Positions 1 to 64,000 of a stretch of DNA of 64,000 bases are shown here, one piece after another. Position 1 is the first letter of the stretch. Each line of letters begins with the position of its first letter. The notes beneath the pieces are model-generated. The model was not told where the DNA came from, searched no databases, and saw only the letters and a program-made list of their open reading frames with translations. Made by a program: the position numbers and the translations under genes. This DNA comes from Candidatus Latescibacterota bacterium (GTDB lineage Bacteria; Latescibacterota; UBA2968; GCA-2709665), in assembly GCA_965222075.1 (NCBI GenBank), contig OZ244937.1, positions 928,001 to 992,000 of the forward strand, in the 5' to 3' direction.

Positions 1-2
1 CG

Positions 3-1307
3 ATGCTGGAGAAGGCCAGGGCCGGTCTCAATGTTGTACGCCTGAAGGGGGGCGACCCGTTCGTGTTCGGACGGGGCGGGGAGGAGGCCGAGGCCCTTCA
101 AAGCGCAGGTGTGCCTTTCGAGGTGGTGCCGGGCATTACCAGCGCAATCGCAGCGCCGGCCTACGCCGGTATACCGGTGACTCACCGGACGCTTTCCCCT
201 TATGTGACGTTTGTGACCGGCCACCGGGCGTCTTTGGAAGGGGCGCAGGATGTAGACTGGGAGGGTCTTGCGCGGCTGGGAGGGACGCTGGTGGTTCTGA
301 TGGGGGTACGCAACCGGGCGGAAGTGGCCGCCAGGCTGATGGCGGGAGGATACGCGGCCGATACGCCGGTTGCGGTTGTGCAGCGGGGTACCCTGCCGTC
401 TCAGAAGACGGTGCGGACCGCGCTGGAGGGGCTTGGGGGCGTGGATGTGACAAACCCGGCAGCCATTGTGGTGGGTCAGGTGGCCGGGCTTGACTTTTCC
501 TGGTTTGAGTCCCGGCCGCTGTTTGGGGTGCGGGTCGCCGTGACCCGCACGCGGAAACAGGCGGGCGAGCTGGTCGGCCTGCTTCAGGCTCTGGGGGCGG
601 AGGTGCTGGAGGCGCCCACGGTCCGGATCGAGGGGCCGGCCGACTGGGGGCCGGTGGACCGGGCGATCGGTGAGATCGAAGCATACGACTGGGTGGTGTT
701 TTCCAGCGCAAACGGGGTGGAACGCTTTTTCGGCCGAATGCTGGATCTGGAGGGGGACCTGCGGGCTTTGAAAGGGGTCAGGATCGCAGCCGTAGGCCCT
801 GCTACGGCCGAAAAGGTCGCTGCTTATTACCTGGGCGTTGACCTCTGCCCGTCGCACCACGTCGCAGAGGGGCTGGTCGAAGCGTTCAAACAGGAGGGCG
901 GGGTTGCCGGAAAACGGATTTTGATCCCCCGTGCCGAGCAGGCCCGGGAGGTACTGCCCGGAGCGCTCCGGGAAATGGGGGGTGACGTGCGGGAGGTGGT
1001 GGTTTACAGGACGGTAAGGCCAGGGGCGTTTCCGGCGGGTGTGGTTTCACGGCTGGTGCGGGGAGAGCTTGATCTGGTGACGTTTACGAGTTCTTCCACG
1101 GCAGGGCATTTTGCCGATTTGCTTGGCCCTCACCGGCTGGAACGGGTGCGCGCCCGGATTCCGGCTGCCAGTATCGGTCCGAGTACTTCGCAGACGGCGC
1201 GGGACCTGGGATTCCGGGTGGTTGCCGAACCCCCCGAGGGTGATATTTCGATCCCGGGCCTGGTCAGGGCTATTCTGGCCTATTATCAGGATCAAATCCA
1301 GGTGTGA
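3..1307 (+). CDS. cobA-hemD: Uroporphyrinogen-III C-methyltransferase / uroporphyrinogen-III synthase fusion (5' partial)
   Basis: RLKGGDPFVFGRGGEE and VPGITSA SUMT motifs, followed by a HemD domain (VAVTRT, FSSANGV, FTSSST). Confidence 0.93.
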   Translation: MLEKARAGLNVVRLKGGDPFVFGRGGEEAEALQSAGVPFEVVPGITSAIAAPAYAGIPVTHRTLSPYVTFVTGHRASLEGAQDVDWEGLARLGGTLVVLMGVRNRAEVAARLMAGGYAADTPVAVVQRGTLPSQKTVRTALEGLGGVDVTNPAAIVVGQVAGLDFSWFESRPLFGVRVAVTRTRKQAGELVGLLQALGAEVLEAPTVRIEGPADWGPVDRAIGEIEAYDWVVFSSANGVERFFGRMLDLEGDLRALKGVRIAAVGPATAEKVAAYYLGVDLCPSHHVAEGLVEAFKQEGGVAGKRILIPRAEQAREVLPGALREMGGDVREVVVYRTVRPGAFPAGVVSRLVRGELDLVTFTSSSTAGHFADLLGPHRLERVRARIPAASIGPSTSQTARDLGFRVVAEPPEGDISIPGLVRAILAYYQDQIQV

Positions 1308-2077
1308 TTCGATGGCCAGGCTGTTGTTTTACCCCCCCCGGTTTTGCCGGGGGTCTCAGGCTGGACGCGGCAACGGGATTCGAGGCGCGACAGGCCCGGC
1401 CGGGACGAATTAGGCCGTTTCGGGCAAAATGTCACAGAAAAAGCGGACCTTCCTGCGGCCCCACGTGGGTTTCAAGAACGCCTCTCAACCGCCCCCCCGG
1501 ACCGGGGTCGCAGTTGCCACAATTGTTGCAAAATGCGCCACTCGTTGCAGATTGCAACACATCCACCCTCGCCCTCTTATTTCTTCCTGTAAGTTATTGT
1601 AAAAAATACGGAAAAACGGATATTAACGCGGATTTTGAGGTTGCATTGGTGGAAAATAATGATTACTTTTAATAATGGATATACCTTGAAAAAATTATAG
1701 GTCGCATCAATACGAATTGTAATTCAAAGTTCAGCCCGAAGCGATAGAAAAAACCGTCGGTTCCCTGACCTGCCAAAGTCGAAAACCGACGGTCCTGAAA
1801 GAAGGTCCACAGCCTGTGTGTCCCCCAGCGCTTTTGTGCTGCGAGACGGGATGCGGCCTTCATTAAAACATATAAAAAAACCCCTGAAATGTCAATGACA
1901 CCCATCCGGAATCGAAAGCGTATCAACTGACCATCGAACTGGTCGCTTCCGATCCGGACGGGGATGACCTGACCTACCGTCAACCTGTACGGTAGTGTTA
2001 TCACCGGAACAGCGCGGTGGGCGGATATTTTTACAACAACACAAGTCCAGCAGGGGTTCCTTAACCGGGATAAACCC

Positions 2078-3328
2078 GTGGCGATCAAGGAATATCTTCC
2101 GGAAGTTATCGCCACACGCACAGCTGAAAACTGCCGACGGCATCCATTCTTTAAGGGAAGTTGGAAGTGGCGGATCGGGGCGATATGCCTGTGTGCCATC
2201 CTTCTTGGGGTCATTTACCACCCTGAGTATGTACCCGGACAACGTGGTCAGCAGCAAGCGGCGCGTCAGCCCTCCGTATTGAAGTCCGGGGCAGGTGTGG
2301 ACGTGGCGTCGGGTCGTCTGCCGAGGTGGCTCGGCAACGAAGGGTGGGAGACGTCTCGTGCGGTCCCGGAACCGGCGGCGGATGATGAGATGGTGGCACA
2401 GGGTAGGGATGGCATCGTCGGGCGCTTTCACGCGATGTTGAAGGCCATTTTGAGTCGCAGGGTGAACGACAAGCCCGGTGAGTATGGGTCCCGGAACCGG
2501 GGGATACGGGCCGATGCGCCGCTTCTGTCGGTACTGTCCACGGCGCGATCGCAGGCCGAGGCATCTGAGGTTAAGCGTCAACGCTCCGCAGGTACGGTTT
2601 TCAGGGACTGTGAGGAATGTCCTCAGATGGTGGTGTTGCCGTCGGGTTCGTTCATGATGGGGTCGCCCGATGGAGAGGAGGGACGGGATGAAGATGAGAG
2701 TCCACGGCATCTTGTAAAGATAGAGTACCGGTTTGCGGTGGGTGTGTATGAGGTGACGTTCGATGAGTGGGAGGCGTGCGTGGCTGCCGGGGGTTGCGGG
2801 GGATACGTCCCGAACGATAAGAACTGGGGACGGGGTGAACGGCCGGTGATCAACGTGAGTTGGGACGATGCGCAGTCGTACGTATCGTGGTTGTCGAAAC
2901 GAACGGGTGTATCGTATCGTCTGTTGAGTGAGTCGGAATGGGAGTATGCGGCGCGTGCGGGTACGACGACGAGGTACAGCTGGGGGGATGACATCGGCCG
3001 CAACCTGGCCAATTGCCGTAGTTGCGGCAGCCGGTGGGACGCCCAGGGCACAGCGCCGGTGGGTTGGTTCCCCGCAAATGCGTGGGGTCTGCACGATATG
3101 CGCGGGAACGTGTGGGAGTGGGTGCAGGATTGCTGGAACGACCACTATCTTCGTGCACCGGCGGACGGGTCGGCCTGGGAGCGGGGAAATTGTTCGCGTC
3201 GCGTGTTGCGCGGGGGCTCGTGGGTCAGCATACCGAGGAATCTGCGTTCGGCGAACCGGCTCAGGTTTACCTCCGTCGGACGGCTCAACGACTTCGGGTT
3301 TCGTGTTGCCCGGACGGTTACCCCTTGA
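2078..3328 (+). CDS. FGE-sulfatase (SUMF1/CLec-fold) domain protein with TM segment; probable DGR target
   Basis: FRDCEECPQMVVLPSGSFMMGS, RLLSESEWEYAARAG, NAWGLHDMRGNVWEW and a C-terminal RVLRGGSW...GFRVART; an avd remnant follows directly. Confidence 0.88.
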   Translation: MAIKEYLPEVIATRTAENCRRHPFFKGSWKWRIGAICLCAILLGVIYHPEYVPGQRGQQQAARQPSVLKSGAGVDVASGRLPRWLGNEGWETSRAVPEPAADDEMVAQGRDGIVGRFHAMLKAILSRRVNDKPGEYGSRNRGIRADAPLLSVLSTARSQAEASEVKRQRSAGTVFRDCEECPQMVVLPSGSFMMGSPDGEEGRDEDESPRHLVKIEYRFAVGVYEVTFDEWEACVAAGGCGGYVPNDKNWGRGERPVINVSWDDAQSYVSWLSKRTGVSYRLLSESEWEYAARAGTTTRYSWGDDIGRNLANCRSCGSRWDAQGTAPVGWFPANAWGLHDMRGNVWEWVQDCWNDHYLRAPADGSAWERGNCSRRVLRGGSWVSIPRNLRSANRLRFTSVGRLNDFGFRVARTVTP

Positions 3329-3361
3329 ATCTTTTCTTCTTTACCTCTTTGGAGATCAATC

Positions 3362-3512
3362 TTGAGCGAAGCGTCCCCTCTACAACCTCGTGTACGCGGC
3401 GGTGGCCGCTCGCGCGAAACCGGCCCGGCGCTGGAGTCGCACTTTCGTTTTCTCGCCTGGTTGGTCCCGACCGTGGAGCGTTTCCCGCGCAGTCAGAAGT
3501 TTCTGCTGGGCG
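3362..3512 (+). pseudogene. avd: DGR accessory variability determinant Avd, N-terminal fragment
   Basis: SRETGPALESHFRFLAWLVPTVERFPRSQKFLLG matches the Avd N-terminus; the frame then runs into foreign sequence. Confidence 0.8.
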
Positions 3513-3680
3513 GCCACGACAGCCAAGACGCCATTTGGGTTTGGGCAGTAGCCTGAGGAGAAGTTGCCATTGCGTTTCGGTCAAATTTGTTGGATATTGC
3601 CTCTGCGTTCTTTATCCTTCCTGCCTGCCGCGCCCAACGCGGCGCAGGCAGGTCGTTTCAGGTGGTTTGGGACAACCTGA
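3510..3680 (-). mobile_element. IS5-family transposase left-end fragment
   Basis: Minus-strand RRQYPTNLTETQWQLLLRLLPKPKWRLGCRGRP resembles the IS5/DUF4096 N-terminus (YPSDLTDxQW...GRP). Confidence 0.7.
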
Positions 3681-3689
3681 ATTTGGATA

Positions 3690-3755
3690 CCGGTGGGCGG
3701 GTCCAAAGAGGTTGCGGTGGATGTGCGGGTGGTCTCGGCCACGAACGAGAACCTT
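3690..3755 (+). pseudogene. Fragment of a sigma-54 activator AAA+ domain
   Basis: PVGGSKEVAVDVRVVSATNENL is the NtrC-family motif; the rest of the gene is absent. Confidence 0.7.
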
Positions 3756-3923
3756 ATGCACTGTCCATTAAATCGATGCTGTTGCCGAATTCCGAATTCT
3801 GTATCGATGCAACTAAACATAGGGCTTACAGAGCCTGAATTCAGGCCACAAACAGCCGTTTATCAACCGCAAGCTCCCTCTTGACCAATTCGGCAACAGC
3901 ATCTAAATCGGGGTAACTCCAGT

Positions 3924-5165
3924 ATGATGAACATGCGCTCGCTCCATGTGCAAATCCCCATCGCGTTGCTCCTCGGCACAATGAGTGGCATGCTGTTAGG
4001 TGAATCCGTTCTCCACTTCGCCTTTTTGGGGACCCTTTTTCTCAAGGGCCTTAAAATGATTATCGTCCCCTTGATCGCCACCTCCATTGTTTCCGGAGTG
4101 GTCGGCATAGGCAAGGTCGGTTATTTTGGACGCTTGAGTGCTCAGACCTTTACCTACTACCTGGGCACCAGCCTGTTGTCCATTATTACCGGCCTGGTAT
4201 TGGTCAATGCCATAAGTCCAGGCAAGGGGGCGCAGTTGCGTCTGCAAGCTCCTCCTGAACAACTGGCCCATTCCATAGCTCAATTCGGCGACGGTCCCAA
4301 AGCCGCTCTTGAGCGGCTGCTGTTGGATATGGTGCCGGATAATGTATTCAAGGCGATGGCTGAGGGACAGATCTTGCCCGTGATCGTCTTTTGCTTCCTT
4401 CTCGGATTTGCCATCATCCGCTTGTCAGATCCGCACCAGAAGCGCCTGCGTAGTTTTTTTCAATCGGCCTTCGAAGCCATGATGCAAATAACCCATTTTA
4501 TTATTCGTCTGGCACCCATCGGCATTTTTGCCCTGGTCGCCAAAGTCGTTGGCACCACCGGCCTGTCGATTTTCGTCGATTTGGGTCTGTACGCCCTTAC
4601 TGTCTTAGTTGGTCTGATCGTCCACGCGGCGATTATTCTACCGCTCGTGCTCTATTTTTTGGGTGGCATATCGCCTTTGGCCCTCCTTCGTGCTCTGATG
4701 CCGGCTCTCCTCACCGCCTTTTCTACCAGTTCCTCTTCGGCGACCTTGCCCATTACCATTGAATCTTTGGAACAACGCGCTGGCGTTTCCAACCGCACCA
4801 CCAGTTTTGTTGCGCCGCTGGGTGCCACCATCAATATGGATGGTACAGCCCTGTTCGAATGCGTCGCCGCCCTATTTATTGCTCAAGCCTATGGGATTGA
4901 GTTAGGCTTTATCCAGCAATTCCTGGTCGTTCTTACCGCTTTGTTGGCCTCCATCGGCGCGGCCGGCATTCCTATGACGGGCCTGGTGATGCTTTCTATT
5001 GTCCTATCCTCTGTGGGTCTGCCCCTGGAGGGGATCGGCCTAATTTTGGCTGTAGATCGCATTTTGGACATGTTTCGCACCACTGTCAATGTCTGGGGCG
5101 ATTCGTGTGGCACTGCCCTGATAGCCCGCTGCCAAGGTGAAAACCCGCTCGTGGCAAAAAATTAG
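3924..5165 (+). CDS. Dicarboxylate/amino acid:cation symporter (DAACS, GltP-like)
   Basis: AFSTSSSSATLP, PLGATINMDGTA and AVDRILDMFRT motifs; many TM helices. Confidence 0.93.
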   Translation: MMNMRSLHVQIPIALLLGTMSGMLLGESVLHFAFLGTLFLKGLKMIIVPLIATSIVSGVVGIGKVGYFGRLSAQTFTYYLGTSLLSIITGLVLVNAISPGKGAQLRLQAPPEQLAHSIAQFGDGPKAALERLLLDMVPDNVFKAMAEGQILPVIVFCFLLGFAIIRLSDPHQKRLRSFFQSAFEAMMQITHFIIRLAPIGIFALVAKVVGTTGLSIFVDLGLYALTVLVGLIVHAAIILPLVLYFLGGISPLALLRALMPALLTAFSTSSSSATLPITIESLEQRAGVSNRTTSFVAPLGATINMDGTALFECVAALFIAQAYGIELGFIQQFLVVLTALLASIGAAGIPMTGLVMLSIVLSSVGLPLEGIGLILAVDRILDMFRTTVNVWGDSCGTALIARCQGENPLVAKN

Positions 5166-5418
5166 GGAATTATGCGAGCAAGGAAGTTGAAGGCGGTTTC
5201 TACTTCAGAAATCCCAATACGCGAAGTGGCGTATTCTCGACTTTGTCCAATTTGGGGTTTAAGCAGCATGTGGAAACTCGCCCGCAGATGAAAGACTCGT
5301 TACATCGAAAGATTTCTCCGGGAGGACCCATTTACGGGTTGCCAAACTGAGGCGTTTTGTTTTAATTTTGTCTGTTCTGAGAAACCCATTTTCACACCCT
5401 TATCACAGGAGGTACAAA

Positions 5419-7944
5419 ATGCAACACAAATGTCGTTTTTTGTCTCTCGTACTCGGCATGGCTGCCATGCTCATTCTGTATGGACCTGCCGTGTCGCAGG
5501 AAACGCCGCGTTCCGAAAGCACAGATACGACATCTGTCTTTAGCGAAGTGATCATCCTCGAAGAATTGGTGGTCATTGGTTCCCGGGCAAAACCGCGTTC
5601 CGTCGTCGAATCGGCCGTGCCCGTTGATGTGGTCAGTAGCGCAGAGATCGCCAGACAGGGCGAAGCCGATCTGCAAAATCTGGTGAGAACGGTTGTGCCT
5701 TCCTTCAGTGTCAACACCCAACCCATCAGTGATGCCTCCACGCTTGTCCGTCCGGCTAATCTGCGCGGCCTGGCCCCCGACCACACGCTGGTACTCATCA
5801 ACGGCAAACGCCGCCATCGCAGCTCTCTCGTCGTTTGGCATGGCAATGGCGTATCAGATGGCGCGCAAGGGGCCGACATATCGGTCATTCCAGCGATCGC
5901 CCTGAAACAGGTGGAAGTCCTGCGCGATGGCGCCTCCGCACAATATGGTTCTGACGCCATTGCCGGCGTGATGAGCTTCCAACTCAAAGACCACTACCGG
6001 GGCGGCTCAATTGAAATCAAACCCGGTATCTATCAGGCAGGCGATGGTTTTAAGTACAATGTTGCTGGCAATATCGGTCTGGGAAGCGAAACTGCGTGGG
6101 CCAACCTCAGTTTGGAATATGGCAACACAGATGATACTGATCGATCTGCACAACGCGATGACGCCAAAGCACTCATTGCCGCCGGCAATACCGATGTGGC
6201 CGATCCCGCCCAAATTTGGGGTTCGCCCATCATTAGAAATGACCTTAAATTCTTTGCCAACTACGGCGGAAACCTGTCGGAAAACACCAGATTCCATGGC
6301 TATGCCAACTATGCGAGCAAAGAAGTGGAAGGCGGATTTTTCTTCCGAAATCCCAATACACGCGGGGGCGTCTTCAGTGCCGATGGTGGTAAGACATTGC
6401 TCGTGGGCAAATTGAACCCCAATGCGCCCGATCCTCCCGCTGTCAACATAACCAACAACGTGGCAGACCCGAACGCGCTACAACAGGTTTTAAATAATAA
6501 AAACGACTATTTCACATTTCGCGAACTCTTTCCGGGTGGTTTTACTCCCCGATTTGGTGGCACCACCGCCGATTATGCCCTTCTCGCGGGTGTTAAAGGC
6601 ACAAATTTTGACCCGCTCTGGACATGGGATCTCAGTGCTTATTACGGAAGTCACGAAGCCGATTTCGTGATTAAAAACACGGTAAATGCCTCTTTGGGAC
6701 GCGATACTCCCACGGAATTTGATCCCGGAGCCTATATCCAAAAAGACTTCAATTTAAATCTCGACTTTACATTTCCGGTAAGCGATCAGGTTTTTTTGGC
6801 CGCGGGTCTCGAATACAGAAATGAAAAATACGAAGTTGTGCAGGGACAACCCGAGTCCTTTCAAATAGGTCCTTTGGCCCCTCAGGGATTCAGTGCTGCG
6901 TCCAATGGATTTTCCGGCTTTAGCGATATTGCTGCTGGCGACTGGAGTCGGTCCAATTATGCGGCTTATGGGGATGCCGAATTAACCCCGTCGGACAATT
7001 GGTTGCTCGGTCTCGCGCTGCGCTATGAAAACTTCAGTGACTTTGGTTCGACCCTCAACTACAAGGCAGCTACCAACTTCAGCATCACGGAAGAACTGAA
7101 ATTGCGCGGCAGTTTCAGCACCTGTTTCAGAGCGCCCACACCCGGTCAACAGAATTCTTTTAACGTATCAACTCGATTCGATCCTGCGTTAAATGATCTG
7201 GTCAACAGAGGTACCATTCCATCAACCCACGCCGCGGCAGAGCTGGTGGGTGGCAAGCCTCTCAACCCTGAAAAGTCGAACAACCTCACGGCCGGCTTTA
7301 TTGTGGACAGGGCAAACTTCAGTTTAACCGTTGATTATTTTCAAATTGACCTGAAGGACCGCCTGGGTATTTCAAAGAACTACTCTCTGAGCGATGCCCA
7401 GCGCGACCAATTGATCGCTTCGGGCATAACCAGCGCGAAAAATATCCAGACCTTTCGTTTCTTCATCAATGACTTCGAAACCAGAACCCGTGGCGTCGAC
7501 ATCGTTTTTGTCACACCTGTGGGCAATGGCGATTTCAGCTTTGTTTACAACCTCACAGACACAGAAGTAACCAAACTCACGGAAACATTGAGCGAGACAC
7601 GCGTTCGGCAACTGGAGGAAGCACTTCCCAAAAGCCGCGTCAACGCGACCCTGGCGCAATCTTTTAACGATATGTGGGATGTCTTGATTCGCATGAGCTA
7701 TTACGATTCCTGGTGGGACAGAGACAACGATCAAACATATCCCGGCGTATGGCCGTTGTTCGATATTGAAACCAGTATCGCACTGAACGAAAAAATGCGG
7801 ATCACGCTTGGCTCCCGCAATGTCCTCAATACCTTTCCAGAAGAAAATAAGAACAAAGGTTCTGTGGGTGAAAAGTACAGCGAGTACACCCCATTTGGTT
7901 TTAATGGGGCATTTTGGTACTCAAAAGTCAGTTATAACTTTTAG
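5419..7944 (+). CDS. TonB-dependent receptor
   Basis: AGGAGG RBS, signal peptide, plug motifs (LRGLAPDHTLVLINGKR, EVLRDGASAQYGSDAIAGV), C-terminal YNF. Confidence 0.93.
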   Translation: MQHKCRFLSLVLGMAAMLILYGPAVSQETPRSESTDTTSVFSEVIILEELVVIGSRAKPRSVVESAVPVDVVSSAEIARQGEADLQNLVRTVVPSFSVNTQPISDASTLVRPANLRGLAPDHTLVLINGKRRHRSSLVVWHGNGVSDGAQGADISVIPAIALKQVEVLRDGASAQYGSDAIAGVMSFQLKDHYRGGSIEIKPGIYQAGDGFKYNVAGNIGLGSETAWANLSLEYGNTDDTDRSAQRDDAKALIAAGNTDVADPAQIWGSPIIRNDLKFFANYGGNLSENTRFHGYANYASKEVEGGFFFRNPNTRGGVFSADGGKTLLVGKLNPNAPDPPAVNITNNVADPNALQQVLNNKNDYFTFRELFPGGFTPRFGGTTADYALLAGVKGTNFDPLWTWDLSAYYGSHEADFVIKNTVNASLGRDTPTEFDPGAYIQKDFNLNLDFTFPVSDQVFLAAGLEYRNEKYEVVQGQPESFQIGPLAPQGFSAASNGFSGFSDIAAGDWSRSNYAAYGDAELTPSDNWLLGLALRYENFSDFGSTLNYKAATNFSITEELKLRGSFSTCFRAPTPGQQNSFNVSTRFDPALNDLVNRGTIPSTHAAAELVGGKPLNPEKSNNLTAGFIVDRANFSLTVDYFQIDLKDRLGISKNYSLSDAQRDQLIASGITSAKNIQTFRFFINDFETRTRGVDIVFVTPVGNGDFSFVYNLTDTEVTKLTETLSETRVRQLEEALPKSRVNATLAQSFNDMWDVLIRMSYYDSWWDRDNDQTYPGVWPLFDIETSIALNEKMRITLGSRNVLNTFPEENKNKGSVGEKYSEYTPFGFNGAFWYSKVSYNF

Positions 7945-7991
7945 CCATTGCCAGAACCACACCCTTAAGCGGCAGGGGTCAAAAAAACCTG

Positions 7992-8020
7992 TTGACACGC
8001 GTGCATTTTAAGGGTAAATT
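7992..8020 (+). promoter_or_regulatory. Sigma70-type promoter
   Basis: TTGACA-17 bp-TAAATT upstream of the gene at 8075. Confidence 0.65.
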
Positions 8021-8074
8021 TTAAGCGGTGTTTTGTTTTTCAGCATACAATCGGTGGCATAGGAGGCAAGCGTT

Positions 8075-8884
8075 ATGAAACATGTTGTTGTATTTTCTCT
8101 GTGTTTGGGTCTCGCCGCGGCAGGGTCGGTCACTGCGGGTGAGATGACCAGCGGGCTGGAGATTAACGGCGGCCAGAATGCGTTTGCAGGTTTGAAGCTG
8201 GAACGGGTTCAGGATGGGCCGCAGGAAGAGGGCGTGTTAAAGCTTCAGGTGACGATGGACCAGATCAAGGACCTGAAGGGCTACGGATTTGTGCTCCAGT
8301 TCGACCCGGCCAAGTACGAGTTTATAAAGGCCGAAGAGGCTACCGATAACCTTCTGAATATGGGCAGCGGGCAGCCGACCCTGTTTCTCTCCGCCAGCCA
8401 ATCGCCCGGCCAGGTGGCGGTGGGGGCGATGAAGGTGGACGGTCAGGCCGTAACCGGTGAAGGCAGGCTGCTGGAGGTGACGTTTAAGACCGTAGACGTG
8501 CCCCAGCCCACCGATTTTCAGATTGCCGAGGGGGTGCTGATCGATGTGGAGGGGAACATCGATCCGATCCACCACCTTGAGGTTGGCAACCTGAAGCCGC
8601 TGCCGGACAGCTTTGGCCTGAATCAGAATATGCCCAATCCGTTCAACCCTTCCACGACCATCGGATATCAGTTGCCAGAGTCGGGGCAGGTCCATCTGGG
8701 GGTTTACAACCTGCTGGGGCAGGAGGTTCGGACCATGGTCAGTGGAACCCTGGAGGCGGGATATTACACGCTGGATTGGGACGGGAGGGACAATTTCGGG
8801 CGTCAGTTGGCCAGTGGGATCTACCTGTACCGGATGCGGGTCAACGATTTTAGTCAGACGCGCCGGATGATGCTTTTAAAGTAA
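8075..8884 (+). CDS. Secreted protein with cohesin-like domain and FlgD-Ig/T9SS-type C-terminal domain
   Basis: Signal peptide; GYGFVLQFDP cohesin-like segment; QNMPNPFNPSTTI...WDGRD...ASGIYLY...RMMLLK C-terminal domain. Confidence 0.8.
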   Translation: MKHVVVFSLCLGLAAAGSVTAGEMTSGLEINGGQNAFAGLKLERVQDGPQEEGVLKLQVTMDQIKDLKGYGFVLQFDPAKYEFIKAEEATDNLLNMGSGQPTLFLSASQSPGQVAVGAMKVDGQAVTGEGRLLEVTFKTVDVPQPTDFQIAEGVLIDVEGNIDPIHHLEVGNLKPLPDSFGLNQNMPNPFNPSTTIGYQLPESGQVHLGVYNLLGQEVRTMVSGTLEAGYYTLDWDGRDNFGRQLASGIYLYRMRVNDFSQTRRMMLLK

Positions 8885-8904
8885 TGGCTGGAGGGTTATA
8901 TTCG

Positions 8905-8936
8905 GGGCCGTCTCTGAGGAGGCGGCCCTTTTTTTT
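8905..8936 (+). terminator. Rho-independent terminator
   Basis: GGGCCGTCT/AGGCGGCCC stem followed by a T run. Confidence 0.8.
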
Positions 8937-8988
8937 CAATTTGATCCTTTTTTCGCTCGCGCTCGGGAACTCACCGGGAATTTTATTT

Positions 8989-9400
8989 TAAGACAGTTGT
9001 CATGCTCCCTTTGGAGCACCCATAATGATGAAAATGAGTGCGTTGACAGACTTGTGTGGTAACCGTACACGCCCGCGCACACATTTCGCCTCTGCGATCC
9101 CCCCACCGCCCCTAACTTGCCGACTCCCCCGGGTTGGTGCGGGGTGAAGGGGCTTTTCCGCGCAGATCCCCCCACACCATCGCCCAAAAACGCCCCAAAG
9201 GTCCGCAGGGCAGAAACGCCTGCTTCCACCACAGGGGCAGTTCGCGGAAAAAAGCGGCGCCCTTCTTTTTCGGCCTTTTTCTTGGGCGATCAAGAAAAAG
9301 GCCAAGAGTAAAATAAAGCCTATTTTCTAAGCAGTTGTCATGCGCCCTTCGGGGCACCCATTAGGATGAAAATAAAGCCTATTTTCTAAGCAGCAGCTTC
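8989..9400. repeat. Composite non-coding MITE/REP-like element, copy 1
   Basis: Modules CAGTTGTCATGC..CACCCAT..GATGAAAAT (x2), GGCCTTTTTCTTG..CAAGAAAAAGGCC hairpin and AAAGCCTATTTTCTAAGCAG (x2), all shared with 33566-34149. Confidence 0.75.
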
Positions 9401-9428
9401 TTACTGTCACAGGTGATTTGAGACCACC

Positions 9429-11043
9429 ATGAAAATGATGTGCGGTTGGAAAGGCCTCTGCCTGCTCTGGGCCGTGTGTAGCCTGTACAGCGGCGCGCAG
9501 GCGCAGGGTGGACAGGCAGGCCTGCCTGGGGCACCGGGTACGGGTTGAACTGTTCGTGATGCCGCACTGTCCCTACGGCGTGCGGGCAGAGACGGCCCTG
9601 GCGCCGGTGCTGAAGGATTTTGGAGACCAGATCGATTTCCAGCTCTATTTTATCGCGAAAGAGGCCGGAAAAGAAGACGCACAGGCGCCGGTTGCCCGGG
9701 TATCGACGCCGCGGAACCAGCCTGCCTGTGAAGCGAGCACTGTTGGCGGAACGGGGCGCTTTCGCAGTTTGCACGGAGATGCGGAGGTGGAAGAGGGCAT
9801 CCGTCAGACAGCGATGATGGCCCTCTATCCTGACCGGTATTACGAGTATATTCTTTGCAGGAACAAGGCGGTGCATGCCGATAACTGGGAGACGTGTGCG
9901 ACGGCGGCCGGAATGCACCCGGCACGGGTTGTAGCGACGGCCTCGGGGCCGGAGGGCGAAGCGCTTTACCTTCAAAACATCCGGAGGGGCAACCTGCTGG
10001 GGATCAATTCCTCGCCCACGTTGCGGGTCAACGGGGCGGAGGTCAAGGATTTTCTTACTCCCCATGCTCTGGCGCGCCGCATCTGCCGGGGAAAGCGCGG
10101 CCCGGGTGCGTGTGAAGCAGTACCCGTCTGTGGAAGTGACCCGGATTGTTCGAGGCCGGGCAAGGTGGGCGTGTGCGTCAAACCGAATCGGCCGGATGCC
10201 CGGTGCAGGTTCAGCGATCCGGTTGTTTTTCAGATCACGGGGCTGAACGACCCCGAATGTAAGGTCTGTGAGACCGGGCCCTTCATCCGGTCTACGCTGG
10301 CGCTTTTTCCCGGCGCCCGGATTCGTACGCTGACCATCGGTTCGGCGGAGGGGCAGGCGCTGGTTGAGCGCTACGGCATCGATCGGGTGCCGGCCTTTGT
10401 TCTGGACGAGGGCTTTGACCGGACCGCCCGGTTTGCGCGGTTTGCGCGCCTGGTGCGCCGGGTTTCGGGGAAGTATCTGGTCGATCCGAGAATGATTCCG
10501 GTGACGCGGTTCCTGGACCGGGCGGCGCAGCCCGGGCGGCTGGACCTCTTTTTGGGGACAGCATCGTCCTTTGCAATGGGAACAGCAGGGGAATTGATCG
10601 TTTGGCTGAGGAAGGAGAATGCCCTGGATCGGCTGTACGTGCACTACCTGGGGGGGGGTGAGGATACCTGGCACCTCTGCGTTCAAAAGGCCCTGCCGGA
10701 GGGCCACCTGAATTATCTTGTATGCCGGGTGCGCGGGGTGGTGGAGGGGCAGCGGGCCCCCTCTCGGGAGGCCTGTATCAAAACGCTCGGATTGGATCCC
10801 GAACGGATCGGGCGGTGTGCAACAGGGGCCGAGGGGGCGCGCCTGCTTGAGAAATCGCTGGGCCTGGCTGCCGATCTGGGCCTCCAGAGGAGAGTGAATC
10901 CCACAGTAATGATGGATAACCGGATTGTGGTAACGGGCGGTATGGTCCGGCGGGTACGCGATCTTTTCCACCGGATACATCCGGGGCAAAGAGAAGGTGA
11001 ACACGATGCAGAGATGGGGGAGGGACAAGCTCAGAGGAGGTGA
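9429..11043 (+). CDS. Exported Cys-rich multi-thioredoxin/DsbA-like protein (frameshift near 9538)
   Basis: VELFVMPHCPYG and SSPTLRVNG thioredoxin-fold motifs; the signal peptide lies in another frame starting at ATG 9429. Confidence 0.6.
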
Positions 11044-11049
11044 TCGCTT

Positions 11050-11793
11050 GTGTACCGCTGGCAGAGCTGGGCTGTGGGGCTGGGGGTGTTGGTTATTGTG
11101 GGAGCGGGGTGTGATGGCGGCACGTCTGAAAGAGAGGGACTCGGTCCGGACGACGAGACACGGTACCGCCTTATGCGCAAAAAGATGGTAAAGTCGCAGA
11201 TTGAGGGACGGGGCATTGTAGATCAGCGGGTGCTGGCCGCCCTTCGGAAGGTGCCCCGGCACCGATTTGTCCCATCCCACTTACAGGAACGCGCGTACGA
11301 TGACAATGCGCTGCCCATTGGTGAAGGGCAGACGATTTCCCAGCCCTATATTGTAGGTATTATGACCGAACTCCTGGGATTGGAGGGAGATGAGCGGGTG
11401 CTGGAGATCGGAACGGGGTCGGGCTATCAGGCCGCTGTGCTGGCGGAGCTTGTCAAACACGTCTATACGATTGAGATCCTGGAGCCGCTGGCAGCGCAGG
11501 CAGAGCGCCGGCTGAAAGAGATGGGGTATACCAATGTGACGGTGCGTTGTGCAGACGGATATCAAGGGTGGCCGCAGATGGCCCCCTTTGATGCGATCAT
11601 TGTAACGGCGGCACCTGAGGAAGTGCCCCAGCCCCTGGTCGATCAGCTGCGCGTGGGCGGCCGGATGGCGATTCCGGTGGGCCGTTTCGATCAGGAGCTC
11701 ATGCTGCTGGTCAAGGAGGCCGACGAGGTTCGAGAGGAGCGGGTGATTCCGGTCCGATTTGTGCCGATGACCGGAGAGGCCGGTCGGCGGTAG
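11050..11793 (+). CDS. pcm: Protein-L-isoaspartate O-methyltransferase
   Basis: VPRHRFVP, GQTISQPY, VLEIGTGSGYQAA, APFDAIIVTAA. Confidence 0.95.
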   Translation: MYRWQSWAVGLGVLVIVGAGCDGGTSEREGLGPDDETRYRLMRKKMVKSQIEGRGIVDQRVLAALRKVPRHRFVPSHLQERAYDDNALPIGEGQTISQPYIVGIMTELLGLEGDERVLEIGTGSGYQAAVLAELVKHVYTIEILEPLAAQAERRLKEMGYTNVTVRCADGYQGWPQMAPFDAIIVTAAPEEVPQPLVDQLRVGGRMAIPVGRFDQELMLLVKEADEVREERVIPVRFVPMTGEAGRR

Positions 11794-11811
11794 AGAAGAG
11801 GAGGTGTTGTG

Positions 11812-11985
11812 ATGACGTTTTGGGGGGTTCTGATTTCTCTGATTTTTTTGGTGTGCTACCTGGGACAGTCGATTTCATCGGGGTTGGAAGGACGAAAGGC
11901 CAGGATCCTTCAGTGGTTCTGCTGGATATTGGCCACCGTGGCCATGCTGCTTTGCTATCTGTTGACCGAAACGTCGGCGGGATGA
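11812..11985 (+). CDS. Small membrane protein (57 aa, 2 TM), missing from the ORF track
   Basis: GAGGAGG RBS; MTFWGVLISLIFLVCYLG...WFCWILATVAMLLCYLL; stop overlaps the next start (ATGA). Confidence 0.65.
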   Translation: MTFWGVLISLIFLVCYLGQSISSGLEGRKARILQWFCWILATVAMLLCYLLTETSAG

Positions 11986-12464
11986 CGGTCTTAGAGGTCA
12001 AACGGCACCTGAACAAGCCGGATGCGTCTTATGGCTGCGACCTGCTGGTTCGGGGGCCGGGGTATGTGGTGCTCAAGTATGTGAGCGACCGGCCAGGACG
12101 GGTGGGAGATGTCCCCATAGAGATTGGATGCACGACGTTTGCCTATTACCGGGATGGCGCCGGATATGTGCTTTGGAAGATGTGCGGGGCAGACGGTCGG
12201 CTGAAAGGACACCTGTTTCACATCTGCCGGGATCTGAAGGTGGGGGATGGTCGGGTGGAGTACCTCGACTTGCTGCTGGACCTCTGGTACGATGCCACCG
12301 GCCGGTTGACGGTGCTGGATCGAGACGAACTGGAGGCCTGCCGTATATCGGGCGTTGTTGGAGAGGCGGATCTGGAGTGGATCGGCCAACAGGAACAGAG
12401 GATTGTGCGCCATGTCGGACAGATGCTCGGCGAACTGGACGCCCGGTTAGGAACCGGAGGCTGA
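11982..12464 (+). CDS. DUF402 domain protein
   Basis: YLDLLLDLW...VLDRDELE motif. Confidence 0.75.
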   Translation: MTVLEVKRHLNKPDASYGCDLLVRGPGYVVLKYVSDRPGRVGDVPIEIGCTTFAYYRDGAGYVLWKMCGADGRLKGHLFHICRDLKVGDGRVEYLDLLLDLWYDATGRLTVLDRDELEACRISGVVGEADLEWIGQQEQRIVRHVGQMLGELDARLGTGG

Positions 12465-13328
12465 TTGCCGCCAGTCGTTGGAGAGGAGGAACTCGCGAAA
12501 GGCGGCCTGGATGGCCGGGTGTTTGAGCGAGAAGGCAACGGTGGTTTTGAGGTAGGAGAGGAGGTCGCCCACGGTGTGCCACTCGCCCTGGATCGCACAA
12601 GCGTAGATCGCCCGGGACTTGACCATCATCTGGATGGCGTCGGTCAGCTGATATTCTCCATCGGGGGACGGGGGGATGCGTTCCAGGAACTCGAAGATTT
12701 CCGGTTCAAAGATGTAACGGCCCAGGATCGCCAGATTGGACGGTGCAGCCTCCGGGTGCGGTTTTTCAACCAGCCCTTCCACCAGGTAGATGTCGTTGAC
12801 CTGTTTTGCCTGAATCACGCCGTAGTGGCCGATGCGCTCTGTGGGGATCTCTTTGACGGCCAGGATGGAGGCGCTGTATTTTTCGTACTGGTCGATCAGC
12901 TGGCCGATACAGGGGCGCTTTGAGAAGACCAGGTCGTCTCCATAAAGGACGGCAAAGGGCTCCTCTCCAATGTGTTTGCGGGCCTTGAGAATGGCATGGC
13001 CGGTGCCCAGCATTTCTTTTTGGCGGACATAGTGTATGTCGGCCAGCTTCTCAATGCGTTCCAAGGTTTCGAGCATGGGCAGGTCTTCCCGCTCTTTCAG
13101 GGCATGGTGGATTTCCACATTGCGGTCAAAATGGTCTTCGATTGCCCGTTTGCCGCGTCCTGTGATGATCAGGATATCCTCGATGCCCGCATCCACGAGT
13201 TCTTCGATGATGTACTGAATGGCGGGTTTATCGACGATGGGCATCATCTCTTTTGGCAGGGCCTTGGTCGCCGGGAGCATCCGGCTGCCGTGACCTGCGG
13301 CGGGAATGACAGCTTTGCGTATTTTCAA
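12447..13328 (-). CDS. galU: UTP-glucose-1-phosphate uridylyltransferase
   Basis: KAVIPAAGHGSRMLPATKALPKEM, LVEKP, QLTDAI. Confidence 0.95.
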   Translation of the reverse strand: MKIRKAVIPAAGHGSRMLPATKALPKEMMPIVDKPAIQYIIEELVDAGIEDILIITGRGKRAIEDHFDRNVEIHHALKEREDLPMLETLERIEKLADIHYVRQKEMLGTGHAILKARKHIGEEPFAVLYGDDLVFSKRPCIGQLIDQYEKYSASILAVKEIPTERIGHYGVIQAKQVNDIYLVEGLVEKPHPEAAPSNLAILGRYIFEPEIFEFLERIPPSPDGEYQLTDAIQMMVKSRAIYACAIQGEWHTVGDLLSYLKTTVAFSLKHPAIQAAFREFLLSNDWRQSASGS

Positions 13329-13646
13329 AAAAGGCCTCCAGGTTATAGAGTGGAGCGTGAAAGAATGGTGAATGCTTCACGCTATGTACTAAATTAGCCG
13401 CCTTTGAAAAGCGTTGTCAAGTGGATTTCCGACGTGGGGAGGCATAGGTTGTTGGAATTTAAACTACTTGACTTTGCTTCTCTAATGATTTATTTTTATC
13501 TCGCCGGTGTATGTAAAGCCGCTTTGGTGGGCTGTTGTTCACATCGGGTTTTCTCTCCCCAGAATTTCCTTTCCCTGTTTTAGCCCTCGATTTTTCAGGC
13601 CCTTGCGGCATCGGACCCTCAGGGCCCCTTCAAGGGGTTTCCCTCT

Positions 13647-14297
13647 ATGCCTGCCTCAGAAAAGACGGGGGTCTTTCGCCTGGGGGCGCTGGCCTCCGGA
13701 GGCGGTACGAATCTCCAGGCCATCATGGACCGATGTGCATCTGGTGACCTTCCGGCGCGCATGGCCGTTGTGATTAGCAATAACAGCGGCTCGGGGGCAC
13801 TGGAACGGGCCCGGCGCGCAGGCGTGCCGGCCTGTCATTTAAGCGGCCGGACCCACCCCGATCCCCAGGCGTTGGACCGGGCGATTGCGGATGTGTTTCA
13901 ATCTTACGGGGTAGACCTGGTGGTGCTTGGGGGCTATATGAAAAAGCTCGGTTCCGTTACCCTCCAGGCCTATCCCAACCGGATTCTCAACATCCATCCC
14001 GCCCTGCTGCCGGCATTTGGAGGCAAAGGGATGTACGGGCTGAGGGTGCACCATGCGGTTATCGAAAGCGGGGCCTGGATTTCGGGGGTTACGGCGCACC
14101 TGGCGGATGAGGACTACGACCACGGGCCGATTGTGGCCCAGGAGGCCGTGCGGGTAGATCCGGACGATACGCCGGAATCTCTGGCTGCGCGGGTGCTGGA
14201 GGTGGAACATCGGCTCTATTCGGAGGTTATCCGGCTGTTCGCAGAAGGGAGGGTGGCCGTGCAGGGGCGGCGGGTCCGGATTTTGGAGCGTACCTGA
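13647..14297 (+). CDS. purN: Phosphoribosylglycinamide formyltransferase
   Basis: ASGGGTNLQA, NIHPALLP, YDHGPI. Confidence 0.95.
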   Translation: MPASEKTGVFRLGALASGGGTNLQAIMDRCASGDLPARMAVVISNNSGSGALERARRAGVPACHLSGRTHPDPQALDRAIADVFQSYGVDLVVLGGYMKKLGSVTLQAYPNRILNIHPALLPAFGGKGMYGLRVHHAVIESGAWISGVTAHLADEDYDHGPIVAQEAVRVDPDDTPESLAARVLEVEHRLYSEVIRLFAEGRVAVQGRRVRILERT

Positions 14298-14309
14298 TAT
14301 TCTGAAAGG

Positions 14310-15194
14310 GTGGGTATGGAAGAGGCCCTGCTGGAGACGCGGTTAGAGGGTGTGCCCCTGTTTGCCCGCGGAAAAGTGCGGGATGTCTACGATTTGGACG
14401 ACCGGCTGTTGATCGTGGCGACGGATCGGATTTCGGCGCACGACGTGGTGGTGCCGAACGGGATTCCGGGCAAGGGGAAGATCTTGACGGAGATGTCGCT
14501 GTTCTGGTTCGACAGGCTGGCGGGTCTGGTGCGCGACCATCTGATTACTGACAATGTGGACGAATACCCGGAGGAGGTGCAGCCCTACAAAGACCAGCTG
14601 GAGGGGCGGTCGATGCTGGTGGTAAAGGCGGAGCGGATCGATGTGGAGTGCGTTGCCCGTGGCTATCTGGCCGGGTCGGGCTGGCGCGAATACCAGCAGA
14701 GCGGGATGGTCTGCGGTATTCCCCTGCCGGCGGGCCTGCAGGAGTCCAGCCGGCTGTCCGAACCGATTTTCACGCCCGCCACGAAGGCCGAAACAGGACA
14801 CGATGAAAATATCTCGTTCGATCAGATGTGCGAGATTGTGGACCCCGAACTGGCCGGAAGGCTGAGGGATTTGACGCTGAAGGTTTACGCTGCGGCGCGC
14901 GACTACGCAGAGGGACGGGGGATTATTATTGCGGATACGAAATTCGAGTTTGGGCTGCACGATGGCGGGATTGTCCTGATTGACGAGATTCTTTCTCCGG
15001 ATTCTTCCAGGTTTTGGGACCAGGAGGTTTATGGGCCCGGACGTTCTCAGGACAGTTTTGACAAGCAGTTTGTGAGGGACTATCTGGATACGCTGGACTG
15101 GGACAAGACCCCTCCGGCGCCGGCGTTGCCGGAAGAGATTGTGCGCAAGACCCTGGAGAAGTACCGGGAAGCGCGGGACCGATTGCTGGGGTAG
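14310..15194 (+). CDS. purC: SAICAR synthase
   Basis: GKVRDVY, ATDRISA, IADTKFEFG, DEILSPDSSRFW. Confidence 0.96.
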   Translation: MGMEEALLETRLEGVPLFARGKVRDVYDLDDRLLIVATDRISAHDVVVPNGIPGKGKILTEMSLFWFDRLAGLVRDHLITDNVDEYPEEVQPYKDQLEGRSMLVVKAERIDVECVARGYLAGSGWREYQQSGMVCGIPLPAGLQESSRLSEPIFTPATKAETGHDENISFDQMCEIVDPELAGRLRDLTLKVYAAARDYAEGRGIIIADTKFEFGLHDGGIVLIDEILSPDSSRFWDQEVYGPGRSQDSFDKQFVRDYLDTLDWDKTPPAPALPEEIVRKTLEKYREARDRLLG

Positions 15195-15301
15195 GGGCGT
15201 GGGTTGTCGTAGTCTCCGGATAAGGGGTATTTTTGACCTGGTGGTTTTAAGGCAGCTTCTTAAAAACTGTTCACAGTATTGTTGTAGGGGATGCGAATAT
15301 T

Positions 15302-16321
15302 ATGCGATTTTCCCTTTCAAATCTGCTGTCAAACGATATCGGAATTGATCTGGGCACGGCCAATACCCTGGTCTACGTCAAGGGCCAGCGTATTGTGGTG
15401 AATGAACCCTCGATTGTGGCTCTGGATCGCAAGACAAACAAACCGCTGGCCATTGGCTCAGAGGCCAAGAAGATGATGGGGCGCGAGAATCCCGACATCC
15501 AGGTCGTCCGCCCACTGCGGGATGGGGTGATCGCCGATTTTGACGTGACGGAGGAGATGCTCCGGTTCTTTATCAAGAAGGTGCAAAAGAACAAGCTGCT
15601 GGTGCGTCCCCGTATTGTTATTTGCGTGCCTTCGGGGGTTACGCCGGTGGAGATGCGGGCCGTGCGGGAGTCGGCCGAACGCGCCGGCGCGAGAGAGGTT
15701 TTCCTGATCAAAGAGCCGATGGCAGCGGCGATTGGCATCGGGCTGCCCGTGGAGGAGCCTGTGGGGTCGATGGTGATCGACATCGGAGGGGGGACCACGG
15801 AGATTGCCGTGATTGCCTTAGCCGGAATTGTGACCTCCAAGTCGATCAAAGTGGCGGGGGACGAACTGGACGAAGCCATCGTTCAGTTCCTCAAGCGCAA
15901 TCACAATCTGATGGTGGGGGAACGAAGTGCGGAGGAGATCAAGTGTGCGATCGGGTCGGCGGGATACCTCGAAAGCGAGGACCAGCATCTCTGCAAGGGG
16001 GTGGATCTGGTTTCTGCCACTCCCAAGACCATTATTGTCGATTCTTCCGAAATCCGGGAGGCCCTGAAGGAAGCCATCGATGTCATTATCGATTCGGTGC
16101 GGCAGACCCTGGAGAAGACGCCCCCGGAATTGGCGGCGGATATTCTGGACCGGGGGATTATTATGACCGGTGGAGGCTCCCTGCTGCGGGGGCTGGACCG
16201 GCAGCTGGTTGAGGAGACGAGCCTCCCGGTGATTGTGGCCGACGATCCCTTAACGTGCGTGGTGCGCGGGACCGGCAAGGTACTGGAGAATATCGGCGCG
16301 TTTCAAAAGATGCTGATGTAG
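15302..16321 (+). CDS. mreB: Rod shape-determining protein MreB
   Basis: IDLGTANT, DIGGGTTE, TGGGSLL. Confidence 0.97.
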   Translation: MRFSLSNLLSNDIGIDLGTANTLVYVKGQRIVVNEPSIVALDRKTNKPLAIGSEAKKMMGRENPDIQVVRPLRDGVIADFDVTEEMLRFFIKKVQKNKLLVRPRIVICVPSGVTPVEMRAVRESAERAGAREVFLIKEPMAAAIGIGLPVEEPVGSMVIDIGGGTTEIAVIALAGIVTSKSIKVAGDELDEAIVQFLKRNHNLMVGERSAEEIKCAIGSAGYLESEDQHLCKGVDLVSATPKTIIVDSSEIREALKEAIDVIIDSVRQTLEKTPPELAADILDRGIIMTGGGSLLRGLDRQLVEETSLPVIVADDPLTCVVRGTGKVLENIGAFQKMLM

Positions 16322-16329
16322 GTCTGCTT

Positions 16330-17151
16330 ATGCACCGGCTTTACCAGGTTCTAAAGGACAACCGGGCCTATGTGGTGCTGGGGGTGGCGGTGCTGCTGTC
16401 GCTGATTCTGATGGCTCTGGGGCCGTCGGAGAAAATCGGACTGGCGCGTGGGGTGGCCACCGGCCTTTTAAAGGCGGGGCACTGGTTGTTTGCGTGGCCG
16501 ATGGATATTGCCGGGTTGCGGTATGAAAACCGGGTACTGAGGGAGCAAAACCTGCGCCTTTCCCTGGAGTTGATGAAACTCCGGGAGGCGCGTTTGGAGA
16601 ACAGGCGTTTGCGCAGCCTCCTCCAGTTTCGGGCCGAAGCGGAGGGGGTCGGCTCTTACCTGGCCGCGAAAGTGATCGCCCGGGATCCCGATCGCATTCC
16701 CAACACCATTCTGATTGATGTGGGGCGCAGCGATGGGGTTGAGAAACGGATGCCGGTGGTGACGGCGGACGGGCTGGTCGGGCGGGTGCTGGAGGCCCAG
16801 CGATGGACCTCTGTGGTGGTGCTGCTGCTGGATCAGAACTGCCGGGTAAGTGCGGTTGTACAACGGGAGGGCCGCATACAGGGTATTGTGCATTGTGAAA
16901 ACGGGACGCTTTATTTGAAGAATGTCAAGATGCGGACCGAGATTGACGTGGGCGATGTGGTGGTCTCTTCCGGGCTGGGAGGGATCTTCCCCAAAGGTCT
17001 GCTGGCTGGGCGGGTGGCCAGCGTGGGCCAGGAGGATCGCGGCCTCTTCCAGGAGGTCGTTCTGACGCCTGGCGTCAATTTTCTCAGCTTAGAGGAGGTC
17101 TTTGTGTTGAAGCGAACCCCGGCGCGTGGTCGCAGCACCGAGGTTCCTTGA
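16330..17151 (+). CDS. mreC: Rod shape-determining protein MreC
   Basis: N-terminal TM and coiled coil, GLVGRV, SSGLGGIFPKG; follows mreB. Confidence 0.93.
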   Translation: MHRLYQVLKDNRAYVVLGVAVLLSLILMALGPSEKIGLARGVATGLLKAGHWLFAWPMDIAGLRYENRVLREQNLRLSLELMKLREARLENRRLRSLLQFRAEAEGVGSYLAAKVIARDPDRIPNTILIDVGRSDGVEKRMPVVTADGLVGRVLEAQRWTSVVVLLLDQNCRVSAVVQREGRIQGIVHCENGTLYLKNVKMRTEIDVGDVVVSSGLGGIFPKGLLAGRVASVGQEDRGLFQEVVLTPGVNFLSLEEVFVLKRTPARGRSTEVP

Positions 17152-17153
17152 TA

Positions 17154-18638
17154 TTACTTTGTCAATTCTGTCTGAATGGCCTTTTTGATCTCCCTGAGGC
17201 GTGTGCCTTCAGGGGATCTTTTGTAAAAAGCATCCAGAGGAAAACACCCGGAGATGAGGCCGTTGCGGGGGGCAGTGGTGCAGTCGCTGAAGGTCCGGCA
17301 GACCTTGCGGGTGTTGAGGGTGCCCTTTGTGAGCACATCGTGCGGGAGGTCGGGATAAGAGAGGACCATCCGGCCAAGGCCGATGAAGTCGGCTTTGCCG
17401 TCGCGGACAATCTGCTGGGCCACGTGGGGAAGGTAGTCCTGCAGGTAGGAGTAAGCCGATCCGACAGTGAGAAAATCGGGATACCGTTTTTTGATTCGGC
17501 TCACAATCTCAATCTGCCGTGCAACGCCTACTAAGGGGTCCTCGGGAGGCTGATAGCCGTCGGAGGGGGGATAGTAGGCGGGTCGCTGGATGTGGGGGGT
17601 GTAGTAGGGGCTGCCGGCCGAGAGGTTGAGCAGGCGGATGTTGAGGTCCTGGAGGAGGTCTAAGAACCGGAAGGTCTCGGTGAGATCCGGACGGGTGGGC
17701 TGGGTCTGGTCCACGCCAAAGGCGTAGCGATAAGGAAGGCAGCCGGTGTGATCGTCCGGAATACCGGGGCCGAGCTTTCGGCCTTCGGACCTGGCGGGGT
17801 CGGGTCTGAAGGAGACAAAATCGAAGGCGCTGAGGCGGACGCCGATGAGGAGGCCCGGGGCGGTGGCGCGGATGCCTTCGACAATTTCGCGCAGAAAGCG
17901 CGTCCGGTTTTCAAAAGGCCCCCCATAGGGTCCTGGGCGGGTGGTGGCGCTGAGGAATTCGTGGCCCAGATAGCCGTGGCAGTGCTTGACGTCGACAAAG
18001 TGGTAGCCCAGTTCACAGGCCATCCGGGCGGCCCTGTGGTAGTCTTCAACGATGCTTCGAATTTCGCCGTCGGTCAGGACGGGGAGTGCGGGATCGATGT
18101 TGAATTTGCGGTCCAGGATGGGGTGGTGATAGACGATCTTCGGCTCCATCCTGATTTTGTCGTTGGGGCGGCAGAAACGGCCGGAGTGCGTAAGCTGCAG
18201 GCCTATGAAGAGGTCGTCCGCTGCGCCTGCGTGTTCTTTGTGCGCTTTGAGGAGTTCTTCACGCAATCGCCCCAGGCCGCTTCGGGTATGGTCTGCCGCG
18301 TAGAGCTGGTTGGGGTTGGCGCGGCCCTCAGGGCGCACCGCAATCGCCTCTCCACCCCAGATTAGCCGGGCGCCGCTTTTGCCAAAATTGCGCCATCGCC
18401 GGAAGACGTGTTCCGATGGATTGCCGTCGGTCTCTCCGTCCCAGCCTTCCATAGGCTGGATTGCAAAGCGGTTGCCGATGGTGAATGCTCCAAACCGGTA
18501 GGGCCGGGCCAGGGGGGAGTCGGGGGCGGTCAGGATCGCGTCGTCGCAGGGCAGGTCGATACCGAGGGTCTTGACGTGGGCCCGAAAGTCGTCTACGGTT
18601 TTGAGGTGTCCGATGCGGGCGATGGGGTCTGGGGGCAT
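17154..18638 (-). CDS. NADH:flavin oxidoreductase (old yellow enzyme family)
   Basis: [34 protein letters not shown]. Confidence 0.88.
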
Positions 18639-18803
18639 GGGGGCTCCGTTGGGGCTGACAAGTGCATGCGTGTGGGAAAATGATATCAATGCACGCCGCA
18701 CTTGTTTTTTATTTGCCGATTTTCCGTTTTGGGTTGTTATTGGATGTTGAATATACCAAACGGCCGGGTGTTGCGCAATTTCCCGTTGTCGAGGAGAGGT
18801 GTT

Positions 18804-20723
18804 ATGCAGAAGGCGGAAGGGTCGAAGGTTTGGGATTCCAGGGCGTCTTTTTTTCGCTGTACGGGGAAGGGGATTTCGGTGCGAGAGGCGGGCGTGCAGC
18901 TCCAGCGGGGGGTGACGGTGGCCGACGAGATGGGGCGAAACGCCCGCTGGGATCAGGAGAGGGTGGTGGGGCTGCGCCAGGCGAAGAAGATCTTTGTGCT
19001 TCCGGCGCTGGGCGCCAGGCGGGCGCTGCTGTGTCCCTACCTGGCCTGCGACCGGGAGGGCGGCGAACTGGACGTTTTGGTGAACGGGCAGCCGATCCGT
19101 GTGCGCCCGGACAAGGACCGTTCCTACTGGCAGGACCGCTGGACACCGGTGGAAGTGCCGGTCGCATATTTGAACGAGGGCGAGAACGAGGTCATTTTCA
19201 AGGCCGTGGGGGATGCGCAGTGGACGCTGCTGATCGAGAACGGGCGCTGGCCCGACCGGAGTGAGGTGAGCGAAGACGGGGGGCAGACGTGGCGTTCCGA
19301 GGATCTGGGCGAGAACAACCGGGCGGACGGAGAGTATATGGTGCGGCTCTGGCTGGACCAGTACGTCGCGTCGGGAGAGGTTGGCTCAGAGCCGATCGAT
19401 CTGCCTGGCCTGGCGACGGAGGGGGAGGTCGCACCCTGTGGAAGGGTGGAGTCGGTGCGGTTTGAAGCGGAGGGGAAGACGACCGGGGGGACGGCGTTGA
19501 CGCTGGAATGGCGCGCGGGATCAACACCGGCCTACGACCCGGAGCGCTGGTCGGCCTGGCGGGCGGTGGACTCAGAGGTTGTACCTGACGAGGACGTGCG
19601 GTTTGCCCAATGGCGCGCACTGCTGTATTCTGAGGCGCCGGACCGGACGCCCGTGTTGAAGCGGGTGCAGGTGGCTGTACAGGTGGAAGTCGCCCGGACG
19701 GTAGCGGCGCGTGTGGTGGCAAGCGACAACGCCGACCTGGTGAGGAGTTCGTACCGGTTTGCTTATCTGCCGGCGGATGCCCAGCGGGGGAAACGCCTGC
19801 GGGATCGGTGGAGATTGGACGAGGTCGTACGCGGCGCCAGGTCGGAATTCGACGTGTTTCTCCATCTGCGGCAATGGGTGCGGGAGCAGTGGGAGGATGG
19901 GTGGGATATGGGAGAGATCGATTTTTGCCCCCCCTGGGACGCTATGGTCATCCTGGAGCTGGCCAGCCGAAAGCTGAGCCTGGGCATGTGCACGCATTAC
20001 GCGACGGTGATGTCGCACTGCAGCGCGGCCCTCGGGCTGGTCGCCCGGACGCAGATTATGCGGGCGCACTGCATCAACGAGGTCTGGTCGAGCGAATACG
20101 GGAAGTGGGTTGCAATGGATGTGGGCGGAGACTCGAACGACGAGACGAAGTTTGCTTACCATTTTGAGCGCAACGAGGTGCCGTTGAGCGCCTTAGAGGC
20201 GCACCGGGCGTGGGTGGAAAAGGACTACGACGATGTGGTGATCGTGCCCCAGCCGCCGCCGGCGACCGGGGATCGGTTCGAGGTGGCCAAACGGCTCCAG
20301 CTCTTCGAGCGGTTTATGATTTCGCTGCGCAACGACGAGATGGTCACCATGGCGCCGGGGGAGCCGGAGCACGGGAAGGTCTCCTACCAGTACGACGGCT
20401 ACCTTTTCTGGCAGGACGGTGAGACCGAACCGCTGCCCTGGTTTTCGAAACACACGGACCGGATCGGAGACCTCTACTGGACGGTGAACCGGGCGAAGGT
20501 CCACCTGCGGCAGGGGACGCAGCCGGGGGTTCTGGAGGTCGTACTGGATACGGAGACACCGAATCTGAAGGGGTTTGAGGCGCGGGTGGACGGGGGAGAC
20601 TGGGAAGAGCGGGAGGCGCGCTTTGGCTGGACGCTGAAGGCGGGGAAGAACCGGCTGGAGGCACGCCCGGTGAACGCCTTTGACAGAAAGGGAGCGGTGA
20701 GTTGGGTGGAGATACGGTATTGA
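18804..20723 (+). CDS. Transglutaminase-like domain protein
   Basis: Cys-His-Asp pattern GMCTHY...HCINEVW...WVAMDV; N-terminal beta-rich domains. Confidence 0.65.
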
Positions 20724-20752
20724 AGGAGTAAGGATTGCGGCATGCAGATTGA

Positions 20753-21694
20753 ATGAAAAGAGGGTCTATGGACAGGATATCGATTGAGACGTACGGCACC
20801 AGCATGGTGCGGCCCGATGACTTCGACGCGTTCTGGGACGATGTGCTGACGCAGGCGGACCGGATTCCGCTGAACGCTTCGGTTGAGCGGGTGGCGCTGC
20901 GTTCGACGCCTGAGGTGGACGTGTACGAGGTGCATTACGACAGTTTGGACGGGGTGCGCATCGCGGGGTGGTACTGCCTGCCGGTGGACCGGCAGGGAAA
21001 GCTGCCGGCGATTTTGCAGGTGCCGGGTTACATCGGCGAGCCTGCGCTGCCCAGGGGGCGGACCAGGGCGGGCTATGCGGCCTTCGGCGCGGCGCCAAGA
21101 GGGAAGCTGCGGAGCAACGCGCAGTTCAATCCGGGTTATCCGGGTCTGCTGGCGCACAATATCGTGGACCGGAATACCTATTCCTACCGGGGCTTCTACA
21201 TCGACGCGGTGCGGGCGTTCGATTTCCTGCAAAGCCGCGAGGAGGTCGATCCGGATCGGATCGGTGTGACGGGCAGCAGCCAGGGTGGGGGGCTGACGCT
21301 GGTGGTGGCGGGGCTGCGCCGGGGCGTTCGGGCTGCGGCGGCCGGAGCGCCTTATCTGTGCGGGTTTATGGATGCGATCGAACTGACGCACACCTATCCC
21401 TACCAGGAAATCCGGGACTACCTGCGGCTCTATCCGGATCGGGAGGCGGCCGTGCGCGAGACCCTGTCCTATTTCGATGGGATCCATTTCGGGCTGCGTA
21501 TTACCTGCCCGATCATTGTCAATATCGGGCTGCAGGACAATGTGTGCCCGCCGGAGACGGGGTTTGCGGCATTCAATACCATCGCTTCGGAAGACAAGAC
21601 GCTCTATCCCTACGATGGACACGGGCACGATGCGGGGCGCGCGGAGCACAGCGCAATTATTGAGACATTTTTTAAAAAGCATCTGAATCCTTGA
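20753..21694 (+). CDS. Acetylxylan esterase / cephalosporin-C deacetylase (CE7)
   Basis: PDDFDAFW, nucleophile GSSQGG, QDNVCPP, GHGH. Confidence 0.9.
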   Translation: MKRGSMDRISIETYGTSMVRPDDFDAFWDDVLTQADRIPLNASVERVALRSTPEVDVYEVHYDSLDGVRIAGWYCLPVDRQGKLPAILQVPGYIGEPALPRGRTRAGYAAFGAAPRGKLRSNAQFNPGYPGLLAHNIVDRNTYSYRGFYIDAVRAFDFLQSREEVDPDRIGVTGSSQGGGLTLVVAGLRRGVRAAAAGAPYLCGFMDAIELTHTYPYQEIRDYLRLYPDREAAVRETLSYFDGIHFGLRITCPIIVNIGLQDNVCPPETGFAAFNTIASEDKTLYPYDGHGHDAGRAEHSAIIETFFKKHLNP

Positions 21695-21707
21695 CCTGGA
21701 GCAGAAG

Positions 21708-22613
21708 ATGGCGAATGTATTTCAACCCACAACCGTGCGTCCGGACGATTTCGACGCCTATTGGGAGCGGGTGCTTTGGGAATTGGACGGGACGCCGGTT
21801 GCCGCTGAAGAGGAGGAGAACCCGCTCCGTTCAACGGAATTCTGTACAGCCTATCAGGTGCGCCTGACCAGCATCGGCCCCTACCGGATCTTCGGACACC
21901 TGAGCATCCCGAACGGAGAGGGACCGTTTCCGGTTCTGATTTTTCTGGCGCGCTATCAAAGTGTGATGGATGTTATTCCACAGGGCGATGCCAACGAGAA
22001 GCGGAGCCGGTTTGTGACCTTCGGACTTTCGGCGCGCGGACAGCGCAATGCAGACAAGCCCTACGCGGCCGCATATCCGGGGGTCTTTACGGACGGGATC
22101 GAGGATACCGAATCTTATGTGTTTCGAGGTGTTGTGGCGGACTGTTGCCGGGCGGTGGATTACGTGCTTTCCCGCTCGGAAGTGGACCGCAGCCGGGTTG
22201 CGGGCATAGGCATAAACGAAATGCCGCTACTGACGGCTGCGCTGCGGTCGGGGTTGACGCACGCGATTGCCTCGCCTTCGTTCTTTTACGCAACGATGGA
22301 CCGGGCGGCGAGGACGGAGGGCTATCCCCTTGAAGAAGTCAATGATTACCTGCGGCTCTACCCCGACCGCCGGGAGGCCGTGGCCCAAACGGTGGCCTAT
22401 TTCGATCCGCTGTTTTTCGCGCCTTCTGTGCGTATTCCAACGCTGATGTGGTCCGGCGCATCGCTTGCAGCGCCTCTGGTGGGGGCGATGGGTGGAGAGG
22501 TGGAGGTCAAGGAGAGCGAAGGTTCGAGGTACAAAGACGGGGTTTACCAGGAGGAGTGGGTGGCGCGGCAGTTCGGATTTGAGGGTGCAATTCTGCCCGC
22601 GCACTGGCAGTGA
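21708..22613 (+). CDS. CE7 esterase paralog lacking the catalytic triad
   Basis: PDDFDAYW and RGQ are present, but GxSQG is replaced by GINEM and the Asp and His motifs are absent. Confidence 0.75.
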   Translation: MANVFQPTTVRPDDFDAYWERVLWELDGTPVAAEEEENPLRSTEFCTAYQVRLTSIGPYRIFGHLSIPNGEGPFPVLIFLARYQSVMDVIPQGDANEKRSRFVTFGLSARGQRNADKPYAAAYPGVFTDGIEDTESYVFRGVVADCCRAVDYVLSRSEVDRSRVAGIGINEMPLLTAALRSGLTHAIASPSFFYATMDRAARTEGYPLEEVNDYLRLYPDRREAVAQTVAYFDPLFFAPSVRIPTLMWSGASLAAPLVGAMGGEVEVKESEGSRYKDGVYQEEWVARQFGFEGAILPAHWQ

Positions 22614-22655
22614 GAGAGATATTTTGTAGGGGCCGCAGGGGATTAAGGAGGATCG

Positions 22656-23651
22656 ATGTCTGATTGCGGAGGGGAGAAGCAGATGCCTGACCGAGAACGC
22701 GTCGAGATTGTGGTGCCGGGTGATGATCCGTTGATGATTGACGGTTCGCCTCATCTGGAGCGGCTGGAGCCTTACGGGGATGTGGTGCTCCACCGGGACC
22801 GTCCGAAGTCCGTGGCAGAGAAGGTCGAGCGGGCAAAGAATGCTGATATTTTGATGAATACCCGGGGGGCGGTGACATGGGGGTATGAGGAGTTCGAGCA
22901 GCTTCCGAAGCTGCGGATGATTACGAGCTGTTCTATCGGGACCGATATGTTCGATCTGGAGGCCGCCGGAGCGCGCGGGATTGTGATCTGCAACCAGCCG
23001 GGGCGGACCGCATCGGTGGTAGCTGAACATATGTTCGGGCTGATGTTCGCCGCGGCCAGGCGGGCGGCCTATTTAACCGCCGAGATGAAGGCGGGACGCT
23101 GGCCCCGGATTGACATTATCATGTTGCAGAAGAAGGTGCTGGGTATTGTGGGCGCGGGGAACATCGCCGCGGAAATGGCGCGGCTGGGCCGGGCGGTCGG
23201 GATGGAGGTGATCGCGTGGACCTACAACCCGTCTCCCCAACGGGCCGAGGCGCTGGGGGTGCGTTTTGTGGCGTTGGACGAGCTTCTGCAGACGGCCGAC
23301 GTGGTGAGCATCCATGTGCGGTTGACCGGGGAGAGCCGGGGGCTGATCGGTAAGCGCGAGTTCGGGCTGATGAAGCAGGGAGCGCTTTTGCTCAACGGAG
23401 CAAGGGGGCCGATCGTGGATTCGGGTGCTCTGGTTGAGGCCCTGAATTCGGGACATTTAGGCGGGGCCGGGATCGATGTGTACGACGAGGAACCCATACC
23501 GACAGACCATCCACTCCTTTCCTGCGAACAGGTGGTGCTCACACCCCACTGCGCGGATATGACGCCGGAAGGGGTGGACCTGCTGAACGGTGGGGCGGTG
23601 GACAATGTGATCGCGTTTCTGGAAGGAAGACCGCAGCATGTGGTGACCTGA
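22656..23651 (+). CDS. D-2-hydroxyacid dehydrogenase (SerA-like)
   Basis: GIVGAGNIA, NGARGPIVD, DVYDEEP, LTPHCA. Confidence 0.9.
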   Translation: MSDCGGEKQMPDRERVEIVVPGDDPLMIDGSPHLERLEPYGDVVLHRDRPKSVAEKVERAKNADILMNTRGAVTWGYEEFEQLPKLRMITSCSIGTDMFDLEAAGARGIVICNQPGRTASVVAEHMFGLMFAAARRAAYLTAEMKAGRWPRIDIIMLQKKVLGIVGAGNIAAEMARLGRAVGMEVIAWTYNPSPQRAEALGVRFVALDELLQTADVVSIHVRLTGESRGLIGKREFGLMKQGALLLNGARGPIVDSGALVEALNSGHLGGAGIDVYDEEPIPTDHPLLSCEQVVLTPHCADMTPEGVDLLNGGAVDNVIAFLEGRPQHVVT

Positions 23652-23659
23652 CCAGGAGG

Positions 23660-26161
23660 TTGCTTATGGATGCGTACGAACCGTTGGATCTGTCTGCGTT
23701 TTGCAACGCAGGGCTGGAGGCGCTGGGTGGGGCTGGGGAGACGCCGGTGGGCGCGCAGTCGTTTCAGGGGCTGCCGTTCCGGATCGGCACGGCCGACGGG
23801 GCGGGTGAGCGCTGTTTTGTGGGGTTTGGAGAGGGGTTGCGGGGAGAGGCTTTGAAAATTCCGATCGGGAAGGGGGCGCGGCAGGTGATTGTGGCGCACC
23901 GGCTGCTGGAATCGAAGCTCTTGGAAGGCGGTCCGATCGGGTTGCCGGTGGCTGACTACATCTTTCACCTGGAAGGAAGGGAGACGGTTCGGGTGCCGAT
24001 CCGGGAGCGGTTCGAGATTTCTACCGTGCCGGATGCAGGGGGGGCGCCTTTTGTGGCTTTTCCGGAACGGACGGACAGCCTGCAACCCCGCTGGGAGGGC
24101 CCCTGGGATGCTGCGGGCCGGCGGCAGACGGAATCGAACCGGGGCGGGTCACGGGGGTATGTGCTCTGGGCGTGGGAGAATCCGCAGCCGGACCGGCAGG
24201 TTGAGGCGCTGGAGGTGGTCCCGGCAGGGCCCGGGTTCCTGATCGGGGCGATCACGCTGGGATATGCGGACGAGTACCCCTTCTCCCGGGAGGCGCCCCG
24301 GCCGGTGGTGATTACCCTGCCGCAGGAGAGGGACGCGGAAAAGCGGTTCGACCTTGAGGTCGAGGTGGACCGGGGGATCGCCACCTACCCCTACCCGCTG
24401 CCGGAGCAGCCGGAGGCGTTCCTGGAAGATGCCCGGAAGGGATGGGGAGAGCCGCAGAATTCGAAGAACAGCCCGGCCTGCGTGGAGGTGGCTGCGGTGC
24501 CGTCGGCGACGGTGACCGTGAAAGGGGGGGGCGAGGCGCTGGGGAAGGTGAACTGGGGAGCGTTGGAGGAGAAGGGCAAGGTGGAGACGTCCAGGCTGCG
24601 GGTTTCGGTGGTGAAAGGGGGGCGCAACTGGGTGCATACGCGGGTGGTGGACGACGAGACGGGAAGGCCGGTGCCCTGCCGGGTGCACTTCCGCTCGCCC
24701 GAGGGGATTCCTTATGCGCCGCACGGGCACCACGCGCATGTCAACTCCAACATGGGGACCTGGCATATCGATGTGGGCGGGGATGTGCGGCTGGGACAGA
24801 TTTCGTACGCGTACATCGACGGGACGTGCCAGGGGTGGCTGCCCCGGGGAGAGGTGATGGTGGACGTTGCCCGGGGCTATGAGTACGAGCCGCTGCGCGC
24901 AAAGGTGGAGGTCAAACCCGGGCAGCGGGAGCTGGAGCTCAGGTTGAAGCGGTGGTGTCATATGAACCGGGACCGCTGGTTCAGTGGGGATTCGCACGTT
25001 CACTTCCTGTCCACGCAGGGCAGCCACACAGAGGCGCAGGGGGAGGACCTGAACGTGGTGAACCTGCTGCCGTCACAGTGGGGCAGCCTGTTTACGAACA
25101 CCGAGGAGTTTACGGGGCGGGCGAGTGTGTCGCCCGACGGGAACAGCATTGTTTATGTGGGGTCGGAGAACCGGCAGCACTTTTTGGGGCACCTGATCCT
25201 GCTGGGGCTGAAGGAGACGGTGATGCCCTGGTGCTCCGACGGACCGGGCGAGGCGGAGTTGGGGGGAACGCTGGAGGTGACGATGTCGGACTGGGCGGAT
25301 CGGTGCCACGCGCAGGGGGGGACGGTGATCATCCCGCACCTGCCCAACCCGAATGGGGAGCCGGCCACGCTGATTGCCACGGGGCGCGCGGATGCGGTGG
25401 AGATGCTCAGGCACGGGACGTATAACCATCTGGAGTACTACCGCTATCTGAACTGCGGGTACAGGCTGCCGCTGGTGGGCGGCACGGATAAGATGAGCAG
25501 CGACGTTCCGGTGGGGATCTACAGAACGTACGTCCACATCCCGGCGGATGAGCCGTTTACTTATGAGAGCTGGTGCAGGAATCTGACCGCCGGGCGGACA
25601 TTCCACAGCGGCGGGCCGATCGTCCGCTTTACCGTGGACGGTCACCAGATCGGAGATACGATCAATCTGCCGGGCAATGGAGGGACGGTGGAGGTCACCG
25701 CCGAGGCGGAGTCGATCCTGCCGATCCATACGCTGGAGGTGGTGCAGGAGGGCCGCGTGGTGGCCTCGGCGGATGAGCCGAAGGGGACGCGGAAGTTAAG
25801 CCTGAAGGCAAAGGTGAAGGTGGAGGGGCACTCCTGGCTGGCCGCCCGATGCGGGGGGCCGGGCTATACGGCAGTGCCGCACTTAGACGGCTGGGGACGG
25901 GGCCTGATGGCGCATACGTCTCCGATCTATGTCGCCTGCGGCGGAGCGTGGTGGATGTTCAACCAGGAGGCGGCGCAGTATATGCTCACGCTGGTGGAGG
26001 GCTGCATTTCCTACATCCGGCAGACGAGCCGCCAGGACCGGCCGGGAGAGGTCACGCACCACCACGGGGAGGAGGACCACCTGGCCTATCTGGAGAGGCC
26101 GTTTGCAGAGGCCCGGGCGGCGATCCACAAACGGATGCACCAGCTGGGTATTCCACACTGA
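23660..26161 (+). CDS. CehA/McbA-family metallohydrolase (PHP-like domain)
   Basis: WFSGDSHVH, ENRQHFLGH, GGTDKM; typical ~830 aa architecture. Confidence 0.75.
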   Translation: MLMDAYEPLDLSAFCNAGLEALGGAGETPVGAQSFQGLPFRIGTADGAGERCFVGFGEGLRGEALKIPIGKGARQVIVAHRLLESKLLEGGPIGLPVADYIFHLEGRETVRVPIRERFEISTVPDAGGAPFVAFPERTDSLQPRWEGPWDAAGRRQTESNRGGSRGYVLWAWENPQPDRQVEALEVVPAGPGFLIGAITLGYADEYPFSREAPRPVVITLPQERDAEKRFDLEVEVDRGIATYPYPLPEQPEAFLEDARKGWGEPQNSKNSPACVEVAAVPSATVTVKGGGEALGKVNWGALEEKGKVETSRLRVSVVKGGRNWVHTRVVDDETGRPVPCRVHFRSPEGIPYAPHGHHAHVNSNMGTWHIDVGGDVRLGQISYAYIDGTCQGWLPRGEVMVDVARGYEYEPLRAKVEVKPGQRELELRLKRWCHMNRDRWFSGDSHVHFLSTQGSHTEAQGEDLNVVNLLPSQWGSLFTNTEEFTGRASVSPDGNSIVYVGSENRQHFLGHLILLGLKETVMPWCSDGPGEAELGGTLEVTMSDWADRCHAQGGTVIIPHLPNPNGEPATLIATGRADAVEMLRHGTYNHLEYYRYLNCGYRLPLVGGTDKMSSDVPVGIYRTYVHIPADEPFTYESWCRNLTAGRTFHSGGPIVRFTVDGHQIGDTINLPGNGGTVEVTAEAESILPIHTLEVVQEGRVVASADEPKGTRKLSLKAKVKVEGHSWLAARCGGPGYTAVPHLDGWGRGLMAHTSPIYVACGGAWWMFNQEAAQYMLTLVEGCISYIRQTSRQDRPGEVTHHHGEEDHLAYLERPFAEARAAIHKRMHQLGIPH

Positions 26162-26219
26162 GAGAATTGATTCAAAGCGCATTGGAGATCTAACTCCCCC
26201 CGCGATTCTGATCTCCCCA

Positions 26220-26262
26220 ACAGAAGGGCCTTCGGCAGTTTGTTCGCTGAGGGCCCTTCTGT
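26220..26262. terminator. Long hairpin, possible terminator
   Basis: ACAGAAGGGCCTTCGGC / GCTGAGGGCCCTTCTGT inverted repeat between convergent genes. Confidence 0.55.
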
Positions 26263-26342
26263 GTTCGGGACGGCAGACGCATCCGGACGGCGTACTCACC
26301 CACCGGATGCTCCTGCTCAAATAGCGTCCAGCGAATGATCGC

Positions 26343-26546
26343 CTACTTCGCTTCCAATGCCTCATAAATACTCGCAAACTGCTCCAACGCCGCCTCCAGG
26401 TTTTCGGTAATCTCAGCGGCGATCACATCCGGTTTGGGAAGAGTCTCAGACGCATTGAGGCTTTCATCTCGCAGGACATTGCAGTAATTCCACAATTTTT
26501 GGACAATAGTTGATGAATCGTTTAATCCTGAGAATCCTGATGGCAT
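26343..26546 (-). pseudogene. hsdM: Type I R-M methyltransferase HsdM with near-total internal deletion
   Basis: HsdM N-terminus IVQKLWNYCNVLRD fused in frame to C-terminus DESL...LPKPDVIAAEITENLEAALEQF. Confidence 0.8.
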
Positions 26547-26586
26547 TTTTGTGATTATTCTCCTGTAGTTGGATGTGATAGCAAAT

Positions 26587-26970
26587 TCATGCTATCGGCA
26601 TGATTACCAATTTACTGGCAAGAGCCAGTTTTCTTGCGATGCTCTGACGCTCGCTCTTGTCTGCTGGGAATGGCGTGATATTGGCATGTAGTTCATGAGG
26701 TTGCGTGTCTGGAATGACTTTAAGGTTATAATTATAGACTTGCTCCGCTGAAAGATCTGCCCTTGCTCTCAATGTTCTTTTTCCTTGGACGTATTCCAGC
26801 CCAATCGCCCAAACCTCGCTTTCAGTGAGTGATGAGGTACGATACACAGATATATCCTTGCTATTTGAAGGAGGAATAAACGCCCAAAATTTGACTTCCC
26901 TTTTCATGGCGGAAAATTGACTTTTGGAAAAAATAAAACGGGCGAGTTTCTCACCCGGCAGAACATCCAT
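26587..26970 (-). CDS. Hypothetical protein, possible ADP-ribosyltransferase-fold toxin
   Basis: 127 aa; LARF...AF...ISVYR...HANI pattern recalls R-S-type ART toxins (inference). Confidence 0.45.
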   Translation of the reverse strand: MDVLPGEKLARFIFSKSQFSAMKREVKFWAFIPPSNSKDISVYRTSSLTESEVWAIGLEYVQGKRTLRARADLSAEQVYNYNLKVIPDTQPHELHANITPFPADKSERQSIARKLALASKLVIMPIA

Positions 26971-26983
26971 ATCAAATCCTTAA

Positions 26984-27550
26984 TTAAAGGAGGAGGTTTA
27001 ACAACGTTAGAAAACCTCGCAACATGGCAGTATCTGATAATGCACAGACTCCTTCGACTTGACGTTTGTCATTAAAAAAAGCACCGTAGATGACATGATT
27101 ATCTCCATATAGGCCCATCGTCGCTATGCCGTTCTCTGGTCGCCACTCAAATCCAAGGCTACCATCTTCTGCCCAGCCGATGTCCGGCATGGGGACATTG
27201 CACTGAGAGAGCATCTTTAGTAAAGAATGCGCGTCATCGTATGCCGAATCCGAGATAGGATCAATTTCGTTATCCAACGCTGATGCTTCCATAGCCTCTT
27301 GGCGTATCTCCTCTAATTGTTGTTGTGCATAGTCTAGCCAAGAGAAATACTGCTCAAATGCTGAAACCCACCCAATCACATCCTTATCATCTGGCTGGTA
27401 CGCCTGAGTTTGTAGATTTTGTGGTTCCGGATAGTAAGGCCTTGATAGAGGAGCCTGGGGGTTGCTCATGAATTCTATTCCCACTTGATTCTGAAGCCCT
27501 GAGTGGTATTCGGCTTGACGACTGGGGGTGGTCATTATTTTCTCTCCCAT
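26984..27550 (-). CDS. Hypothetical acidic protein
   Basis: Intact AT-rich ORF coupled to its neighbours; PDIGWAEDGSLGFEW motif. Confidence 0.6.
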   Translation of the reverse strand: MGEKIMTTPSRQAEYHSGLQNQVGIEFMSNPQAPLSRPYYPEPQNLQTQAYQPDDKDVIGWVSAFEQYFSWLDYAQQQLEEIRQEAMEASALDNEIDPISDSAYDDAHSLLKMLSQCNVPMPDIGWAEDGSLGFEWRPENGIATMGLYGDNHVIYGAFFNDKRQVEGVCALSDTAMLRGFLTLLNLLL

Positions 27551-28353
27551 ACTTGTGTTTGGATGTGTTCCGTAAACATACTGGTGAATTTTTCGCGAAT
27601 TTCACCATGCGCCGACTTAAACCACGTTATCATCGCGTCGTATTCCGCGTTCTGTGGAAAGCCACGTATTGTAAAATCGGTTTGCAGTGTTTGCCTTTGA
27701 TCAGATACCCTGACCCGATTACCTATGGTCAAGTGTAACCGTCCGTTTAAGTCCTGAATGGGAAATGAGGTCCGCAAAATCATAGATTCGGCACCAGACC
27801 AAAATGAATCCGATGGTTGAGAATTAATAAATAGGTTGTAAATTTTTCCAATGTCAACAAGAGTATTCCAGCCATCCCCATGCATAAGTTGATCGATATA
27901 GGTCAGTTCATATTGCAATGGAGTTACTGCGCCAATTTCCATGTTTCCGATAATTTTGTTAAAGCGGTTATAGAGTTCTTTAAACTTTTCAAAAATGGCT
28001 GAGAATCCGGGATATCTCTGATTTGGCTCGGTTTTACGCCAGTTGAACGTAAATCGATCGCGTTGCACCTGTATGATTTGGTTATTATCTTTGTGAATGA
28101 ACCAAATTCGCGCGAGGTTAGGGAAATTCCCAAAATGCAACTCAGTTTCTTGGTTTGGATTAGGAAAATTTTCCCTTGTGGGCATAACCGGTGGCTGTTC
28201 CGCGATTTCCAAAAACCCCTCTTTTTTTAATTCCTGCCATATTTCGCCAAAATGGGGAGCCAGGAACCTATCGAGAGACTTGAAAAGCACACTCAACACC
28301 ACCTCATCTACGGGTGGTCGCACGAAATCGAGCTTCTTGCGCAGGGTTTCCAT
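27535..28353 (-). CDS. TIGR04255 family protein
   Basis: PPVDEVVLSVLF, RIWF...IIQVQRDRFTFNWRK...YPGF, ELTYID; GGAGG RBS. Confidence 0.75.
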   Translation of the reverse strand: METLRKKLDFVRPPVDEVVLSVLFKSLDRFLAPHFGEIWQELKKEGFLEIAEQPPVMPTRENFPNPNQETELHFGNFPNLARIWFIHKDNNQIIQVQRDRFTFNWRKTEPNQRYPGFSAIFEKFKELYNRFNKIIGNMEIGAVTPLQYELTYIDQLMHGDGWNTLVDIGKIYNLFINSQPSDSFWSGAESMILRTSFPIQDLNGRLHLTIGNRVRVSDQRQTLQTDFTIRGFPQNAEYDAMITWFKSAHGEIREKFTSMFTEHIQTQVWERK

Positions 28354-28484
28354 AATGTGTCACCTCCCGGATTTGAGATACGTTTCCTTATTAAGTTGTA
28401 ACGCCTGATTTTAACGTAAGGTTTCACCAAATGCACCGCTAATGCTCTGCCAGTACTGATGGCCCCTTGTTGGGCACCGCATCT

Positions 28485-28850
28485 TCAACGTTCAAATAAC
28501 GCCAATTGCTTTTTGGTTTTCCTTTTGGTCTTCTGCTCGGCTTCCCGTTTAGCCTTCTCTTCTTTGATACGCTCAAGCAGCTTTTCTGCTGGCTCGTCAT
28601 TGGGATCTTGCGGAACCAATTTTCCAGAGAGAGCTTCTTTGAGAATAGATTGGCGGAGAGTTTCAGCGCGTTTGAGTTCGGCGTCAAGGGTCGCTTCGAC
28701 TTCATTGGCGACGGAGAGGCGGCGTTCGACTTCGGGGACGATGCGGCGTTGTTCGGCCAGAGGTGGAAGGGGAATTTCAAAGGTTTCGAGTTGGTTTCCC
28801 GTTACCGCATTAAAGGTTGTTCCTGTGCCTTTGCCCGCGATTTTACTCAT
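28485..28850 (-). pseudogene. hsdS: Type I R-M specificity subunit HsdS, C-terminal fragment
   Basis: GTTF..., IPLPPLAEQRRIV, LRQSILKEALSGKLVPQDPNDEPAEKLLERIK; 5' part missing. Confidence 0.85.
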
Positions 28851-29329
28851 CGAATGTTCCCCCTGCGCGGTGACCGGCCCATCGGTCAATGCGAAATCTC
28901 ACTGCTCGTCCGGGCTGAGTGAGCGGACTTCGCGGACTTCCCGGGCATCCTGCTCAATCACCCTCGGTCCAGGTTCGACGGGCGGCCTCTTGCGGAACTT
29001 CGATGGGCAACTGTGGCCAATCCGCCGCGATGCTCGAGAACCGCTTGCAGCGGGAAGGCCATTGCCTCTGCGAGGATGGTGATGGTAAAAAACAGCTAAA
29101 GCTTTACCGGCTTTCAGGCCGGGAGAGAGATGAGAGGGTCGTTATGGGAAACCCTGGTAACACGGTCCGGCGAAAATTCTCAATTCGAGAATCGCTCTAA
29201 GTGGTACGTTCACCCTCAAACGCAAAAGCGTTTTGAGAAGCCCGAGTGGGTCATGCTGTCTCAAACAATCAGCGCGTCTTCGAATGCAGACGGTGGAGCG
29301 CGCGTAGCAGGACACGGACCTGTACGATC

Positions 29330-29358
29330 TTGACATCCCCAATCATATTCCGTATATT
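29330..29358 (+). promoter_or_regulatory. Sigma70-type promoter of the metal-uptake operon
   Basis: TTGACA-17 bp-TATATT. Confidence 0.65.
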
Positions 29359-29405
29359 TCTGCCGTACACCTTGATGCGGTCTACCCTCTCTTGAGGTTG
29401 ATAGG

Positions 29406-29681
29406 GTGCTTTATTCTTCCAAACGGCTACATCCTGCTGCCTTTCTCGTTCTGTTGATTTTCGTGGCCTGCCTGGCGGTCTTCGTACTTACCGCTTTCCC
29501 CGGTCACGATCACCAACAACAATGTGCTATTTGCGTATGGTTCAATAACCTGACCATTTGTTTGCCGGTCGTATTGCTATTCCAGCTTTGCTTCCTGCGT
29601 TTCCGGCAATGTTTTTCCTCATGCCAATTCCTTCGCATTTCCCTCCTTCTTCCTGATGGACGTGCCCCTCCTGTGTTCTGA
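29406..29681 (+). CDS. DUF2946-like leader protein with His/CxxC and C-terminal RAPP
   Basis: N-terminal hydrophobic segment, HDHQQQCAIC, ends GRAPPVF; upstream of a lipoprotein and TBDR. Confidence 0.7.
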   Translation: MLYSSKRLHPAAFLVLLIFVACLAVFVLTAFPGHDHQQQCAICVWFNNLTICLPVVLLFQLCFLRFRQCFSSCQFLRISLLLPDGRAPPVF

Positions 29682-29992
29682 ACCATCCTCCCGTGTTCTG
29701 AAGACACATCCTTCATATTTTCCCCAGCATTTACAATCCGTTATACCAGGCCAACGCTATGCCTGTGTTTACGCCCAAAGGTATTTTCGGTACCTGTGAG
29801 CGTCAGACGGTTTTGAATTTCCCGCGATTGTTTTTCAGCAATTCTATCTGTTTCCGGTAGAACCTGCTCTTGTAAATGCCGGTAAACTATCCACGAAATC
29901 GGCATAATCCCGGTATCGCATCTGACCAACGACAGATGTCCCGGCTGGATCCCGGCGTAGGTTCAATCCCATCCATTCAGGAGACCCTTAAA

Positions 29993-31233
29993 ATGAAAAC
30001 GTTTCATCACCCCATTGCCGCAGCGGCGGTTTTGGCCCTGTTCGTGGCCGGCTGTGGCAAAGACGATCCCATATCCCCAGAGGAAGACCATTACGAAGCC
30101 GAAGGCCTCGTGCTTATTGACTCGGGCAACCGATTTTTCCGGTATTTCCGGGGCGAAATCGACTCCGCGACGGCCGGGCGGACATCCTCGAGGTCCCTCA
30201 CGGGCAACTCACCCCCCACTGGAGCATCCGGTTCCTGGATGCGGACGGCAACGAAATGGCGCCCCCCAGCGGTGAAGGCACCAGCTTCACGTGGGTCATC
30301 GCCGACCCGTCGGTCGTGGAAGTTTTCCAGGATGAGGGCGATGAGGGCAAGTTTGACTTCCACCTGCGGGGCCTCGAAGAGGGGGAGACCACCATTGTGC
30401 TGCAGATCGCGCACGAAGGCCACGTGGACTTCCGCACGCAGCCCATTCCCGTGCATGTGGTAGAAGAGTTTGAGGCCGAGGGGCTCGTGCTTATCGACTC
30501 GGGCAACCGATTTTTCCGGTATTTCCGGGGCGAAATCGACTCCGACGACGGTCGGGCGGAGTACCTTGAAGCGCCGATTGGGCTGACCGCTCACTGGAGT
30601 GTCAAATTCCTGGACAGCCACGGTGATGAAATAGACCCACCCGACGATCCCGAATTCACCTTCGGCTGGACCATTGACGATCCGTCGGTCGTGGAAGTTT
30701 TCCAGGATGAGGGCGACGAGGGCAAGTTTGACTTCCACCTGCGGGGCCTCAAAGAGGGCGAAACCACCATCATGTTACAGGTCGACCACGAAGGCCACGT
30801 GGACTTCCGCACGCTGCCCATTCCCGTACATGTGGTGTCACAGGCCGGCCAACACGGCGAACCCGTGGGTCTGCGCCTCAAAGACGAAGACAGCGGTCAG
30901 GTGCTCGTCCAGGCATCCCGTGAGGGGAAGGGCGACTCCACTGGTGTTCTGGCGGTCGCCGTGGGCGATACCACCGACCATATCGCGACCGTTTTTTTCG
31001 ACGATCAAGACGTGGAATTCCAGCCTGAAGCACCGGACGAGACCCTGGGCATTGCAGTGGCGGACACATCGTTGCTCGGCATCGATCCGCCGGTGGCGCC
31101 CGACTACTGGGCTTTCAAACTCATCGGCAAAAAGGCCGGGACCACGACGATTACCCTGTCCATCGTGCACGATGGACAGGCCGAACACACATTCGTGCCG
31201 ATTTCGGTGGTGATCAGCGCGCAGTCGCAATAA
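29993..31233 (+). CDS. His/acidic lipoprotein with a duplicated domain (1-bp frameshift near 30167)
   Basis: Lipobox VAGC; two ~125-aa repeats (EAEGLVLIDSG...HEGHVDFRT); copy 1 lacks one base relative to copy 2. Confidence 0.7.
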
Positions 31234-31276
31234 ACACAGGGGAGAAGGCTGGGCTGCCTTCTCCCCGTTCACAACG

Positions 31277-33568
31277 TTGGGGGTTCATACAATGCTCGAT
31301 ACACTCAGGATAAAGCGTCTCCTGTCGACCGGAGATGTCAGCGCCCTGTTCCCCGGAAGGTTGGGCTTGAAATGGACGGCATCTGTGCTTTTCTGCCTGT
31401 TCTTCGTTCCCGCGATCAGTGCGGCGGGCAAAACCGTGTTGATCGAAGGGTATGTTTTCGACAGCGAAACCCGGCACCCCATCGAAAACGTCAACATCCA
31501 GCCTGGTGATCATGCAGTGGGCACAACCACCGATGAACGAGGCCGCTTTGTCCTGCACCTGTCGCAGGATGTCTATCGCCTGTCTTTTACTCACGTCGGA
31601 TATCAAAAAAAGCACCATGAAGTGACCGTCTCAGGCACAAAACATCCCATCCTCTATGTCGAAATGGCCCCGCTGGCCCTTCAAATGGACCTCATTGACG
31701 TTGTGGCAGAATCCGCCGAAACCCGCTTTGAGGAACTCCACGAGACCACCGGCGTGCTCTCCGGCGACGAGCTCCGGCAGAAATACGCGCTCACGCTTGC
31801 CGAAACCATGAAAAACGAAATCGGCGTTGCCATCCGCAGTATGGGGCCTGCGCCTGCCCGCCCGGTCATACGCGGCCTCAGCGGCGACCGCATACAGATC
31901 AATGTAGACGGCATGCAGACTCAAGATCTGTCCGCCACCTCGGCCGATCACGCCGTCACCCTTGAATCCTTCAACGCGAAACGCCTCGAAATCATCCGGG
32001 GGCCTCGCACCCTGCTTCACACCGCTACCGCCGTTGGCGGGGTTATCAACGTTGTCAAACACAAAATCCCCGATGTCCACCCCCAGCGCGTCTTCGGCAG
32101 CGTCGGCGCCTACGGAGAAACGGTCAACCGGGGCTATTTCTCATCCGCCTCCGTCACCGCGCCCGTAGGCCCGCTCGCACTTTATGCCGAAACCACGTAC
32201 CGCGATACCCGGGACGTGCAAACCCCCATTGGCAAACTCGACAATACCCCCATCAACACCCGCACCCACACCGTCGGTCTGTCCTACGCGGCCGATCGAG
32301 GCTATATCGGCGCTTCTTTCGATCAATTCGGCACTCAATACGGTATTCCCGGCGGATTTATCGGCGGCCACCCCAACGGCGCAGACCTGGATATCCTGCG
32401 CCGGGTCTTCGACGGCAGGGCGGTCTACCGTTTCGACCGCCGGGTGATCAACAGGGTAGAGGTGGGTTTCACGAAGGCCTTCTATCATCACTTCGAGTTC
32501 GAATCCAGCGGCAGCATCGGGTCCGAGTTTTTGTTCCACGACTACAGCGGCGATTTCAAACTGCACCTGAACACACAGGACCAGACGCAGAACACCGTGC
32601 TTACCGCCGGCTTTGAACACCGCAACCTCAAACTGGGCGCCTTTGTCTTCACCCCACCCACGCGTGAACAAGAGGCCACCGTCGGCCTCTATCACGAGTT
32701 CACCTATCGTCAAATCGAACTTCAGGCCGCCGCCCGCTACACCTACGCCGCCTTTGATCCGCACCCCGATGTTGTTACCAATGTGGGCCTGGATGTAGAC
32801 CGAACCTTTCACACCTGGTCCGCAGCCATCAGCCCGCTTGTGCCCATCACCGATCAGCTGACCGCGGGCGTCGGCGTCAGCCGCTCCCAGCGCGTGCCCA
32901 CCATCGAAGAACTCTACAACGAGGGTCCGCACCTGGCCGCGTACACCTTTGAAGTGGGCAATGTCCATCTCAATGCTGAAAAGGGCTTCGGCCTGGAAGC
33001 CTTTTTCCATTATCTGCAACCGGGCCTGGACCTGGTCTTCACCGGCTTCTGGAACGAATTTGGCAGTTATATCGCTCCGCGCAATACCGGAGAGATCAAT
33101 TTCGCCCAGCTTCTCCCCATCTACGCTTCCGATGGTGTTGCCGCGCGAATGCTGGGCCTGGAAATGCACCTGGGGTGGCGTCCGAATACCCGTCTAAACC
33201 TGGAATTCAACGGCAGCTACGTGCGCGGACAGAACCGCGATGAGCATTTGCCCCTGCCCGAAATGCCCCCGCTCAAATTTGCCGGCAGCACAACCTACCG
33301 GCACCCCTGGCTTACTGTGGGAGGAACTGCGGAATTCGCCGCCGGACAGAAGCGCGTGGATATATTCGAAGACCCTACGGACGGCTATACCGTCTTTGGG
33401 GTCTACGCCCAGCGCAACATCCTCACCGACCATACCCGCCATAGCCTCATCCTGTCCGTAGACAACCTTTTCGATACGGAATACCGCAACCACCTCTCAC
33501 GCATCCGGTCCGTGATGCCCGAAACCGGCCGAAGCCTTAAGCTGTACTATAAGATGTATTTCTTTTAA
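31277..33568 (+). CDS. TonB-dependent receptor, ZnuD-like (probable Zn/Ni uptake)
   Basis: CarboxypepD-like N-domain, RPVIRGLSGDR, SADHAVT, EGPHLA, YRNHLSRI, C-terminal Phe. Confidence 0.88.
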   Translation: MGVHTMLDTLRIKRLLSTGDVSALFPGRLGLKWTASVLFCLFFVPAISAAGKTVLIEGYVFDSETRHPIENVNIQPGDHAVGTTTDERGRFVLHLSQDVYRLSFTHVGYQKKHHEVTVSGTKHPILYVEMAPLALQMDLIDVVAESAETRFEELHETTGVLSGDELRQKYALTLAETMKNEIGVAIRSMGPAPARPVIRGLSGDRIQINVDGMQTQDLSATSADHAVTLESFNAKRLEIIRGPRTLLHTATAVGGVINVVKHKIPDVHPQRVFGSVGAYGETVNRGYFSSASVTAPVGPLALYAETTYRDTRDVQTPIGKLDNTPINTRTHTVGLSYAADRGYIGASFDQFGTQYGIPGGFIGGHPNGADLDILRRVFDGRAVYRFDRRVINRVEVGFTKAFYHHFEFESSGSIGSEFLFHDYSGDFKLHLNTQDQTQNTVLTAGFEHRNLKLGAFVFTPPTREQEATVGLYHEFTYRQIELQAAARYTYAAFDPHPDVVTNVGLDVDRTFHTWSAAISPLVPITDQLTAGVGVSRSQRVPTIEELYNEGPHLAAYTFEVGNVHLNAEKGFGLEAFFHYLQPGLDLVFTGFWNEFGSYIAPRNTGEINFAQLLPIYASDGVAARMLGLEMHLGWRPNTRLNLEFNGSYVRGQNRDEHLPLPEMPPLKFAGSTTYRHPWLTVGGTAEFAAGQKRVDIFEDPTDGYTVFGVYAQRNILTDHTRHSLILSVDNLFDTEYRNHLSRIRSVMPETGRSLKLYYKMYFF

Positions 33569-34149
33569 GACAGTTGTCATGCGCCCTTTGGGGCACCCAT
33601 TAGGATGAAAATCGTTGCCACGTCTCGCCTCTGCGCTCCCCCCACCGCATCAGCCGTCGCCTGTCGGCTCGGCTTCTGCGACTCCCCCTCAAGGGGGGAG
33701 TAATAGGGGGCCGCTTTGCATGGGTGTGAAGTCCCCCTGGCGTCAAGCGAATTTCGAGGGCAAGACCTGCCTGCAGCGCGGTGCGCCGCGCAGGCAGGTG
33801 CCCTCGCTCCCAGGAGAGATCAAGGTCGCTACGCAGTGGTAGACAATACAAGTGGCGATATATGGTGGCCGGGGGGAAGGGGCTTTTCCGCGCGGTTCCG
33901 TCCAGCGCCTTCGCCCAGGAACGCCTGGAAGGTTCGCAGGGCAGAAGCTTCCGTTTCCACCCCAGGGGCTATTCGCGGAAAAGCAGCCCCCGCGGCGTTT
34001 GAGCGGCGCCCTTCTTTTTCGGCCTTTTTCTTGGGCGTGCAAGAAAAAGGCCATAAGTAAAAGAAAGCCTGTTTTCCAAGCACCCGCTTAAACCCAAGAA
34101 ACACAACAAGTTCCGTTGCAATATGAAAGCCTATTTTCTAAGCAGCTTC
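33566..34149. repeat. Composite MITE/REP-like element, copy 2
   Basis: Same modules as 8989-9400 plus nested palindromes (CTCCCCCTCAAGGGGGGAG; CCTGCCTGC..GCAGGCAGG). Confidence 0.75.
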
Positions 34150-34192
34150 TGAGAGAGAACCTGGCTGTTTTCTGTCTCCGCATTGCGGAGCG

Positions 34193-35278
34193 CTATTTGG
34201 CCTGTATATACCCTTCGGACTTCAGCAGTTCGGCCATGAGGATGGCGCCGCCGGCTGCGCCCCGGACGGTGTTGTGGCTGAGGGCGATAAATTTGTAATC
34301 GAAGAGGGTGTCACCACGCAGGCGGCCGAGGGTAACGCCCATGCCGTCGCCCGCGTCCCGGTCGAGCCGGGTCTGCGGACGGTCCTCTTCTTCATAATAG
34401 GTGAGAAAGGGCCTGGGAGACGAGGGGAGGTTTGCCGCGCGAGGGCTGCCCTGAAAGGTCTTCCAGCGTTCTAAGATGCTGTCGCGCGCGGGCTTGCTCT
34501 CAAAGGAGACCGAGACGGCCGCCATGTGGCCGTCCGTAACGGGCACACGAATGCACTGGGCGGAAATGACGGGGGATCTGGCGTTTACGATTTCGCCTTT
34601 TGTGACTTTGCCCCAGATTTTCAGCGGTTCCCGAACGCTCTTTTCCTCTTCGCCGCCGCCGATGTAGGGGATGATGTTGTCGACCATTTCCGGCCAGGTG
34701 TCAAAGGTTTTGCTGGCGCCCGAGATGGCCTGGTAGGTGCAGACGGAGGCCCGGGCGGGACCGAATTCCGAGAGGGCGTGGAAGGCCGGTACGTAGGGCT
34801 GAATGGAGCAGTTGGGTTTGACGGCGACGAACCCGGCCCTGGTGCCCAGGCGCTTCCGCTGGGCAGGGATGATGTCTAAGTGTTTGGGGTTGATCTCCGG
34901 GATGAGCATGGGCACATCCGGGGTCCAGCGGTGGGCGGAGTTGTTGGAGGCCACCGGGGTTTCACGTTTTGCATAGGCGTCTTCGAGGCTGCGGATGTCC
35001 GCTTTGTCCATGTCCAGGGCCGAGAAGATAAAGTCGACTTCGCCTGCAATCGTCTCGATCTCATTGACGTTTTTGACGACCAGGTCGGCGATACCGGCCG
35101 GGATCTCGGAGTCCAGCGTCCACCGGCCCTGCACGGCCTCCCGGTAGGTCTTGCCGGCCGAACGCGCACTGGCGGCTACGGAGACGACTTCGAACCAGGG
35201 GTGGTCGGCTAAGCGGGAAACAAACCGCTGACCAACCATGCCGGTTGCGCCCAGAACGCCCACTTTCAATCTGTCCAT
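34193..35278 (-). CDS. asd: Aspartate-semialdehyde dehydrogenase
   Basis: LGATGMVGQ, KPNCS, QAISGA, RVPVTDGH, HNTVRGAAGG. Confidence 0.96.
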   Translation of the reverse strand: MDRLKVGVLGATGMVGQRFVSRLADHPWFEVVSVAASARSAGKTYREAVQGRWTLDSEIPAGIADLVVKNVNEIETIAGEVDFIFSALDMDKADIRSLEDAYAKRETPVASNNSAHRWTPDVPMLIPEINPKHLDIIPAQRKRLGTRAGFVAVKPNCSIQPYVPAFHALSEFGPARASVCTYQAISGASKTFDTWPEMVDNIIPYIGGGEEEKSVREPLKIWGKVTKGEIVNARSPVISAQCIRVPVTDGHMAAVSVSFESKPARDSILERWKTFQGSPRAANLPSSPRPFLTYYEEEDRPQTRLDRDAGDGMGVTLGRLRGDTLFDYKFIALSHNTVRGAAGGAILMAELLKSEGYIQAK

Positions 35279-35498
35279 CTGCTGCTCCTTTTGATATAAT
35301 AGGGGACGAAAAAAATAGCGGAGAAAAGATACCAAAATCAGGGGTTTTGTCAAGAAGATCGAGGGTCGTATATTGTGGTTTGCTTTTACGAACGGCGAAT
35401 GGCGAAGGTGGTGCGGGCACGGGAGCAGGCAGAGGCTGTGGTCGGTCCTCTGTCTGTAGTGTTTGCGTTGATGCGGTCAGGAAAGGAGGGGAGGGCTG

Positions 35499-36680
35499 AT
35501 GGACGGCGCGCTGGACGGGGTGCGCGTGCTGGATCTGTCGCGGCACCTGGCAGGGCCTTACTGCGGGATGATGCTGGGCGATCTGGGCGCAGAGGTGATC
35601 AAGGTAGAACGTCCCGGTCTGGGCGATGAGACGCGCCACTGGGGACCGCCCTTTCTGGAGGGGGAGTCGGCCTATTATCTTTGCTGCAACCGCAACAAGG
35701 TGAGTCTCACGCTCAACCTGAAACAGGAACGCGGCGCAGCGATTGCACGGGATCTTGCACGGGACAGCGATGTGTTGATCGAGAACTTTCGGGTCGGCGG
35801 CCTGGACGAACTGGGGTTGGGATACGCGGACCTCAAGGTGGTTAATCCCCGGCTGGTGTACTGCTCAATTAGTGGTTTTGGGCATACCGGTCCCGACCGC
35901 GAGTTGCCCGGGTACGATTTTTTGATTCAGGGGCGCGGGGGGTTCATGTCCATTACCGGTGAACGCGATGGACCTCCTATGAAGGCCGGGGTCGCGATTG
36001 TGGATGTGGCGACGGCCCTGTTTGCGTGCAACGCGATTCTTGCCGCGCTGTTCGCCCGCGAACGGAGGGGTGGACAGCATCTGGATATGTCGCTGTTCGA
36101 TTCTCAGATTGCACTGCTGGCGAATGTGGGAAGCAACTACCTCTGTTCGGACGAGACGCCGCAGCGCTGGGGCAATGCGCATGCCAGCATCGTGCCGTAT
36201 CAGGCGTTCCTGGCGGCGGACGGTTACCTGGTCCTGACGATCGGCAACGATGGGCAGTGGCACCGGTTCTGTGAAGCGGCGGGCGTGGGCGAGTGGGCAG
36301 CGGATGCCCGCTTTGCGACCAATCCGGAGCGCGTGGCGCACCGGGACGCGCTGATTCCGATGCTGGAGGATCTGTTCCATCAGAAGACCGTTGAGGAATG
36401 GTTACAGCTATGCGCCCGGGCCGATGTGCCCGTCGGGCCGGTCAATACGATTGACAGGGTGTTCGCCGATCCGCAGGCGCTTTCGCGCGGGATGCTGGTG
36501 GAGATGCAGCGGAGGGAGACGGTGCGGCTGGCAGGCACGCCGCTTCACCTCTCGGAGACACCGGCCCGGATGCGCCTGCCGCCCCCGCTGCTGGGGGAGC
36601 ACACGGATGAGGTTCTTGGCCGTGTGCTCGGGATGGACGAGAGGGCGATTGCGGCGTTGCGCAGGGAGGGAGTGGTTTAG
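35499..36680 (+). CDS. CaiB/BaiF family III CoA-transferase
   Basis: VLDLSRHLAGP, LGAEVIKVE, NRNK, ENFR, PLLGEHT. Confidence 0.93.
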   Translation: MDGALDGVRVLDLSRHLAGPYCGMMLGDLGAEVIKVERPGLGDETRHWGPPFLEGESAYYLCCNRNKVSLTLNLKQERGAAIARDLARDSDVLIENFRVGGLDELGLGYADLKVVNPRLVYCSISGFGHTGPDRELPGYDFLIQGRGGFMSITGERDGPPMKAGVAIVDVATALFACNAILAALFARERRGGQHLDMSLFDSQIALLANVGSNYLCSDETPQRWGNAHASIVPYQAFLAADGYLVLTIGNDGQWHRFCEAAGVGEWAADARFATNPERVAHRDALIPMLEDLFHQKTVEEWLQLCARADVPVGPVNTIDRVFADPQALSRGMLVEMQRRETVRLAGTPLHLSETPARMRLPPPLLGEHTDEVLGRVLGMDERAIAALRREGVV

Positions 36681-36711
36681 GGAGATTTGCCGGAGGTCTT
36701 ATGACAGGGCG

Positions 36712-37158
36712 TTATTCTTGTTTTTCCCAGCCGAAACTTTCAAAAAACCGGCCTTTCCGGTAGTTTTCGAGTGCCTGCCTGACATAAGGCACCATATTGG
36801 CAGGTAAATTGTGGACAGAATGCCAGGATATGTCATCACACTTGTCTGGTTCTGCGTTGACGATGTCTCCGGTCCATCTGGAGGCGGCAAGAAAGAATGA
36901 CACCCGTTCACTGTCAGACTTCCTGTGCATAACCCCGACCACTTCGATGTCCGAGGGCTGAATCTCAATCCCCGTCTCTTCCTTCGCTTCTCTGATGGCC
37001 GCTGCCTTGACCTCCTCGTTACCGTCGATGTGCCCGGCAATCACGCTATAGTTGCCATCCTCATACCCGGTATTGAGGCGTCTCAAAAGCAGGATTTCAT
37101 TGTTGTCGTTCGTTAGAAAAATATGGGCCTCCGGAATCAGCTTGAATTTGTCAGACAT
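36712..37158 (-). CDS. NUDIX hydrolase (cassette)
   Basis: Nudix box GHIDGNEEVKAAAIREAKEETG. Confidence 0.9.
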   Translation of the reverse strand: MSDKFKLIPEAHIFLTNDNNEILLLRRLNTGYEDGNYSVIAGHIDGNEEVKAAAIREAKEETGIEIQPSDIEVVGVMHRKSDSERVSFFLAASRWTGDIVNAEPDKCDDISWHSVHNLPANMVPYVRQALENYRKGRFFESFGWEKQE

Positions 37159-37199
37159 CGAATGGCCTCGTAGAAGAAGTGCTTGAGCAGGAGAAGCGC

Positions 37200-37304
37200 G
37201 TGTGGGTGCGAACTCCAGGTGACTTGTTTTCTGACTTCGGCTGGCGGGCAGTTGCTGAAGGCCAGGGGAGTGCAGCGACCGCAGCGCAAATGGACCTGTT
37301 ACAC
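37200..37304 (-). repeat. Degenerate attC site
   Basis: R'' GTGTAAC with a body similar to 44715-44805; R' eroded. Confidence 0.5.
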
Positions 37305-37425
37305 GTTGGTGCAAGCGGGGTGGGGTTGCCAGGGATAGCAACGGTGGGGAATTTCTTGACTTTCAAGAGGTCTTTGTTGTACTTTCTATTGTCCCAAATA
37401 GAGCAATCTATCAAGGAGGAACATC

Positions 37426-37659
37426 ATGCCTGAGCCATCCCTTTTGACTGAATTAGAAGAAAATATCAGTCGTTTGTCTTTAGATGAGCAATTGCTGCTT
37501 ATTGAGCGAGTGAGCCACCGGATACGAACGGATATTTCCGGTAAAACGGATATAGATGCTCAATTGAGTAAAATGGCCGCTGATCCTGAAATCCAAAAGG
37601 AACTCCAGGAAATTGAGCATGAGTTCTCGGCCACGGAGCAAGATGGGCTGGATGATTAA
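37426..37659 (+). CDS. Putative antitoxin
   Basis: 77-aa acidic ORF (MAADPEIQKE) coupled to the MazF-like toxin. Confidence 0.7.
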   Translation: MPEPSLLTELEENISRLSLDEQLLLIERVSHRIRTDISGKTDIDAQLSKMAADPEIQKELQEIEHEFSATEQDGLDD

Positions 37660-38006
37660 TGGCTATTGAGCGTGGTGAAATATACTTCGTGAACCTCAAC
37701 CCGGTGAAAGGGCGCGAGCAAGCGGGTCAACGTCCAGTATTGGTTCTGTCCATAGATGCAATTAATCGATTGCCTCTTGTCGTGACCGTTGTTGTAGGTA
37801 CCAGAGGTGCCAACATCACACGCGATTATCCCACAAACATTCGACTGACGCCAGCAGAAACGGGCTTGGATTTGGAAACAGTTTTCCTCGGGTTTCAGAT
37901 TCGATCATTGGATTCAAAACGCTTCCCTGATCATGTAGCTGGCCGAGTGTCGGGCGCAGCTTTGAAAAAGGTTGAGGACGTCGTCCGGTATTGTCTCGGT
38001 CTGTAG
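37659..38006 (+). CDS. PemK/MazF family toxin
   Basis: RGEIYFVNLNPVKGREQAGQRPVLVLS, QIRSLD. Confidence 0.92.
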   Translation: MAIERGEIYFVNLNPVKGREQAGQRPVLVLSIDAINRLPLVVTVVVGTRGANITRDYPTNIRLTPAETGLDLETVFLGFQIRSLDSKRFPDHVAGRVSGAALKKVEDVVRYCLGL

Positions 38007-38030
38007 GCGAGTCCGGTTTTCTCTTCTACC

Positions 38031-38261
38031 TCATAACACCAGCCACACTCCCACCACACACAACCCCACCCCCGTCACCAGCCGCAGGGTCACTTTTTCC
38101 TTCAGAAAGATTACCGCCATCACCAGCCCGAAAACAGGAGAGACAGACCCCAGGGTAGCCATCTTGGCAGGTCCGATCCGGGCGATCGCCATTACATACA
38201 GCGCCCAGGCGAACGCGCAGAGCAGCCCGAAAACCTCACCGAAAGAGATCGAAAACCCCAA
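38031..38261 (-). pseudogene. EamA/DMT transporter fragment
   Basis: SVSPVF...IFLKEKVT..GVGLCVVGV C-terminal EamA motif only. Confidence 0.65.
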
Positions 38262-38300
38262 ATTCGCTCTCCCGCAGGTCGAGCACCTTGCCGCGTTGTA

Positions 38301-38708
38301 TCAGACCTCGCATGGATGGCCCGGGTCCATGTCCTCGTGCTCGCTGGCGACAATGTAGTATATCAGATCTTCGGACTTGCTGGCATTTCGGATTCGGTGC
38401 CGGGTGCCGGCCGGTTGCACGAAGCAGTCTCCGGTGACGGCTTCGGTGGATTCTCCTTCACGATCAACCACGGCACGGCCCGATACGATAATGAAAAATT
38501 CCCACCTCCAGGTATGCGAATGCACCGGACAGGGACGCGCACCCGGGGGCAAACGTGACAGTTCCACGTCAAACGGATGGGGCGTTTCCCCGGTGTTTCC
38601 CAGGGCGACGGAGACCTCGCGGCGATAGCGTTCGTAGCTTCCATTTTTCCAGGACCACACCTGGTGTTTTTCAGGTACGTCGTCCAGATTTATCTTCCAG
38701 GGCTTCAT
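38301..38708 (-). CDS. Cupin domain protein (cassette)
   Basis: HSH..WEFFIIVSG, GDC...PAG..H.IRN. Confidence 0.85.
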   Translation of the reverse strand: MKPWKINLDDVPEKHQVWSWKNGSYERYRREVSVALGNTGETPHPFDVELSRLPPGARPCPVHSHTWRWEFFIIVSGRAVVDREGESTEAVTGDCFVQPAGTRHRIRNASKSEDLIYYIVASEHEDMDPGHPCEV

Positions 38709-38801
38709 GTTCTGCTCTCTTCCGGGTATATGTGTGAAGCTGTTGAGTTCTGTTTTGCGCGATAGACCCGGGGCATCTGCCGGTCCTCTTGCGCTGCTTG
38801 C

Positions 38802-38854
38802 ATTTAACGTTTCCGGCACCCACGAAAGGCAGGTTCACGGGTGCCGTGTCAGGA
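38802..38854 (-). repeat. attC site
   Basis: TCCTGAC-ACGGCACCC..GGGTGCC-GTTAAAT. Confidence 0.7.
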
Positions 38855-38864
38855 GACGTGGCAA

Positions 38865-39794
38865 TCACCGCCATCTTGATTTCAGGTCGGATTCAATCTC
38901 CTGCCAGGGCACGCCCAACTTAGCAGCTGCAACCATCAAAGCATACACGACTCCGTTGTACTCTTGAGGCAGACCGTCCCTCTGAATGAAGGCTCGGACA
39001 AACTCAGCAGATTCCTCTCCGACCTTTTTGCAGATCGCATTCTCATCACTCAGTAATCTCGAGGTGCTCGAATCTGTGGGTTTCCGGGCTACCGTCCAGA
39101 TTCTCCGGTATTCTTCCAGCCACGGGTTGACAATCTCCTTCCCGATAAGGGAGATGTCGCTGAAACGGACAACCTCTGCGACTTTGAGCCCGGTTCTGGA
39201 CATGGCGCTGTGGGCGGATTTATTTCCTCGATACACGACCTCAACACACCAGTCGTGGGTGCCTTCCGCGACGGTGTTCTCAGTATCCCCTGCGTAAGTG
39301 ACAACACTGTAATTCACCTGTGTGCCCTCGAACCTTTGTGACAAATACTCCCGCGAGGTGTGCTCATACTTCTTGTTCACTGCTATCGATACAGACGCTG
39401 GCGAGCGAGGTAGCGCTCCCAATGGATTCAGTAGACAAAGCGCGGGGCGGTAGAATTGGGCCTGTGGGTCGAACCAATCGTAAGTATTGAGCGCCCCCAG
39501 AGGAGAATCCCGGGTGCCAAGCATGTACTCATCGAACAGATCATCTCCGGTTAGGCCATAAGCTGGTTCTCCCCGAAGAAGGCAATCATCCACGCGTTGG
39601 GGCACATCCTCCCCTCGAACCGAGATGATCTCCAGCTTTCCATTTCCCTGTCCGGGGCGGTCGAACTCCCCATCTTTGCTGACGCCGACATCTCTCAGGA
39701 GGTTGTTTACGTACTCGTTCAACCCACTGTTCGTGGGGACGTAGAGCCTTGCCCGGGCCTCAGTGATGAAAAGTCCTATGTTTTCGCGAAACAC
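38865..39794 (-). CDS. Divergent ATP phosphoribosyltransferase (HisG-like) fused to a HisE-like pyrophosphohydrolase
   Basis: VRGEDVP, GLTGDDLFDE, KKY, GDTE..DWCVEVV (HisG-like); SSTSRLL..KKVGEESAE..LMV..GV...I...L.SR (HisE-like); AAGGAG RBS. Confidence 0.7.
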   Translation of the reverse strand: MFRENIGLFITEARARLYVPTNSGLNEYVNNLLRDVGVSKDGEFDRPGQGNGKLEIISVRGEDVPQRVDDCLLRGEPAYGLTGDDLFDEYMLGTRDSPLGALNTYDWFDPQAQFYRPALCLLNPLGALPRSPASVSIAVNKKYEHTSREYLSQRFEGTQVNYSVVTYAGDTENTVAEGTHDWCVEVVYRGNKSAHSAMSRTGLKVAEVVRFSDISLIGKEIVNPWLEEYRRIWTVARKPTDSSTSRLLSDENAICKKVGEESAEFVRAFIQRDGLPQEYNGVVYALMVAAAKLGVPWQEIESDLKSRWR

Positions 39795-40041
39795 GATGTA
39801 CTCCTTACGCAGGGTTGTCCTGCCGGTATTGCCTTAACCTTTTCGGCTTTCAACTTCTCCCAAGCGTCATCATTTTCGATAAATTCATTGAACACATCTT
39901 TAGCCGCTTGAGTGATCGGCGACCCGTGTCCAAAGGCCGACTGGGCCGGATCTGCTTTAACATTCGAGACGGCTCTCAGCCTGGGGTTTGACTTTGTGCG
40001 CGATTCCCGGGGTGGGGTGGTTGGGTTCTTGCGCCGCTTTC

Positions 40042-40097
40042 GGTTAACGTTTGGCAATAGGCCGACTGGGCCGGAGCGGGGTACGGACGTGTCAGGC
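40042..40097 (-). repeat. attC site (degenerate)
   Basis: GCCTGAC...GTTAACC directly downstream of the GNAT stop. Confidence 0.55.
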
Positions 40098-40109
40098 GAC
40101 GTGGCCCAC

Positions 40110-40796
40110 TCAGGGCTTACTGCTGTTGAGCTCTGTTAAGGACAACTGCTGGTTTGGGTTCTGATACAACCACATCTGCATGTTTTTCTTAACAGCGGCC
40201 CACTCACTGTCCAGTATTGAATACCAGGTAGTGTCCCTGTTTCGACCTTTTACGATCATATGCTGTCTGAAGATGCCTTCGAACCTGAAACCAAGACGTA
40301 TGGCCGCTGATCGAGAACGCTCATTCAGGGAATCGCACTTCCATTCGACCCGCCGGTATTTCAGGCGATCGAAGGCCTCACAAAGCATGAGATACGCGGC
40401 CTCCGTGTTTACGTTTGACCTCTGAACATCTGGCGAATACCAGATGTGTCCAAGTTCCAGTCGCAGCATATCCGAAGCGATGTTCAGAAAACTCACCATC
40501 CCAACGCGTCGCCTGGATTCGCGATGGTGGACAGTAAGGAAGAGCGGATCGTTTGACCTGGCCCCATCCTCAAGCCACCTTTGCATGCTGTGTATGCTTT
40601 CAAAAGGACCGTACCCCATGTAGGTCCATATCCACTCCTTCATATCCGAGCCGTGAGAACACGCGTAGAGTTCCCCGGCATCGGCCTGTGGGCTGACTGG
40701 CGACAGGGTAATGAACTCACCTTTGTAGTCCGTTCTTTGAGGCAAGTCAACATGGGCAATGGGTTTTACGAGATTTCCAAGAGGGAGAGACAACAT
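40110..40796 (-). CDS. GNAT acetyltransferase, RimJ/RimL family
   Basis: LELGHIWY, YRRVEWKCDSLNERS, FEGIFRQH, GRNRDT. Confidence 0.9.
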   Translation of the reverse strand: MLSLPLGNLVKPIAHVDLPQRTDYKGEFITLSPVSPQADAGELYACSHGSDMKEWIWTYMGYGPFESIHSMQRWLEDGARSNDPLFLTVHHRESRRRVGMVSFLNIASDMLRLELGHIWYSPDVQRSNVNTEAAYLMLCEAFDRLKYRRVEWKCDSLNERSRSAAIRLGFRFEGIFRQHMIVKGRNRDTTWYSILDSEWAAVKKNMQMWLYQNPNQQLSLTELNSSKP

Positions 40797-40870
40797 AGCA
40801 ATTCCTGATTGTGCAGGTTACCGTGGGATGAGAGCCTTTGGTACAGGACTCTTGATCCGTGGGCCATGTC

Positions 40871-40925
40871 GGCTAACGGTTTCGCCTTTGGATGACGTGA
40901 TACCGCGCTGCCTGATCTGTCAAAA
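40871..40925 (-). repeat. attC site (degenerate)
   Basis: TTTTGAC overlapping the stop codon ... GTTAGCC. Confidence 0.5.
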
Positions 40926-41615
40926 TTCAACGAAGTATTTCCCGTCTCGGACGTCGGCCTCTTTGGCCGTTCGCAGGACCACCTGGTTGCCCTCTTCGTT
41001 TGTTTCCTCGATCTTCCAGTTCAGGTTGGTCAAAAAGAATGACACTGCCCGCTTAATCCCGGGCCAGGTGTAGTCGTCCAGGATGATTATTCCGCCCTTG
41101 CGTACGAGATGCCCGAGATAGTACAGGTCCAGGAAGACTCTGTCGAAGCGGTGGTTGCCATCGACAAACCCGAGGTCGAAGCTCCGACCTTCCCCCAGAA
41201 ACTGCGGAAGCGCAATTTGGGATTCTACAGCGTGATACTCCACGAGCTGTCTGATCCCTGCCTCCTTGAGGACCTGCAGCCCGCAGTCGGCGAAGCGCCA
41301 TGTCTGATTGGGGTCGAGCACAACATGCCGTGCAGCATGGTTGCCGTTCAGAAGCAGGCCTTCACAGATGTGTAGTGCAGAAATTCCGTAACCCAGGCCG
41401 ATCTCGATGGTTCGCGTCGCGCTTTCGCGAGATACCCAGTTCCGGAGTGATTCGCATTCCCCGGGACTCACCGCAACGGGAAAGATACTATGCCTGGTGC
41501 CGTCAGAGGTCGCTACGACAGATCCGTCACGAACCAGTCGCTCGATTACCAGTCGCACCCGCTTGACCGCCGCGTCCCGATTCAATACGGTCTCCCTACT
41601 TCTCCGTGAACGCAA
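40920..41615 (-). CDS. Class I SAM-dependent methyltransferase (Methyltransf_24-like)
   Basis: EIGLGYGIS, FVDGNH, GGIIILDD. Confidence 0.85.
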   Translation of the reverse strand: MRSRRSRETVLNRDAAVKRVRLVIERLVRDGSVVATSDGTRHSIFPVAVSPGECESLRNWVSRESATRTIEIGLGYGISALHICEGLLLNGNHAARHVVLDPNQTWRFADCGLQVLKEAGIRQLVEYHAVESQIALPQFLGEGRSFDLGFVDGNHRFDRVFLDLYYLGHLVRKGGIIILDDYTWPGIKRAVSFFLTNLNWKIEETNEEGNQVVLRTAKEADVRDGKYFVEF

Positions 41616-41638
41616 AGAGGGGTTTCTGTCTCATTATG

Positions 41639-41862
41639 TCATGACTCCACCGTTTCGACTTCTACTTCTGTTTGGAAGTAAAGCCTGAGTCGGATCGGAA
41701 TATCCTCGTCAAGAAGCACTCGCATCCTGTGCTCTCAAGTGATCCAGTCCCTCAAGTGAAAGCTCGAGATACGATTCTATCTGCCAACGCTCGACCGTGG
41801 GATAATCCTGGAGAAACTCTTCGATGGAGTGCCCCCCTTTAAGATAACACACCAGGCTGTCT
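41639..41862 (-). pseudogene. Broken DUF433/DUF5615 TA pair (antitoxin 3' part plus toxin 5' part)
   Basis: GHSIEEFLQDYPTV followed by MRVLLDEDIPIRL..., which stops after 28 codons. Confidence 0.75.
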
Positions 41863-42114
41863 TTTCCACGGTTTGCGAACCCCGAGCTCGGCCGCTGAGC
41901 CTGCATCCTGAGTATGCGTTCGTTTCGACAAGCTCAACGAACCATCATTGAGCCTGAACCCTGAGCTTGAACCCTGAGCCTGAACCCTGAGCCTGAACCC
42001 TGAGCCTGTCGAAGGGTGTCGAAGGGTGTCGAAGGGTGTCGAAAGGGTGTCGAGGGGTTGCCGAAGGCGAGGCCGCCCCAGGCGGCGCAGCGAGCCGGGA
42101 GCACGCTGTTGTGT
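41863..42114 (-). repeat. attC site expanded by nested palindromic repeats
   Basis: R'' ACACAAC; loop contains (TGAGCYTGAACCC)x4 then (TGTCGAAGGG)x4; R' lost at the junction with DUF433. Confidence 0.75.
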
Positions 42115-42171
42115 GCTGTGTCAGCCTGGGGTGATGAGGTGCGGCCTTGCCACGGATGACAAGGCCGCTGT

Positions 42172-42348
42172 CTATTCAGGTTGATCTACATGTTCAACTC
42201 GCTTGGGAGGAAGGGAAGTAAACTGCCTTCCACTTGTTTTTTCTCGCTTTTTTAGATCCTTATAAATAGCCTGTAGATCATAGTTAAATTTCCTCGCATG
42301 TGCTTCGCGTATTTTCCTGACTTCTTCTACAATCGGATCTTTCCACAT
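42172..42348 (-). CDS. Small putative antitoxin of a PIN toxin
   Basis: MWKDPIVEEVRKIRE...FNYDL family; paralog at 44035. Confidence 0.7.
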   Translation of the reverse strand: MWKDPIVEEVRKIREAHARKFNYDLQAIYKDLKKREKTSGRQFTSLPPKRVEHVDQPE

Positions 42349-42352
42349 ATCA

Positions 42353-42640
42353 TCATTTCTCCAATAATTCTTCAGGTGTACAGATAATCGTTGGCTCATA
42401 CCCTTTGGTCCGACAGATCTGCTCAATTTTGCTCCGCATCGCTGCATTAGCCAGATGACTGCAATTCCACGTCAGCAGATAATCCATGCCATTGATTACA
42501 GCCGTAGCGATATGGATCGCATCTTCAGCAGCCTTCTGAGGAAGAGGACCTTTGTCTACAAGCTCATTGGCAAGAGATAAGCCTTCTTCGGTTACTTCCA
42601 GCAATTCGACTGTTTCCAATACTGCCAATCGTCTCTGACT
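42353..42640 (-). pseudogene. PIN-domain toxin, 5'-truncated
   Basis: DAIHIA...DYLLTWNC.HLAN...ICTPEEL; N-terminal YIETS motif missing. Confidence 0.75.
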
Positions 42641-42641
42641 C

Positions 42642-42884
42642 ATTACTCTGGCCAACTCTCTTGACTTCCAAGAAAATTTTCGGACGTCCCGTGCTATCGC
42701 AGAGAGCGTAGTCAACTCGTCCTGACTCCACAGGATATTCGGGAGCCACCACCGAGGTATCGGATACAGGCCAGTCAAGCGCCTGTAACACGGGCAGTAC
42801 GATGCCCTGAGATACTGAGGCCTCGTTCGTGAATTTTCCGGATTTGAGTGAAACCCGAATTCGATCAACAGTTTCTCGTATCAT
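42642..42884 (-). pseudogene. HSDR_N-like restriction endonuclease fragment
   Basis: NEASV...LPVLQALDW...PEY...GRVDYAL...FLEVKR PD-(D/E)xK motif; truncated. Confidence 0.7.
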
Positions 42885-42949
42885 CAGTCTGTCTCCTCTG
42901 CGGTCCAAGACGGCCTCTTCATCCACTTCGTGTTGTTCGGTTGCGCCTA

Positions 42950-43090
42950 AGATTACGTCTGCGACGGCTTTCGGTCCGCCGGAGGCGGTTGGCGCGGCGT
43001 TTGTGCCTCTCAGCAAGCGACGTGACAAAGGAAGCTGTGCCCGAAGGATCGAAGGAGCACAGCGACTGAAACGCAGACGCGGTGTTAAAT
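42950..43090 (-). repeat. attC site (long)
   Basis: ATTTAAC-ACCGCGTCTGCG...CGCAGAC-GTAATCT; left arm nearly identical to 54090-54180. Confidence 0.7.
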
Positions 43091-43368
43091 GCTGGCAGCG
43101 TGGCCTTTAAGGGCCAACATACAGCGTACACCATAGGATGGTTGTTTTATTGCTCATCCGCTTCCTGTAAACGACTCACCGCTGCAACTGCGATATGGTA
43201 GGCATCCATTTCAGCTGTGCAATAGCGACCGGGAGCGTAGCCTGTTACAAGCCGGCTACTTGGCGCCCAAGCAGCGGCTCCGATCGACATCTTGTTCAGC
43301 GAGAATTCCAGCAACACAAAAGCCTACGAGAGTCCTCGGTGGTCCATCTGGAATCCATGACAATCCTC

Positions 43369-43902
43369 TCAGTCGAAAATTATGCTATACTGCATCACTC
43401 GATAGTCTTGCTCTTTTTCGTGTTCTTGCACAAGATGATTTGCCCATTCTTCGTTCGGAACGACGATACTCCCGGTCTCGGGGGCGAAGTCGAGATATTC
43501 GCATTGCACCCGCCACTCTCGCTCCCAAGTGAAATCGACAGGTTCCTCGGAGTCTGGTCGGTACAAAACATGGCGCCACTGGTGGGAGGCTGGTAACGAA
43601 TAATATTCTTCGTCACTTTCGTAGATTACAGGTCTGCCTCCCATAGCAAATATCCATGATTTGGAAAAAAGGATGCCAAACGGGCGGTACCTTGAGTAGG
43701 CGCGTTCATTGACGAGTCCCCCGTCCAGAAGTCCGATAGGTGCTTCTGAGAAGCACACACAAGGATGCTGACCTTTGGTCATTCTGCTACCTGCAAGCAG
43801 CCGGCGCTCACCAATGATCTTCTGTAAGGTCTCGAACGCCTGCTGATTTGATTCGCCGGAAGTAAAGTGGATGAGATAGGGCGACATGTCTAGACGTGCC
43901 AA
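43369..43902 (-). CDS. AbiGi-like / ART-fold protein (cassette)
   Basis: LIHFT, CVCFSEAP, FGILFSK, GGRPVIY, WEREWR. Confidence 0.6.
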   Translation of the reverse strand: MARLDMSPYLIHFTSGESNQQAFETLQKIIGERRLLAGSRMTKGQHPCVCFSEAPIGLLDGGLVNERAYSRYRPFGILFSKSWIFAMGGRPVIYESDEEYYSLPASHQWRHVLYRPDSEEPVDFTWEREWRVQCEYLDFAPETGSIVVPNEEWANHLVQEHEKEQDYRVMQYSIIFD

Positions 43903-43945
43903 ATTCTGAACCTCCTACTTCTTTCCCCTTGAAACTCCGTATGCA

Positions 43946-44020
43946 GTTCCCGCCACTTGCGAACCCGCGGGGTGGGTTGTCGAAAGCCAGGGCGCGATAG
44001 CGACGTAGCGCTACTGTAGG
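43946..44020 (-). repeat. Eroded attC site
   Basis: Body nearly identical to 44715-44805 (GCGATAGCGACGTAGCGC; GTTCCCGCCA.TTGCGAAC). Confidence 0.6.
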
Positions 44021-44034
44021 CTGAGAAGGTGGGG

Positions 44035-44217
44035 TTACGTGGCTTCGGGCTCTTCGTTGACAGTCCGTCTCTGCGAACGTGCCCGGTCCACGACTCTGCG
44101 GGCATGTTCACGCTCTTTTTCACGGATCATGGCGCCCAAACGGTTCACGTCATAATCGTGCTCGCGAGCAATATCCTCCTTGATCTTCCACAAGGCGGCT
44201 ATGACTTCATCCTTCAT
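44035..44217 (-). CDS. Putative antitoxin
   Basis: MKDEVIAALWKIKEDIAREHDYDV; overlaps the PIN gene end. Confidence 0.65.
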   Translation of the reverse strand: MKDEVIAALWKIKEDIAREHDYDVNRLGAMIREKEREHARRVVDRARSQRRTVNEEPEAT

Positions 44218-44704
44218 CGGGCAGGCCTCCTACCATCTCCTGGGGAGTGCAGATCTCCGGACAGGGATACCCATGCTCAGTACAAAGTGCTCGAACCCGT
44301 GGCTTGATCAGAGCATTGTCGATGTGCTTGAAGTTCCAGGTGAGAAGATAATCGACGGCGTGCACGACCGATAGTGCGATGTGGAACGCGTCATCTGCTG
44401 CCTCAATGGGTAGCGGACCAGGGTGGACGAGCCTGCCAGCGAACTCGATGACCGGGTCCGACACAGCCAGTAAGGGTATGCCCTCGAGATTCGCCATTCT
44501 GCGTTCTGCCGCTTCCTGATCGCCACGACTGGCTTCTTCAAGCACCAAGGCCGAAGTGCAAAGATCGAAATCCTGGCGCTGGTGGTTCCACCACGACACC
44601 GTCACGTCTTGCCAGGCCGCTACCAACAGGCTCTGCGATGGGCGCGCTGTAAGGTAACTCACTATCGATGTTTCGATGTAGACCGACGGCATAGGATGAG
44701 ACAC
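44207..44704 (-). CDS. PIN-domain (VapC-like) toxin
   Basis: VYIETSIVSYL, DAFHIA, DYLLTWNFKHIDN, ICTPQE. Confidence 0.88.
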   Translation of the reverse strand: MSHPMPSVYIETSIVSYLTARPSQSLLVAAWQDVTVSWWNHQRQDFDLCTSALVLEEASRGDQEAAERRMANLEGIPLLAVSDPVIEFAGRLVHPGPLPIEAADDAFHIALSVVHAVDYLLTWNFKHIDNALIKPRVRALCTEHGYPCPEICTPQEMVGGLPDEG

Positions 44705-44714
44705 CCCTAATTCA

Positions 44715-44805
44715 GTCTAAGTTCCCGCCATTTGCGAACTACGCAACGCGGGTTGCTGACAGGCCAGGGAGCGATAGCGACGTAGCGCAAGTGGACGTGT
44801 TATGT
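44715..44805 (-). repeat. attC site
   Basis: ACATAAC..CCACTTGCG...CGCAAATGG..TTAGAC (the G of R' is missing). Confidence 0.7.
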
Positions 44806-44868
44806 AGCTCCTTCAGGACACAGGGGCGTGCGCGCTGGCCCCACCTGATTCGCGCTTTTTCAAACAGG

Positions 44869-45267
44869 TCACTCCGCGAACGTTTCCTCGCCCCTTGCCT
44901 TCTGTTTCTGCCTTATCTCTGCGATTTCTTCGTCTGTCAGACTTTCTCTGTCCGTTACGATCGTCTGTTCGATGAGTTCCAGCTTCAATTCCCGGTTGGT
45001 CAGCCACTCCCAGCGAGCGGCATTTGCCGGGTGGGGATGTGGATGCACATCACGAGGCCCCACCTCATCGGAAACGACATAGAGATAACCTGGTGTGACG
45101 CCGTTATGCTTCACCTCACCTCCGTCGGACATAGAGACAAGTGAGGGCCTGTGAGAGAACGCTTTCGCCACATTTCTGTTCTGTGTGATCGAACTTCCGA
45201 CCCGAAGTTTCGTCAGTTCCTGCTGAGAGCCATGGTACCACGTGAGACTATAGTCGCAATCCGGCAT
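44869..45267 (-). CDS. Small protein with Arr-like ADP-ribosyltransferase signature
   Basis: WYHGS, SITQN..AKAF, GYLYVV, WEWLT. Confidence 0.5.
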   Translation of the reverse strand: MPDCDYSLTWYHGSQQELTKLRVGSSITQNRNVAKAFSHRPSLVSMSDGGEVKHNGVTPGYLYVVSDEVGPRDVHPHPHPANAARWEWLTNRELKLELIEQTIVTDRESLTDEEIAEIRQKQKARGEETFAE

Positions 45268-45388
45268 CAGTAACCTCCGGTTTGCGAACCCCGAGCTCGT
45301 CCGCTGAGCCTGAACCCTGAGCCTGTCGAAGGGTGTCGAAGCGTGTCGAGGGGTTGCCGAAGGCGAGGCCGCCCCAGGCGGCGCAGCA
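45268..45388 (-). repeat. attC remnant with two nested palindromes
   Basis: R' GTTACTG; body identical in type to 41863-42114; R'' lost at the hicA junction. Confidence 0.7.
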
Positions 45389-45451
45389 AAAACCCGCCTT
45401 TTCTAAAGCTCGCACTGCATTCAAATGATTGACACCTGATATTTTCGGCAT
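45389..45451 (-). pseudogene. hicA: HicA toxin, 5' fragment
   Basis: MPKISGVNHLNAVRALEKAGF, then cut. Confidence 0.7.
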
Positions 45452-45452
45452 C

Positions 45453-45650
45453 CTATACCGTCAACTCGATCTCTCGTACTTCTACGTCATCCAACAGATT
45501 GTCAACGACTTCAAGATACTCACGTATTGCCGTCTCGATGTTTGCAATCGCTTCATCTTCCGTGTCCCCTTGCGACCAGCACCCTGGCAAGCCAGGCACC
45601 GAAACGCTATAGCCTTCTTCGGATTTGTGAAGAGCGATTTTATACCTCAT
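45453..45650 (-). CDS. hicB: HicB-family antitoxin
   Basis: GYSVSVPGLPGCWSQGDTEDEAIANI. Confidence 0.88.
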   Translation of the reverse strand: MRYKIALHKSEEGYSVSVPGLPGCWSQGDTEDEAIANIETAIREYLEVVDNLLDDVEVREIELTV

Positions 45651-45674
45651 CAAAACCTCCTTGCGGTTGTTCAT

Positions 45675-46442
45675 TCACGTGTTTGATGACAGCCTCTCCT
45701 GGCTCTTTTTCAACAGGAAGCCCGCGTACCGTCGATCCCGACCATAGGTTGCACGGTACTCAATCTTGAACCCAGCCTTCGTCAGTTCCTCTCTATATCC
45801 CTTCAGGCTCCGCGCACGCCCAAGTAGAAATATCTTTTTGCCTTTTACATCCCTCCACTGGTTTCCCTGGCACTTCTGAAACGAAATTCCAGAAGTGGTG
45901 GTGCCCGTCAGCCTGCAAAATTCATCGAATGAGGAAATCGGACCTTCACAGGCGTCCTCGTCACGCGCACCAAAGAGGATGAAGTATCCTTTGCCCTGCA
46001 GGACTCGTCTAACATTCCTCAAATAGACTTCTCTGTGAGCGTCGAGAACCAGCATATTAAAGCAATAGCAGTCGATAACGATTTGGAACCTGGTGGTCGG
46101 GAAAGTGTGAAGATCCAACACATTCTCTACCTCGAATCTTGCATCTACACCACTTTCAGCAGCTCGTTGTCTGGCTCGTTCGATGGCTGCCTCGGAGATA
46201 TCGATACCCAGATACTGATATCCAAGCCCTGCCAGAAAGAGGCCGGTCGTGCCGTCCCCACATCCCAGGTCCAAAATCTTAGTTTTCCGCGGAGAATGTG
46301 GGATTCTTCGAAGTAGTCCCTTGAGGCGCTGAAGATCCCTCTGCTGTGAGGCCCCTTCACCAAGGTACGTCAAGCCTTCTTTATAAGCGACTCGATAGTT
46401 GTGATCGTATGCCTTTAAGTATGATCGGTCATCAAACTTCAT
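45675..46442 (-). CDS. Class I SAM-dependent methyltransferase
   Basis: ILDLGCGDG, GIDISEAAI. Confidence 0.85.
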   Translation of the reverse strand: MKFDDRSYLKAYDHNYRVAYKEGLTYLGEGASQQRDLQRLKGLLRRIPHSPRKTKILDLGCGDGTTGLFLAGLGYQYLGIDISEAAIERARQRAAESGVDARFEVENVLDLHTFPTTRFQIVIDCYCFNMLVLDAHREVYLRNVRRVLQGKGYFILFGARDEDACEGPISSFDEFCRLTGTTTSGISFQKCQGNQWRDVKGKKIFLLGRARSLKGYREELTKAGFKIEYRATYGRDRRYAGFLLKKSQERLSSNT

Positions 46443-46466
46443 AGGTCAGTTGTCGCAGGTAATGGC

Positions 46467-46532
46467 GTTTAACGTTTTCGCCGTGCCCGAACCGCGTAGC
46501 GGTAAGGCGTCGGGGGCAGCGGTTGGTTATGC
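46467..46532 (-). repeat. attC site
   Basis: GCATAAC (contains the TAA stop of the upstream gene)...GTTAAAC with TGCCC/GGGCA stem. Confidence 0.85.
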
Positions 46533-46847
46533 CCCAACTTGCACGAGACTGCGCGGTTGCAGCGAAGCAAGGGTCTCTTCCAGCTTTGGCACGAGCGGCA
46601 TCAGGACGTGTAATTCGTTCGACTGCGCATGCAGGACCACGACCCCTATGGGGAGGGCGGATAGGTTCTGTTGGTACTGAAGATTCTTGTCGACGGTGAT
46701 AAACGCATCAAAATCCGACGCCGCAAGGCGGAGCACCTCACCGTTCTTGTTACCACCCCATCCCATCTCCACCACCGTCCGTACGCTATGGCTGGGTAGG
46801 GATTGCCGCAGGCGACGGGGAACCGATTCGTCAAGAAGTAGACGCAT
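46527..46847 (-). CDS. DUF5615 PIN-like toxin
   Basis: MRLLLDESV, GW..KNGE, FITVDKNL.YQQN. Confidence 0.85.
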   Translation of the reverse strand: MRLLLDESVPRRLRQSLPSHSVRTVVEMGWGGNKNGEVLRLAASDFDAFITVDKNLQYQQNLSALPIGVVVLHAQSNELHVLMPLVPKLEETLASLQPRSLVQVGA

Positions 46848-47049
46848 CGGCAAAAAGACGTGCTTTCGCGGCCTCGAGCACAGCTACTGCTGCCTCGCGG
46901 GAAACAGAGGGAAAGTCCTCCAAGAAATCCTCAAGCGAAGAGGTCCCCTCAAGGTAGTCGAATAGGTTCTGAACCGGTACGCGGGTCCCCTTGAAACATA
47001 GTGCCCCACTCATGATCTCCGAATCGCGGCTGATGTAAATAGCTTTCAT
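46831..47049 (-). CDS. DUF433 antitoxin
   Basis: IMSG..CFKGTRVPV, LEDFLEDFPSV. Confidence 0.88.
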   Translation of the reverse strand: MKAIYISRDSEIMSGALCFKGTRVPVQNLFDYLEGTSSLEDFLEDFPSVSREAAVAVLEAAKARLFADASTS

Positions 47050-47137
47050 TGATACCTCCAAACTCGAAATCCTATGCTGTATATCACCATCAAATACTGC
47101 AAGATCGGTCAGCCTATCACGACACTCGGATGTTGGC

Positions 47138-47192
47138 AATTAACGTCTCAAACTGCTGATTAGCAGTGCTTTGTAGGTTCTGGTTGTTCAGG
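47138..47192 (-). repeat. attC-like site (degenerate)
   Basis: CCTGAAC...GTTAATT with an ACTGCT/AGCAGT hairpin. Confidence 0.5.
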
Positions 47193-47218
47193 CAAGAGTA
47201 CCAAGCGTTCTAAAACCA

Positions 47219-47820
47219 TTAGCGACGGTATCTGTCCAACTCGGTTCTGACCTTGCGGAAAAGATCAGGCTGAATCTCCGGATGGGTCAGTTTCCCAGGA
47301 AGACTATCACCGAAAAAGGTTTCCTCTATCTCAGAATCGGGCATTTTTCCCAGTTTTTCTACGCGAGCATGAAACAGGAGGCCGCAGTTGGTTCGTCCAT
47401 CTTGTTCCACCGAGTACGCACAGATTCTCTTCAGTTCAAAAGCTTCTGCACCGGTCTCCTCACGTAGTTCCCTGGCGGCGGCCTCCGCTGGCTTTTCTCC
47501 AGGCTCAATGTGTCCGCCGGGAATCTCCCACGTATCTCTCTTTTTGTGTTTGCAGAAGATCCATTGGCCTTTGTACTCAGCAACAATCACCACGTATGTG
47601 AGATCGAGATCTGTGACAGTTCCCACTTCAGGAAATGAAACGACCACGCAGTTCCTCTGATCCAGTCCCTCAGGTGAAAGCTCGAGATACGATTCTATCT
47701 GCCAACGCTCGACCGTGGGATAATCCTGGAGAAACTCCTCAATGGAGTGCCCCCCTTTGAGATAACACACCAGGCTGTCTACCGGGACCCGCGTGCCGGC
47801 GAAGACCAGATCTCCGCTGT
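47219..47820 (-). pseudogene. Chimera: DUF433 fragment fused to a NUDIX hydrolase
   Basis: SGDLVFAGTRVPV...DYPTV in frame with WEIPGGHIEPGE..AAARELREETG. Confidence 0.7.
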
Positions 47821-47899
47821 GGCTGGGTGTTCTACATGCTCCCAAAATATAGACCGCCATTTCAAAATGTAAGGGTCCAGAAACCTGAAAAACGATTGC

Positions 47900-47988
47900 G
47901 TCTAACGTTCCCGCCACTTGCGAACCTGCCGCAGGCAGGTTGGGTCGGAGGCGCGTATGCGCCAGAGCCGTAGGTGCTCGTGTTAACT
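47900..47988 (-). repeat. attC site
   Basis: AGTTAAC...GTTCGCAAGTGGCGGGAAC-GTTAGAC. Confidence 0.75.
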
Positions 47989-48037
47989 GCGGTGCAGGAT
48001 CCTCCCTCCGCAAGGCCTGTCTATCCCAAAGTTGCTC

Positions 48038-48991
48038 TCACAGAACTTCCATAACCCGGTCAAGCCTGCTGTGAATTTCCTCTGTCTCCGCAAGTTCGAG
48101 ACTTGCCTCTGCCCAAGAAGGAAACCTGGGCCGCCGGAAGGCCTCAACGAGAGCATACAGAGGGGCCATTAAGTCGTCTAAGGTTTTCTCCCTGGGATCG
48201 GTCTCGCCGTACGCAGACCGGAATGCATCCGCAGCATCTGGTCCAAGAGAGCCGGTTACGTTTCTGCAATCGGAATACCGCAATCCCAGCCCCAGAAGGT
48301 GGTAGTCAAACACAACGGCCCTGATTGGCTTCTCGTTCCGAGACAATGCCAAATTGGTCCAATGGAAGTCATTGTAAGTTAGGGTCTCAGCAGAAGTCAT
48401 CGCGGCGTTCTTGATTCTGTCGATGTTGTCGGCAAGAGTGACCCACTTGGACTGATCTGAGCCCCGGACCTTCGAAGCCACCTCCAAGATCGACGCAGGA
48501 GTCAATTCGTCGATCTCACGCCACAAGAATGAAGGCCCGGGCTGACCCGTCCACAACCTCGAGTCCGTATCGTGAAGTGCTCGATACCAGGCCGCCAGAG
48601 CGACGCCAACCTCAGCTTTCCCGATATCGTCCTCACCGGCAGGCCTGAGATGTTTGCTGACTTCAAGATCTTCAAGAAGAAGTGCATCATTCGTCCTCGC
48701 AATGACGCGGAGGGTGGGAACCCCAAGATCCTTGAGGAGCGCATACGCCCCGACTTCTCTTGAGGCATCCGGATCTCCGAATACTTTCAGTATGTAAGAG
48801 GAACCTTCAAGAGCGATCCGGAAGAGGCGATTACCATGTCTCTCCTGGATTGGCTCGACCTTTTCCAGATGAGAGGTATCAAACCCCATCTTTGCCAGGG
48901 TAGCGCACACATCATCGGCGGATTCCGTCACATCGTCTCTCGCAGGGTTGAATGCTCTCTCATATATCAACTCAGAGGCAGACGGCTTCAA
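48038..48991 (-). CDS. Aminoglycoside/choline phosphotransferase-like kinase
   Basis: YILKVF, LLLEDL, YNDFHWTN, VFDY. Confidence 0.75.
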   Translation of the reverse strand: MKPSASELIYERAFNPARDDVTESADDVCATLAKMGFDTSHLEKVEPIQERHGNRLFRIALEGSSYILKVFGDPDASREVGAYALLKDLGVPTLRVIARTNDALLLEDLEVSKHLRPAGEDDIGKAEVGVALAAWYRALHDTDSRLWTGQPGPSFLWREIDELTPASILEVASKVRGSDQSKWVTLADNIDRIKNAAMTSAETLTYNDFHWTNLALSRNEKPIRAVVFDYHLLGLGLRYSDCRNVTGSLGPDAADAFRSAYGETDPREKTLDDLMAPLYALVEAFRRPRFPSWAEASLELAETEEIHSRLDRVMEVL

Positions 48992-48998
48992 AGAAAGA

Positions 48999-49830
48999 CT
49001 ATTGCCGACGTTTCAGCAGGAATATCATTTCGGGCGCCTCGGGTCCGATTGGTCTCCGGTCAAATGATCCAAACTCTTCCACACTCTCAAGACCCGCAAC
49101 GTAGAAAAGCAGTTTAAGGTGAGGATAAGTATAGGCGCTCATCTTCAACGGCTGTACTTCCTCAGATAGAACTTGATCACCCTCACACAACCGGAAGATA
49201 AATCTGCCCGAGAAATTCAGGTTGACCGGGTCGATCTCGTCCTTTACAAAGTAACGCCGGATCATCCGATCAGTCCCATCCTGCGCAGGCCACTCCAGGT
49301 CCAGGTATTCCTCGCCGATGCCCGATAGAAGTTTGTCGAAACGAGGATTAAACACATCAAAGGCGAGGATACCGCCATCTGCCAAATGTCTCCCCGCGTT
49401 CTTCAGGGCAGCCAGCTGGTCATCCGTGGTGTACATATGTTGCATGGGTCTGAATGGAATCATTACCAACGAAAACCGATCATTCAAATAATGGGTCCGG
49501 AAATCTCCCTCTATAACTCGTATTCTCCGTCTTACGCCTGCAGGTTCTTTGGCGAGCTTTGCGCGTAAGACCTCCAGCATCGAATGAGAAGCATCCAACC
49601 CTGTGACATCAATACCTTGTCTCGCCAGTGGCAAGGTAATTCGTCCGGTGCCGCAGCCCAATTCGAGGACAGGTCCAACCCTGTGACCACAGTGGCAAGG
49701 TAATTCGTCCGGTGCCGCAGCCCAACGTATTGGCCAGATCGAGATAGAAGTCCCTGTTCGTCAAATTGTCCTTGACGCCGTATGCAGCGTCGTAATGCTT
49801 CGCTCCCGAACTGTAGGGATCATCAATCAT
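48999..49830 (-). pseudogene. SAM-dependent methyltransferase disrupted by an internal duplication
   Basis: VLELGCGTGR motif; 36-bp segment duplicated (49626-49661, 49690-49725), shifting the frame. Confidence 0.75.
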
Positions 49831-50130
49831 TCTCTTCCCTCCATTCTATTCTTTTGCTCCTGGCCTTTTTCTTGCTCGCCCAGGAAAAAGGCCGCCTGTC
49901 TGCGTGCGTGAGACAGCACGCACAGGCAGGCGGGGGCTGCTTGCTCACCTTCCAGCAATCCTTGCTGCGCATCAACAATGAGTAGTGCTGTGACCGATTT
50001 CTTCATACAAACCCACCATATTCACCGGCTCTGGCACCCACGTTCCGGGAAATATGTCATTGGCCGACTTTCCCGACCATGCCGCTTTCAGGTAAGATTC
50101 TCGCCGTGGAGGTTGAAGGGTCCCTGTCCT

Positions 50131-50445
50131 TTATACTTCAAGTCCTATGTCATGTGGCTCAATCGCCTCCAGTTCCTGAGCTTCAGACCGGGTGGCATGA
50201 TACAGATCCCAGCGAAGTTGGAGATTCAGCCAAAACGCAGGAGACACATCGAAATATTTTGCCAGGCGCAGGGCTGTGCTCGGAGTAACACCACGTCGAC
50301 CGTTCACCAATTCGTTGACCCGCTGATAAGGAACATGAATGGCGGCAGCCAATTCGCGCTGCGTTAAACCCAAAGGATTTAGAAACTCCTCCAGCAGCAT
50401 CTCACCCGGATGAGTCGGAACACGATCTGTTGGTATACGTACCAT
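50131..50445 (-). CDS. higA: HigA-family antitoxin
   Basis: PTHPGEML.EEFL, QRVNELVNGRR, FWLNLQ; the preceding higB is reduced to MIQSFRRTGTE. Confidence 0.9.
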   Translation of the reverse strand: MVRIPTDRVPTHPGEMLLEEFLNPLGLTQRELAAAIHVPYQRVNELVNGRRGVTPSTALRLAKYFDVSPAFWLNLQLRWDLYHATRSEAQELEAIEPHDIGLEV

Positions 50446-50531
50446 GATCGACACCTCGGTGCCAGTACGCCGGAACGATTGAATCATAAGATTGATGTCG
50501 TGAACTGACCACGCACTCCGGCCACAATTTC

Positions 50532-50620
50532 AGGTAACGTTCCCGGCACCCACGAAACTGCCGCATGCAGGTTGAGCCGGAGGCGTGAAAACGCCGCAGC
50601 CGCAGCCCGTCGTGTCAGAT
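50532..50620 (-). repeat. attC site
   Basis: ATCTGAC...TTCGTGGGTGCCGGGAAC-GTTACCT. Confidence 0.7.
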
Positions 50621-50636
50621 GCTGTGGCGGAGCATG

Positions 50637-51356
50637 CTATCGCTTGAGGATTTGAGAAATATTTGTTACGATTCGATCAGGGACTACGTGAGTAGACTCC
50701 GGCAAGCCCTTGCCTTCAAAGTCTACCCAGATTGCGTAGATCCCAAGACGCTGGGGGGCTTCCACATCCCATTCGAGATTGTCTCCCGCCATCCAGCTAT
50801 CCGTTGGCGCAACGCCCAATTTCTTGAGGGCCTGGAGATACACACGTTCATCAGGTTTTCCTACCCCGAATTCACCCTCGACAAGGATGTATGAAAAAAA
50901 GTCCGACAGACCGAATTTGTCGATCTTCCGTCTCTGACCCTCCGCAGTCCCGTTTGTGATCATACCCAGGCGGACTCCCTTGTCCCCAAGTATACGGAGG
51001 GTCTCGATGGCTCCTGGAAACGGGGCAACCGTGTCTTCCCGCTCAGACGTGTATGCATCTGACACTTCGATCACCAGGTCAGGATCATCAATCCGTAGTT
51101 GACGAAAAGCTCTCGAGACGATCTCCCGCCGGGCACTCCGCAGGTTGAGACGTCCTCTTCGATGTCTATCCGCGTCTGCCCAAAACCAGGTACGGATGGC
51201 TTCTATGGCCTCGAAGAGCCCCTCAGGGGTTTGTCCGTCAACTCGTGGCGCAACCTTCCTGCATATTCTTTGCCAGGTCGGATCTGCGCTTTCGGAGAGC
51301 GCGAGAATCGTGTCGTCCAGGTCAAACAGGATGGCTTGCGGAAGATCGTTGTTCAT
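50637..51356 (-). CDS. HAD-family hydrolase
   Basis: FDLDDT, ITNG, GKP, GDNLEWD. Confidence 0.9.
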   Translation of the reverse strand: MNNDLPQAILFDLDDTILALSESADPTWQRICRKVAPRVDGQTPEGLFEAIEAIRTWFWADADRHRRGRLNLRSARREIVSRAFRQLRIDDPDLVIEVSDAYTSEREDTVAPFPGAIETLRILGDKGVRLGMITNGTAEGQRRKIDKFGLSDFFSYILVEGEFGVGKPDERVYLQALKKLGVAPTDSWMAGDNLEWDVEAPQRLGIYAIWVDFEGKGLPESTHVVPDRIVTNISQILKR

Positions 51357-51391
51357 TCACTATCTCCATCTGTCGAATGCTACGCCATTGT

Positions 51392-51458
51392 ATCTAACGT
51401 TCGCCGGTTTCCGAAGGCCAGGGCACGAATGTGCCGTAGTGGCAACAGGGTGTTACAC
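51392..51458 (-). repeat. attC site
   Basis: GTGTAAC...GTTAGAT. Confidence 0.75.
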
Positions 51459-51872
51459 GGTGGCTACTTTTTCCACCATAGATTCATCGTCCGTGTCGAT
51501 CCGCTTTCTTGACTCCGCTATTGTTTCAGCCCATACTGGCGGATGGCCTGCTCCACGGACTCACACCATGCTACAAGAGAACCCACTTCGGCTTCCGTTA
51601 GCTTTCGTGTGATCTGACAGCTGATGCCAGAGAGTCTTCAGATGCTCTATCAGGCTACCAAATAGCTTATTCACAAGCACTCCAGCTTTGGATTGAAGTG
51701 CGCCGACAACTTATGGTTCTGCGGCAAAAATCGATATATCCCAGTTTTTCGCCTTGAGATATGGCTTTAACGGAACGCCATCCCCGGTTCGCTGAGACTT
51801 GTATGACAAGGTCGCTCATTTCAACTGACTTGAGTTTGTGAAGGTCACTGCATGAGATTCAAGGGCAATTTC

Positions 51873-51936
51873 AGGTAACGTTTCCACGGTTTGCGAACCG
51901 CGAAGCGGCACGGAGTTGAGCAACCGGATGTTAACA
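51873..51936 (-). repeat. attC site
   Basis: TGTTAAC-ATCCGGTTGC...GCAAACCG..GTTACCT. Confidence 0.78.
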
Positions 51937-51973
51937 GATGGCAAGCTTGGGAGGCTGTTCCCAGGATCAGGAA

Positions 51974-52249
51974 TTACTTCAGGTTCAATTCTAATTCTTT
52001 ACCCAAAGCCTTGGCCGCTTTTCTCAGAGTAGACAGCTTAATGTCTCCAGCACGGTTTTCCAGGCGGGAAATCGCTGTTTTCTTTGTATGCATTAACCTG
52101 GCGAGTTGCTCCTGCGTTAAGCCGGCCTCCTCTCGGGCCTGACGCAGCAAAACGCCAAATTCGAATTCCTTATACCCTTCCTCAAATCCTTCTGAAAATT
52201 CAGGATCGATCTTCTTTCTTCGCGCAATATACTTTTCTACATCACTCAT
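51974..52249 (-). CDS. Xre/HTH antitoxin
   Basis: LRQAREEAGLTQEQLA...AISRLEN. Confidence 0.88.
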   Translation of the reverse strand: MSDVEKYIARRKKIDPEFSEGFEEGYKEFEFGVLLRQAREEAGLTQEQLARLMHTKKTAISRLENRAGDIKLSTLRKAAKALGKELELNLK

Positions 52250-52261
52250 GATGCACGCTCC

Positions 52262-52513
52262 TTAGAAGCTGTTTCCCTGGATGAAAAAGCCAAAAAAGCG
52301 ATAGGTTCCCTTCTGTGTTGGAATCCTGCATTCCCAAATATTCGCTGTTCCGGTCAGTTTCTTAAAGTAATTCGATGGAATCCGGTCGACCCTCTTTATG
52401 AGTCTGAAAACTCATAAGACCTTCTGCGATTCTTTGGGAGCCAACTTACCAAGGAAGCCCTCAACTGGACATCTTCGATCCTTTGTGCGATAGAATTCAA
52501 TATTTCTGGCCAT
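52262..52513 (-). pseudogene. RelE/Gp49-like toxin with a premature stop
   Basis: IEFYRTKD.RCPVE.FL...YFKKLTGT..IWECR; in-frame TGA at 52412-52414 and shortened C-terminus. Confidence 0.72.
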
Positions 52514-52643
52514 TTATAAAGATAACCTACGCGTTAACTTCAGGCAATAAAAAATATCGCTGAATCCGATCCTGATTTTTTGCTATCATCACTACAGCCA
52601 TACAGGGGCGAGAACAGCCCTTTTTGTCTTTCTGATCACCATT

Positions 52644-53375
52644 TCAATAAAGTCCATACCGCGAAGCCAGCCACCAGTCAGCGTATGGCATGCCACTTTC
52701 GAGTGCTGATTCAACCAGCAGATTGACATCTACAGGCACTCGACGTAACTCGATTCGAAGGCCACTATTCCCCCAACCGATAACCCCATATTCTGCCCAC
52801 GCGGGATGGCGGTCTGGGCCTGTCTGAGAAGTAGGCGCACCAACACTTCCCGGGTTTAGAATGGTTGTGTCTCCGATTCGTCGGACCATCTGCGTGTGCG
52901 TGTGACCCCCAGCCAAGACCGTGGCGTGAAAACCAGACAGAATCTGTTCCAGATCCTTTCGAGGAGTGGTGGAGACGATTCCTTCCTCATTCGACTTTGG
53001 AGAACCGTGATAGCAGAGAAGATCTGTGGTCGTATCAAGAGACATTTCGACAGTTGCTCGGAATGTACTCAGATAGTCGAGATCATCAGCTGAAAGCTGA
53101 CTGACACCCCAGAATTGAATCTCGCTGATCCGCTGAGCCTTCGCGTTCCTCACCTTATGAGGATGTGGATTTAGAAACCAAGCATCCATATTGCCCATGA
53201 CGACAGAACTGTTTAGCGTTTTCAATTGGGCAATGACCTCGCATGGCTGGGGACCGTCGGCGGCAATATCACCCAGGCAGACGACGTGATCAATGTGTTC
53301 TGTCTTGAGATCGCTCAAGACAGATTCCAAAGCAACTAAGTTTCCATGAATATCAGAGATGATGGCGATTCGCAT
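52644..53375 (-). CDS. Calcineurin-like metallophosphoesterase
   Basis: SDIHGN, LGD, GNMD, HGSP, GHTH, NPGSVG. Confidence 0.92.
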   Translation of the reverse strand: MRIAIISDIHGNLVALESVLSDLKTEHIDHVVCLGDIAADGPQPCEVIAQLKTLNSSVVMGNMDAWFLNPHPHKVRNAKAQRISEIQFWGVSQLSADDLDYLSTFRATVEMSLDTTTDLLCYHGSPKSNEEGIVSTTPRKDLEQILSGFHATVLAGGHTHTQMVRRIGDTTILNPGSVGAPTSQTGPDRHPAWAEYGVIGWGNSGLRIELRRVPVDVNLLVESALESGMPYADWWLASRYGLY

Positions 53376-53491
53376 GTAGCTCTGTGTCCCTTCTTTCGCA
53401 TTTCCTTGATCCACCCGGATCATTCCCCAATCTTCCTATGACGACACCAGAATGGCGACGTTCTGCTTCTGGGGCTCAGGCTGGCATTTCT

Positions 53492-53576
53492 TTGTAACGC
53501 CCTGCCGGTTTGCGAACCCCGAGCTTGTCGAGGGAAAGGCACGACGGCGCCGAGGCGTAACACCGCTGTGTTATGT
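53492..53576 (-). repeat. attC site with a single GAGCTTGTCGA palindrome
   Basis: ACATAAC...GGTTCGCAAACCGGCAGGGC-GTTACAA. Confidence 0.8.
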
Positions 53577-53591
53577 GAAGAGGCCATGTGC

Positions 53592-54023
53592 TCACGAAGA
53601 CCATTGCTTCTCTAAGCGAATCGGACTGCTATCGTGGTCCCCGCGGTCAAAAAATGCAACGATCTTGTATTTATTCTGGATCAAGAGGCGCAGCATATCA
53701 GGAAATTTATTTCTTGATTGGACAGCCACACCAGTGTAGTTGCTTTTTTGTGCCCACTGCTCGACATAATCGAGCAGGCGCTGCCCCACGCCCTGGCTTC
53801 TGTGGTTTGGATCAACACCGAAAAGATAGATATAGAAGTAGCCGCTCTCTTCACCATAACCGATGGCGAAAGCAATGACCGTGCTCCCTGTTTCGGCTAC
53901 AAAATTGGTAACTGACCTGTCCGAGATTCTGGCCCAATATTTGCCTGTCAGTTGGATCTCGGGGACCATATCCCTGCACTTTTTCCAGATTTCAGACGTT
54001 TCTGCCTGCCGGATACGTACCAA
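53592..54023 (-). CDS. GNAT acetyltransferase (cassette)
   Basis: GVDPNHRSQGVGQRLL acetyl-CoA-binding motif. Confidence 0.82.
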   Translation of the reverse strand: MVRIRQAETSEIWKKCRDMVPEIQLTGKYWARISDRSVTNFVAETGSTVIAFAIGYGEESGYFYIYLFGVDPNHRSQGVGQRLLDYVEQWAQKSNYTGVAVQSRNKFPDMLRLLIQNKYKIVAFFDRGDHDSSPIRLEKQWSS

Positions 54024-54089
54024 TAGCTACAAATCGCGCCGCAGGCGCGAATCCTCTGACAAGGGGTCAATATTTTTTCTCGACATTTC

Positions 54090-54180
54090 CCATAACGTCT
54101 CGCGCATCCCGGAACCCGCGCAGCGTGTTGCCGTCAGGCCGAGGGAGCGATGCGACTGAAGCGCAGACGCGGTGTTAAAT
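54090..54180 (-). repeat. attC site
   Basis: ATTTAAC...GTTATGG; this R' nearly matches the R'' (ACATAAC) of the next site. Confidence 0.8.
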
Positions 54181-54302
54181 GCTGGTAGCGCGCCCCAATA
54201 GAGCGAAGCGACCAAGGGGCAACAATAAAGCGCACGTCATAGCCGATTGTTTCTCTGCTTCTTCGCCTCCTGTTTACCTCGCTTTTTTTAACGATCCGCC
54301 AA

Positions 54303-54900
54303 TCAGTGGATAGGAATTGAACCATTTACCCGCAAATCCGCTCTTTCACCTGGCCTATGGGTTTCAACGTAGCGGTCTTCCTTCGGCATCCAATCCTGCT
54401 CCCATACGGCACGTGCTTCTTCCCCATCTCGCGCCAGACCTCTGGCAAGACGTATCTCTCTCGGACATTCAATCCACACTTTGAAGTCGTACAGGTCAGT
54501 CAACTCAAGCCGTAGTGTGTAAACGCCTTCAACGATGACAGCGCCAGTCGCTGAAACAGTATGCCACTCCGCAAGAGCACCTTCTGCCCAATCGTAGCGT
54601 TGATAACGTCCCGGTCGATTCTCTTTTAGCGGCAAGAGTACCTGATCGCGTAGACGCTGCCAATCAAAATCACCTCCGATGGCCTCTGGCTGGTTATCTA
54701 ATTGCCATGCCGAAGGCAAAAAAAATCATCGATGGTGTACAATGGTTACTGCCCGGCCTATAGACTTGAGGTGTGCTGTCAACTCAGAATGCCATGCTGT
54801 TGACAAGCTGTCTTGGCAAACTGCAGGAGGCTTTCGTGCACCCAATCTTCAGACCAACCGGATTCACCAGTATCCTTTTTTTGGACATGCTTCTCTTCGT
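54303..54900 (-). pseudogene. Uridine kinase-like P-loop protein, N-terminus decayed
   Basis: FDWQRL, YQRYDW, IVEGVY, RLARGLARDG; no intact Walker A in frame. Confidence 0.65.
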
Positions 54901-55279
54901 GATAGCCCAAATAGTCGGTCTTTGACATCACGGATAACATCGCGTATCCTTTCGAGTTTCAAGCTATGCGGAGTGAGCCCCAAAACCTTCGAGCGATCAA
55001 CACAGCTTAGTTTTGTCTGATGAAGCCCTACGGGGCCTCTCTTGAATAAGAAACTTGTCGTAAGTTCTTGTTTTTTAAACTGGAACTAGGCCTGATTTTT
55101 ACCTAAATGTACAGCATTGCCGGTCAGGTGTCAACAGCGAGCGGATGGCCCTGGAAATCGCCGGGGCCGCCATTGTGCAGGGTGTAAGAAGTTCGTGCGG
55201 TTGTGGACGAAGTTTCTTATATTGTGCGGCACAGCAGATGCGGTGAGAGGGACAGATTTATGTCAAAAAGGAGATTGTA

Positions 55280-56278
55280 ATGGGGATTCGACTGATTCAC
55301 CTTGGGGTAGGGGGGCGCGGGGGGTGGCCGGTGAGGCGGGTGGTGGAGCGGGACGATTTTGAGAGCGTTGCGCTGGTCGATGTCAATGAAGAGAATCTGT
55401 TTGCCGCGATGGAGACGTCCGGGCTGCCGGAGTCGGCCTGTTTTCGTAGCCTGGAGAGCGCCCTGGACAGGGTCGAAGCCGATGCGGTTGTGGTGGTCAC
55501 GCCGCCGCAGCTTCACGCCCGGCAGTGCCTGGAGGCGGTGCGGGCCGGCAAGCACGTGCTGGTGGAGAAGCCGTTTACCAAAAGCCTCGTGGAAGCGCGA
55601 GAGATTGTGGAGGAGGCGGATGCGCACGGAGTGGTGGTGGCGGTCTGTCAGAACGCCCGGTATGCGCCCGCGCCCGTGACCATCAACCGCCTGGTTCGAG
55701 AGGGAACGTACGGGAAGCCGGCGTTCGGGCTGATGACCAAGTTCGGCTGGAGGTCCAGAGTACACCACTCGGGTGAGGACCAGCACGCGTACCTCTGGGA
55801 GCGGAGCATTCACGATCTGGATACGGTGCGGTTTCTGTTCGATGCAGAGCCGTCCAGAATCTGGGGACACAGTTTCAACCCGTCCTGGAGTCCCTATGTG
55901 GGAGGAGGTGGGACGTATGCCTGGGTGGAGTTCGAAGGAGGGGCTACCTGTGGCTATCTCTGCACCTTTGTGGCCCACAAGGGGGGATCTTCTCTGCGGG
56001 TGGAATTTGAAGGAGGGACGCTGGAGGCGGTGGGGGACGAACTCCTGCTGAGGCGGCCGGGTGCGGCGAAGGACGAGACGATTGCTTTAGACGAAGTGCC
56101 CCATCCAGAGGAGGTTCTACTGGATGGGTTTTACCGGTATGCAACCGAAGGAATCGAGCCCGGTTTTGGCGGCCACAAGAACCTGGCAACGGTCGCTCTG
56201 GTAGAGGGCATAGGGGTGGCGTCGGACGAGGGGCGCGTGGTCGATTTTCAGGCGTTTTTGAAAGGTGAAGTGCATTAA
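55280..56278 (+). CDS. Gfo/Idh/MocA oxidoreductase
   Basis: LGVGGRG, GKHVLVEKP, IHDLD. Confidence 0.9.
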   Translation: MGIRLIHLGVGGRGGWPVRRVVERDDFESVALVDVNEENLFAAMETSGLPESACFRSLESALDRVEADAVVVVTPPQLHARQCLEAVRAGKHVLVEKPFTKSLVEAREIVEEADAHGVVVAVCQNARYAPAPVTINRLVREGTYGKPAFGLMTKFGWRSRVHHSGEDQHAYLWERSIHDLDTVRFLFDAEPSRIWGHSFNPSWSPYVGGGGTYAWVEFEGGATCGYLCTFVAHKGGSSLRVEFEGGTLEAVGDELLLRRPGAAKDETIALDEVPHPEEVLLDGFYRYATEGIEPGFGGHKNLATVALVEGIGVASDEGRVVDFQAFLKGEVH

Positions 56279-56325
56279 TTCAATACCCCCAACCCTCTTC
56301 CCTCGCAGGTTCAGGAGGTAAGCCC

Positions 56326-57432
56326 GTGGCAGAGAATACAGGACAGACCGAATGGCCGCCGGAGTGTGAGGCCTTTGAGGATGACCAGACCGGGGCGCGG
56401 GTTACCCGGCTGACCAGCGCGCCCTGCACCAACCATCCCCTCTACTACCTGGCGAATTCCTTTACGCCAGACAGCCGATCCCTGGTTTTTGCCTCTGATC
56501 GGACCGGTAAGATGGATCTCTACCGGGTAGGCCTTGAGGATGGGGAGATCCGGCGGCTGACCGATCTGGAGGGGGTGCAGCCCTTTTCGGGTAATGTGGT
56601 GGATCAGGATGTGTATTTTACTGTCGGTGGGCAGCTGCACCGTCTGAGTCTGGTGGACGGCAGCGATCGGATTCTTGCCGAGCGGACCGGGTGCGGGCTG
56701 GGGGAGGTGACCGTGAGCAGCGACCGGCAGTGGGCGGCGACCCTGATTACACAGGGGGGTTCGGCAGGCCTTTTGATTGCCCGTACAGACGCATCCGGGT
56801 CGACGGTAATTCTTGATGGGGTGCGTGCGCTTTACCATCCCCAGTTTCATCCCACCGATCCGGACCGGCTGATCTATTCGGCCGATCCCCCGGATCCCAG
56901 GCTCTGGACGGTTCGGCGGGATGGGAGTGACGACCACTGCTTTTATGCAAATACGTCCGATGAATGGTTCGTGCACGAGACATTCCTGGGCAAAACCGAT
57001 GAGGTCATTGTGGTGAGCTGGCACCAGGGGCTTTTCAGGGTTGGGCTCTACACGGGTCAGATCCGCACGGTTGCAACGTTCAGCGCCTGGCACATCTCTT
57101 CAAATTCGGGCGGCAGTCAAGTTGTGTGCGACACACATCTTCCGGACATCGGCCTGTGTCTGATTGATCCTCAAACGGGCGCGTATCAACCCCTCTGCTA
57201 TCCAAAAGCCTCTAACAAAGGCACGCAGTGGCGCAACCCCCTTCCGCTACAGGCCGATGGTGATGCGCCGGGGTGGGCGACCATGACCGAGACGGTTTCC
57301 CTGGAGAGTGCATACGGGCCCCAGTGGACGCATCCTCATCCCTCCTTTAGCCCGGACGACCGGCTGGTATCTTTTACCTCGGATGCAACCGGATCGCCCC
57401 AGGTCTATGTGGTGGAGATACCGGAGGAATAA
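56326..57432 (+). CDS. Oligogalacturonate lyase-like beta-propeller protein
   Basis: D..TGARVTRLT, HPQFHP, HETF, WH, HPHPSFSPD...FTSD.TG.PQVY. Confidence 0.75.
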   Translation: MAENTGQTEWPPECEAFEDDQTGARVTRLTSAPCTNHPLYYLANSFTPDSRSLVFASDRTGKMDLYRVGLEDGEIRRLTDLEGVQPFSGNVVDQDVYFTVGGQLHRLSLVDGSDRILAERTGCGLGEVTVSSDRQWAATLITQGGSAGLLIARTDASGSTVILDGVRALYHPQFHPTDPDRLIYSADPPDPRLWTVRRDGSDDHCFYANTSDEWFVHETFLGKTDEVIVVSWHQGLFRVGLYTGQIRTVATFSAWHISSNSGGSQVVCDTHLPDIGLCLIDPQTGAYQPLCYPKASNKGTQWRNPLPLQADGDAPGWATMTETVSLESAYGPQWTHPHPSFSPDDRLVSFTSDATGSPQVYVVEIPEE

Positions 57433-57524
57433 AAACCGATAGAGGATTGCGTGTGGGCGGATGATTTTACACGGCCCGGAGCATAAGAAAGGAGGTAGGG
57501 TGCATTCCTCTTGCACCCGTTCTT

Positions 57525-58235
57525 ATGAAGCTTGAAGGTCAGGCGGCAATTGTCACAGGCGGTGGGCGGGGGATCGGGCGGGCAACGGCGCTTGCGTTCG
57601 CCCGGGAAGGCGCAGACGTGCTTCTGGCTGCCAGAACAGTACCGGAAATTGAGGCGGTCGCAGCGGAAGTTCGGGAGATCGGCCGGCAGGGGGTTGCGGT
57701 TCCGACCGATGTGACGCAAAGACCGCAGGTGGATGCGATGGTAAGACAGGCGCATGACCGGTTTGGAAAGGTCGATATCCTGGTGAATAACGCGGGCGTT
57801 GCCATTCACAATCCGGTTCCCAGGATCCGGGAGGAGGACTGGGATTTGACGATGGCCGTGAACCTCAAAGGGATTTTTCTCTGTACCCAGGCGGTGTTCA
57901 GCCAGATGTGCGAGCAGCGGCGGGGGATGATTGTCACGGTTTCGTCGGTCTCGGGGAAGCACGGGCACCCCAACGGCGGAGCCTATTGTGCGTCCAAGTT
58001 CGGGGCGGTCGGGTTTACGGAAACGGTTGCGGCCGAAGGACGACCCTACGGCGTCAAGGCGGCGGTGGTCTGCCCCGGTCCGGTGGATACGGTGATGCGC
58101 CGGAACAACCACCCCGACGACGACCCGGAGAAGTTGACGCTGCCGGAGGATGTGGCCGACCTGATTCTTTTCCTGGTGACCCAGCCCCCGCGCGCCCATA
58201 CTTTTGAGACGGTGATCCGGACGCCGTTGATGTAG
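57525..58235 (+). CDS. SDR family oxidoreductase
   Basis: TGGGRGIG, NNAG, YCASK. Confidence 0.92.
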   Translation: MKLEGQAAIVTGGGRGIGRATALAFAREGADVLLAARTVPEIEAVAAEVREIGRQGVAVPTDVTQRPQVDAMVRQAHDRFGKVDILVNNAGVAIHNPVPRIREEDWDLTMAVNLKGIFLCTQAVFSQMCEQRRGMIVTVSSVSGKHGHPNGGAYCASKFGAVGFTETVAAEGRPYGVKAAVVCPGPVDTVMRRNNHPDDDPEKLTLPEDVADLILFLVTQPPRAHTFETVIRTPLM

Positions 58236-58262
58236 AAGCAACCCCGGATGGACAGGAGGCGC

Positions 58263-59213
58263 ATGGCGATGAAGATCCTGCTGAGTTCAGAGCTGGAGGA
58301 CCGGCACGTGGAGCAGATCCGGGCGGTGTCGGGCGATGTGGAGGTGATTCGGCCCCGCCTGGCGGAGGAAGCGCTGGAGGCGATGCCGGGAGTGGAGGTG
58401 GTTTTTGGGGGGATGAACCGGGAGATGTTTCGGCGGGCGGAGCGGCTGCGCTGGGTGCAGACGTGGGGAGCGGGCGTTGATGGGATGCTTTTCCCGGAGT
58501 TTGTGGAAAGCGAGGTGGTGCTCACCAGCGCCAAGGGGATGGTGGGCGTGCACCTGGCCGAGCACGCAATGGCGCTCCTGCTGGGGCTGACCCGGGGGAT
58601 TGCGTGGGCGGTCAGAAAGCCGAACTGGGACCAGCGGATGCCGATCCGGAAGGCGTCCTGGGAGTTGATCGACCGCACGATGGGGATTGTGGGGCTGGGG
58701 GGGACGGGGCGGGACCTGGCGGTCCGGGCGCACGGGTTCGGGATGCGGGTCCTGGCGGTGGATCCGGAACATGTGGAGGCGCCCGCCTGTGTGGAGGCAT
58801 GCTGGGGGAGGGACCGGTTCTACGACCTGCTGGGGGAATCGGACGTGGTGGCGGTGTGCGCGCCGCTAACGCCGGAGACGGCCGGGATGTTCGACCGGGA
58901 GGCGTTTGGCAGGATGCAGCGCCACGCCCTGCTGATCAATGTGACGCGGGGGAAGATCGTGGACGAGGAGGCCCTCTTAGAGGCGCTGGAGCAGGGCATC
59001 ATCGGCGGGGCCGGGCTGGATGTGACCCCACGGGAGCCGCTGCCGGCGGATCACCCGCTGTGGCGAATGGAGAATGTGATCATTACCCCCCACGCCGCTG
59101 GGGGGTCGCCCAACCGGCAGGAGAGGATTGTGAAGCTTTTCTGTGAGAATCTGAGGCGGCTGATCGCCGGGGAGCCGATGTTGAGCGTAATCGACAAGAG
59201 GAAGGGGTACTGA
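58263..59213 (+). CDS. D-2-hydroxyacid dehydrogenase
   Basis: GLGGTG, NVTRGKIVD, LDV..EPL, ITPH. Confidence 0.9.
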   Translation: MAMKILLSSELEDRHVEQIRAVSGDVEVIRPRLAEEALEAMPGVEVVFGGMNREMFRRAERLRWVQTWGAGVDGMLFPEFVESEVVLTSAKGMVGVHLAEHAMALLLGLTRGIAWAVRKPNWDQRMPIRKASWELIDRTMGIVGLGGTGRDLAVRAHGFGMRVLAVDPEHVEAPACVEACWGRDRFYDLLGESDVVAVCAPLTPETAGMFDREAFGRMQRHALLINVTRGKIVDEEALLEALEQGIIGGAGLDVTPREPLPADHPLWRMENVIITPHAAGGSPNRQERIVKLFCENLRRLIAGEPMLSVIDKRKGY

Positions 59214-60295
59214 TGCGGGCATTTTTCTTCTGGGAGGCAAAGGCGGGCGGGCTGACGCTGTCGCACAAGTGCAACCCCTATGCGGGGCTGCTTGCCCGGG
59301 CGCTTGAAAAATGGGAGATCTACCTGGAATTGGGCGATTATGCGTTCAGGCGGGACTGGCTGGAGGCCAACCGGAAGAACTACGAGGTTCTCCACCTGAA
59401 CTGGCCGCACCATTTTTACAGGCGTGACGACCTTGAGACCACGGTGAAAGCGTATGCGCAGTTCGCCGAGAACCTGACCTTTGCACGCAGCCTGGGCTAC
59501 CGGATTGTCTGGACGATGCACAACCTCTACCCCCACGAGCGGCCTTTTCCGGAGGTGGATCGGATGGGCCGGCTGCTGGTCTGCCGGCTGGCCCATGGGG
59601 TGATTGCGCACTGCCATTACGCTGCGGACCTGGCGCGGAGGCTGTTCTTCCGGACTGAGGAACTCCACGTGATACCGCACGGGAATTTTATCGATGTATT
59701 TCCCAACAAGATCTCCCGACAGGATGCGCGGAAACACCTGGAGATCCCGGAGGAGGCGTTCGTCTACCTCTATTTCGGGAATGCCAGGGTCTATAAAGGG
59801 ATTGAGACACTGATCGAGGTCTTCGGCGCAGCGGCGGCGGCGGATGCCCGGCTGGTGCTCATGATGCGGCCGTCGGCCGCCAATGCCGAGTATTGGGATG
59901 ACTTGATGGCGCTTGCCGACCGGGACGAACGCGTCCGGGTGTTCACTTCGTCCTTTTTCCCCAACGAGGACTTTCAGATCTACCTGAATGCGGCCGATGT
60001 GGCCGTCCTGCCGTTTTCCGAGGTGCTGACTTCGGGGTCTGCGATTGCGGCGCTCTCGTTTGGAAAGCCGGTGGTCCTGCCGGGGCTGGGGTGTCTGCCG
60101 GAACTGATTGATGAGACGATGGGCATCCTGTACGATGTGGGGGATGCACATGGGCTTGAGCAGGCGCTTGTCGAGGTCCGGAAGCGAGACCTGAAGGCCG
60201 CCGGGCGTGCGGCGCTGGAACGGGCCAGGTCGATGGACTGGGACGATATTGCATCGCGAGTGGCGGCGTTGTACAGAGGTGAGAGAAAAAGATGA
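59213..60295 (+). CDS. Glycosyltransferase family 4 protein
   Basis: WTMHNLYPHE, VIPHG, YKGIE, TSGSAIAALSFGKPV. Confidence 0.82.
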   Translation: MRAFFFWEAKAGGLTLSHKCNPYAGLLARALEKWEIYLELGDYAFRRDWLEANRKNYEVLHLNWPHHFYRRDDLETTVKAYAQFAENLTFARSLGYRIVWTMHNLYPHERPFPEVDRMGRLLVCRLAHGVIAHCHYAADLARRLFFRTEELHVIPHGNFIDVFPNKISRQDARKHLEIPEEAFVYLYFGNARVYKGIETLIEVFGAAAAADARLVLMMRPSAANAEYWDDLMALADRDERVRVFTSSFFPNEDFQIYLNAADVAVLPFSEVLTSGSAIAALSFGKPVVLPGLGCLPELIDETMGILYDVGDAHGLEQALVEVRKRDLKAAGRAALERARSMDWDDIASRVAALYRGERKR

Positions 60296-61395
60296 AGATT
60301 ACCCGATTAGACTTAGATGCCGTCCACGTCAACCATCGGGGGGATTGGGCCTTTGTCCATGTGCATACGGACGAGGGGATCCGGGGGATCGGGGAGCTTC
60401 GGGCGGGAAAGAACTACGGGGGGCGAGTCCGGGCGGTGCGCGAGCTGGAAGCGATGCTGGTGGGGCGGGATGCCCGCCGGATCGAGCAGGTCGTTTGGAA
60501 GTTTACGCAAGGGGATGCCGGCCGGGACCGGATCAGCGCGGTCAGCGCAGTTGAACAGGCGCTCTGGGATATCCTGGGGAAGGCGCTCGGGGTGCCGGTT
60601 CACACCCTGCTGGGGGGGGCGTGCCGGGAGGCGATCCGGCTTTATGCGAATATCAACCGGGCGACCACGGACCGGACGCCGGAAGGGTTTGCCCAACATG
60701 CGGCCGCTGCTGCCGCAGAGGGGTTCGACGCGGTGAAGCTGGCGCCATTTGACGGAATGCCGGCAAAGATGGACAGCGCGAAAGAGGCCCGGGAGGGCAT
60801 CGCCTGCATGTACGCGGTGCGGGAGGCGATCGGGCCGGACGTGGACCTGTTGATCGACTGCCACAGCCACTTCACGGTCAAGGGTGCTCTGGAGGTGGCC
60901 GACGCGCTTCGAGACCTGGACCTGTTCTGGTTTGAACAGCCGACGCCCGAGACCGATCTTGAGGAGGTGCTGAAGGTCAAGGAGCGGTGCGGCATCCGCA
61001 CGGCGGGGGGCGAACAGCGGATGCTCCGGCAGGGGTTTCGGGAGGTGCTGGAGAGGAGGGCGATGGATGTGGTGATGCCGGATGTGACGGTGGTGGGAGG
61101 GATCGGAGAGCTCAAAAAGGTGGGCGAGATGGCGGAGGCCTGGGGCGCGCCTACATCGCCGCACGGCCCGTTCGGGCCGGTGGCGATCGCGGCCGGGGTG
61201 CAGGCGATGGCGGCCCATCCCGGTTTTCTGATCTTGGAATACGGTTGGGGGGAGGTGCCCTGGCGGGACGCTTTGACCCTCCCTCCGGAACGAATCGAAA
61301 ACGGGCGGATCGCCCTGACCGACCGGCCTGGCCTCGGGCTGGAGCTGAACCCCGATGTGGTGGAGGCGCATCGGATGTCGGATGTCGGAAATTGA
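60292..61395 (+). CDS. Mandelate racemase/galactonate dehydratase-like enolase
   Basis: ALWDILGK, IDCH, FEQP, GGE, PH, LE, PGLG. Confidence 0.88.
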   Translation: MKITRLDLDAVHVNHRGDWAFVHVHTDEGIRGIGELRAGKNYGGRVRAVRELEAMLVGRDARRIEQVVWKFTQGDAGRDRISAVSAVEQALWDILGKALGVPVHTLLGGACREAIRLYANINRATTDRTPEGFAQHAAAAAAEGFDAVKLAPFDGMPAKMDSAKEAREGIACMYAVREAIGPDVDLLIDCHSHFTVKGALEVADALRDLDLFWFEQPTPETDLEEVLKVKERCGIRTAGGEQRMLRQGFREVLERRAMDVVMPDVTVVGGIGELKKVGEMAEAWGAPTSPHGPFGPVAIAAGVQAMAAHPGFLILEYGWGEVPWRDALTLPPERIENGRIALTDRPGLGLELNPDVVEAHRMSDVGN

Positions 61396-61407
61396 CAGGA
61401 GGCGGAG

Positions 61408-62266
61408 ATGTTTAAGAGCCTGTCGCCGGGCACGATCGGGGTTAACACGACGCTGACCGAAGGCCTGGCGTATGCGGCGGCCGGGGGATTTCAGGGGCTG
61501 GACGTGGGCATCGGGGGGGTGGCGGCGTTGGTGGAGGAGAAAGGGGCCGGTCACGTGGTGGGGCTGTTTGAAGAGGTGGGGTTGAAGATCGGCGCCTGGG
61601 GGCTGCCGGTGGCCTGGAAGGGGCCGGAGGATGCGTATCGAAAAGACTTAGAGGCCCTGCCTGCGCTGGCCGAGGCCGGAGCGGCCGTGGGGGCGTTTCG
61701 GGTGGCAATATGGGTGAGTCCTGCTTCGGGTGAGCGGCGGTTCAGGGAGAATTTCCGGTGGCACGTATCGCGGTTTCGGCCGATCTGCGAGATTTTGAAG
61801 GACCACGGCTGCAGCCTGGGGCTGGAGTTTATCGGGCCGCGAACACTGCGGGTGGAGGAGGGCTTCGGGTTTATCCACACGATGGACGGGATGCTCGGCC
61901 TGTGTGAGACCATCGGAACGGGGAACGTGGGGCTGCTGCTGGACTGCTGGCACTGGTATACCGGCCTGGGGACGCTTTCGGACCTGAGGGCGCTCAGGTC
62001 CCGAAGATGTGGTACACGTCCACGTGAACGATGCCCCGGCGGGCGTGGACGTGGCCGAGCAGATCGACAACCGACGGGCGCTTCCCGCAGAGACGGGGGT
62101 GATCGACCTGGTGGGGTTCTTGAAGGTTTTGAAGGGGATCGGGTACGAGGGTCCGGTGACACCGGAGCCGTTCAGCCAGCGGGTGCGGGAACTGCCCGCA
62201 GAGGAGGCGGTCCGGGAGACGGGCGCGGCCCTGGATGCGGCCTGGCGGGCGGCAGGTCTGGGTTAA
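61408..62266 (+). CDS. Sugar phosphate isomerase/epimerase (xylose isomerase-like TIM barrel), frameshift near 61999
   Basis: LEFIG and LLDCWH in one frame; HVHVND, R.LP..G..D and EPF in the other. Confidence 0.8.
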
Positions 62267-62285
62267 ACTAAAGGAGGGTACGGGG

Positions 62286-62852
62286 ATGGAGACATTCGCA
62301 GCGGAATACATCGCCGAGAACCAGCGCCTTCTTGCATCGCTGGATCCTGCCGAGATCGCCGGGGTGATCGAGATTGTGCGGCAGGCCGGAGCATCGGGCA
62401 ACCGGATCTACGCAGTCGGCAACGGAGGAAGTGCGAGCACGGCGTCCCACTTTGTGAACGATATGGGCAAGGGGGCTTCGCTGGGTCGGGAAAGGCGGTT
62501 CAAGGTGATCCCGCTGACCGACAACGTGGCGTGGATGACGGCGCTGAGCAACGACCTCTGCTATGAGGATGTGTTTGTAGAACAGCTCCGGAACTTTGCG
62601 GAGCCGGGCGATGTGCTGATTGCCATCAGTGGGAGCGGGAACTCGGAGAACGTGCTCAAAGCGGTGCGCTACGCCAACCAGGTGGGGTGCCGTACGGTCG
62701 GGTTTGCCGGGTTTAAGGGCGGGAAGCTGAAGGACCTTGTCCAGCACTGCATTGTGGTGGATGCGGACCACATGGGACGGATTGAGGATATGCACATGAT
62801 GCTTCAGCATATGATCTGTTACTACTTTATGGATCGGGAACCGGCGACGTGA
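62286..62852 (+). CDS. SIS-domain phosphoheptose isomerase-like protein (GmhA-like)
   Basis: GNGGSA..ASH, ND, ISGSGNSEN, ED.H...H. Confidence 0.85.
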   Translation: METFAAEYIAENQRLLASLDPAEIAGVIEIVRQAGASGNRIYAVGNGGSASTASHFVNDMGKGASLGRERRFKVIPLTDNVAWMTALSNDLCYEDVFVEQLRNFAEPGDVLIAISGSGNSENVLKAVRYANQVGCRTVGFAGFKGGKLKDLVQHCIVVDADHMGRIEDMHMMLQHMICYYFMDREPAT

Positions 62853-63922
62853 TGGTCTGCCATGTGGTGTGGACGGTATGGGCCGTCTGTCTGTTCGGTC
62901 TGGATCTGGATGCAGGGTACTACCTCCACCTGGTCCGGGGGCAGTTCCGGCTGCTCTGGGACCGGCAGCCGATCGAACGGCTGCTGAAACGGTCCGACCT
63001 GGACCCGGAGGTGCGGGAGCGGCTCCGGTTTGTGCAGGAGGTCCGCGCGTTTGCCGAAGGTGAGGTCGGGCTTTCCCGTTCGAAGAATTACACCTCGTTT
63101 TGTGATATCGGCGACGGGCCGGTCTCCTGGAATTTGACCGCCTGTCCCAAAGACGGGCTGGAGCCGGTGCGCTGGACCTACCCGGTGGTGGGACGTTTCC
63201 CCTACCGGGGTTATTTTGACCGAAAGCGGGCGCAGCGAGAGCGGGATCGGCTGGCGCGGGAGGGTTACGATACCTATCTTCGGCCGGTCGGCGCCTACAG
63301 TACGCTGGGGTGGTTTCAGGATCCGGTCCTGAGTCCCATGTTGCGCTACCGGGACGAAGACCTGGTAGATCTGCTCGTCCACGAGTTGACGCATGCGACG
63401 GTCTGGATTTCGGGAGATGTGGTGTTTAACGAGAGCCTGGCCACGTTTGTTGGAGGGGCCGGGGCCCTCCTTTTTATGGAGTCCCGCTACGGTTCGGGTT
63501 CGTCCGAGGTAAAAGGGATGCTGGACCGGCGTGCGGATCGGCGCCTCTTCAAGGCGTTTATGCACGAGGTCGCCGGCGAACTGGAAACCCTTTATGCGTC
63601 CGATCTGTCTTATGATGAAAAGCTGGACCGGCGGGAAGCCGTCTTTGAGGGGGCCAGGACGCGGTTTGCCGAACTGCCTCTGAAGACGAAACTCTACAGC
63701 AGCTTCCCCAGGTGGAAGCTGAACAACGCCTGGATGATGGCCTATAAGACCTACCACCAGGAGATCGATGTGTTCGACCGGGTCTACAGGGCCGTCGGCC
63801 GGGACTTGAAGGCGGCGGTGGCGGTTTTCAAGGGGTGTGAAAGGGCGGAGGGTGCGGGGGCGTATCTGGAGGACTGGCTGGAAAGGCAGAGGACAGGATC
63901 TGCCGATTCGCCGGTTCGTTGA
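62849..63922 (+). CDS. Putative zinc aminopeptidase
   Basis: PYRGYF, AYSTLGWF.DP, HELTH, FNESLA. Confidence 0.82.
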   Translation: MMVCHVVWTVWAVCLFGLDLDAGYYLHLVRGQFRLLWDRQPIERLLKRSDLDPEVRERLRFVQEVRAFAEGEVGLSRSKNYTSFCDIGDGPVSWNLTACPKDGLEPVRWTYPVVGRFPYRGYFDRKRAQRERDRLAREGYDTYLRPVGAYSTLGWFQDPVLSPMLRYRDEDLVDLLVHELTHATVWISGDVVFNESLATFVGGAGALLFMESRYGSGSSEVKGMLDRRADRRLFKAFMHEVAGELETLYASDLSYDEKLDRREAVFEGARTRFAELPLKTKLYSSFPRWKLNNAWMMAYKTYHQEIDVFDRVYRAVGRDLKAAVAVFKGCERAEGAGAYLEDWLERQRTGSADSPVR

Positions 63923-64000
63923 TTCTGTGTCAACCGCCTGGGAACTCAAAAGGGTCTACAGGAAGATTTACCGCAGGGTCGAGCACATCCCGGAGGGGAC

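What the first reader, a model, noticed from the sequence alone, without database searches (positions are those of the whole stretch)
26343..28889. Intact TIGR04255 / acidic protein / ART-like triplet inside a destroyed type I R-M locus: candidate defence system
Seen: three tightly packed, AT-rich, uninterrupted genes lie between an hsdS fragment and an hsdM reduced to 67 aa. Established: the interior of hsd operons is a hotspot for anti-phage genes such as prrC. Inference: the 127-aa protein has an R...SV...H pattern recalling R-S-type ADP-ribosyltransferase toxins, the 188-aa acidic protein could be its antitoxin, and TIGR04255 a chaperone or sensor, similar in logic to CmdTAC toxin-antitoxin-chaperone systems. 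Survival of the triplet while the R-M genes decayed fits addiction or selection.
Basis: inference. Interest (0 to 1): 0.75.

Follow-up and report, generated by a model that had tools for sequence, protein, structure and literature searches.

The report
ART-fold toxin–antitoxin cassette with TIGR04255
Three intact small genes sitting in the wreck of a restriction-modification operon look like a mobile toxin–antitoxin-type module whose toxin has the fold of NAD-using ADP-ribosyltransferases, a kind of candidate phage-defence cassette that has been predicted by others but never tested.

Summary
On the minus strand lie an hsdS C-terminal fragment, a 272-aa TIGR04255 protein, a 188-aa acidic protein (p188, pI 4.2), a 127-aa basic protein (p127, pI 9.6), and a 67-aa hsdM remnant that is an in-frame fusion of its N- and C-termini. 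The triplet has 41-47% GC in a 57-69% GC neighbourhood.

The conserved C-domain of p188 precedes a p127 homolog in 40 of 40 related loci. It is predicted to bind p127 (ipSAE 0.90, best control 0.01).

TIGR04255 is present in 15 of 40 loci. Only there does p188 carry its conserved N-terminal tail. The TIGR04255 model resembles TBP, AdoMetDC and guanido-kinase folds; SecB did not appear among the matches.

In 21 of 40 loci the module sits between intact hsdS and hsdM. Both pair proteins weakly match PADLOC's untested candidate PDC-M32.

The most likely reading is a mobile toxin–antitoxin or abortive-infection cassette, with TIGR04255 as an accessory acting through the antitoxin tail. No function has been tested. 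This is a new variant of a known kind.

The parts
28485..28889 (-). hsdS remnant (134-aa ORF). Only the C-terminal conserved region and part of the second target-recognition domain remain, about residues 340-443 of a 495-aa HsdS.
   Evidence: Specificity_I E 5.5e-33, profile positions 346-458/459; Methylase_S E 1.5e-5; tblastn with full HsdS of L030, L038 and L007.
27535..28353 (-). TIGR04255 family protein, 272 aa, pI 6.4. The predicted fold has two repeats with a curved beta-sheet and resembles TBP, AdoMetDC and guanido-kinase folds. It is the accessory first gene of the triplet.
   Evidence: 69.7 bits, cut-off 30; 3491 representatives at E<=1e-3; invariant E17, Q95, Q97, Y114, Y152; pLDDT 93.7; fold matches.
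26984..27550 (-). p188, an acidic protein (pI 4.19) and putative antitoxin. The N-terminal tail (about residues 1-70; motifs ExEFM and LQTxxY) is found only with TIGR04255. The conserved C-domain (about residues 74-188; WAEDGSLGFEWRP motif) is predicted to bind p127.
   Evidence: 212 homologs; C-domain conserved; PDC-M32A: window E 6e-4, 26 of 44 members, best 2.1e-6; ipSAE 0.90 against 0.01; tail co-varies with TIGR04255; pI.
26587..26970 (-). p127, a basic protein (pI 9.6) with an ADP-ribosyltransferase-superfamily fold that resembles a stand-alone Tpt1/KptA NAD+ lobe. Putative toxin. S41, R70, H95 and N97 are invariant.
26343..26546 (-). Mini-hsdM (67 aa): an in-frame fusion of HsdM residues 3-28 and 443-483. 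The methyltransferase domain is deleted.
   Evidence: MTase_I E 1.8e-10, profile 438-479/487; (different deletion junctions in L033 and L035).
26220..26262 (.). GC-rich hairpin (17-nt arms, 88% complementary, 9-nt loop). It lies between the end of the minus-strand gene row and the convergent plus-strand gene that ends at 26161. It may be a shared terminator; this is inference only.
   Evidence: inverted repeat I1; ORF 23660..26161 on the plus strand.

Best explanation
The locus is a horizontally acquired toxin–antitoxin-type (abortive-infection-type) cassette left inside a decayed type I R-M operon.

p127 is the effector. It is a minimal, stand-alone ADP-ribosyltransferase-fold protein, closest in shape to the NAD+ lobe of Tpt1/KptA. 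It is inferred to use NAD+ either to ADP-ribosylate a cellular target or to destroy NAD+. A nucleic-acid target is my favoured guess, given its nearest structural relatives and its basic charge.

p188 is the neutraliser. Its conserved acidic C-domain binds p127 directly.

TIGR04255 is translationally coupled to p188. It is an optional third component that is inferred to act on the N-terminal tail p188 carries only in its presence, either stabilising or releasing the antitoxin in response to a ligand or a phage cue. The logic resembles toxin–antitoxin–chaperone systems such as CmdTAC, but the component is unrelated.

The cassette family habitually lodges between hsdS and hsdM. Here the R-M genes decayed while the cassette stayed intact.

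Shown in silico: the gene models, the folds, the conserved gene order, the predicted binding and the tail/TIGR04255 co-variation. Inferred: toxicity, NAD+ chemistry, the target, the TIGR04255 mechanism and the defence role.

For: Pairing. A p188-C homolog lies at most 430 nt upstream of a p127 homolog, on the same strand, in 40 of 40 loci. The charges are opposite, pI 4.19 against 9.60.

Complex prediction. ipSAE was 0.90 in all three runs and the best of three controls was 0.01. That mark was reached by 116 of 157 solved complexes and 2 of 215 mismatched pairs. The runs agree in at least 97% of contacts and the partner pLDDT is at least 90. The counts hold only roughly because my own alignments were used. 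No solved relative is detectable by sequence for either chain, so a pass from memory is unlikely.

TIGR04255 link. The genes overlap by 16 nt. Of 16 p188-like tblastn hits with TIGR04255 just upstream, 15 align from residue 30 or earlier; of 55 without it, none do (the hits are related, so the Fisher p of 1.7e-14 overstates the case). The tail carries conserved motifs. Triplets recur at greater distance in L065 and L068 (p127-like E 1.8e-14 and 5.3e-13) and in L151 and L157. In the window's phylum, 8 of the 11 genomes with p127 have TIGR04255 0.5-1.1 kb upstream.

Defence and mobility context. In 21 of 40 loci the module lies between hsdS and hsdM. Piwi and Schlafen genes lie nearby. Both pair proteins hit the two subunits of the same PADLOC candidate, PDC-M32A in 26 of 44 members and PDC-M32B in 16 of 38. 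PDCs were derived from genes embedded in BREX, DISARM and type I R-M systems (bioRxiv 10.1101/2024.01.29.577857, sections 9-10 read). The cassette has 37-49% GC everywhere, including in 53-62% GC hosts. Its distribution is sporadic, 11 of 151 genomes.

Survival. hsdM carries internal deletions with three different junctions in the window, L033 and L035, each beside an intact triplet.
Against: There is no experimental datum of any kind.

No canonical ART catalytic triad is present. The first-strand residue is R in 28, H in 4 and Y in 6 of 38 sequences, and there is no conserved Glu; the fifth strand carries H95-A-N97 instead. p127 may therefore only bind NAD+ or ADP-ribose, or may do different chemistry.

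The profile of the p127 family finds no ART family by sequence in the PDB or Pfam.

The predicted interface on p127 (residues 15-37, 64-65, 105-117) does not list the invariant S41, R70, H95 or N97. Active-site occlusion is therefore not shown.

TIGR04255 is absent from 25 of 40 loci, and the PADLOC matches are weak (window E 6e-4 and 2.9e-3). TIGR04255's invariant polar residues fit an enzyme at least as well as a chaperone.

The promoter and terminator scan was no better than shuffles.

The hhalign comparisons of p127 and p188 profiles with the third and second genes of other TIGR04255 operons were not significant.
Confidence: 0.55

Rival explanations
1. This is a pure addiction module. The same toxin–antitoxin pair exists only to stabilise itself and the island that carries it, with no role in phage defence. 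On this reading the hsd location reflects a recombination hotspot, not function.
For: The cassette outlived its R-M host operon three times, in the window, L033 and L035. In the Latescibacterota loci L001, L002 and L034, whose upstream flank is syntenic with the window's, it sits without any hsd remnant. Tandem pair arrays and stray hsdM 5' fragments point to recombination-driven spread.
Against: Embedding between hsdS and hsdM in 21 of 40 loci, the Piwi and Schlafen neighbours and the link to a guilt-by-embedding defence candidate are all typical of defence cargo. Addiction and defence are also not mutually exclusive.
Confidence: 0.2
2. The pair is an accessory of the type I R-M enzyme rather than a self-contained toxin–antitoxin. 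One option is a PrrC-like latent effector held in check by the Hsd complex. Another is a regulator or modifier of HsdM/HsdS.
For: The position between hsdS and hsdM on the same strand is conserved in 21 of 40 loci. PrrC sets a precedent for an effector embedded in an hsd operon and silenced by it (recalled; also stated in the discussion passage of bioRxiv 10.1101/2024.01.29.577857).
Against: Fourteen of 40 loci show neither an upstream hsdS nor an hsdM downstream of p127 (L010 does carry a full-length hsdM upstream of its module). The window, L033 and L035 keep intact cassettes beside dead hsdM. p127 has its own dedicated, strongly predicted partner. Pairs also occur downstream of hsdM and in tandem.
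Confidence: 0.1
3. p127 is not a toxin. It is a benign NAD+/ADP-ribose-binding or Tpt1-like nucleic-acid phosphate-modifying or repair enzyme, and p188 is a regulatory or substrate-recruiting subunit.
For: The closest structures are Tpt1/KptA NAD+ lobes, which are not toxins. p127 lacks the catalytic Glu of toxin ARTs. The predicted interface does not name the invariant residues.
Against: p127 lacks the Tpt1 RNA lobe, which carries three of the four essential tetrad residues (PMC6333775 passages; model aligned to chain 88-180 only). The other features fit conflict systems, not housekeeping: sporadic distribution (11 of 151 genomes), foreign GC, tandem amplification, the hsd context, and the arrangement of an acidic upstream partner with a basic downstream protein.
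Confidence: 0.1

Closest known systems
PADLOC phage defence candidate PDC-M32 (a two-gene candidate; PDCs were derived from genes embedded in BREX, DISARM and type I R-M systems and are untested; Payne et al., bioRxiv 10.1101/2024.01.29.577857)
   Same: The two adjacent window proteins hit the two subunits of the same candidate in the right order. p188 hits PDC-M32A (window E 6e-4; 26 of 44 family members, best 2.1e-6). p127 hits PDC-M32B (window E 2.9e-3; 16 of 38, best 7.7e-4). Both are embedded in type I R-M.
   Different: The matches are weak. The PDC-M32A profile is 375 positions long and p188 matches only positions ~269-346, so p188 (188 aa; 130-160 aa in most relatives) lacks the first ~260 positions. 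TIGR04255 hits no PADLOC model. The supplementary tables that define PDC-M32 could not be read because bioRxiv supplements are closed. That 'M' stands for multi-gene is my inference from the text.
Toxin–antitoxin–chaperone systems, in particular CmdTAC (an mRNA ADP-ribosyltransferase toxin, an antitoxin and a SecB-like chaperone; PMC11618068 and bioRxiv 10.1101/2024.02.24.581848, seen as search listing and abstracts only)
   Same: There are three genes. The toxin has an ART-type fold. The antitoxin carries an extra segment that is present only when the third protein is present. This mirrors the chaperone-addiction logic.
   Different: The third protein's model resembles TBP-, AdoMetDC- and guanido-kinase-like folds, and no SecB chain appeared among its listed matches. 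The extra segment is N-terminal. The gene order is accessory, antitoxin, toxin. No sequence relationship to CmdT, CmdA or CmdC was tested.
Tpt1/KptA RNA 2'-phosphotransferase (NAD+ lobe)
   Different: p127 has no N-terminal RNA (winged-helix) lobe and no Arg-His-Arg-Arg tetrad. Its first strand has no HGT motif and reads [A/T]-[R/H/Y]-F instead. Identity in the structural alignment is 7-10%.
ART-fold toxins of type II toxin–antitoxin systems: DarT (DarTG), RES (RES-Xre), MbcT (MbcTA) and ParT (ParST)
   Different: They match less well than Tpt1. p188 has no macrodomain, Xre-HTH or other Pfam domain. The conserved residues of p127 (S41, R70, H95, N97) do not reproduce the R-E-S or DarT motifs; those motifs are recalled, not tested.
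PrrC and other cargo genes embedded in type I R-M operons
   Same: The location inside an hsd operon is a conserved habit of the family, seen in 21 of 40 loci.
   Different: The proteins are unrelated. Here the cargo has its own neutralising partner and survives without the R-M genes.

Membership tests
ADP-ribosyltransferase (ART) superfamily | Split beta-sheet NAD+-binding fold | tested here: met
ADP-ribosyltransferase (ART) superfamily | Canonical catalytic triad (H-Y-E or R-S-E) on strands 1, 2 and 5 | tested here: not met
   In one search, strand 1 carries R in 28, H in 4 and Y in 6 of 38 sequences. Strand 2 carries S41 in 38 of 38. Strand 5 carries H95-A-N97 in 38 of 38, with no conserved Glu. 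Assignment to strands comes from the model's secondary structure, not from a residue-level superposition.
ADP-ribosyltransferase (ART) superfamily | Binds NAD+ and transfers or hydrolyses ADP-ribose | not testable with these tools
   This needs biochemistry.
Tpt1/KptA | Two lobes: an N-terminal RNA (winged-helix) lobe plus a C-terminal NAD+ lobe | tested here: not met
   p127 is 127 aa and aligns only to chain residues 88-180. No longer fused forms were found (which is weak evidence by the tool's own note).
Tpt1/KptA | Arg-His-Arg-Arg tetrad and HGT motif | tested here: not met
   Three tetrad residues lie in the lobe p127 lacks (PMC6333775 passages). The first strand of p127 reads L-[A/T]-[R/H/Y]-F-I.
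TIGR04255 (NCBIfam) | Score above the curated cut-off over the full length | tested here: met
   69.7 bits against a cut-off of 30; residues 11-266 against profile positions 3-249/252.
PADLOC PDC-M32 | Adjacent genes matching subunit A and subunit B | tested here: inconclusive
   Both match the right subunits, but weakly (E 6e-4 and 2.9e-3; 26 of 44 and 16 of 38 family members at E<=0.01). Only the C-terminal third of the A profile is covered.
Toxin–antitoxin–chaperone (TAC/CmdTAC) | SecB-like chaperone as the third component | tested here: inconclusive
Toxin–antitoxin–chaperone (TAC/CmdTAC) | The antitoxin carries an extension that depends on the third protein | tested here: met
   This is met by analogy only. 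The N-terminal tail is present in 15 of 16 p188-like hits with TIGR04255 upstream and in 0 of 55 without it.
Type II toxin–antitoxin pair | Adjacent co-oriented genes, an acidic and a basic partner, and direct binding | tested here: met
   Adjacency holds in 40 of 40 loci. pI is 4.19 against 9.60. ipSAE is 0.90 against a best control of 0.01. Toxicity and neutralisation are not testable here.
Functional type I R-M system | Intact HsdM with an N6_Mtase domain, a full HsdS, and HsdR | tested here: not met
   HsdM is reduced to residues 3-28 plus 443-483. HsdS is reduced to ~340-443. tblastn with the C-terminal 115-aa HsdR piece of L007 found no match in the window.

The most novel reading that the evidence does not exclude
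TIGR04255 proteins (at least 3491 cluster representatives) may define a large, undescribed class of three-gene conflict modules.

In this reading the first protein is a TBP/AdoMetDC-like sensor or chaperone with a conserved polar site. It is translationally coupled, typically by a 15-21-nt overlap, to an adaptor or antitoxin whose disordered N-terminal tail it controls. An interchangeable effector follows: the ART-fold p127 family here, a HEPN protein in L057, and unknown ~135-aa and ~190-aa families elsewhere.

The window's triplet would be one member. PADLOC's PDC-M32, and the pairs without TIGR04255 in Poribacteria, would be reduced relatives.
Probability: 0.35. Interest if true: 0.8.

Novelty: new variant of a known kind. 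Interest (0 to 1): 0.62.

Why it matters
If confirmed, four things would follow.

First, it would add a minimal ADP-ribosyltransferase-fold effector of about 127 aa, essentially a free-standing Tpt1-like NAD+ lobe, to the toxins used in bacterial conflict systems.

Second, it would give a first functional context to TIGR04255. This is a large family with no Pfam model. No paper in the searched library names it (0 papers for 'TIGR04255').

Third, it would show a toxin–antitoxin–accessory logic built from parts unrelated to SecB-type TAC systems.

Fourth, it documents type I R-M operons of sponge-associated Poribacteria and Latescibacterota as exchange sites for such cassettes, and shows the cassettes outliving the R-M genes. 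This supports the guilt-by-embedding approach to finding defence genes.

Tried and rejected
Sequence-level assignment failed.
- Pfam gives nothing significant for the three proteins.
- PHROGs gives only E~0.02 hits for p188.
- PDB sequence searches with the p127 and p188 profiles and with TIGR04255 give nothing.
- Foldseek alone gave no hit at E<=1e-3 for p127.
- The ESM Atlas only re-found the TIGR04255 family, plus unnamed clusters for the p188 C-domain, some with phage members (score 0.93, a lead only).

Other searches that found nothing:
- No longer, fused forms of p127 (weak evidence).
- No p127 relatives in the plasmid or phage collections.
- Rfam, tRNA and promoter/terminator scans of the locus gave nothing above chance.
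- Direct repeats that might mark island ends are short and weak (D1).

hhalign of the p127 and p188 profiles against the third and second genes of the Mycobacterium plasmid operon and the L073-type operons was not significant. I therefore do not claim that those third genes are p127 homologs. Their second genes do share the PDC-M32A C-terminal match.

The RNA evidence is too thin to use. One sponge metatranscriptome run holds two identical contigs, at 27571-27737 (inside the TIGR04255 gene) and at 29141-29299. The tool notes that DNA can be present in such libraries, so I do not count this as transcription.

SecB did not appear among the TIGR04255 model's listed matches.

The idea that PDC-M32A is a fusion of TIGR04255 with the p188 C-domain fits the lengths but could not be tested. 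TIGR04255 hits no PADLOC model at E<=1.

Earlier-findings look-ups returned nothing.
Full report
**Observation.**
- 28889..28485 (134 aa)
- 28353..27535 (272 aa)
- 27550..26984 (188 aa; 16-nt overlap with the previous gene)
- 26970..26587 (127 aa; 13-nt gap)
- 26546..26343 (67 aa)

The 272-aa protein is a clear TIGR04255 member (69.7 bits, cut-off 30). The 134-aa ORF matches only the last ~110 positions of type I specificity-subunit profiles. The 67-aa ORF matches the last ~40 positions of a type I methyltransferase profile.

I ran tblastn with full-length Hsd proteins from related loci. The 67-aa ORF is HsdM residues 3-28 fused in frame to residues 443-483 of 486, so the methyltransferase domain is gone. 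The hsdS piece is residues ~340-443 of 495.

GC is 0.41-0.47 at 26500-28499, against 0.57-0.69 for the 8.5 kb upstream of 26500. The genome is one 5.36-Mb contig. It holds a single p127 copy and twelve other N6_Mtase matches elsewhere.

Contigs from runs of three different studies reproduce both junctions of the remnant locus with 0-5 differences. The arrangement is therefore real and stable.

**The 127-aa protein (p127).** It belongs to a tight family of 110 hypothetical proteins of ~127-135 aa. Alignment A1 (38 sequences) has invariant S41, R70, H95, A96, N97 and P102, within the motifs SVYR, KARAD and PHELHANITPFP. No Pfam or PDB sequence match exists.

The AlphaFold model is confident (pLDDT 94.9; six strands and three main helices). 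Foldseek alone gave only weak hits, but its top rows were already Tpt1, AvrPphF, RES, NarE and pertussis toxin.

p127 is not a Tpt1. It lacks the RNA lobe, which carries three of the four essential tetrad residues, and it lacks the HGT motif.

It is not a canonical R-S-E enzyme either. The first-strand residue is R in 28, H in 4 and Y in 6 of 38 sequences. S41 on the second strand is invariant. The fifth strand carries H95-A-N97 rather than a Glu.

**The 188-aa protein (p188).** It is acidic (pI 4.19). Its family has 212 hits. The family conserves only the C-terminal ~115 residues, with the motif LEEIRQEAEEA…PMPDIGWAEDGSLGFEWRPENGIATMG…; many relatives are just 130-160 aa.

In all 40 loci recovered with the p127 motif, a p188-C homolog lies at most 430 nt upstream of the p127 homolog on the same strand. 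All 40 loci are from Poribacteria or Latescibacterota MAGs. The scan used a single peptide pattern, so only near relatives could be found.

The complex prediction for p188(70-188) with p127 gave ipSAE 0.90 in all three runs, against a best control of 0.01. That mark was reached by 116 of 157 solved complexes and 2 of 215 mismatched pairs. The runs agree in at least 97% of contacts and the partner pLDDT is at least 90. Because I supplied my own alignments, the counts hold only roughly.

Neither chain has a solved relative detectable by sequence. The interface uses the WAEDGSLGFEWRP block of p188. On p127 it uses residues 15-37, 64-65 and 105-117. The invariant S41, R70, H95 and N97 are not named, so occlusion of a catalytic pocket is not shown.

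**TIGR04255.** The family is large: 3491 representatives at E<=1e-3. Invariant residues are E17, Q95, Q97, Y114 and Y152. R82, N104, W105, E149 and N154 are nearly invariant.

The model (pLDDT 93.7) is a two-repeat alpha/beta protein with a long curved sheet. Foldseek finds TBP (prob 0.99-1.0, E from 2.7e-4, TM 0.27-0.41) and AdoMetDC.

[quoted passage not shown] SecB is not among the listed matches.

Payne et al. report an AdoMetDC-like domain, compared with the same entry 3C6K, at the N-terminus of HEC-07. HEC-07 is one of the nine candidates tested in their guilt-by-embedding study and also carries a RelE-like domain (bioRxiv 10.1101/2024.01.29.577857, section 9).

**Link between TIGR04255 and p188.** TIGR04255 precedes the pair in 15 of 40 loci, and a 19-aa remnant remains in L004.

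Of 16 p188-like tblastn hits with TIGR04255 just upstream, 15 align from query residue 30 or earlier. Of 55 without it, none do (the hits are kin, so the Fisher p overstates). The exception is L039, the most divergent locus.

The tail has conserved motifs: MGx..IM, ExEFM and LQTxxY. In the window, the stop codon of TIGR04255 overlaps both candidate start codons of p188.

In the window's own phylum, p127 occurs in 11 of 151 sampled genomes and TIGR04255 in 39 of 151. Eight of the 11 genomes with p127 have TIGR04255 0.5-1.1 kb upstream on the same strand.

More distant triplets exist. In L065 and L068 the p188-like E-values are 1.6e-4 and 2.9e-5, and the p127-like E-values are 1.8e-14 and 5.3e-13. 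The metagenome loci L151 and L157 are further examples.

**TIGR04255 beyond this module.**
- In 29 other loci of the phylum, about half have a second ORF of 126-245 aa overlapping or abutting TIGR04255, often followed by a third ORF of 105-170 aa.
- In L057 the third gene is a HEPN protein (PF05168, E 1.3e-5).
- A Mycobacterium paragordonae plasmid has TIGR04255, then 180 aa, then 142 aa, with overlapping genes.
- Of 53 metagenome loci with enough downstream sequence, 37 have a second ORF, and in 26 it overlaps TIGR04255 by a near-constant 15-21 nt.
- The commonest second and third genes there have no Pfam or PADLOC match.
- The second genes of L111 (E 3.5e-10), L065, L073 and the Mycobacterium plasmid all hit the same C-terminal region of PDC-M32A as p188 does. 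They therefore share that domain.
- The matching third genes could not be tied to p127 by hhalign.

**Context and history.** Pfam annotation of five related loci gives this order: hsdR (EcoEI_R_C, in L007), hsdS, cargo, hsdM. The cargo comprises a UPF0175 protein, TIGR04255, p188 and p127. A Piwi gene lies next to hsdS in L030 and a Schlafen/AlbA_2 gene lies in L028.

Across the 40 loci, hsdS lies upstream in 23, hsdM lies downstream in 24, both flank the module in 21, and 14 have neither an upstream hsdS nor a downstream hsdM. Eighteen loci have two or more p188 copies. Stray hsdM 5' fragments follow several modules. Together these point to recombination-driven cassette turnover at the hsdS-3'/hsdM-5' interval.

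The cassette has 37-49% GC everywhere. This matches Poribacteria loci (38-48%) but not Latescibacterota loci (53-62%) or the window, and it suggests transfer from a low-GC donor.

The window's upstream flank (29350-33568) is syntenic with the Latescibacterota loci L001, L002 and L034. Those loci carry the triplet but no hsd remnant.

L033 and L035 have internally deleted hsdM genes with junctions different from the window's, each next to an intact triplet. The cassette has thus outlived its R-M host at least three times.

**Relation to known systems.** Both pair proteins weakly but consistently match the two subunits of PADLOC candidate PDC-M32. The paper's text says 145 single- and multi-gene PDCs were derived from genes embedded in BREX, DISARM and type I R-M systems and were not tested.

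A full-text search for 'PDC-M32' found one paper, which merely lists hits in Sinorhizobium prophages. A search for 'TIGR04255' found none.

The nearest mechanistic analogues are the ART-fold toxin–antitoxin toxins (DarT, RES, MbcT, ParT) and the toxin–antitoxin–chaperone system CmdTAC. For CmdTAC I saw only the search listing and abstracts.

**Verdict.** The most likely reading (about 0.55) is a mobile toxin–antitoxin or abortive-infection cassette with three roles:
- p127 is an ART-fold, NAD+-using toxin.
- The p188 C-domain is its directly binding antitoxin.
- TIGR04255 is an optional accessory acting through the p188 tail.

The rival readings are a pure addiction module, an accessory of the R-M enzyme, and a benign Tpt1-like enzyme. 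All functional claims remain inference. Expression, NAD+ and ADP-ribosylation assays, tail-dependence tests and phage plating would decide them.

Noticed in passing
window 29328-29720 (and 29141-29299): A ~390-nt stretch upstream of the hsdS fragment is conserved at 72-78% nucleotide identity with L034:182-573, L002:3475-3803 and L001:3470-3734, with hits in several frames. An RNA-library contig identical to the window lies next to it at 29141-29299. It may be a regulatory or non-coding RNA element of the syntenic flank. Rfam found nothing there.
   Followed up: partly
L011, L016, L019, L028, L032 (Poribacteria loci): p188-p127 pairs occur in tandem arrays, up to three pairs per locus. Short hsdM 5' fragments follow individual modules, as if each cassette insertion duplicated the start of hsdM.
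   Followed up: partly
L030:21-2303; L028:5-1399: A Piwi-domain ORF (a prokaryotic Argonaute candidate) lies directly upstream of hsdS in L030. A Schlafen AlbA_2 + HATPase_c_4 ORF lies in L028. These loci are therefore defence islands.
   Followed up: no
L087-L150 (metagenome TIGR04255 loci): The commonest TIGR04255 operon type has a ~150-180-aa second gene overlapping by ~18 nt. Its third gene is ~190 aa with the conserved motifs TQGD..CP..DvvVmtQaCDL..LCP..VDF..RlRl. Neither gene has a Pfam or PADLOC match.
   Followed up: partly
L161 (NZ_CP095066.1), L162 (NZ_CP006588.1), Hymenobacter plasmids: A protein with the p188-C/PDC-M32A C-terminal-like domain directly follows a DUF4209 protein, and no small third gene follows it. 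In L162 this sits next to a HipA toxin–antitoxin pair.
   Followed up: no
G000:C1:1561045-1561787 (own genome, outside the window): There is a second TIGR04255 copy that appears broken. It gives two partial matches, one containing a TGA.
   Followed up: no
L030:7892-10300, L038:6494-8917, L011:6497-8953: An ~800-aa ORF combining NTP_transf_3 and ARMT1-like damage-control phosphatase domains lies downstream of hsdM, or of a further p188-p127 pair placed after hsdM, in three Poribacteria loci.
   Followed up: no
L057:361-747 (minus strand); L069:444-872 and L070:459-887: TIGR04255 operons also occur with a HEPN-domain third gene (PF05168, E 1.3e-5, in L057). In L069 and L070 the third gene is a 142-aa protein that looks HEPN-like by eye but has no Pfam hit, and it follows an acidic ~205-aa second gene.
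   Followed up: partly

Follow-up and report, generated by a model that had tools for sequence, protein, structure and literature searches.

Nested 23-nt hairpins with a common GAGCYTGTCGA loop in attC-like sites and other repeats of a Candidatus Latescibacterota genome

The window, that is the whole stretch of 64 000 nt that was analysed (positions 928001-992000 of contig OZ244937.1), belongs to the one-contig genome of a Candidatus Latescibacterota bacterium (G000 below) and carries five attC-like sites (41843-53576; Table 1). Like integron attC sites these are imperfect palindromes, arrayed between short ORFs, with RYYYAAC-like and GTTRRRY-like ends. Four of them have the body GGTTTGCGAACC in common, which at 41843-42114 is conserved as GGTTTGCGAACC ... 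GGTTGCCGAAGGC, as in other sites of the same family, and the fifth, at about 47901, is related. The core and inverse-core ends are complete at 51874-51936 and 53493-53576 and weaker at 41843-42114 (GATAAC...GTTGTGT), and no clear R' is present at 45269-45395. The fold of 53490-53580 pairs both ends (z = -1.27). Across the genome, 17 of 28 regex matches had YTAAC(G) ... GTTRRRY ends as judged by eye, for example GTCTAAC...GTTATGT, and further clusters of attC-like sites were found at 3.41, 3.45-3.47, 3.53, 4.16 and 5.30 Mb. No attC model was found in Rfam (0 matches), and an Rfam scan of window positions 40000-56000 gave 0 matches. Elsewhere in the window, positions 30098-30836 are a tandem duplication with a period of 375 nt (2.0 copies, 80% matches).

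A search of G000 with the integron integrase profile TIGR02249 gave no match above the cut-off (best 93 versus 265 bits); the arrays are therefore CALIN-like. A 148-aa open frame, about 3 kb from an attC-like site (L004 1420-1866, minus strand, equivalent to about 5301031-5301477 of G000), is similar to the first half of the catalytic domain of tyrosine recombinases and scores 69.5 bits to the integron-integrase model over positions 87-176. This recombinase fragment may be an intI remnant.

Table 1. Features of the attC-like sites and hairpin arrays (window coordinates)
Feature	Coordinates	Strand	Details
attC-like site enlarged by nested array	41843..42114	+	~272 nt; GATAAC R''-like 41843-41848; GTTGTGT R'-like 42108-42114
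Three outer left halves	41880..41914	+	CCCC GAGCT 41880-41888; CGGC-CGCT-GAGCC 41889-41901; TGCA-TCCT-GAGTA 41902-41914
Inverted hairpin, same family	41918..41942	-	GTTCGTT-GAGCTTGTCGA-AACGAAC; loop match 41925-41935
Left halves	41943..42006	+	CATCATT GAGCC 41943-41954; 4 x TGAA-CCCT-GAGCY 41955-42006, 13 nt each
Sole intact 11-nt loop of long array, innermost	42002..42012	+	GAGCCTGTCGA
Right halves	42007..42057	+	TGTCGA-AGGG x3; TGTCGA-AAGGG; TGTCGA-GGGG; period 10, 5.9 copies
attC-like site with three-layer nest (45289-45353)	45269..45395	+	arms CCCC/GGGG, CGCT/AGCG, CCCT/AGGG; R' end degenerate
attC-like site, plain tip	47901..47990 (ends approximate)	+	AACCTGCC-GCA-GGCAGGTT; genome 975903
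attC-like site, plain GAA-triloop tip, no unit	51874..51936	+	
attC-like site with one unit	53493..53576	+	CCCC-GAGCTTGTCGA-GGG at 53517-53534

The body of these sites ends in a hairpin AACC...GGTT with a variable tip, and the hairpin nests of the window lie at the tip of the first side-hairpin. A sequence-only reading of the window had quoted a graded series of these tips, and every string that it quoted was found. At 51888-51905 the tip is plain (AACCGC-GAA-GCGG) and contains no unit, and at 53517-53534 a single unit is present (CCCC-GAGCTTGTCGA-GGG), whose loop belongs to the type GAGCYTGTCGA. Hairpins with this loop are nested in three layers at 45289-45353, where the left halves read, in order, CCCC GAGCT, CGTC-CGCT GAGCC and TGAA-CCCT GAGCC, and the right halves TGTCGA AGGG, TGTCGA AGCG and TGTCGA GGGG; many layers are nested at 41880-42057. 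The motif GAGCYTGTCGA occurs four times in the window, where 0.04 occurrences are expected, and four were reached in 0 of 100 shuffles.

On the left side of the long array (41880-42057), CCCC, CGGC-CGCT and TGCA-TCCT are followed by an inverted hairpin, by CATCATT GAGCC and by four copies of TGAACCCTGAGCY; its right halves are three copies of TGTCGAAGGG, one of TGTCGAAAGGG and one of TGTCGAGGGG. Read on the plus strand, the inverted hairpin (41918-41942) is GTTCGTT-TCGACAAGCTC-AACGAAC. TRF described the array as a 13-mer in 4.6 copies (95% matches) adjoining a 10-mer in 5.9 copies. Among the left halves at 41880-41914 only CCCC GAGCT is matched on the right side, by GGGG at 42054-42057. CGCT, TCCT and CATT have no counterpart in the array, and a single deletion within the TGTCGA repeats probably removed all three right halves. 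Four further attC sites of G000 have the CGGC-CGCT unit in complete form, with AGCG. From their sequences, the outer layers CCCC, CGCT, TCCT and CATT and the inverted unit would fit records of different insertions; the four identical inner layers (41955-42047) could equally result from repeated insertion or, once two copies existed, from slippage. The module that contains the inverted hairpin recurs in tandem, with a 53-nt period, at genome positions 3410436-3410542. In that attC-like site (G000 3410377-3410600) three head-to-tail copies of the 53-nt module are present, each with an inverted hairpin between two left halves, and the window contains one copy (41902-41954).

By our own reading of the matches, this attC family comprises about 20 sites in G000. 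The tip is short in ten of them, in most cases a GNA triloop (for example AACCCGC-GCA-GCGGGTT), and ten have the loop GAGCYTGTCGA, one of them as the variant GAGCTTGCCGA. Four of the ten loop-bearing sites carry one layer, two carry two layers, two carry three layers and two are complex, namely the array at window 41880-42057 and the minus-strand array at genome position 3410377. The same layer order, CCCC, then CGCT, then CCCT, was found at two unlinked attC sites. The one-unit form of the attC site was matched at 11 loci in nine other genomes titled Candidatus Latescibacterota; none of the sites seen there was nested, and the two-layer attC of the G000 type gave 0 matches in other genomes. 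In the sites kept across these nine genomes (L372-L382) the CCCC/GGGG stem is tipped by GAA, GAGCTTGTCGA, GAGCTCGGCGA or GAGCTTGGCAA, and the 11-nt loop resembles a GNA triloop with eight extra bases.

The unit of nesting was defined on 280 cores with a fully paired 4-nt stem, drawn from G000 and the loci fetched until then, by tracing GAG[CT] to the left and [TG]CGA to the right in steps of the spacings observed. The numbers of left and right halves go together across these cores, as a tabulation suggested by the sequence-only reading was meant to reveal: (1,1) was found 203 times, (2,2) 20 times, (3,3) six times, and (4,4), (5,5) and (6,7) once each. By a rough calculation only about 0.5 (2,2) cases are expected from chance motif matches, compared with the 20 observed. 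The off-diagonal classes (2,1), (1,2) and (3,2) had 16, 10 and 8 members, the first two being near the chance-match level. The arms also pair in nested order: of 60 outer layers, 23 pair at 4/4 positions, 20 at 3/4 and 17 less well, and 23 fully paired layers were reached in 0 of 2000 shuffles. That the arms are matched, layer by layer, is thus borne out beyond the window. The clearest nest, L171 on a Candidatus Binatia chromosome, has six layers (CCCT/AGGG, CCTT/AAGG, TGGT/ACCA, TCCT/AGGA, CCTT/ACGG and CCCT/AGGG) and one orphan right half, and a second locus of that chromosome, L164, has three layers.

The proposal of a discrete 23-nt module also held, since exactly 23 nt are added by 38 of the 43 nested layers whose arms are paired at 3/4 positions or better. 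The added unit begins with a 4-nt leader, after which two stem arms of 4 nt each enclose the 11-nt loop; removing the unit in silico restores the empty site exactly. The 23-nt step is kept across at least 17 different junction types. Head-to-tail hairpin arrays are less regular: their periods range from 20 to 26 nt, which ruled out a strict 23-nt period in them. In 137 cores the 5' leader is non-random (TTCG 33, GTCA 18, CTCA 14, CGGT 13; also CCTG and CTTG), unlike the 3' side, which is diverse, its commonest tetramer being found seven times.

Insertion had been placed at a fixed point, GAGCY^TGTCGA, and this did not survive the wider comparison. The (left, right) spacings of the layers were (12,11) in 12 cases, (13,10) in 11 and (15,8) in 15, which correspond to splits after loop bases 4, 5 and 7 at about equal frequency, and a split after base 1 was seen as well, in nine distinct nests. 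The bases found 5' of the inserted unit are accordingly G, GAGC, GAGCY or GAGCYTG, and since the split position is variable there is no single cleavage site. A universal cut position obtained by re-phasing was rejected, as it fails at the GAGCT|CGGC and GAGCTTG|CGGT junctions, and none of the leader-to-split pairing rules considered (parallel, antiparallel, target duplication) fitted the junction outputs inspected. Eight of the nine base-1 splits involve the TGCT-stem unit (seven AGCA, one AGTA), in hosts with CATT, CCCT or CGTT stems; unit type goes with split position, independently of the host stem. At one locus of genome G006 (L055), two 23-mers lie side by side in a single loop, one behind base 1 and the other behind base 7.

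A comparison of empty and filled orthologous sites in sister species, also suggested by the sequence-only reading, revealed 23-nt differences in four cases. At locus L049 the same flanks enclose 269 nt in G006 and 200 nt in G016, and the difference of 69 nt is made of three blocks of 23 nt, each in a loop. Block 1 is a CGGT-CCCT unit after GAGCTTG of a CCCT hairpin; blocks 2 and 3 follow loop bases 1 and 7 of an inverted CATT hairpin. In G015 and G011 the whole element is absent from this locus. At a second locus, GTTCGTT-GAGCTTGTCGA-AACG in G013 corresponds to G[23 nt]AGCTCGTCGA in G006, where a TGCT unit follows base 1. None of the four blocks, whether gained or lost, is flanked by direct repeats, and there is no target duplication; the same four blocks, with neither duplication nor junction repeats, led us to reject a MITE of a DDE transposon. 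The loci compared also included one complex difference of 32 nt. In addition, whole non-coding carriers of 190-300 nt with a central hairpin doublet have a patchy presence at six orthologous intergenic sites (L224, L226, L227, L225 and counterparts in G010, G013, G015, G016 and G017), with a distribution among genomes that varies between loci, which suggests that the carriers themselves were recently mobile.

The module had been regarded as specialised to attC loops. It is not: it was found in other repeats, in more than 15 phyla among the matches listed and in phage contigs, and it nests equally in repeats that are not attC. In G000 a non-attC repeat of about 110 nt carries the same unit with the same +23-nt step, in two layers at 486399, 1349715 and 2836690 and in one at 3405123. 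This repeat, CACTCCCCCC-TTGA-GGGGGGAGT ... GGCTGATGCGGTGGGGGG, is common to G000 (the four positions above, 2836690 being on the minus strand) and the sister genus (with L014, L016, L020, L022 and L052 among its copies); it has the hairpin at its central tip, and its arms pair with GA/AG mismatches, as judged from the sequence, which would suit a structured nucleic acid. It adjoins, for example at G000 486612-486823, a repeat family of 180-210 nt, one of the other dispersed repeats in which G000 is rich, with more than 50 BLAST matches at 80-93% identity, copies of which lie in the window near 9146-9303 and 33665-34052. All 15 genomes of the sister genus contain 29-75 copies of the 15-mer version of the hairpin, versus 0-1 for a reversed control, and G006 has 163 copies of the 11-mer versus 15 for the control. 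Many of the G006 copies form convergent inverted doublets, 44-96 bp apart, inside the 190-300-nt carriers.

The 19-mer CCCTGAGCYTGTCGAAGGG was matched in at least 120 genome records and at least 120 viral contigs; the records listed included Bacteroidota, Actinomycetota, Cyanobacteria, Chloroflexota, Acidobacteriota, many Pseudomonadota, CPR groups, NC10 and others. The 23-mer CGGTCCCTGAGCYTGTCGAAGGG is free-standing in Bacteroidales and Actinomycetota records and nested in G006. Unlike the plain hairpin, nesting is restricted to certain lineages: nest signatures (GAGCYTGTCGA N4-7 TCGA) numbered 9-42 per genome in all 15 sister-genus genomes and nine in G000 (control 0-1), and, for the 14 commonest unit classes, nested cores made up at least 30 of 64 in G006 and 8 of 15 in G000, versus 3 of 198 in diverse genomes and 1 of 176 in viral contigs. 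In up to 16 of the 120 viral contigs L242-L361 the hairpin lies between HK97-type portal-, protease- and capsid-like genes, and these contigs may be prophages of repeat-rich hosts.

The sequence-only reading had seen no mobilising enzyme in the window, and none was found there. It had proposed a gene flanked by the motif, of RAYT/HUH or nuclease type; RAYT proved to be no consistent correlate, and surveys of the neighbours of 120 genome and 120 viral loci yielded no nuclease gene flanked by the motif. The Y1/RAYT profile PF01797 had no match in G006 or G016, which contain about 70 hairpin copies each, and weak or partial matches only in G013 and G020. The motif is not found around the two Y1 genes of G000. 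A RAYT was therefore rejected as mobiliser of the hairpin, PF01797 not tracking the repeat and the G000 Y1 copies having no motif nearby. The sole divergent hairpin pair of G006 (72452/73386) encloses no credible ORF. All-against-all clustering of the ORFs near the 120 genome loci gave only common families, the largest cluster having seven loci and the three largest being ABC ATPase, response regulator and acyl-CoA synthetase; near the 120 viral loci only phage head genes were linked, in clusters of up to 16 loci that, from reading their sequences, look like HK97-type capsid, portal and protease. Literature searches with the loop 11-mers on both strands and with the encoded peptides gave nothing relevant to this hairpin repeat among the matches listed, and a search on nested repeats in the variable terminal structure of attC found only general attC papers.

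Among described systems, the very small mobile repeats (SDR) known from cyanobacteria come nearest. SDRs, reportedly described by Elhai et al. in 2008 (Genome Res 18:1484), are said to be dispersed non-coding modules of about 21-27 nt that insert precisely at a short palindromic target. A passage of a later paper describes SDR5 as inserted precisely into HIP1. By this definition and that passage, all SDR-like features are found in the 23-nt module, which is shorter than 30 nt, dispersed and non-coding, has a short specific target (here the 11-nt loop) and is present or absent at orthologous sites (seen here four times). It differs in that its target is the loop of an element of its own kind, with up to six self-nested layers, and in that the loop motif is spread over many phyla and phage contigs, whereas SDRs belong to one cyanobacterial group.

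REP, BIME and REPIN sequences are also short dispersed intergenic hairpins, often in convergent inverted doublets (here 44-96 bp apart, in G006). In both, four nucleotides at the 5' foot are conserved and changes in the stem are compensatory. REPs have a conserved tag, GTAG or CGTC, at the foot of the hairpin and short loops, according to PMC3733652, in which the word 'nested' has 0 occurrences. Here the loop is the invariant part, several leaders are used and there is no GTAG or CGTC foot tag; a REP/REPIN system with a RAYT was ruled out, as no RAYT was detected in G006 or G016 and no foot tag is conserved. IS200/IS605 elements, of which IS608 is the model, have two different ends with one hairpin each and a fixed target of 4-5 nt. 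The module resembles them and PATEs in outline, by the lack of target duplication, by its specific orientation and by a hairpin and a 4-nt 5' stretch as recognised features, but a single hairpin of 23 nt is too small for both ends. An IS200/IS605-derived PATE was ruled out because there is one hairpin, the split varies and PF01797 does not track the repeat. In integron attC sites the nests are cargo in the variable part; they do not define attC and are equally found outside it. Compared with the literature found, the GAGCYTGTCGA loop and its cross-phylum spread, the constant 23-nt step, the six-deep self-nesting and the presence in attC tips are apparently new.

The best explanation of these observations, which we favour by a little over even chances, is a precise insertion of the 23-nt hairpin into resident loops, followed by slippage among the split halves. 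The tip of the first attC side-hairpin carries a member of a very widespread hairpin family, in which the 4-bp stem is free in sequence and the loop, GAGCYTGTCGA, is invariant. Complete 23-nt copies would, in this and a few other lineages, have entered a resident hairpin at its intact loop, in the orientation of that hairpin and with no target duplication, leaving the host loop whole except for the split. As only the innermost loop is intact, each new copy would land inside the last one, and an array would be a layered record with the oldest layer outermost. The split halves form tandem direct repeats (12-15 nt on the left, 8-11 nt on the right) that would later gain or lose copies independently through slippage; orphan halves would arise in this way, as might the four identical layers in the centre (41955-42047). 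Insertion itself would proceed on single-stranded DNA, as an exact reaction directed by a structure or loop, and the factor responsible is presumably encoded elsewhere in the genome; a single-strand, hairpin-directed enzyme of the kind known from IS200/IS605 and RAYT would be the best analogy for this activity. Homology-driven copying between paralogs probably spreads nested states, and it does not account for the TGCT unit in hosts with different stems or for the origin of nests.

A stronger version is that the 23-nt hairpin is a mobile element in its own right, one of the smallest known, shared by bacteria of many phyla and their phages; a trans-acting activity would place it precisely into single-stranded GAGCYTGTCGA loops, its own included, and arrays would record insertions from outside to inside. 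We put this forward tentatively, as somewhat more doubtful than even. If it is so, attC sites would be natural landing pads because of the time they spend as single-stranded hairpins.

Homology copying could suffice with no dedicated insertion activity, if rare illegitimate nests were spread by gene conversion or by single-strand annealing at the fork. The hairpins do sit in multi-copy carriers (attC, the 110-nt repeat, the patchy 190-300-nt elements), and near-identical units are found in attC sites with two and three layers. Three of the four orthologous differences are nested states that recur at paralogous copies in G006, where the L049 states recur at other loci, so that copying could have made three of the four. 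We nevertheless consider this account unlikely, because the TGCT unit follows base 1 in three host stems, where the homology on the left side is a single base, because nests made of different units are found in host hairpins that are unrelated and in separate phyla, because the 23-nt quantum is kept over at least 17 junction types, and because the first origin of each nest is left without explanation.

Replication slippage on both arms, with compensatory mutation and selection for a balanced hairpin, is improbable as the main process. As in minisatellites or VNTRs, both arms are tandem repeats, changes of single halves occur, and slippage would readily give the four identical inner layers and the off-diagonal classes listed above. 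One such change was seen between species: G015 is without one 12-nt left half that is present in G006 and G016, which from the sequence is a slippage event between CCCTGAGC repeats. The evidence for slippage is confined to such secondary events (the 12-nt loss) and possibly the four inner layers. Unlike a minisatellite, the nests have paired counts, matched arms in nested order and dissimilar layers; neighbouring layers that are unlike in leader and stem (CGGC-CGCT versus TGAA-CCCT; also L171) are impossible by copying of a neighbour. The 23-nt differences between species are contiguous, span both arms and have no flanking direct repeats, so that their removal by slippage would need two separate events, of 15 + 8 or 13 + 10 nt. 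Layers with different leaders and stems, together with the lack of flanking repeats, are not explained by simple slippage, and we therefore ruled out a tandem repeat made mainly in this way, in agreement with the sequence-only reading. Its further claim, that repeated insertion gave the A^n B^n layout, stands as far as the paired left and right counts of the 280 cores are concerned; unequal counts arise from later slippage, and the inner four layers could be slippage too. Nor does folding energy offer a benefit on which selection could act: the nests fold no more stably than shuffled versions of them (z = 0.27 and -0.01), and with z near 0 folding gives no independent support.

These z-scores, and the lack of an Rfam match, also make it quite improbable that the nests are a selected structural element, a functional rod of RNA or DNA with repeated internal loops between short helices, for example a platform for protein binding or a device that tunes how attC folds, built up because additional layers are useful. 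The loop is invariant while the stems co-vary, the loop could form G.A/A.G pairs and a G-C pair closing a pentaloop, and attC papers discuss the length of the variable terminal structure. However, the same nests are found on either strand, within attC sites as well as outside them, the number of layers varies between orthologous loci of sister species, and the same attC family is nest-free in nine other genomes.

Confirmation with reads was partial: a contig of run X17 reproduced 45181-45330 with 0 differences, whereas in Logan contigs from four runs of three studies the flanks had 0 differences and the pieces listed end at 41701 and resume at 42062, leaving the long array unbridged by short-read contigs, with minor length variants at 41994 and 42031. 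An assembly artefact of a low-complexity repeat, to which these breaks and variants might point, is nevertheless extremely improbable, because the architecture recurs at at least eight other loci of the one-contig G000, in all 15 sister-genus genomes (9-42 versus 0-1 for the control) and in separate phyla, and because the X17 contig reproduces the first part of the three-layer nest.

Insertion of the 23-mer as a unit, if it occurs, would set a lower size bound for mobile DNA. Such insertion, if true, points to a new reaction that recognises a hairpin loop, opens it and reseals it with no scar, with a possible use for loop-directed insertion into single-stranded DNA. The hairpin, whose translations we take to be LSLSKG and FDKLR, explains a recurrent class of spurious small ORFs in annotation. 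The layered arrays provide a built-in relative time scale of insertions. In the attC-like sites of this organism, a foreign module can lengthen the variable part from about 60-85 nt to about 270 nt, and this longer variable part may alter attC folding and cassette mobility.
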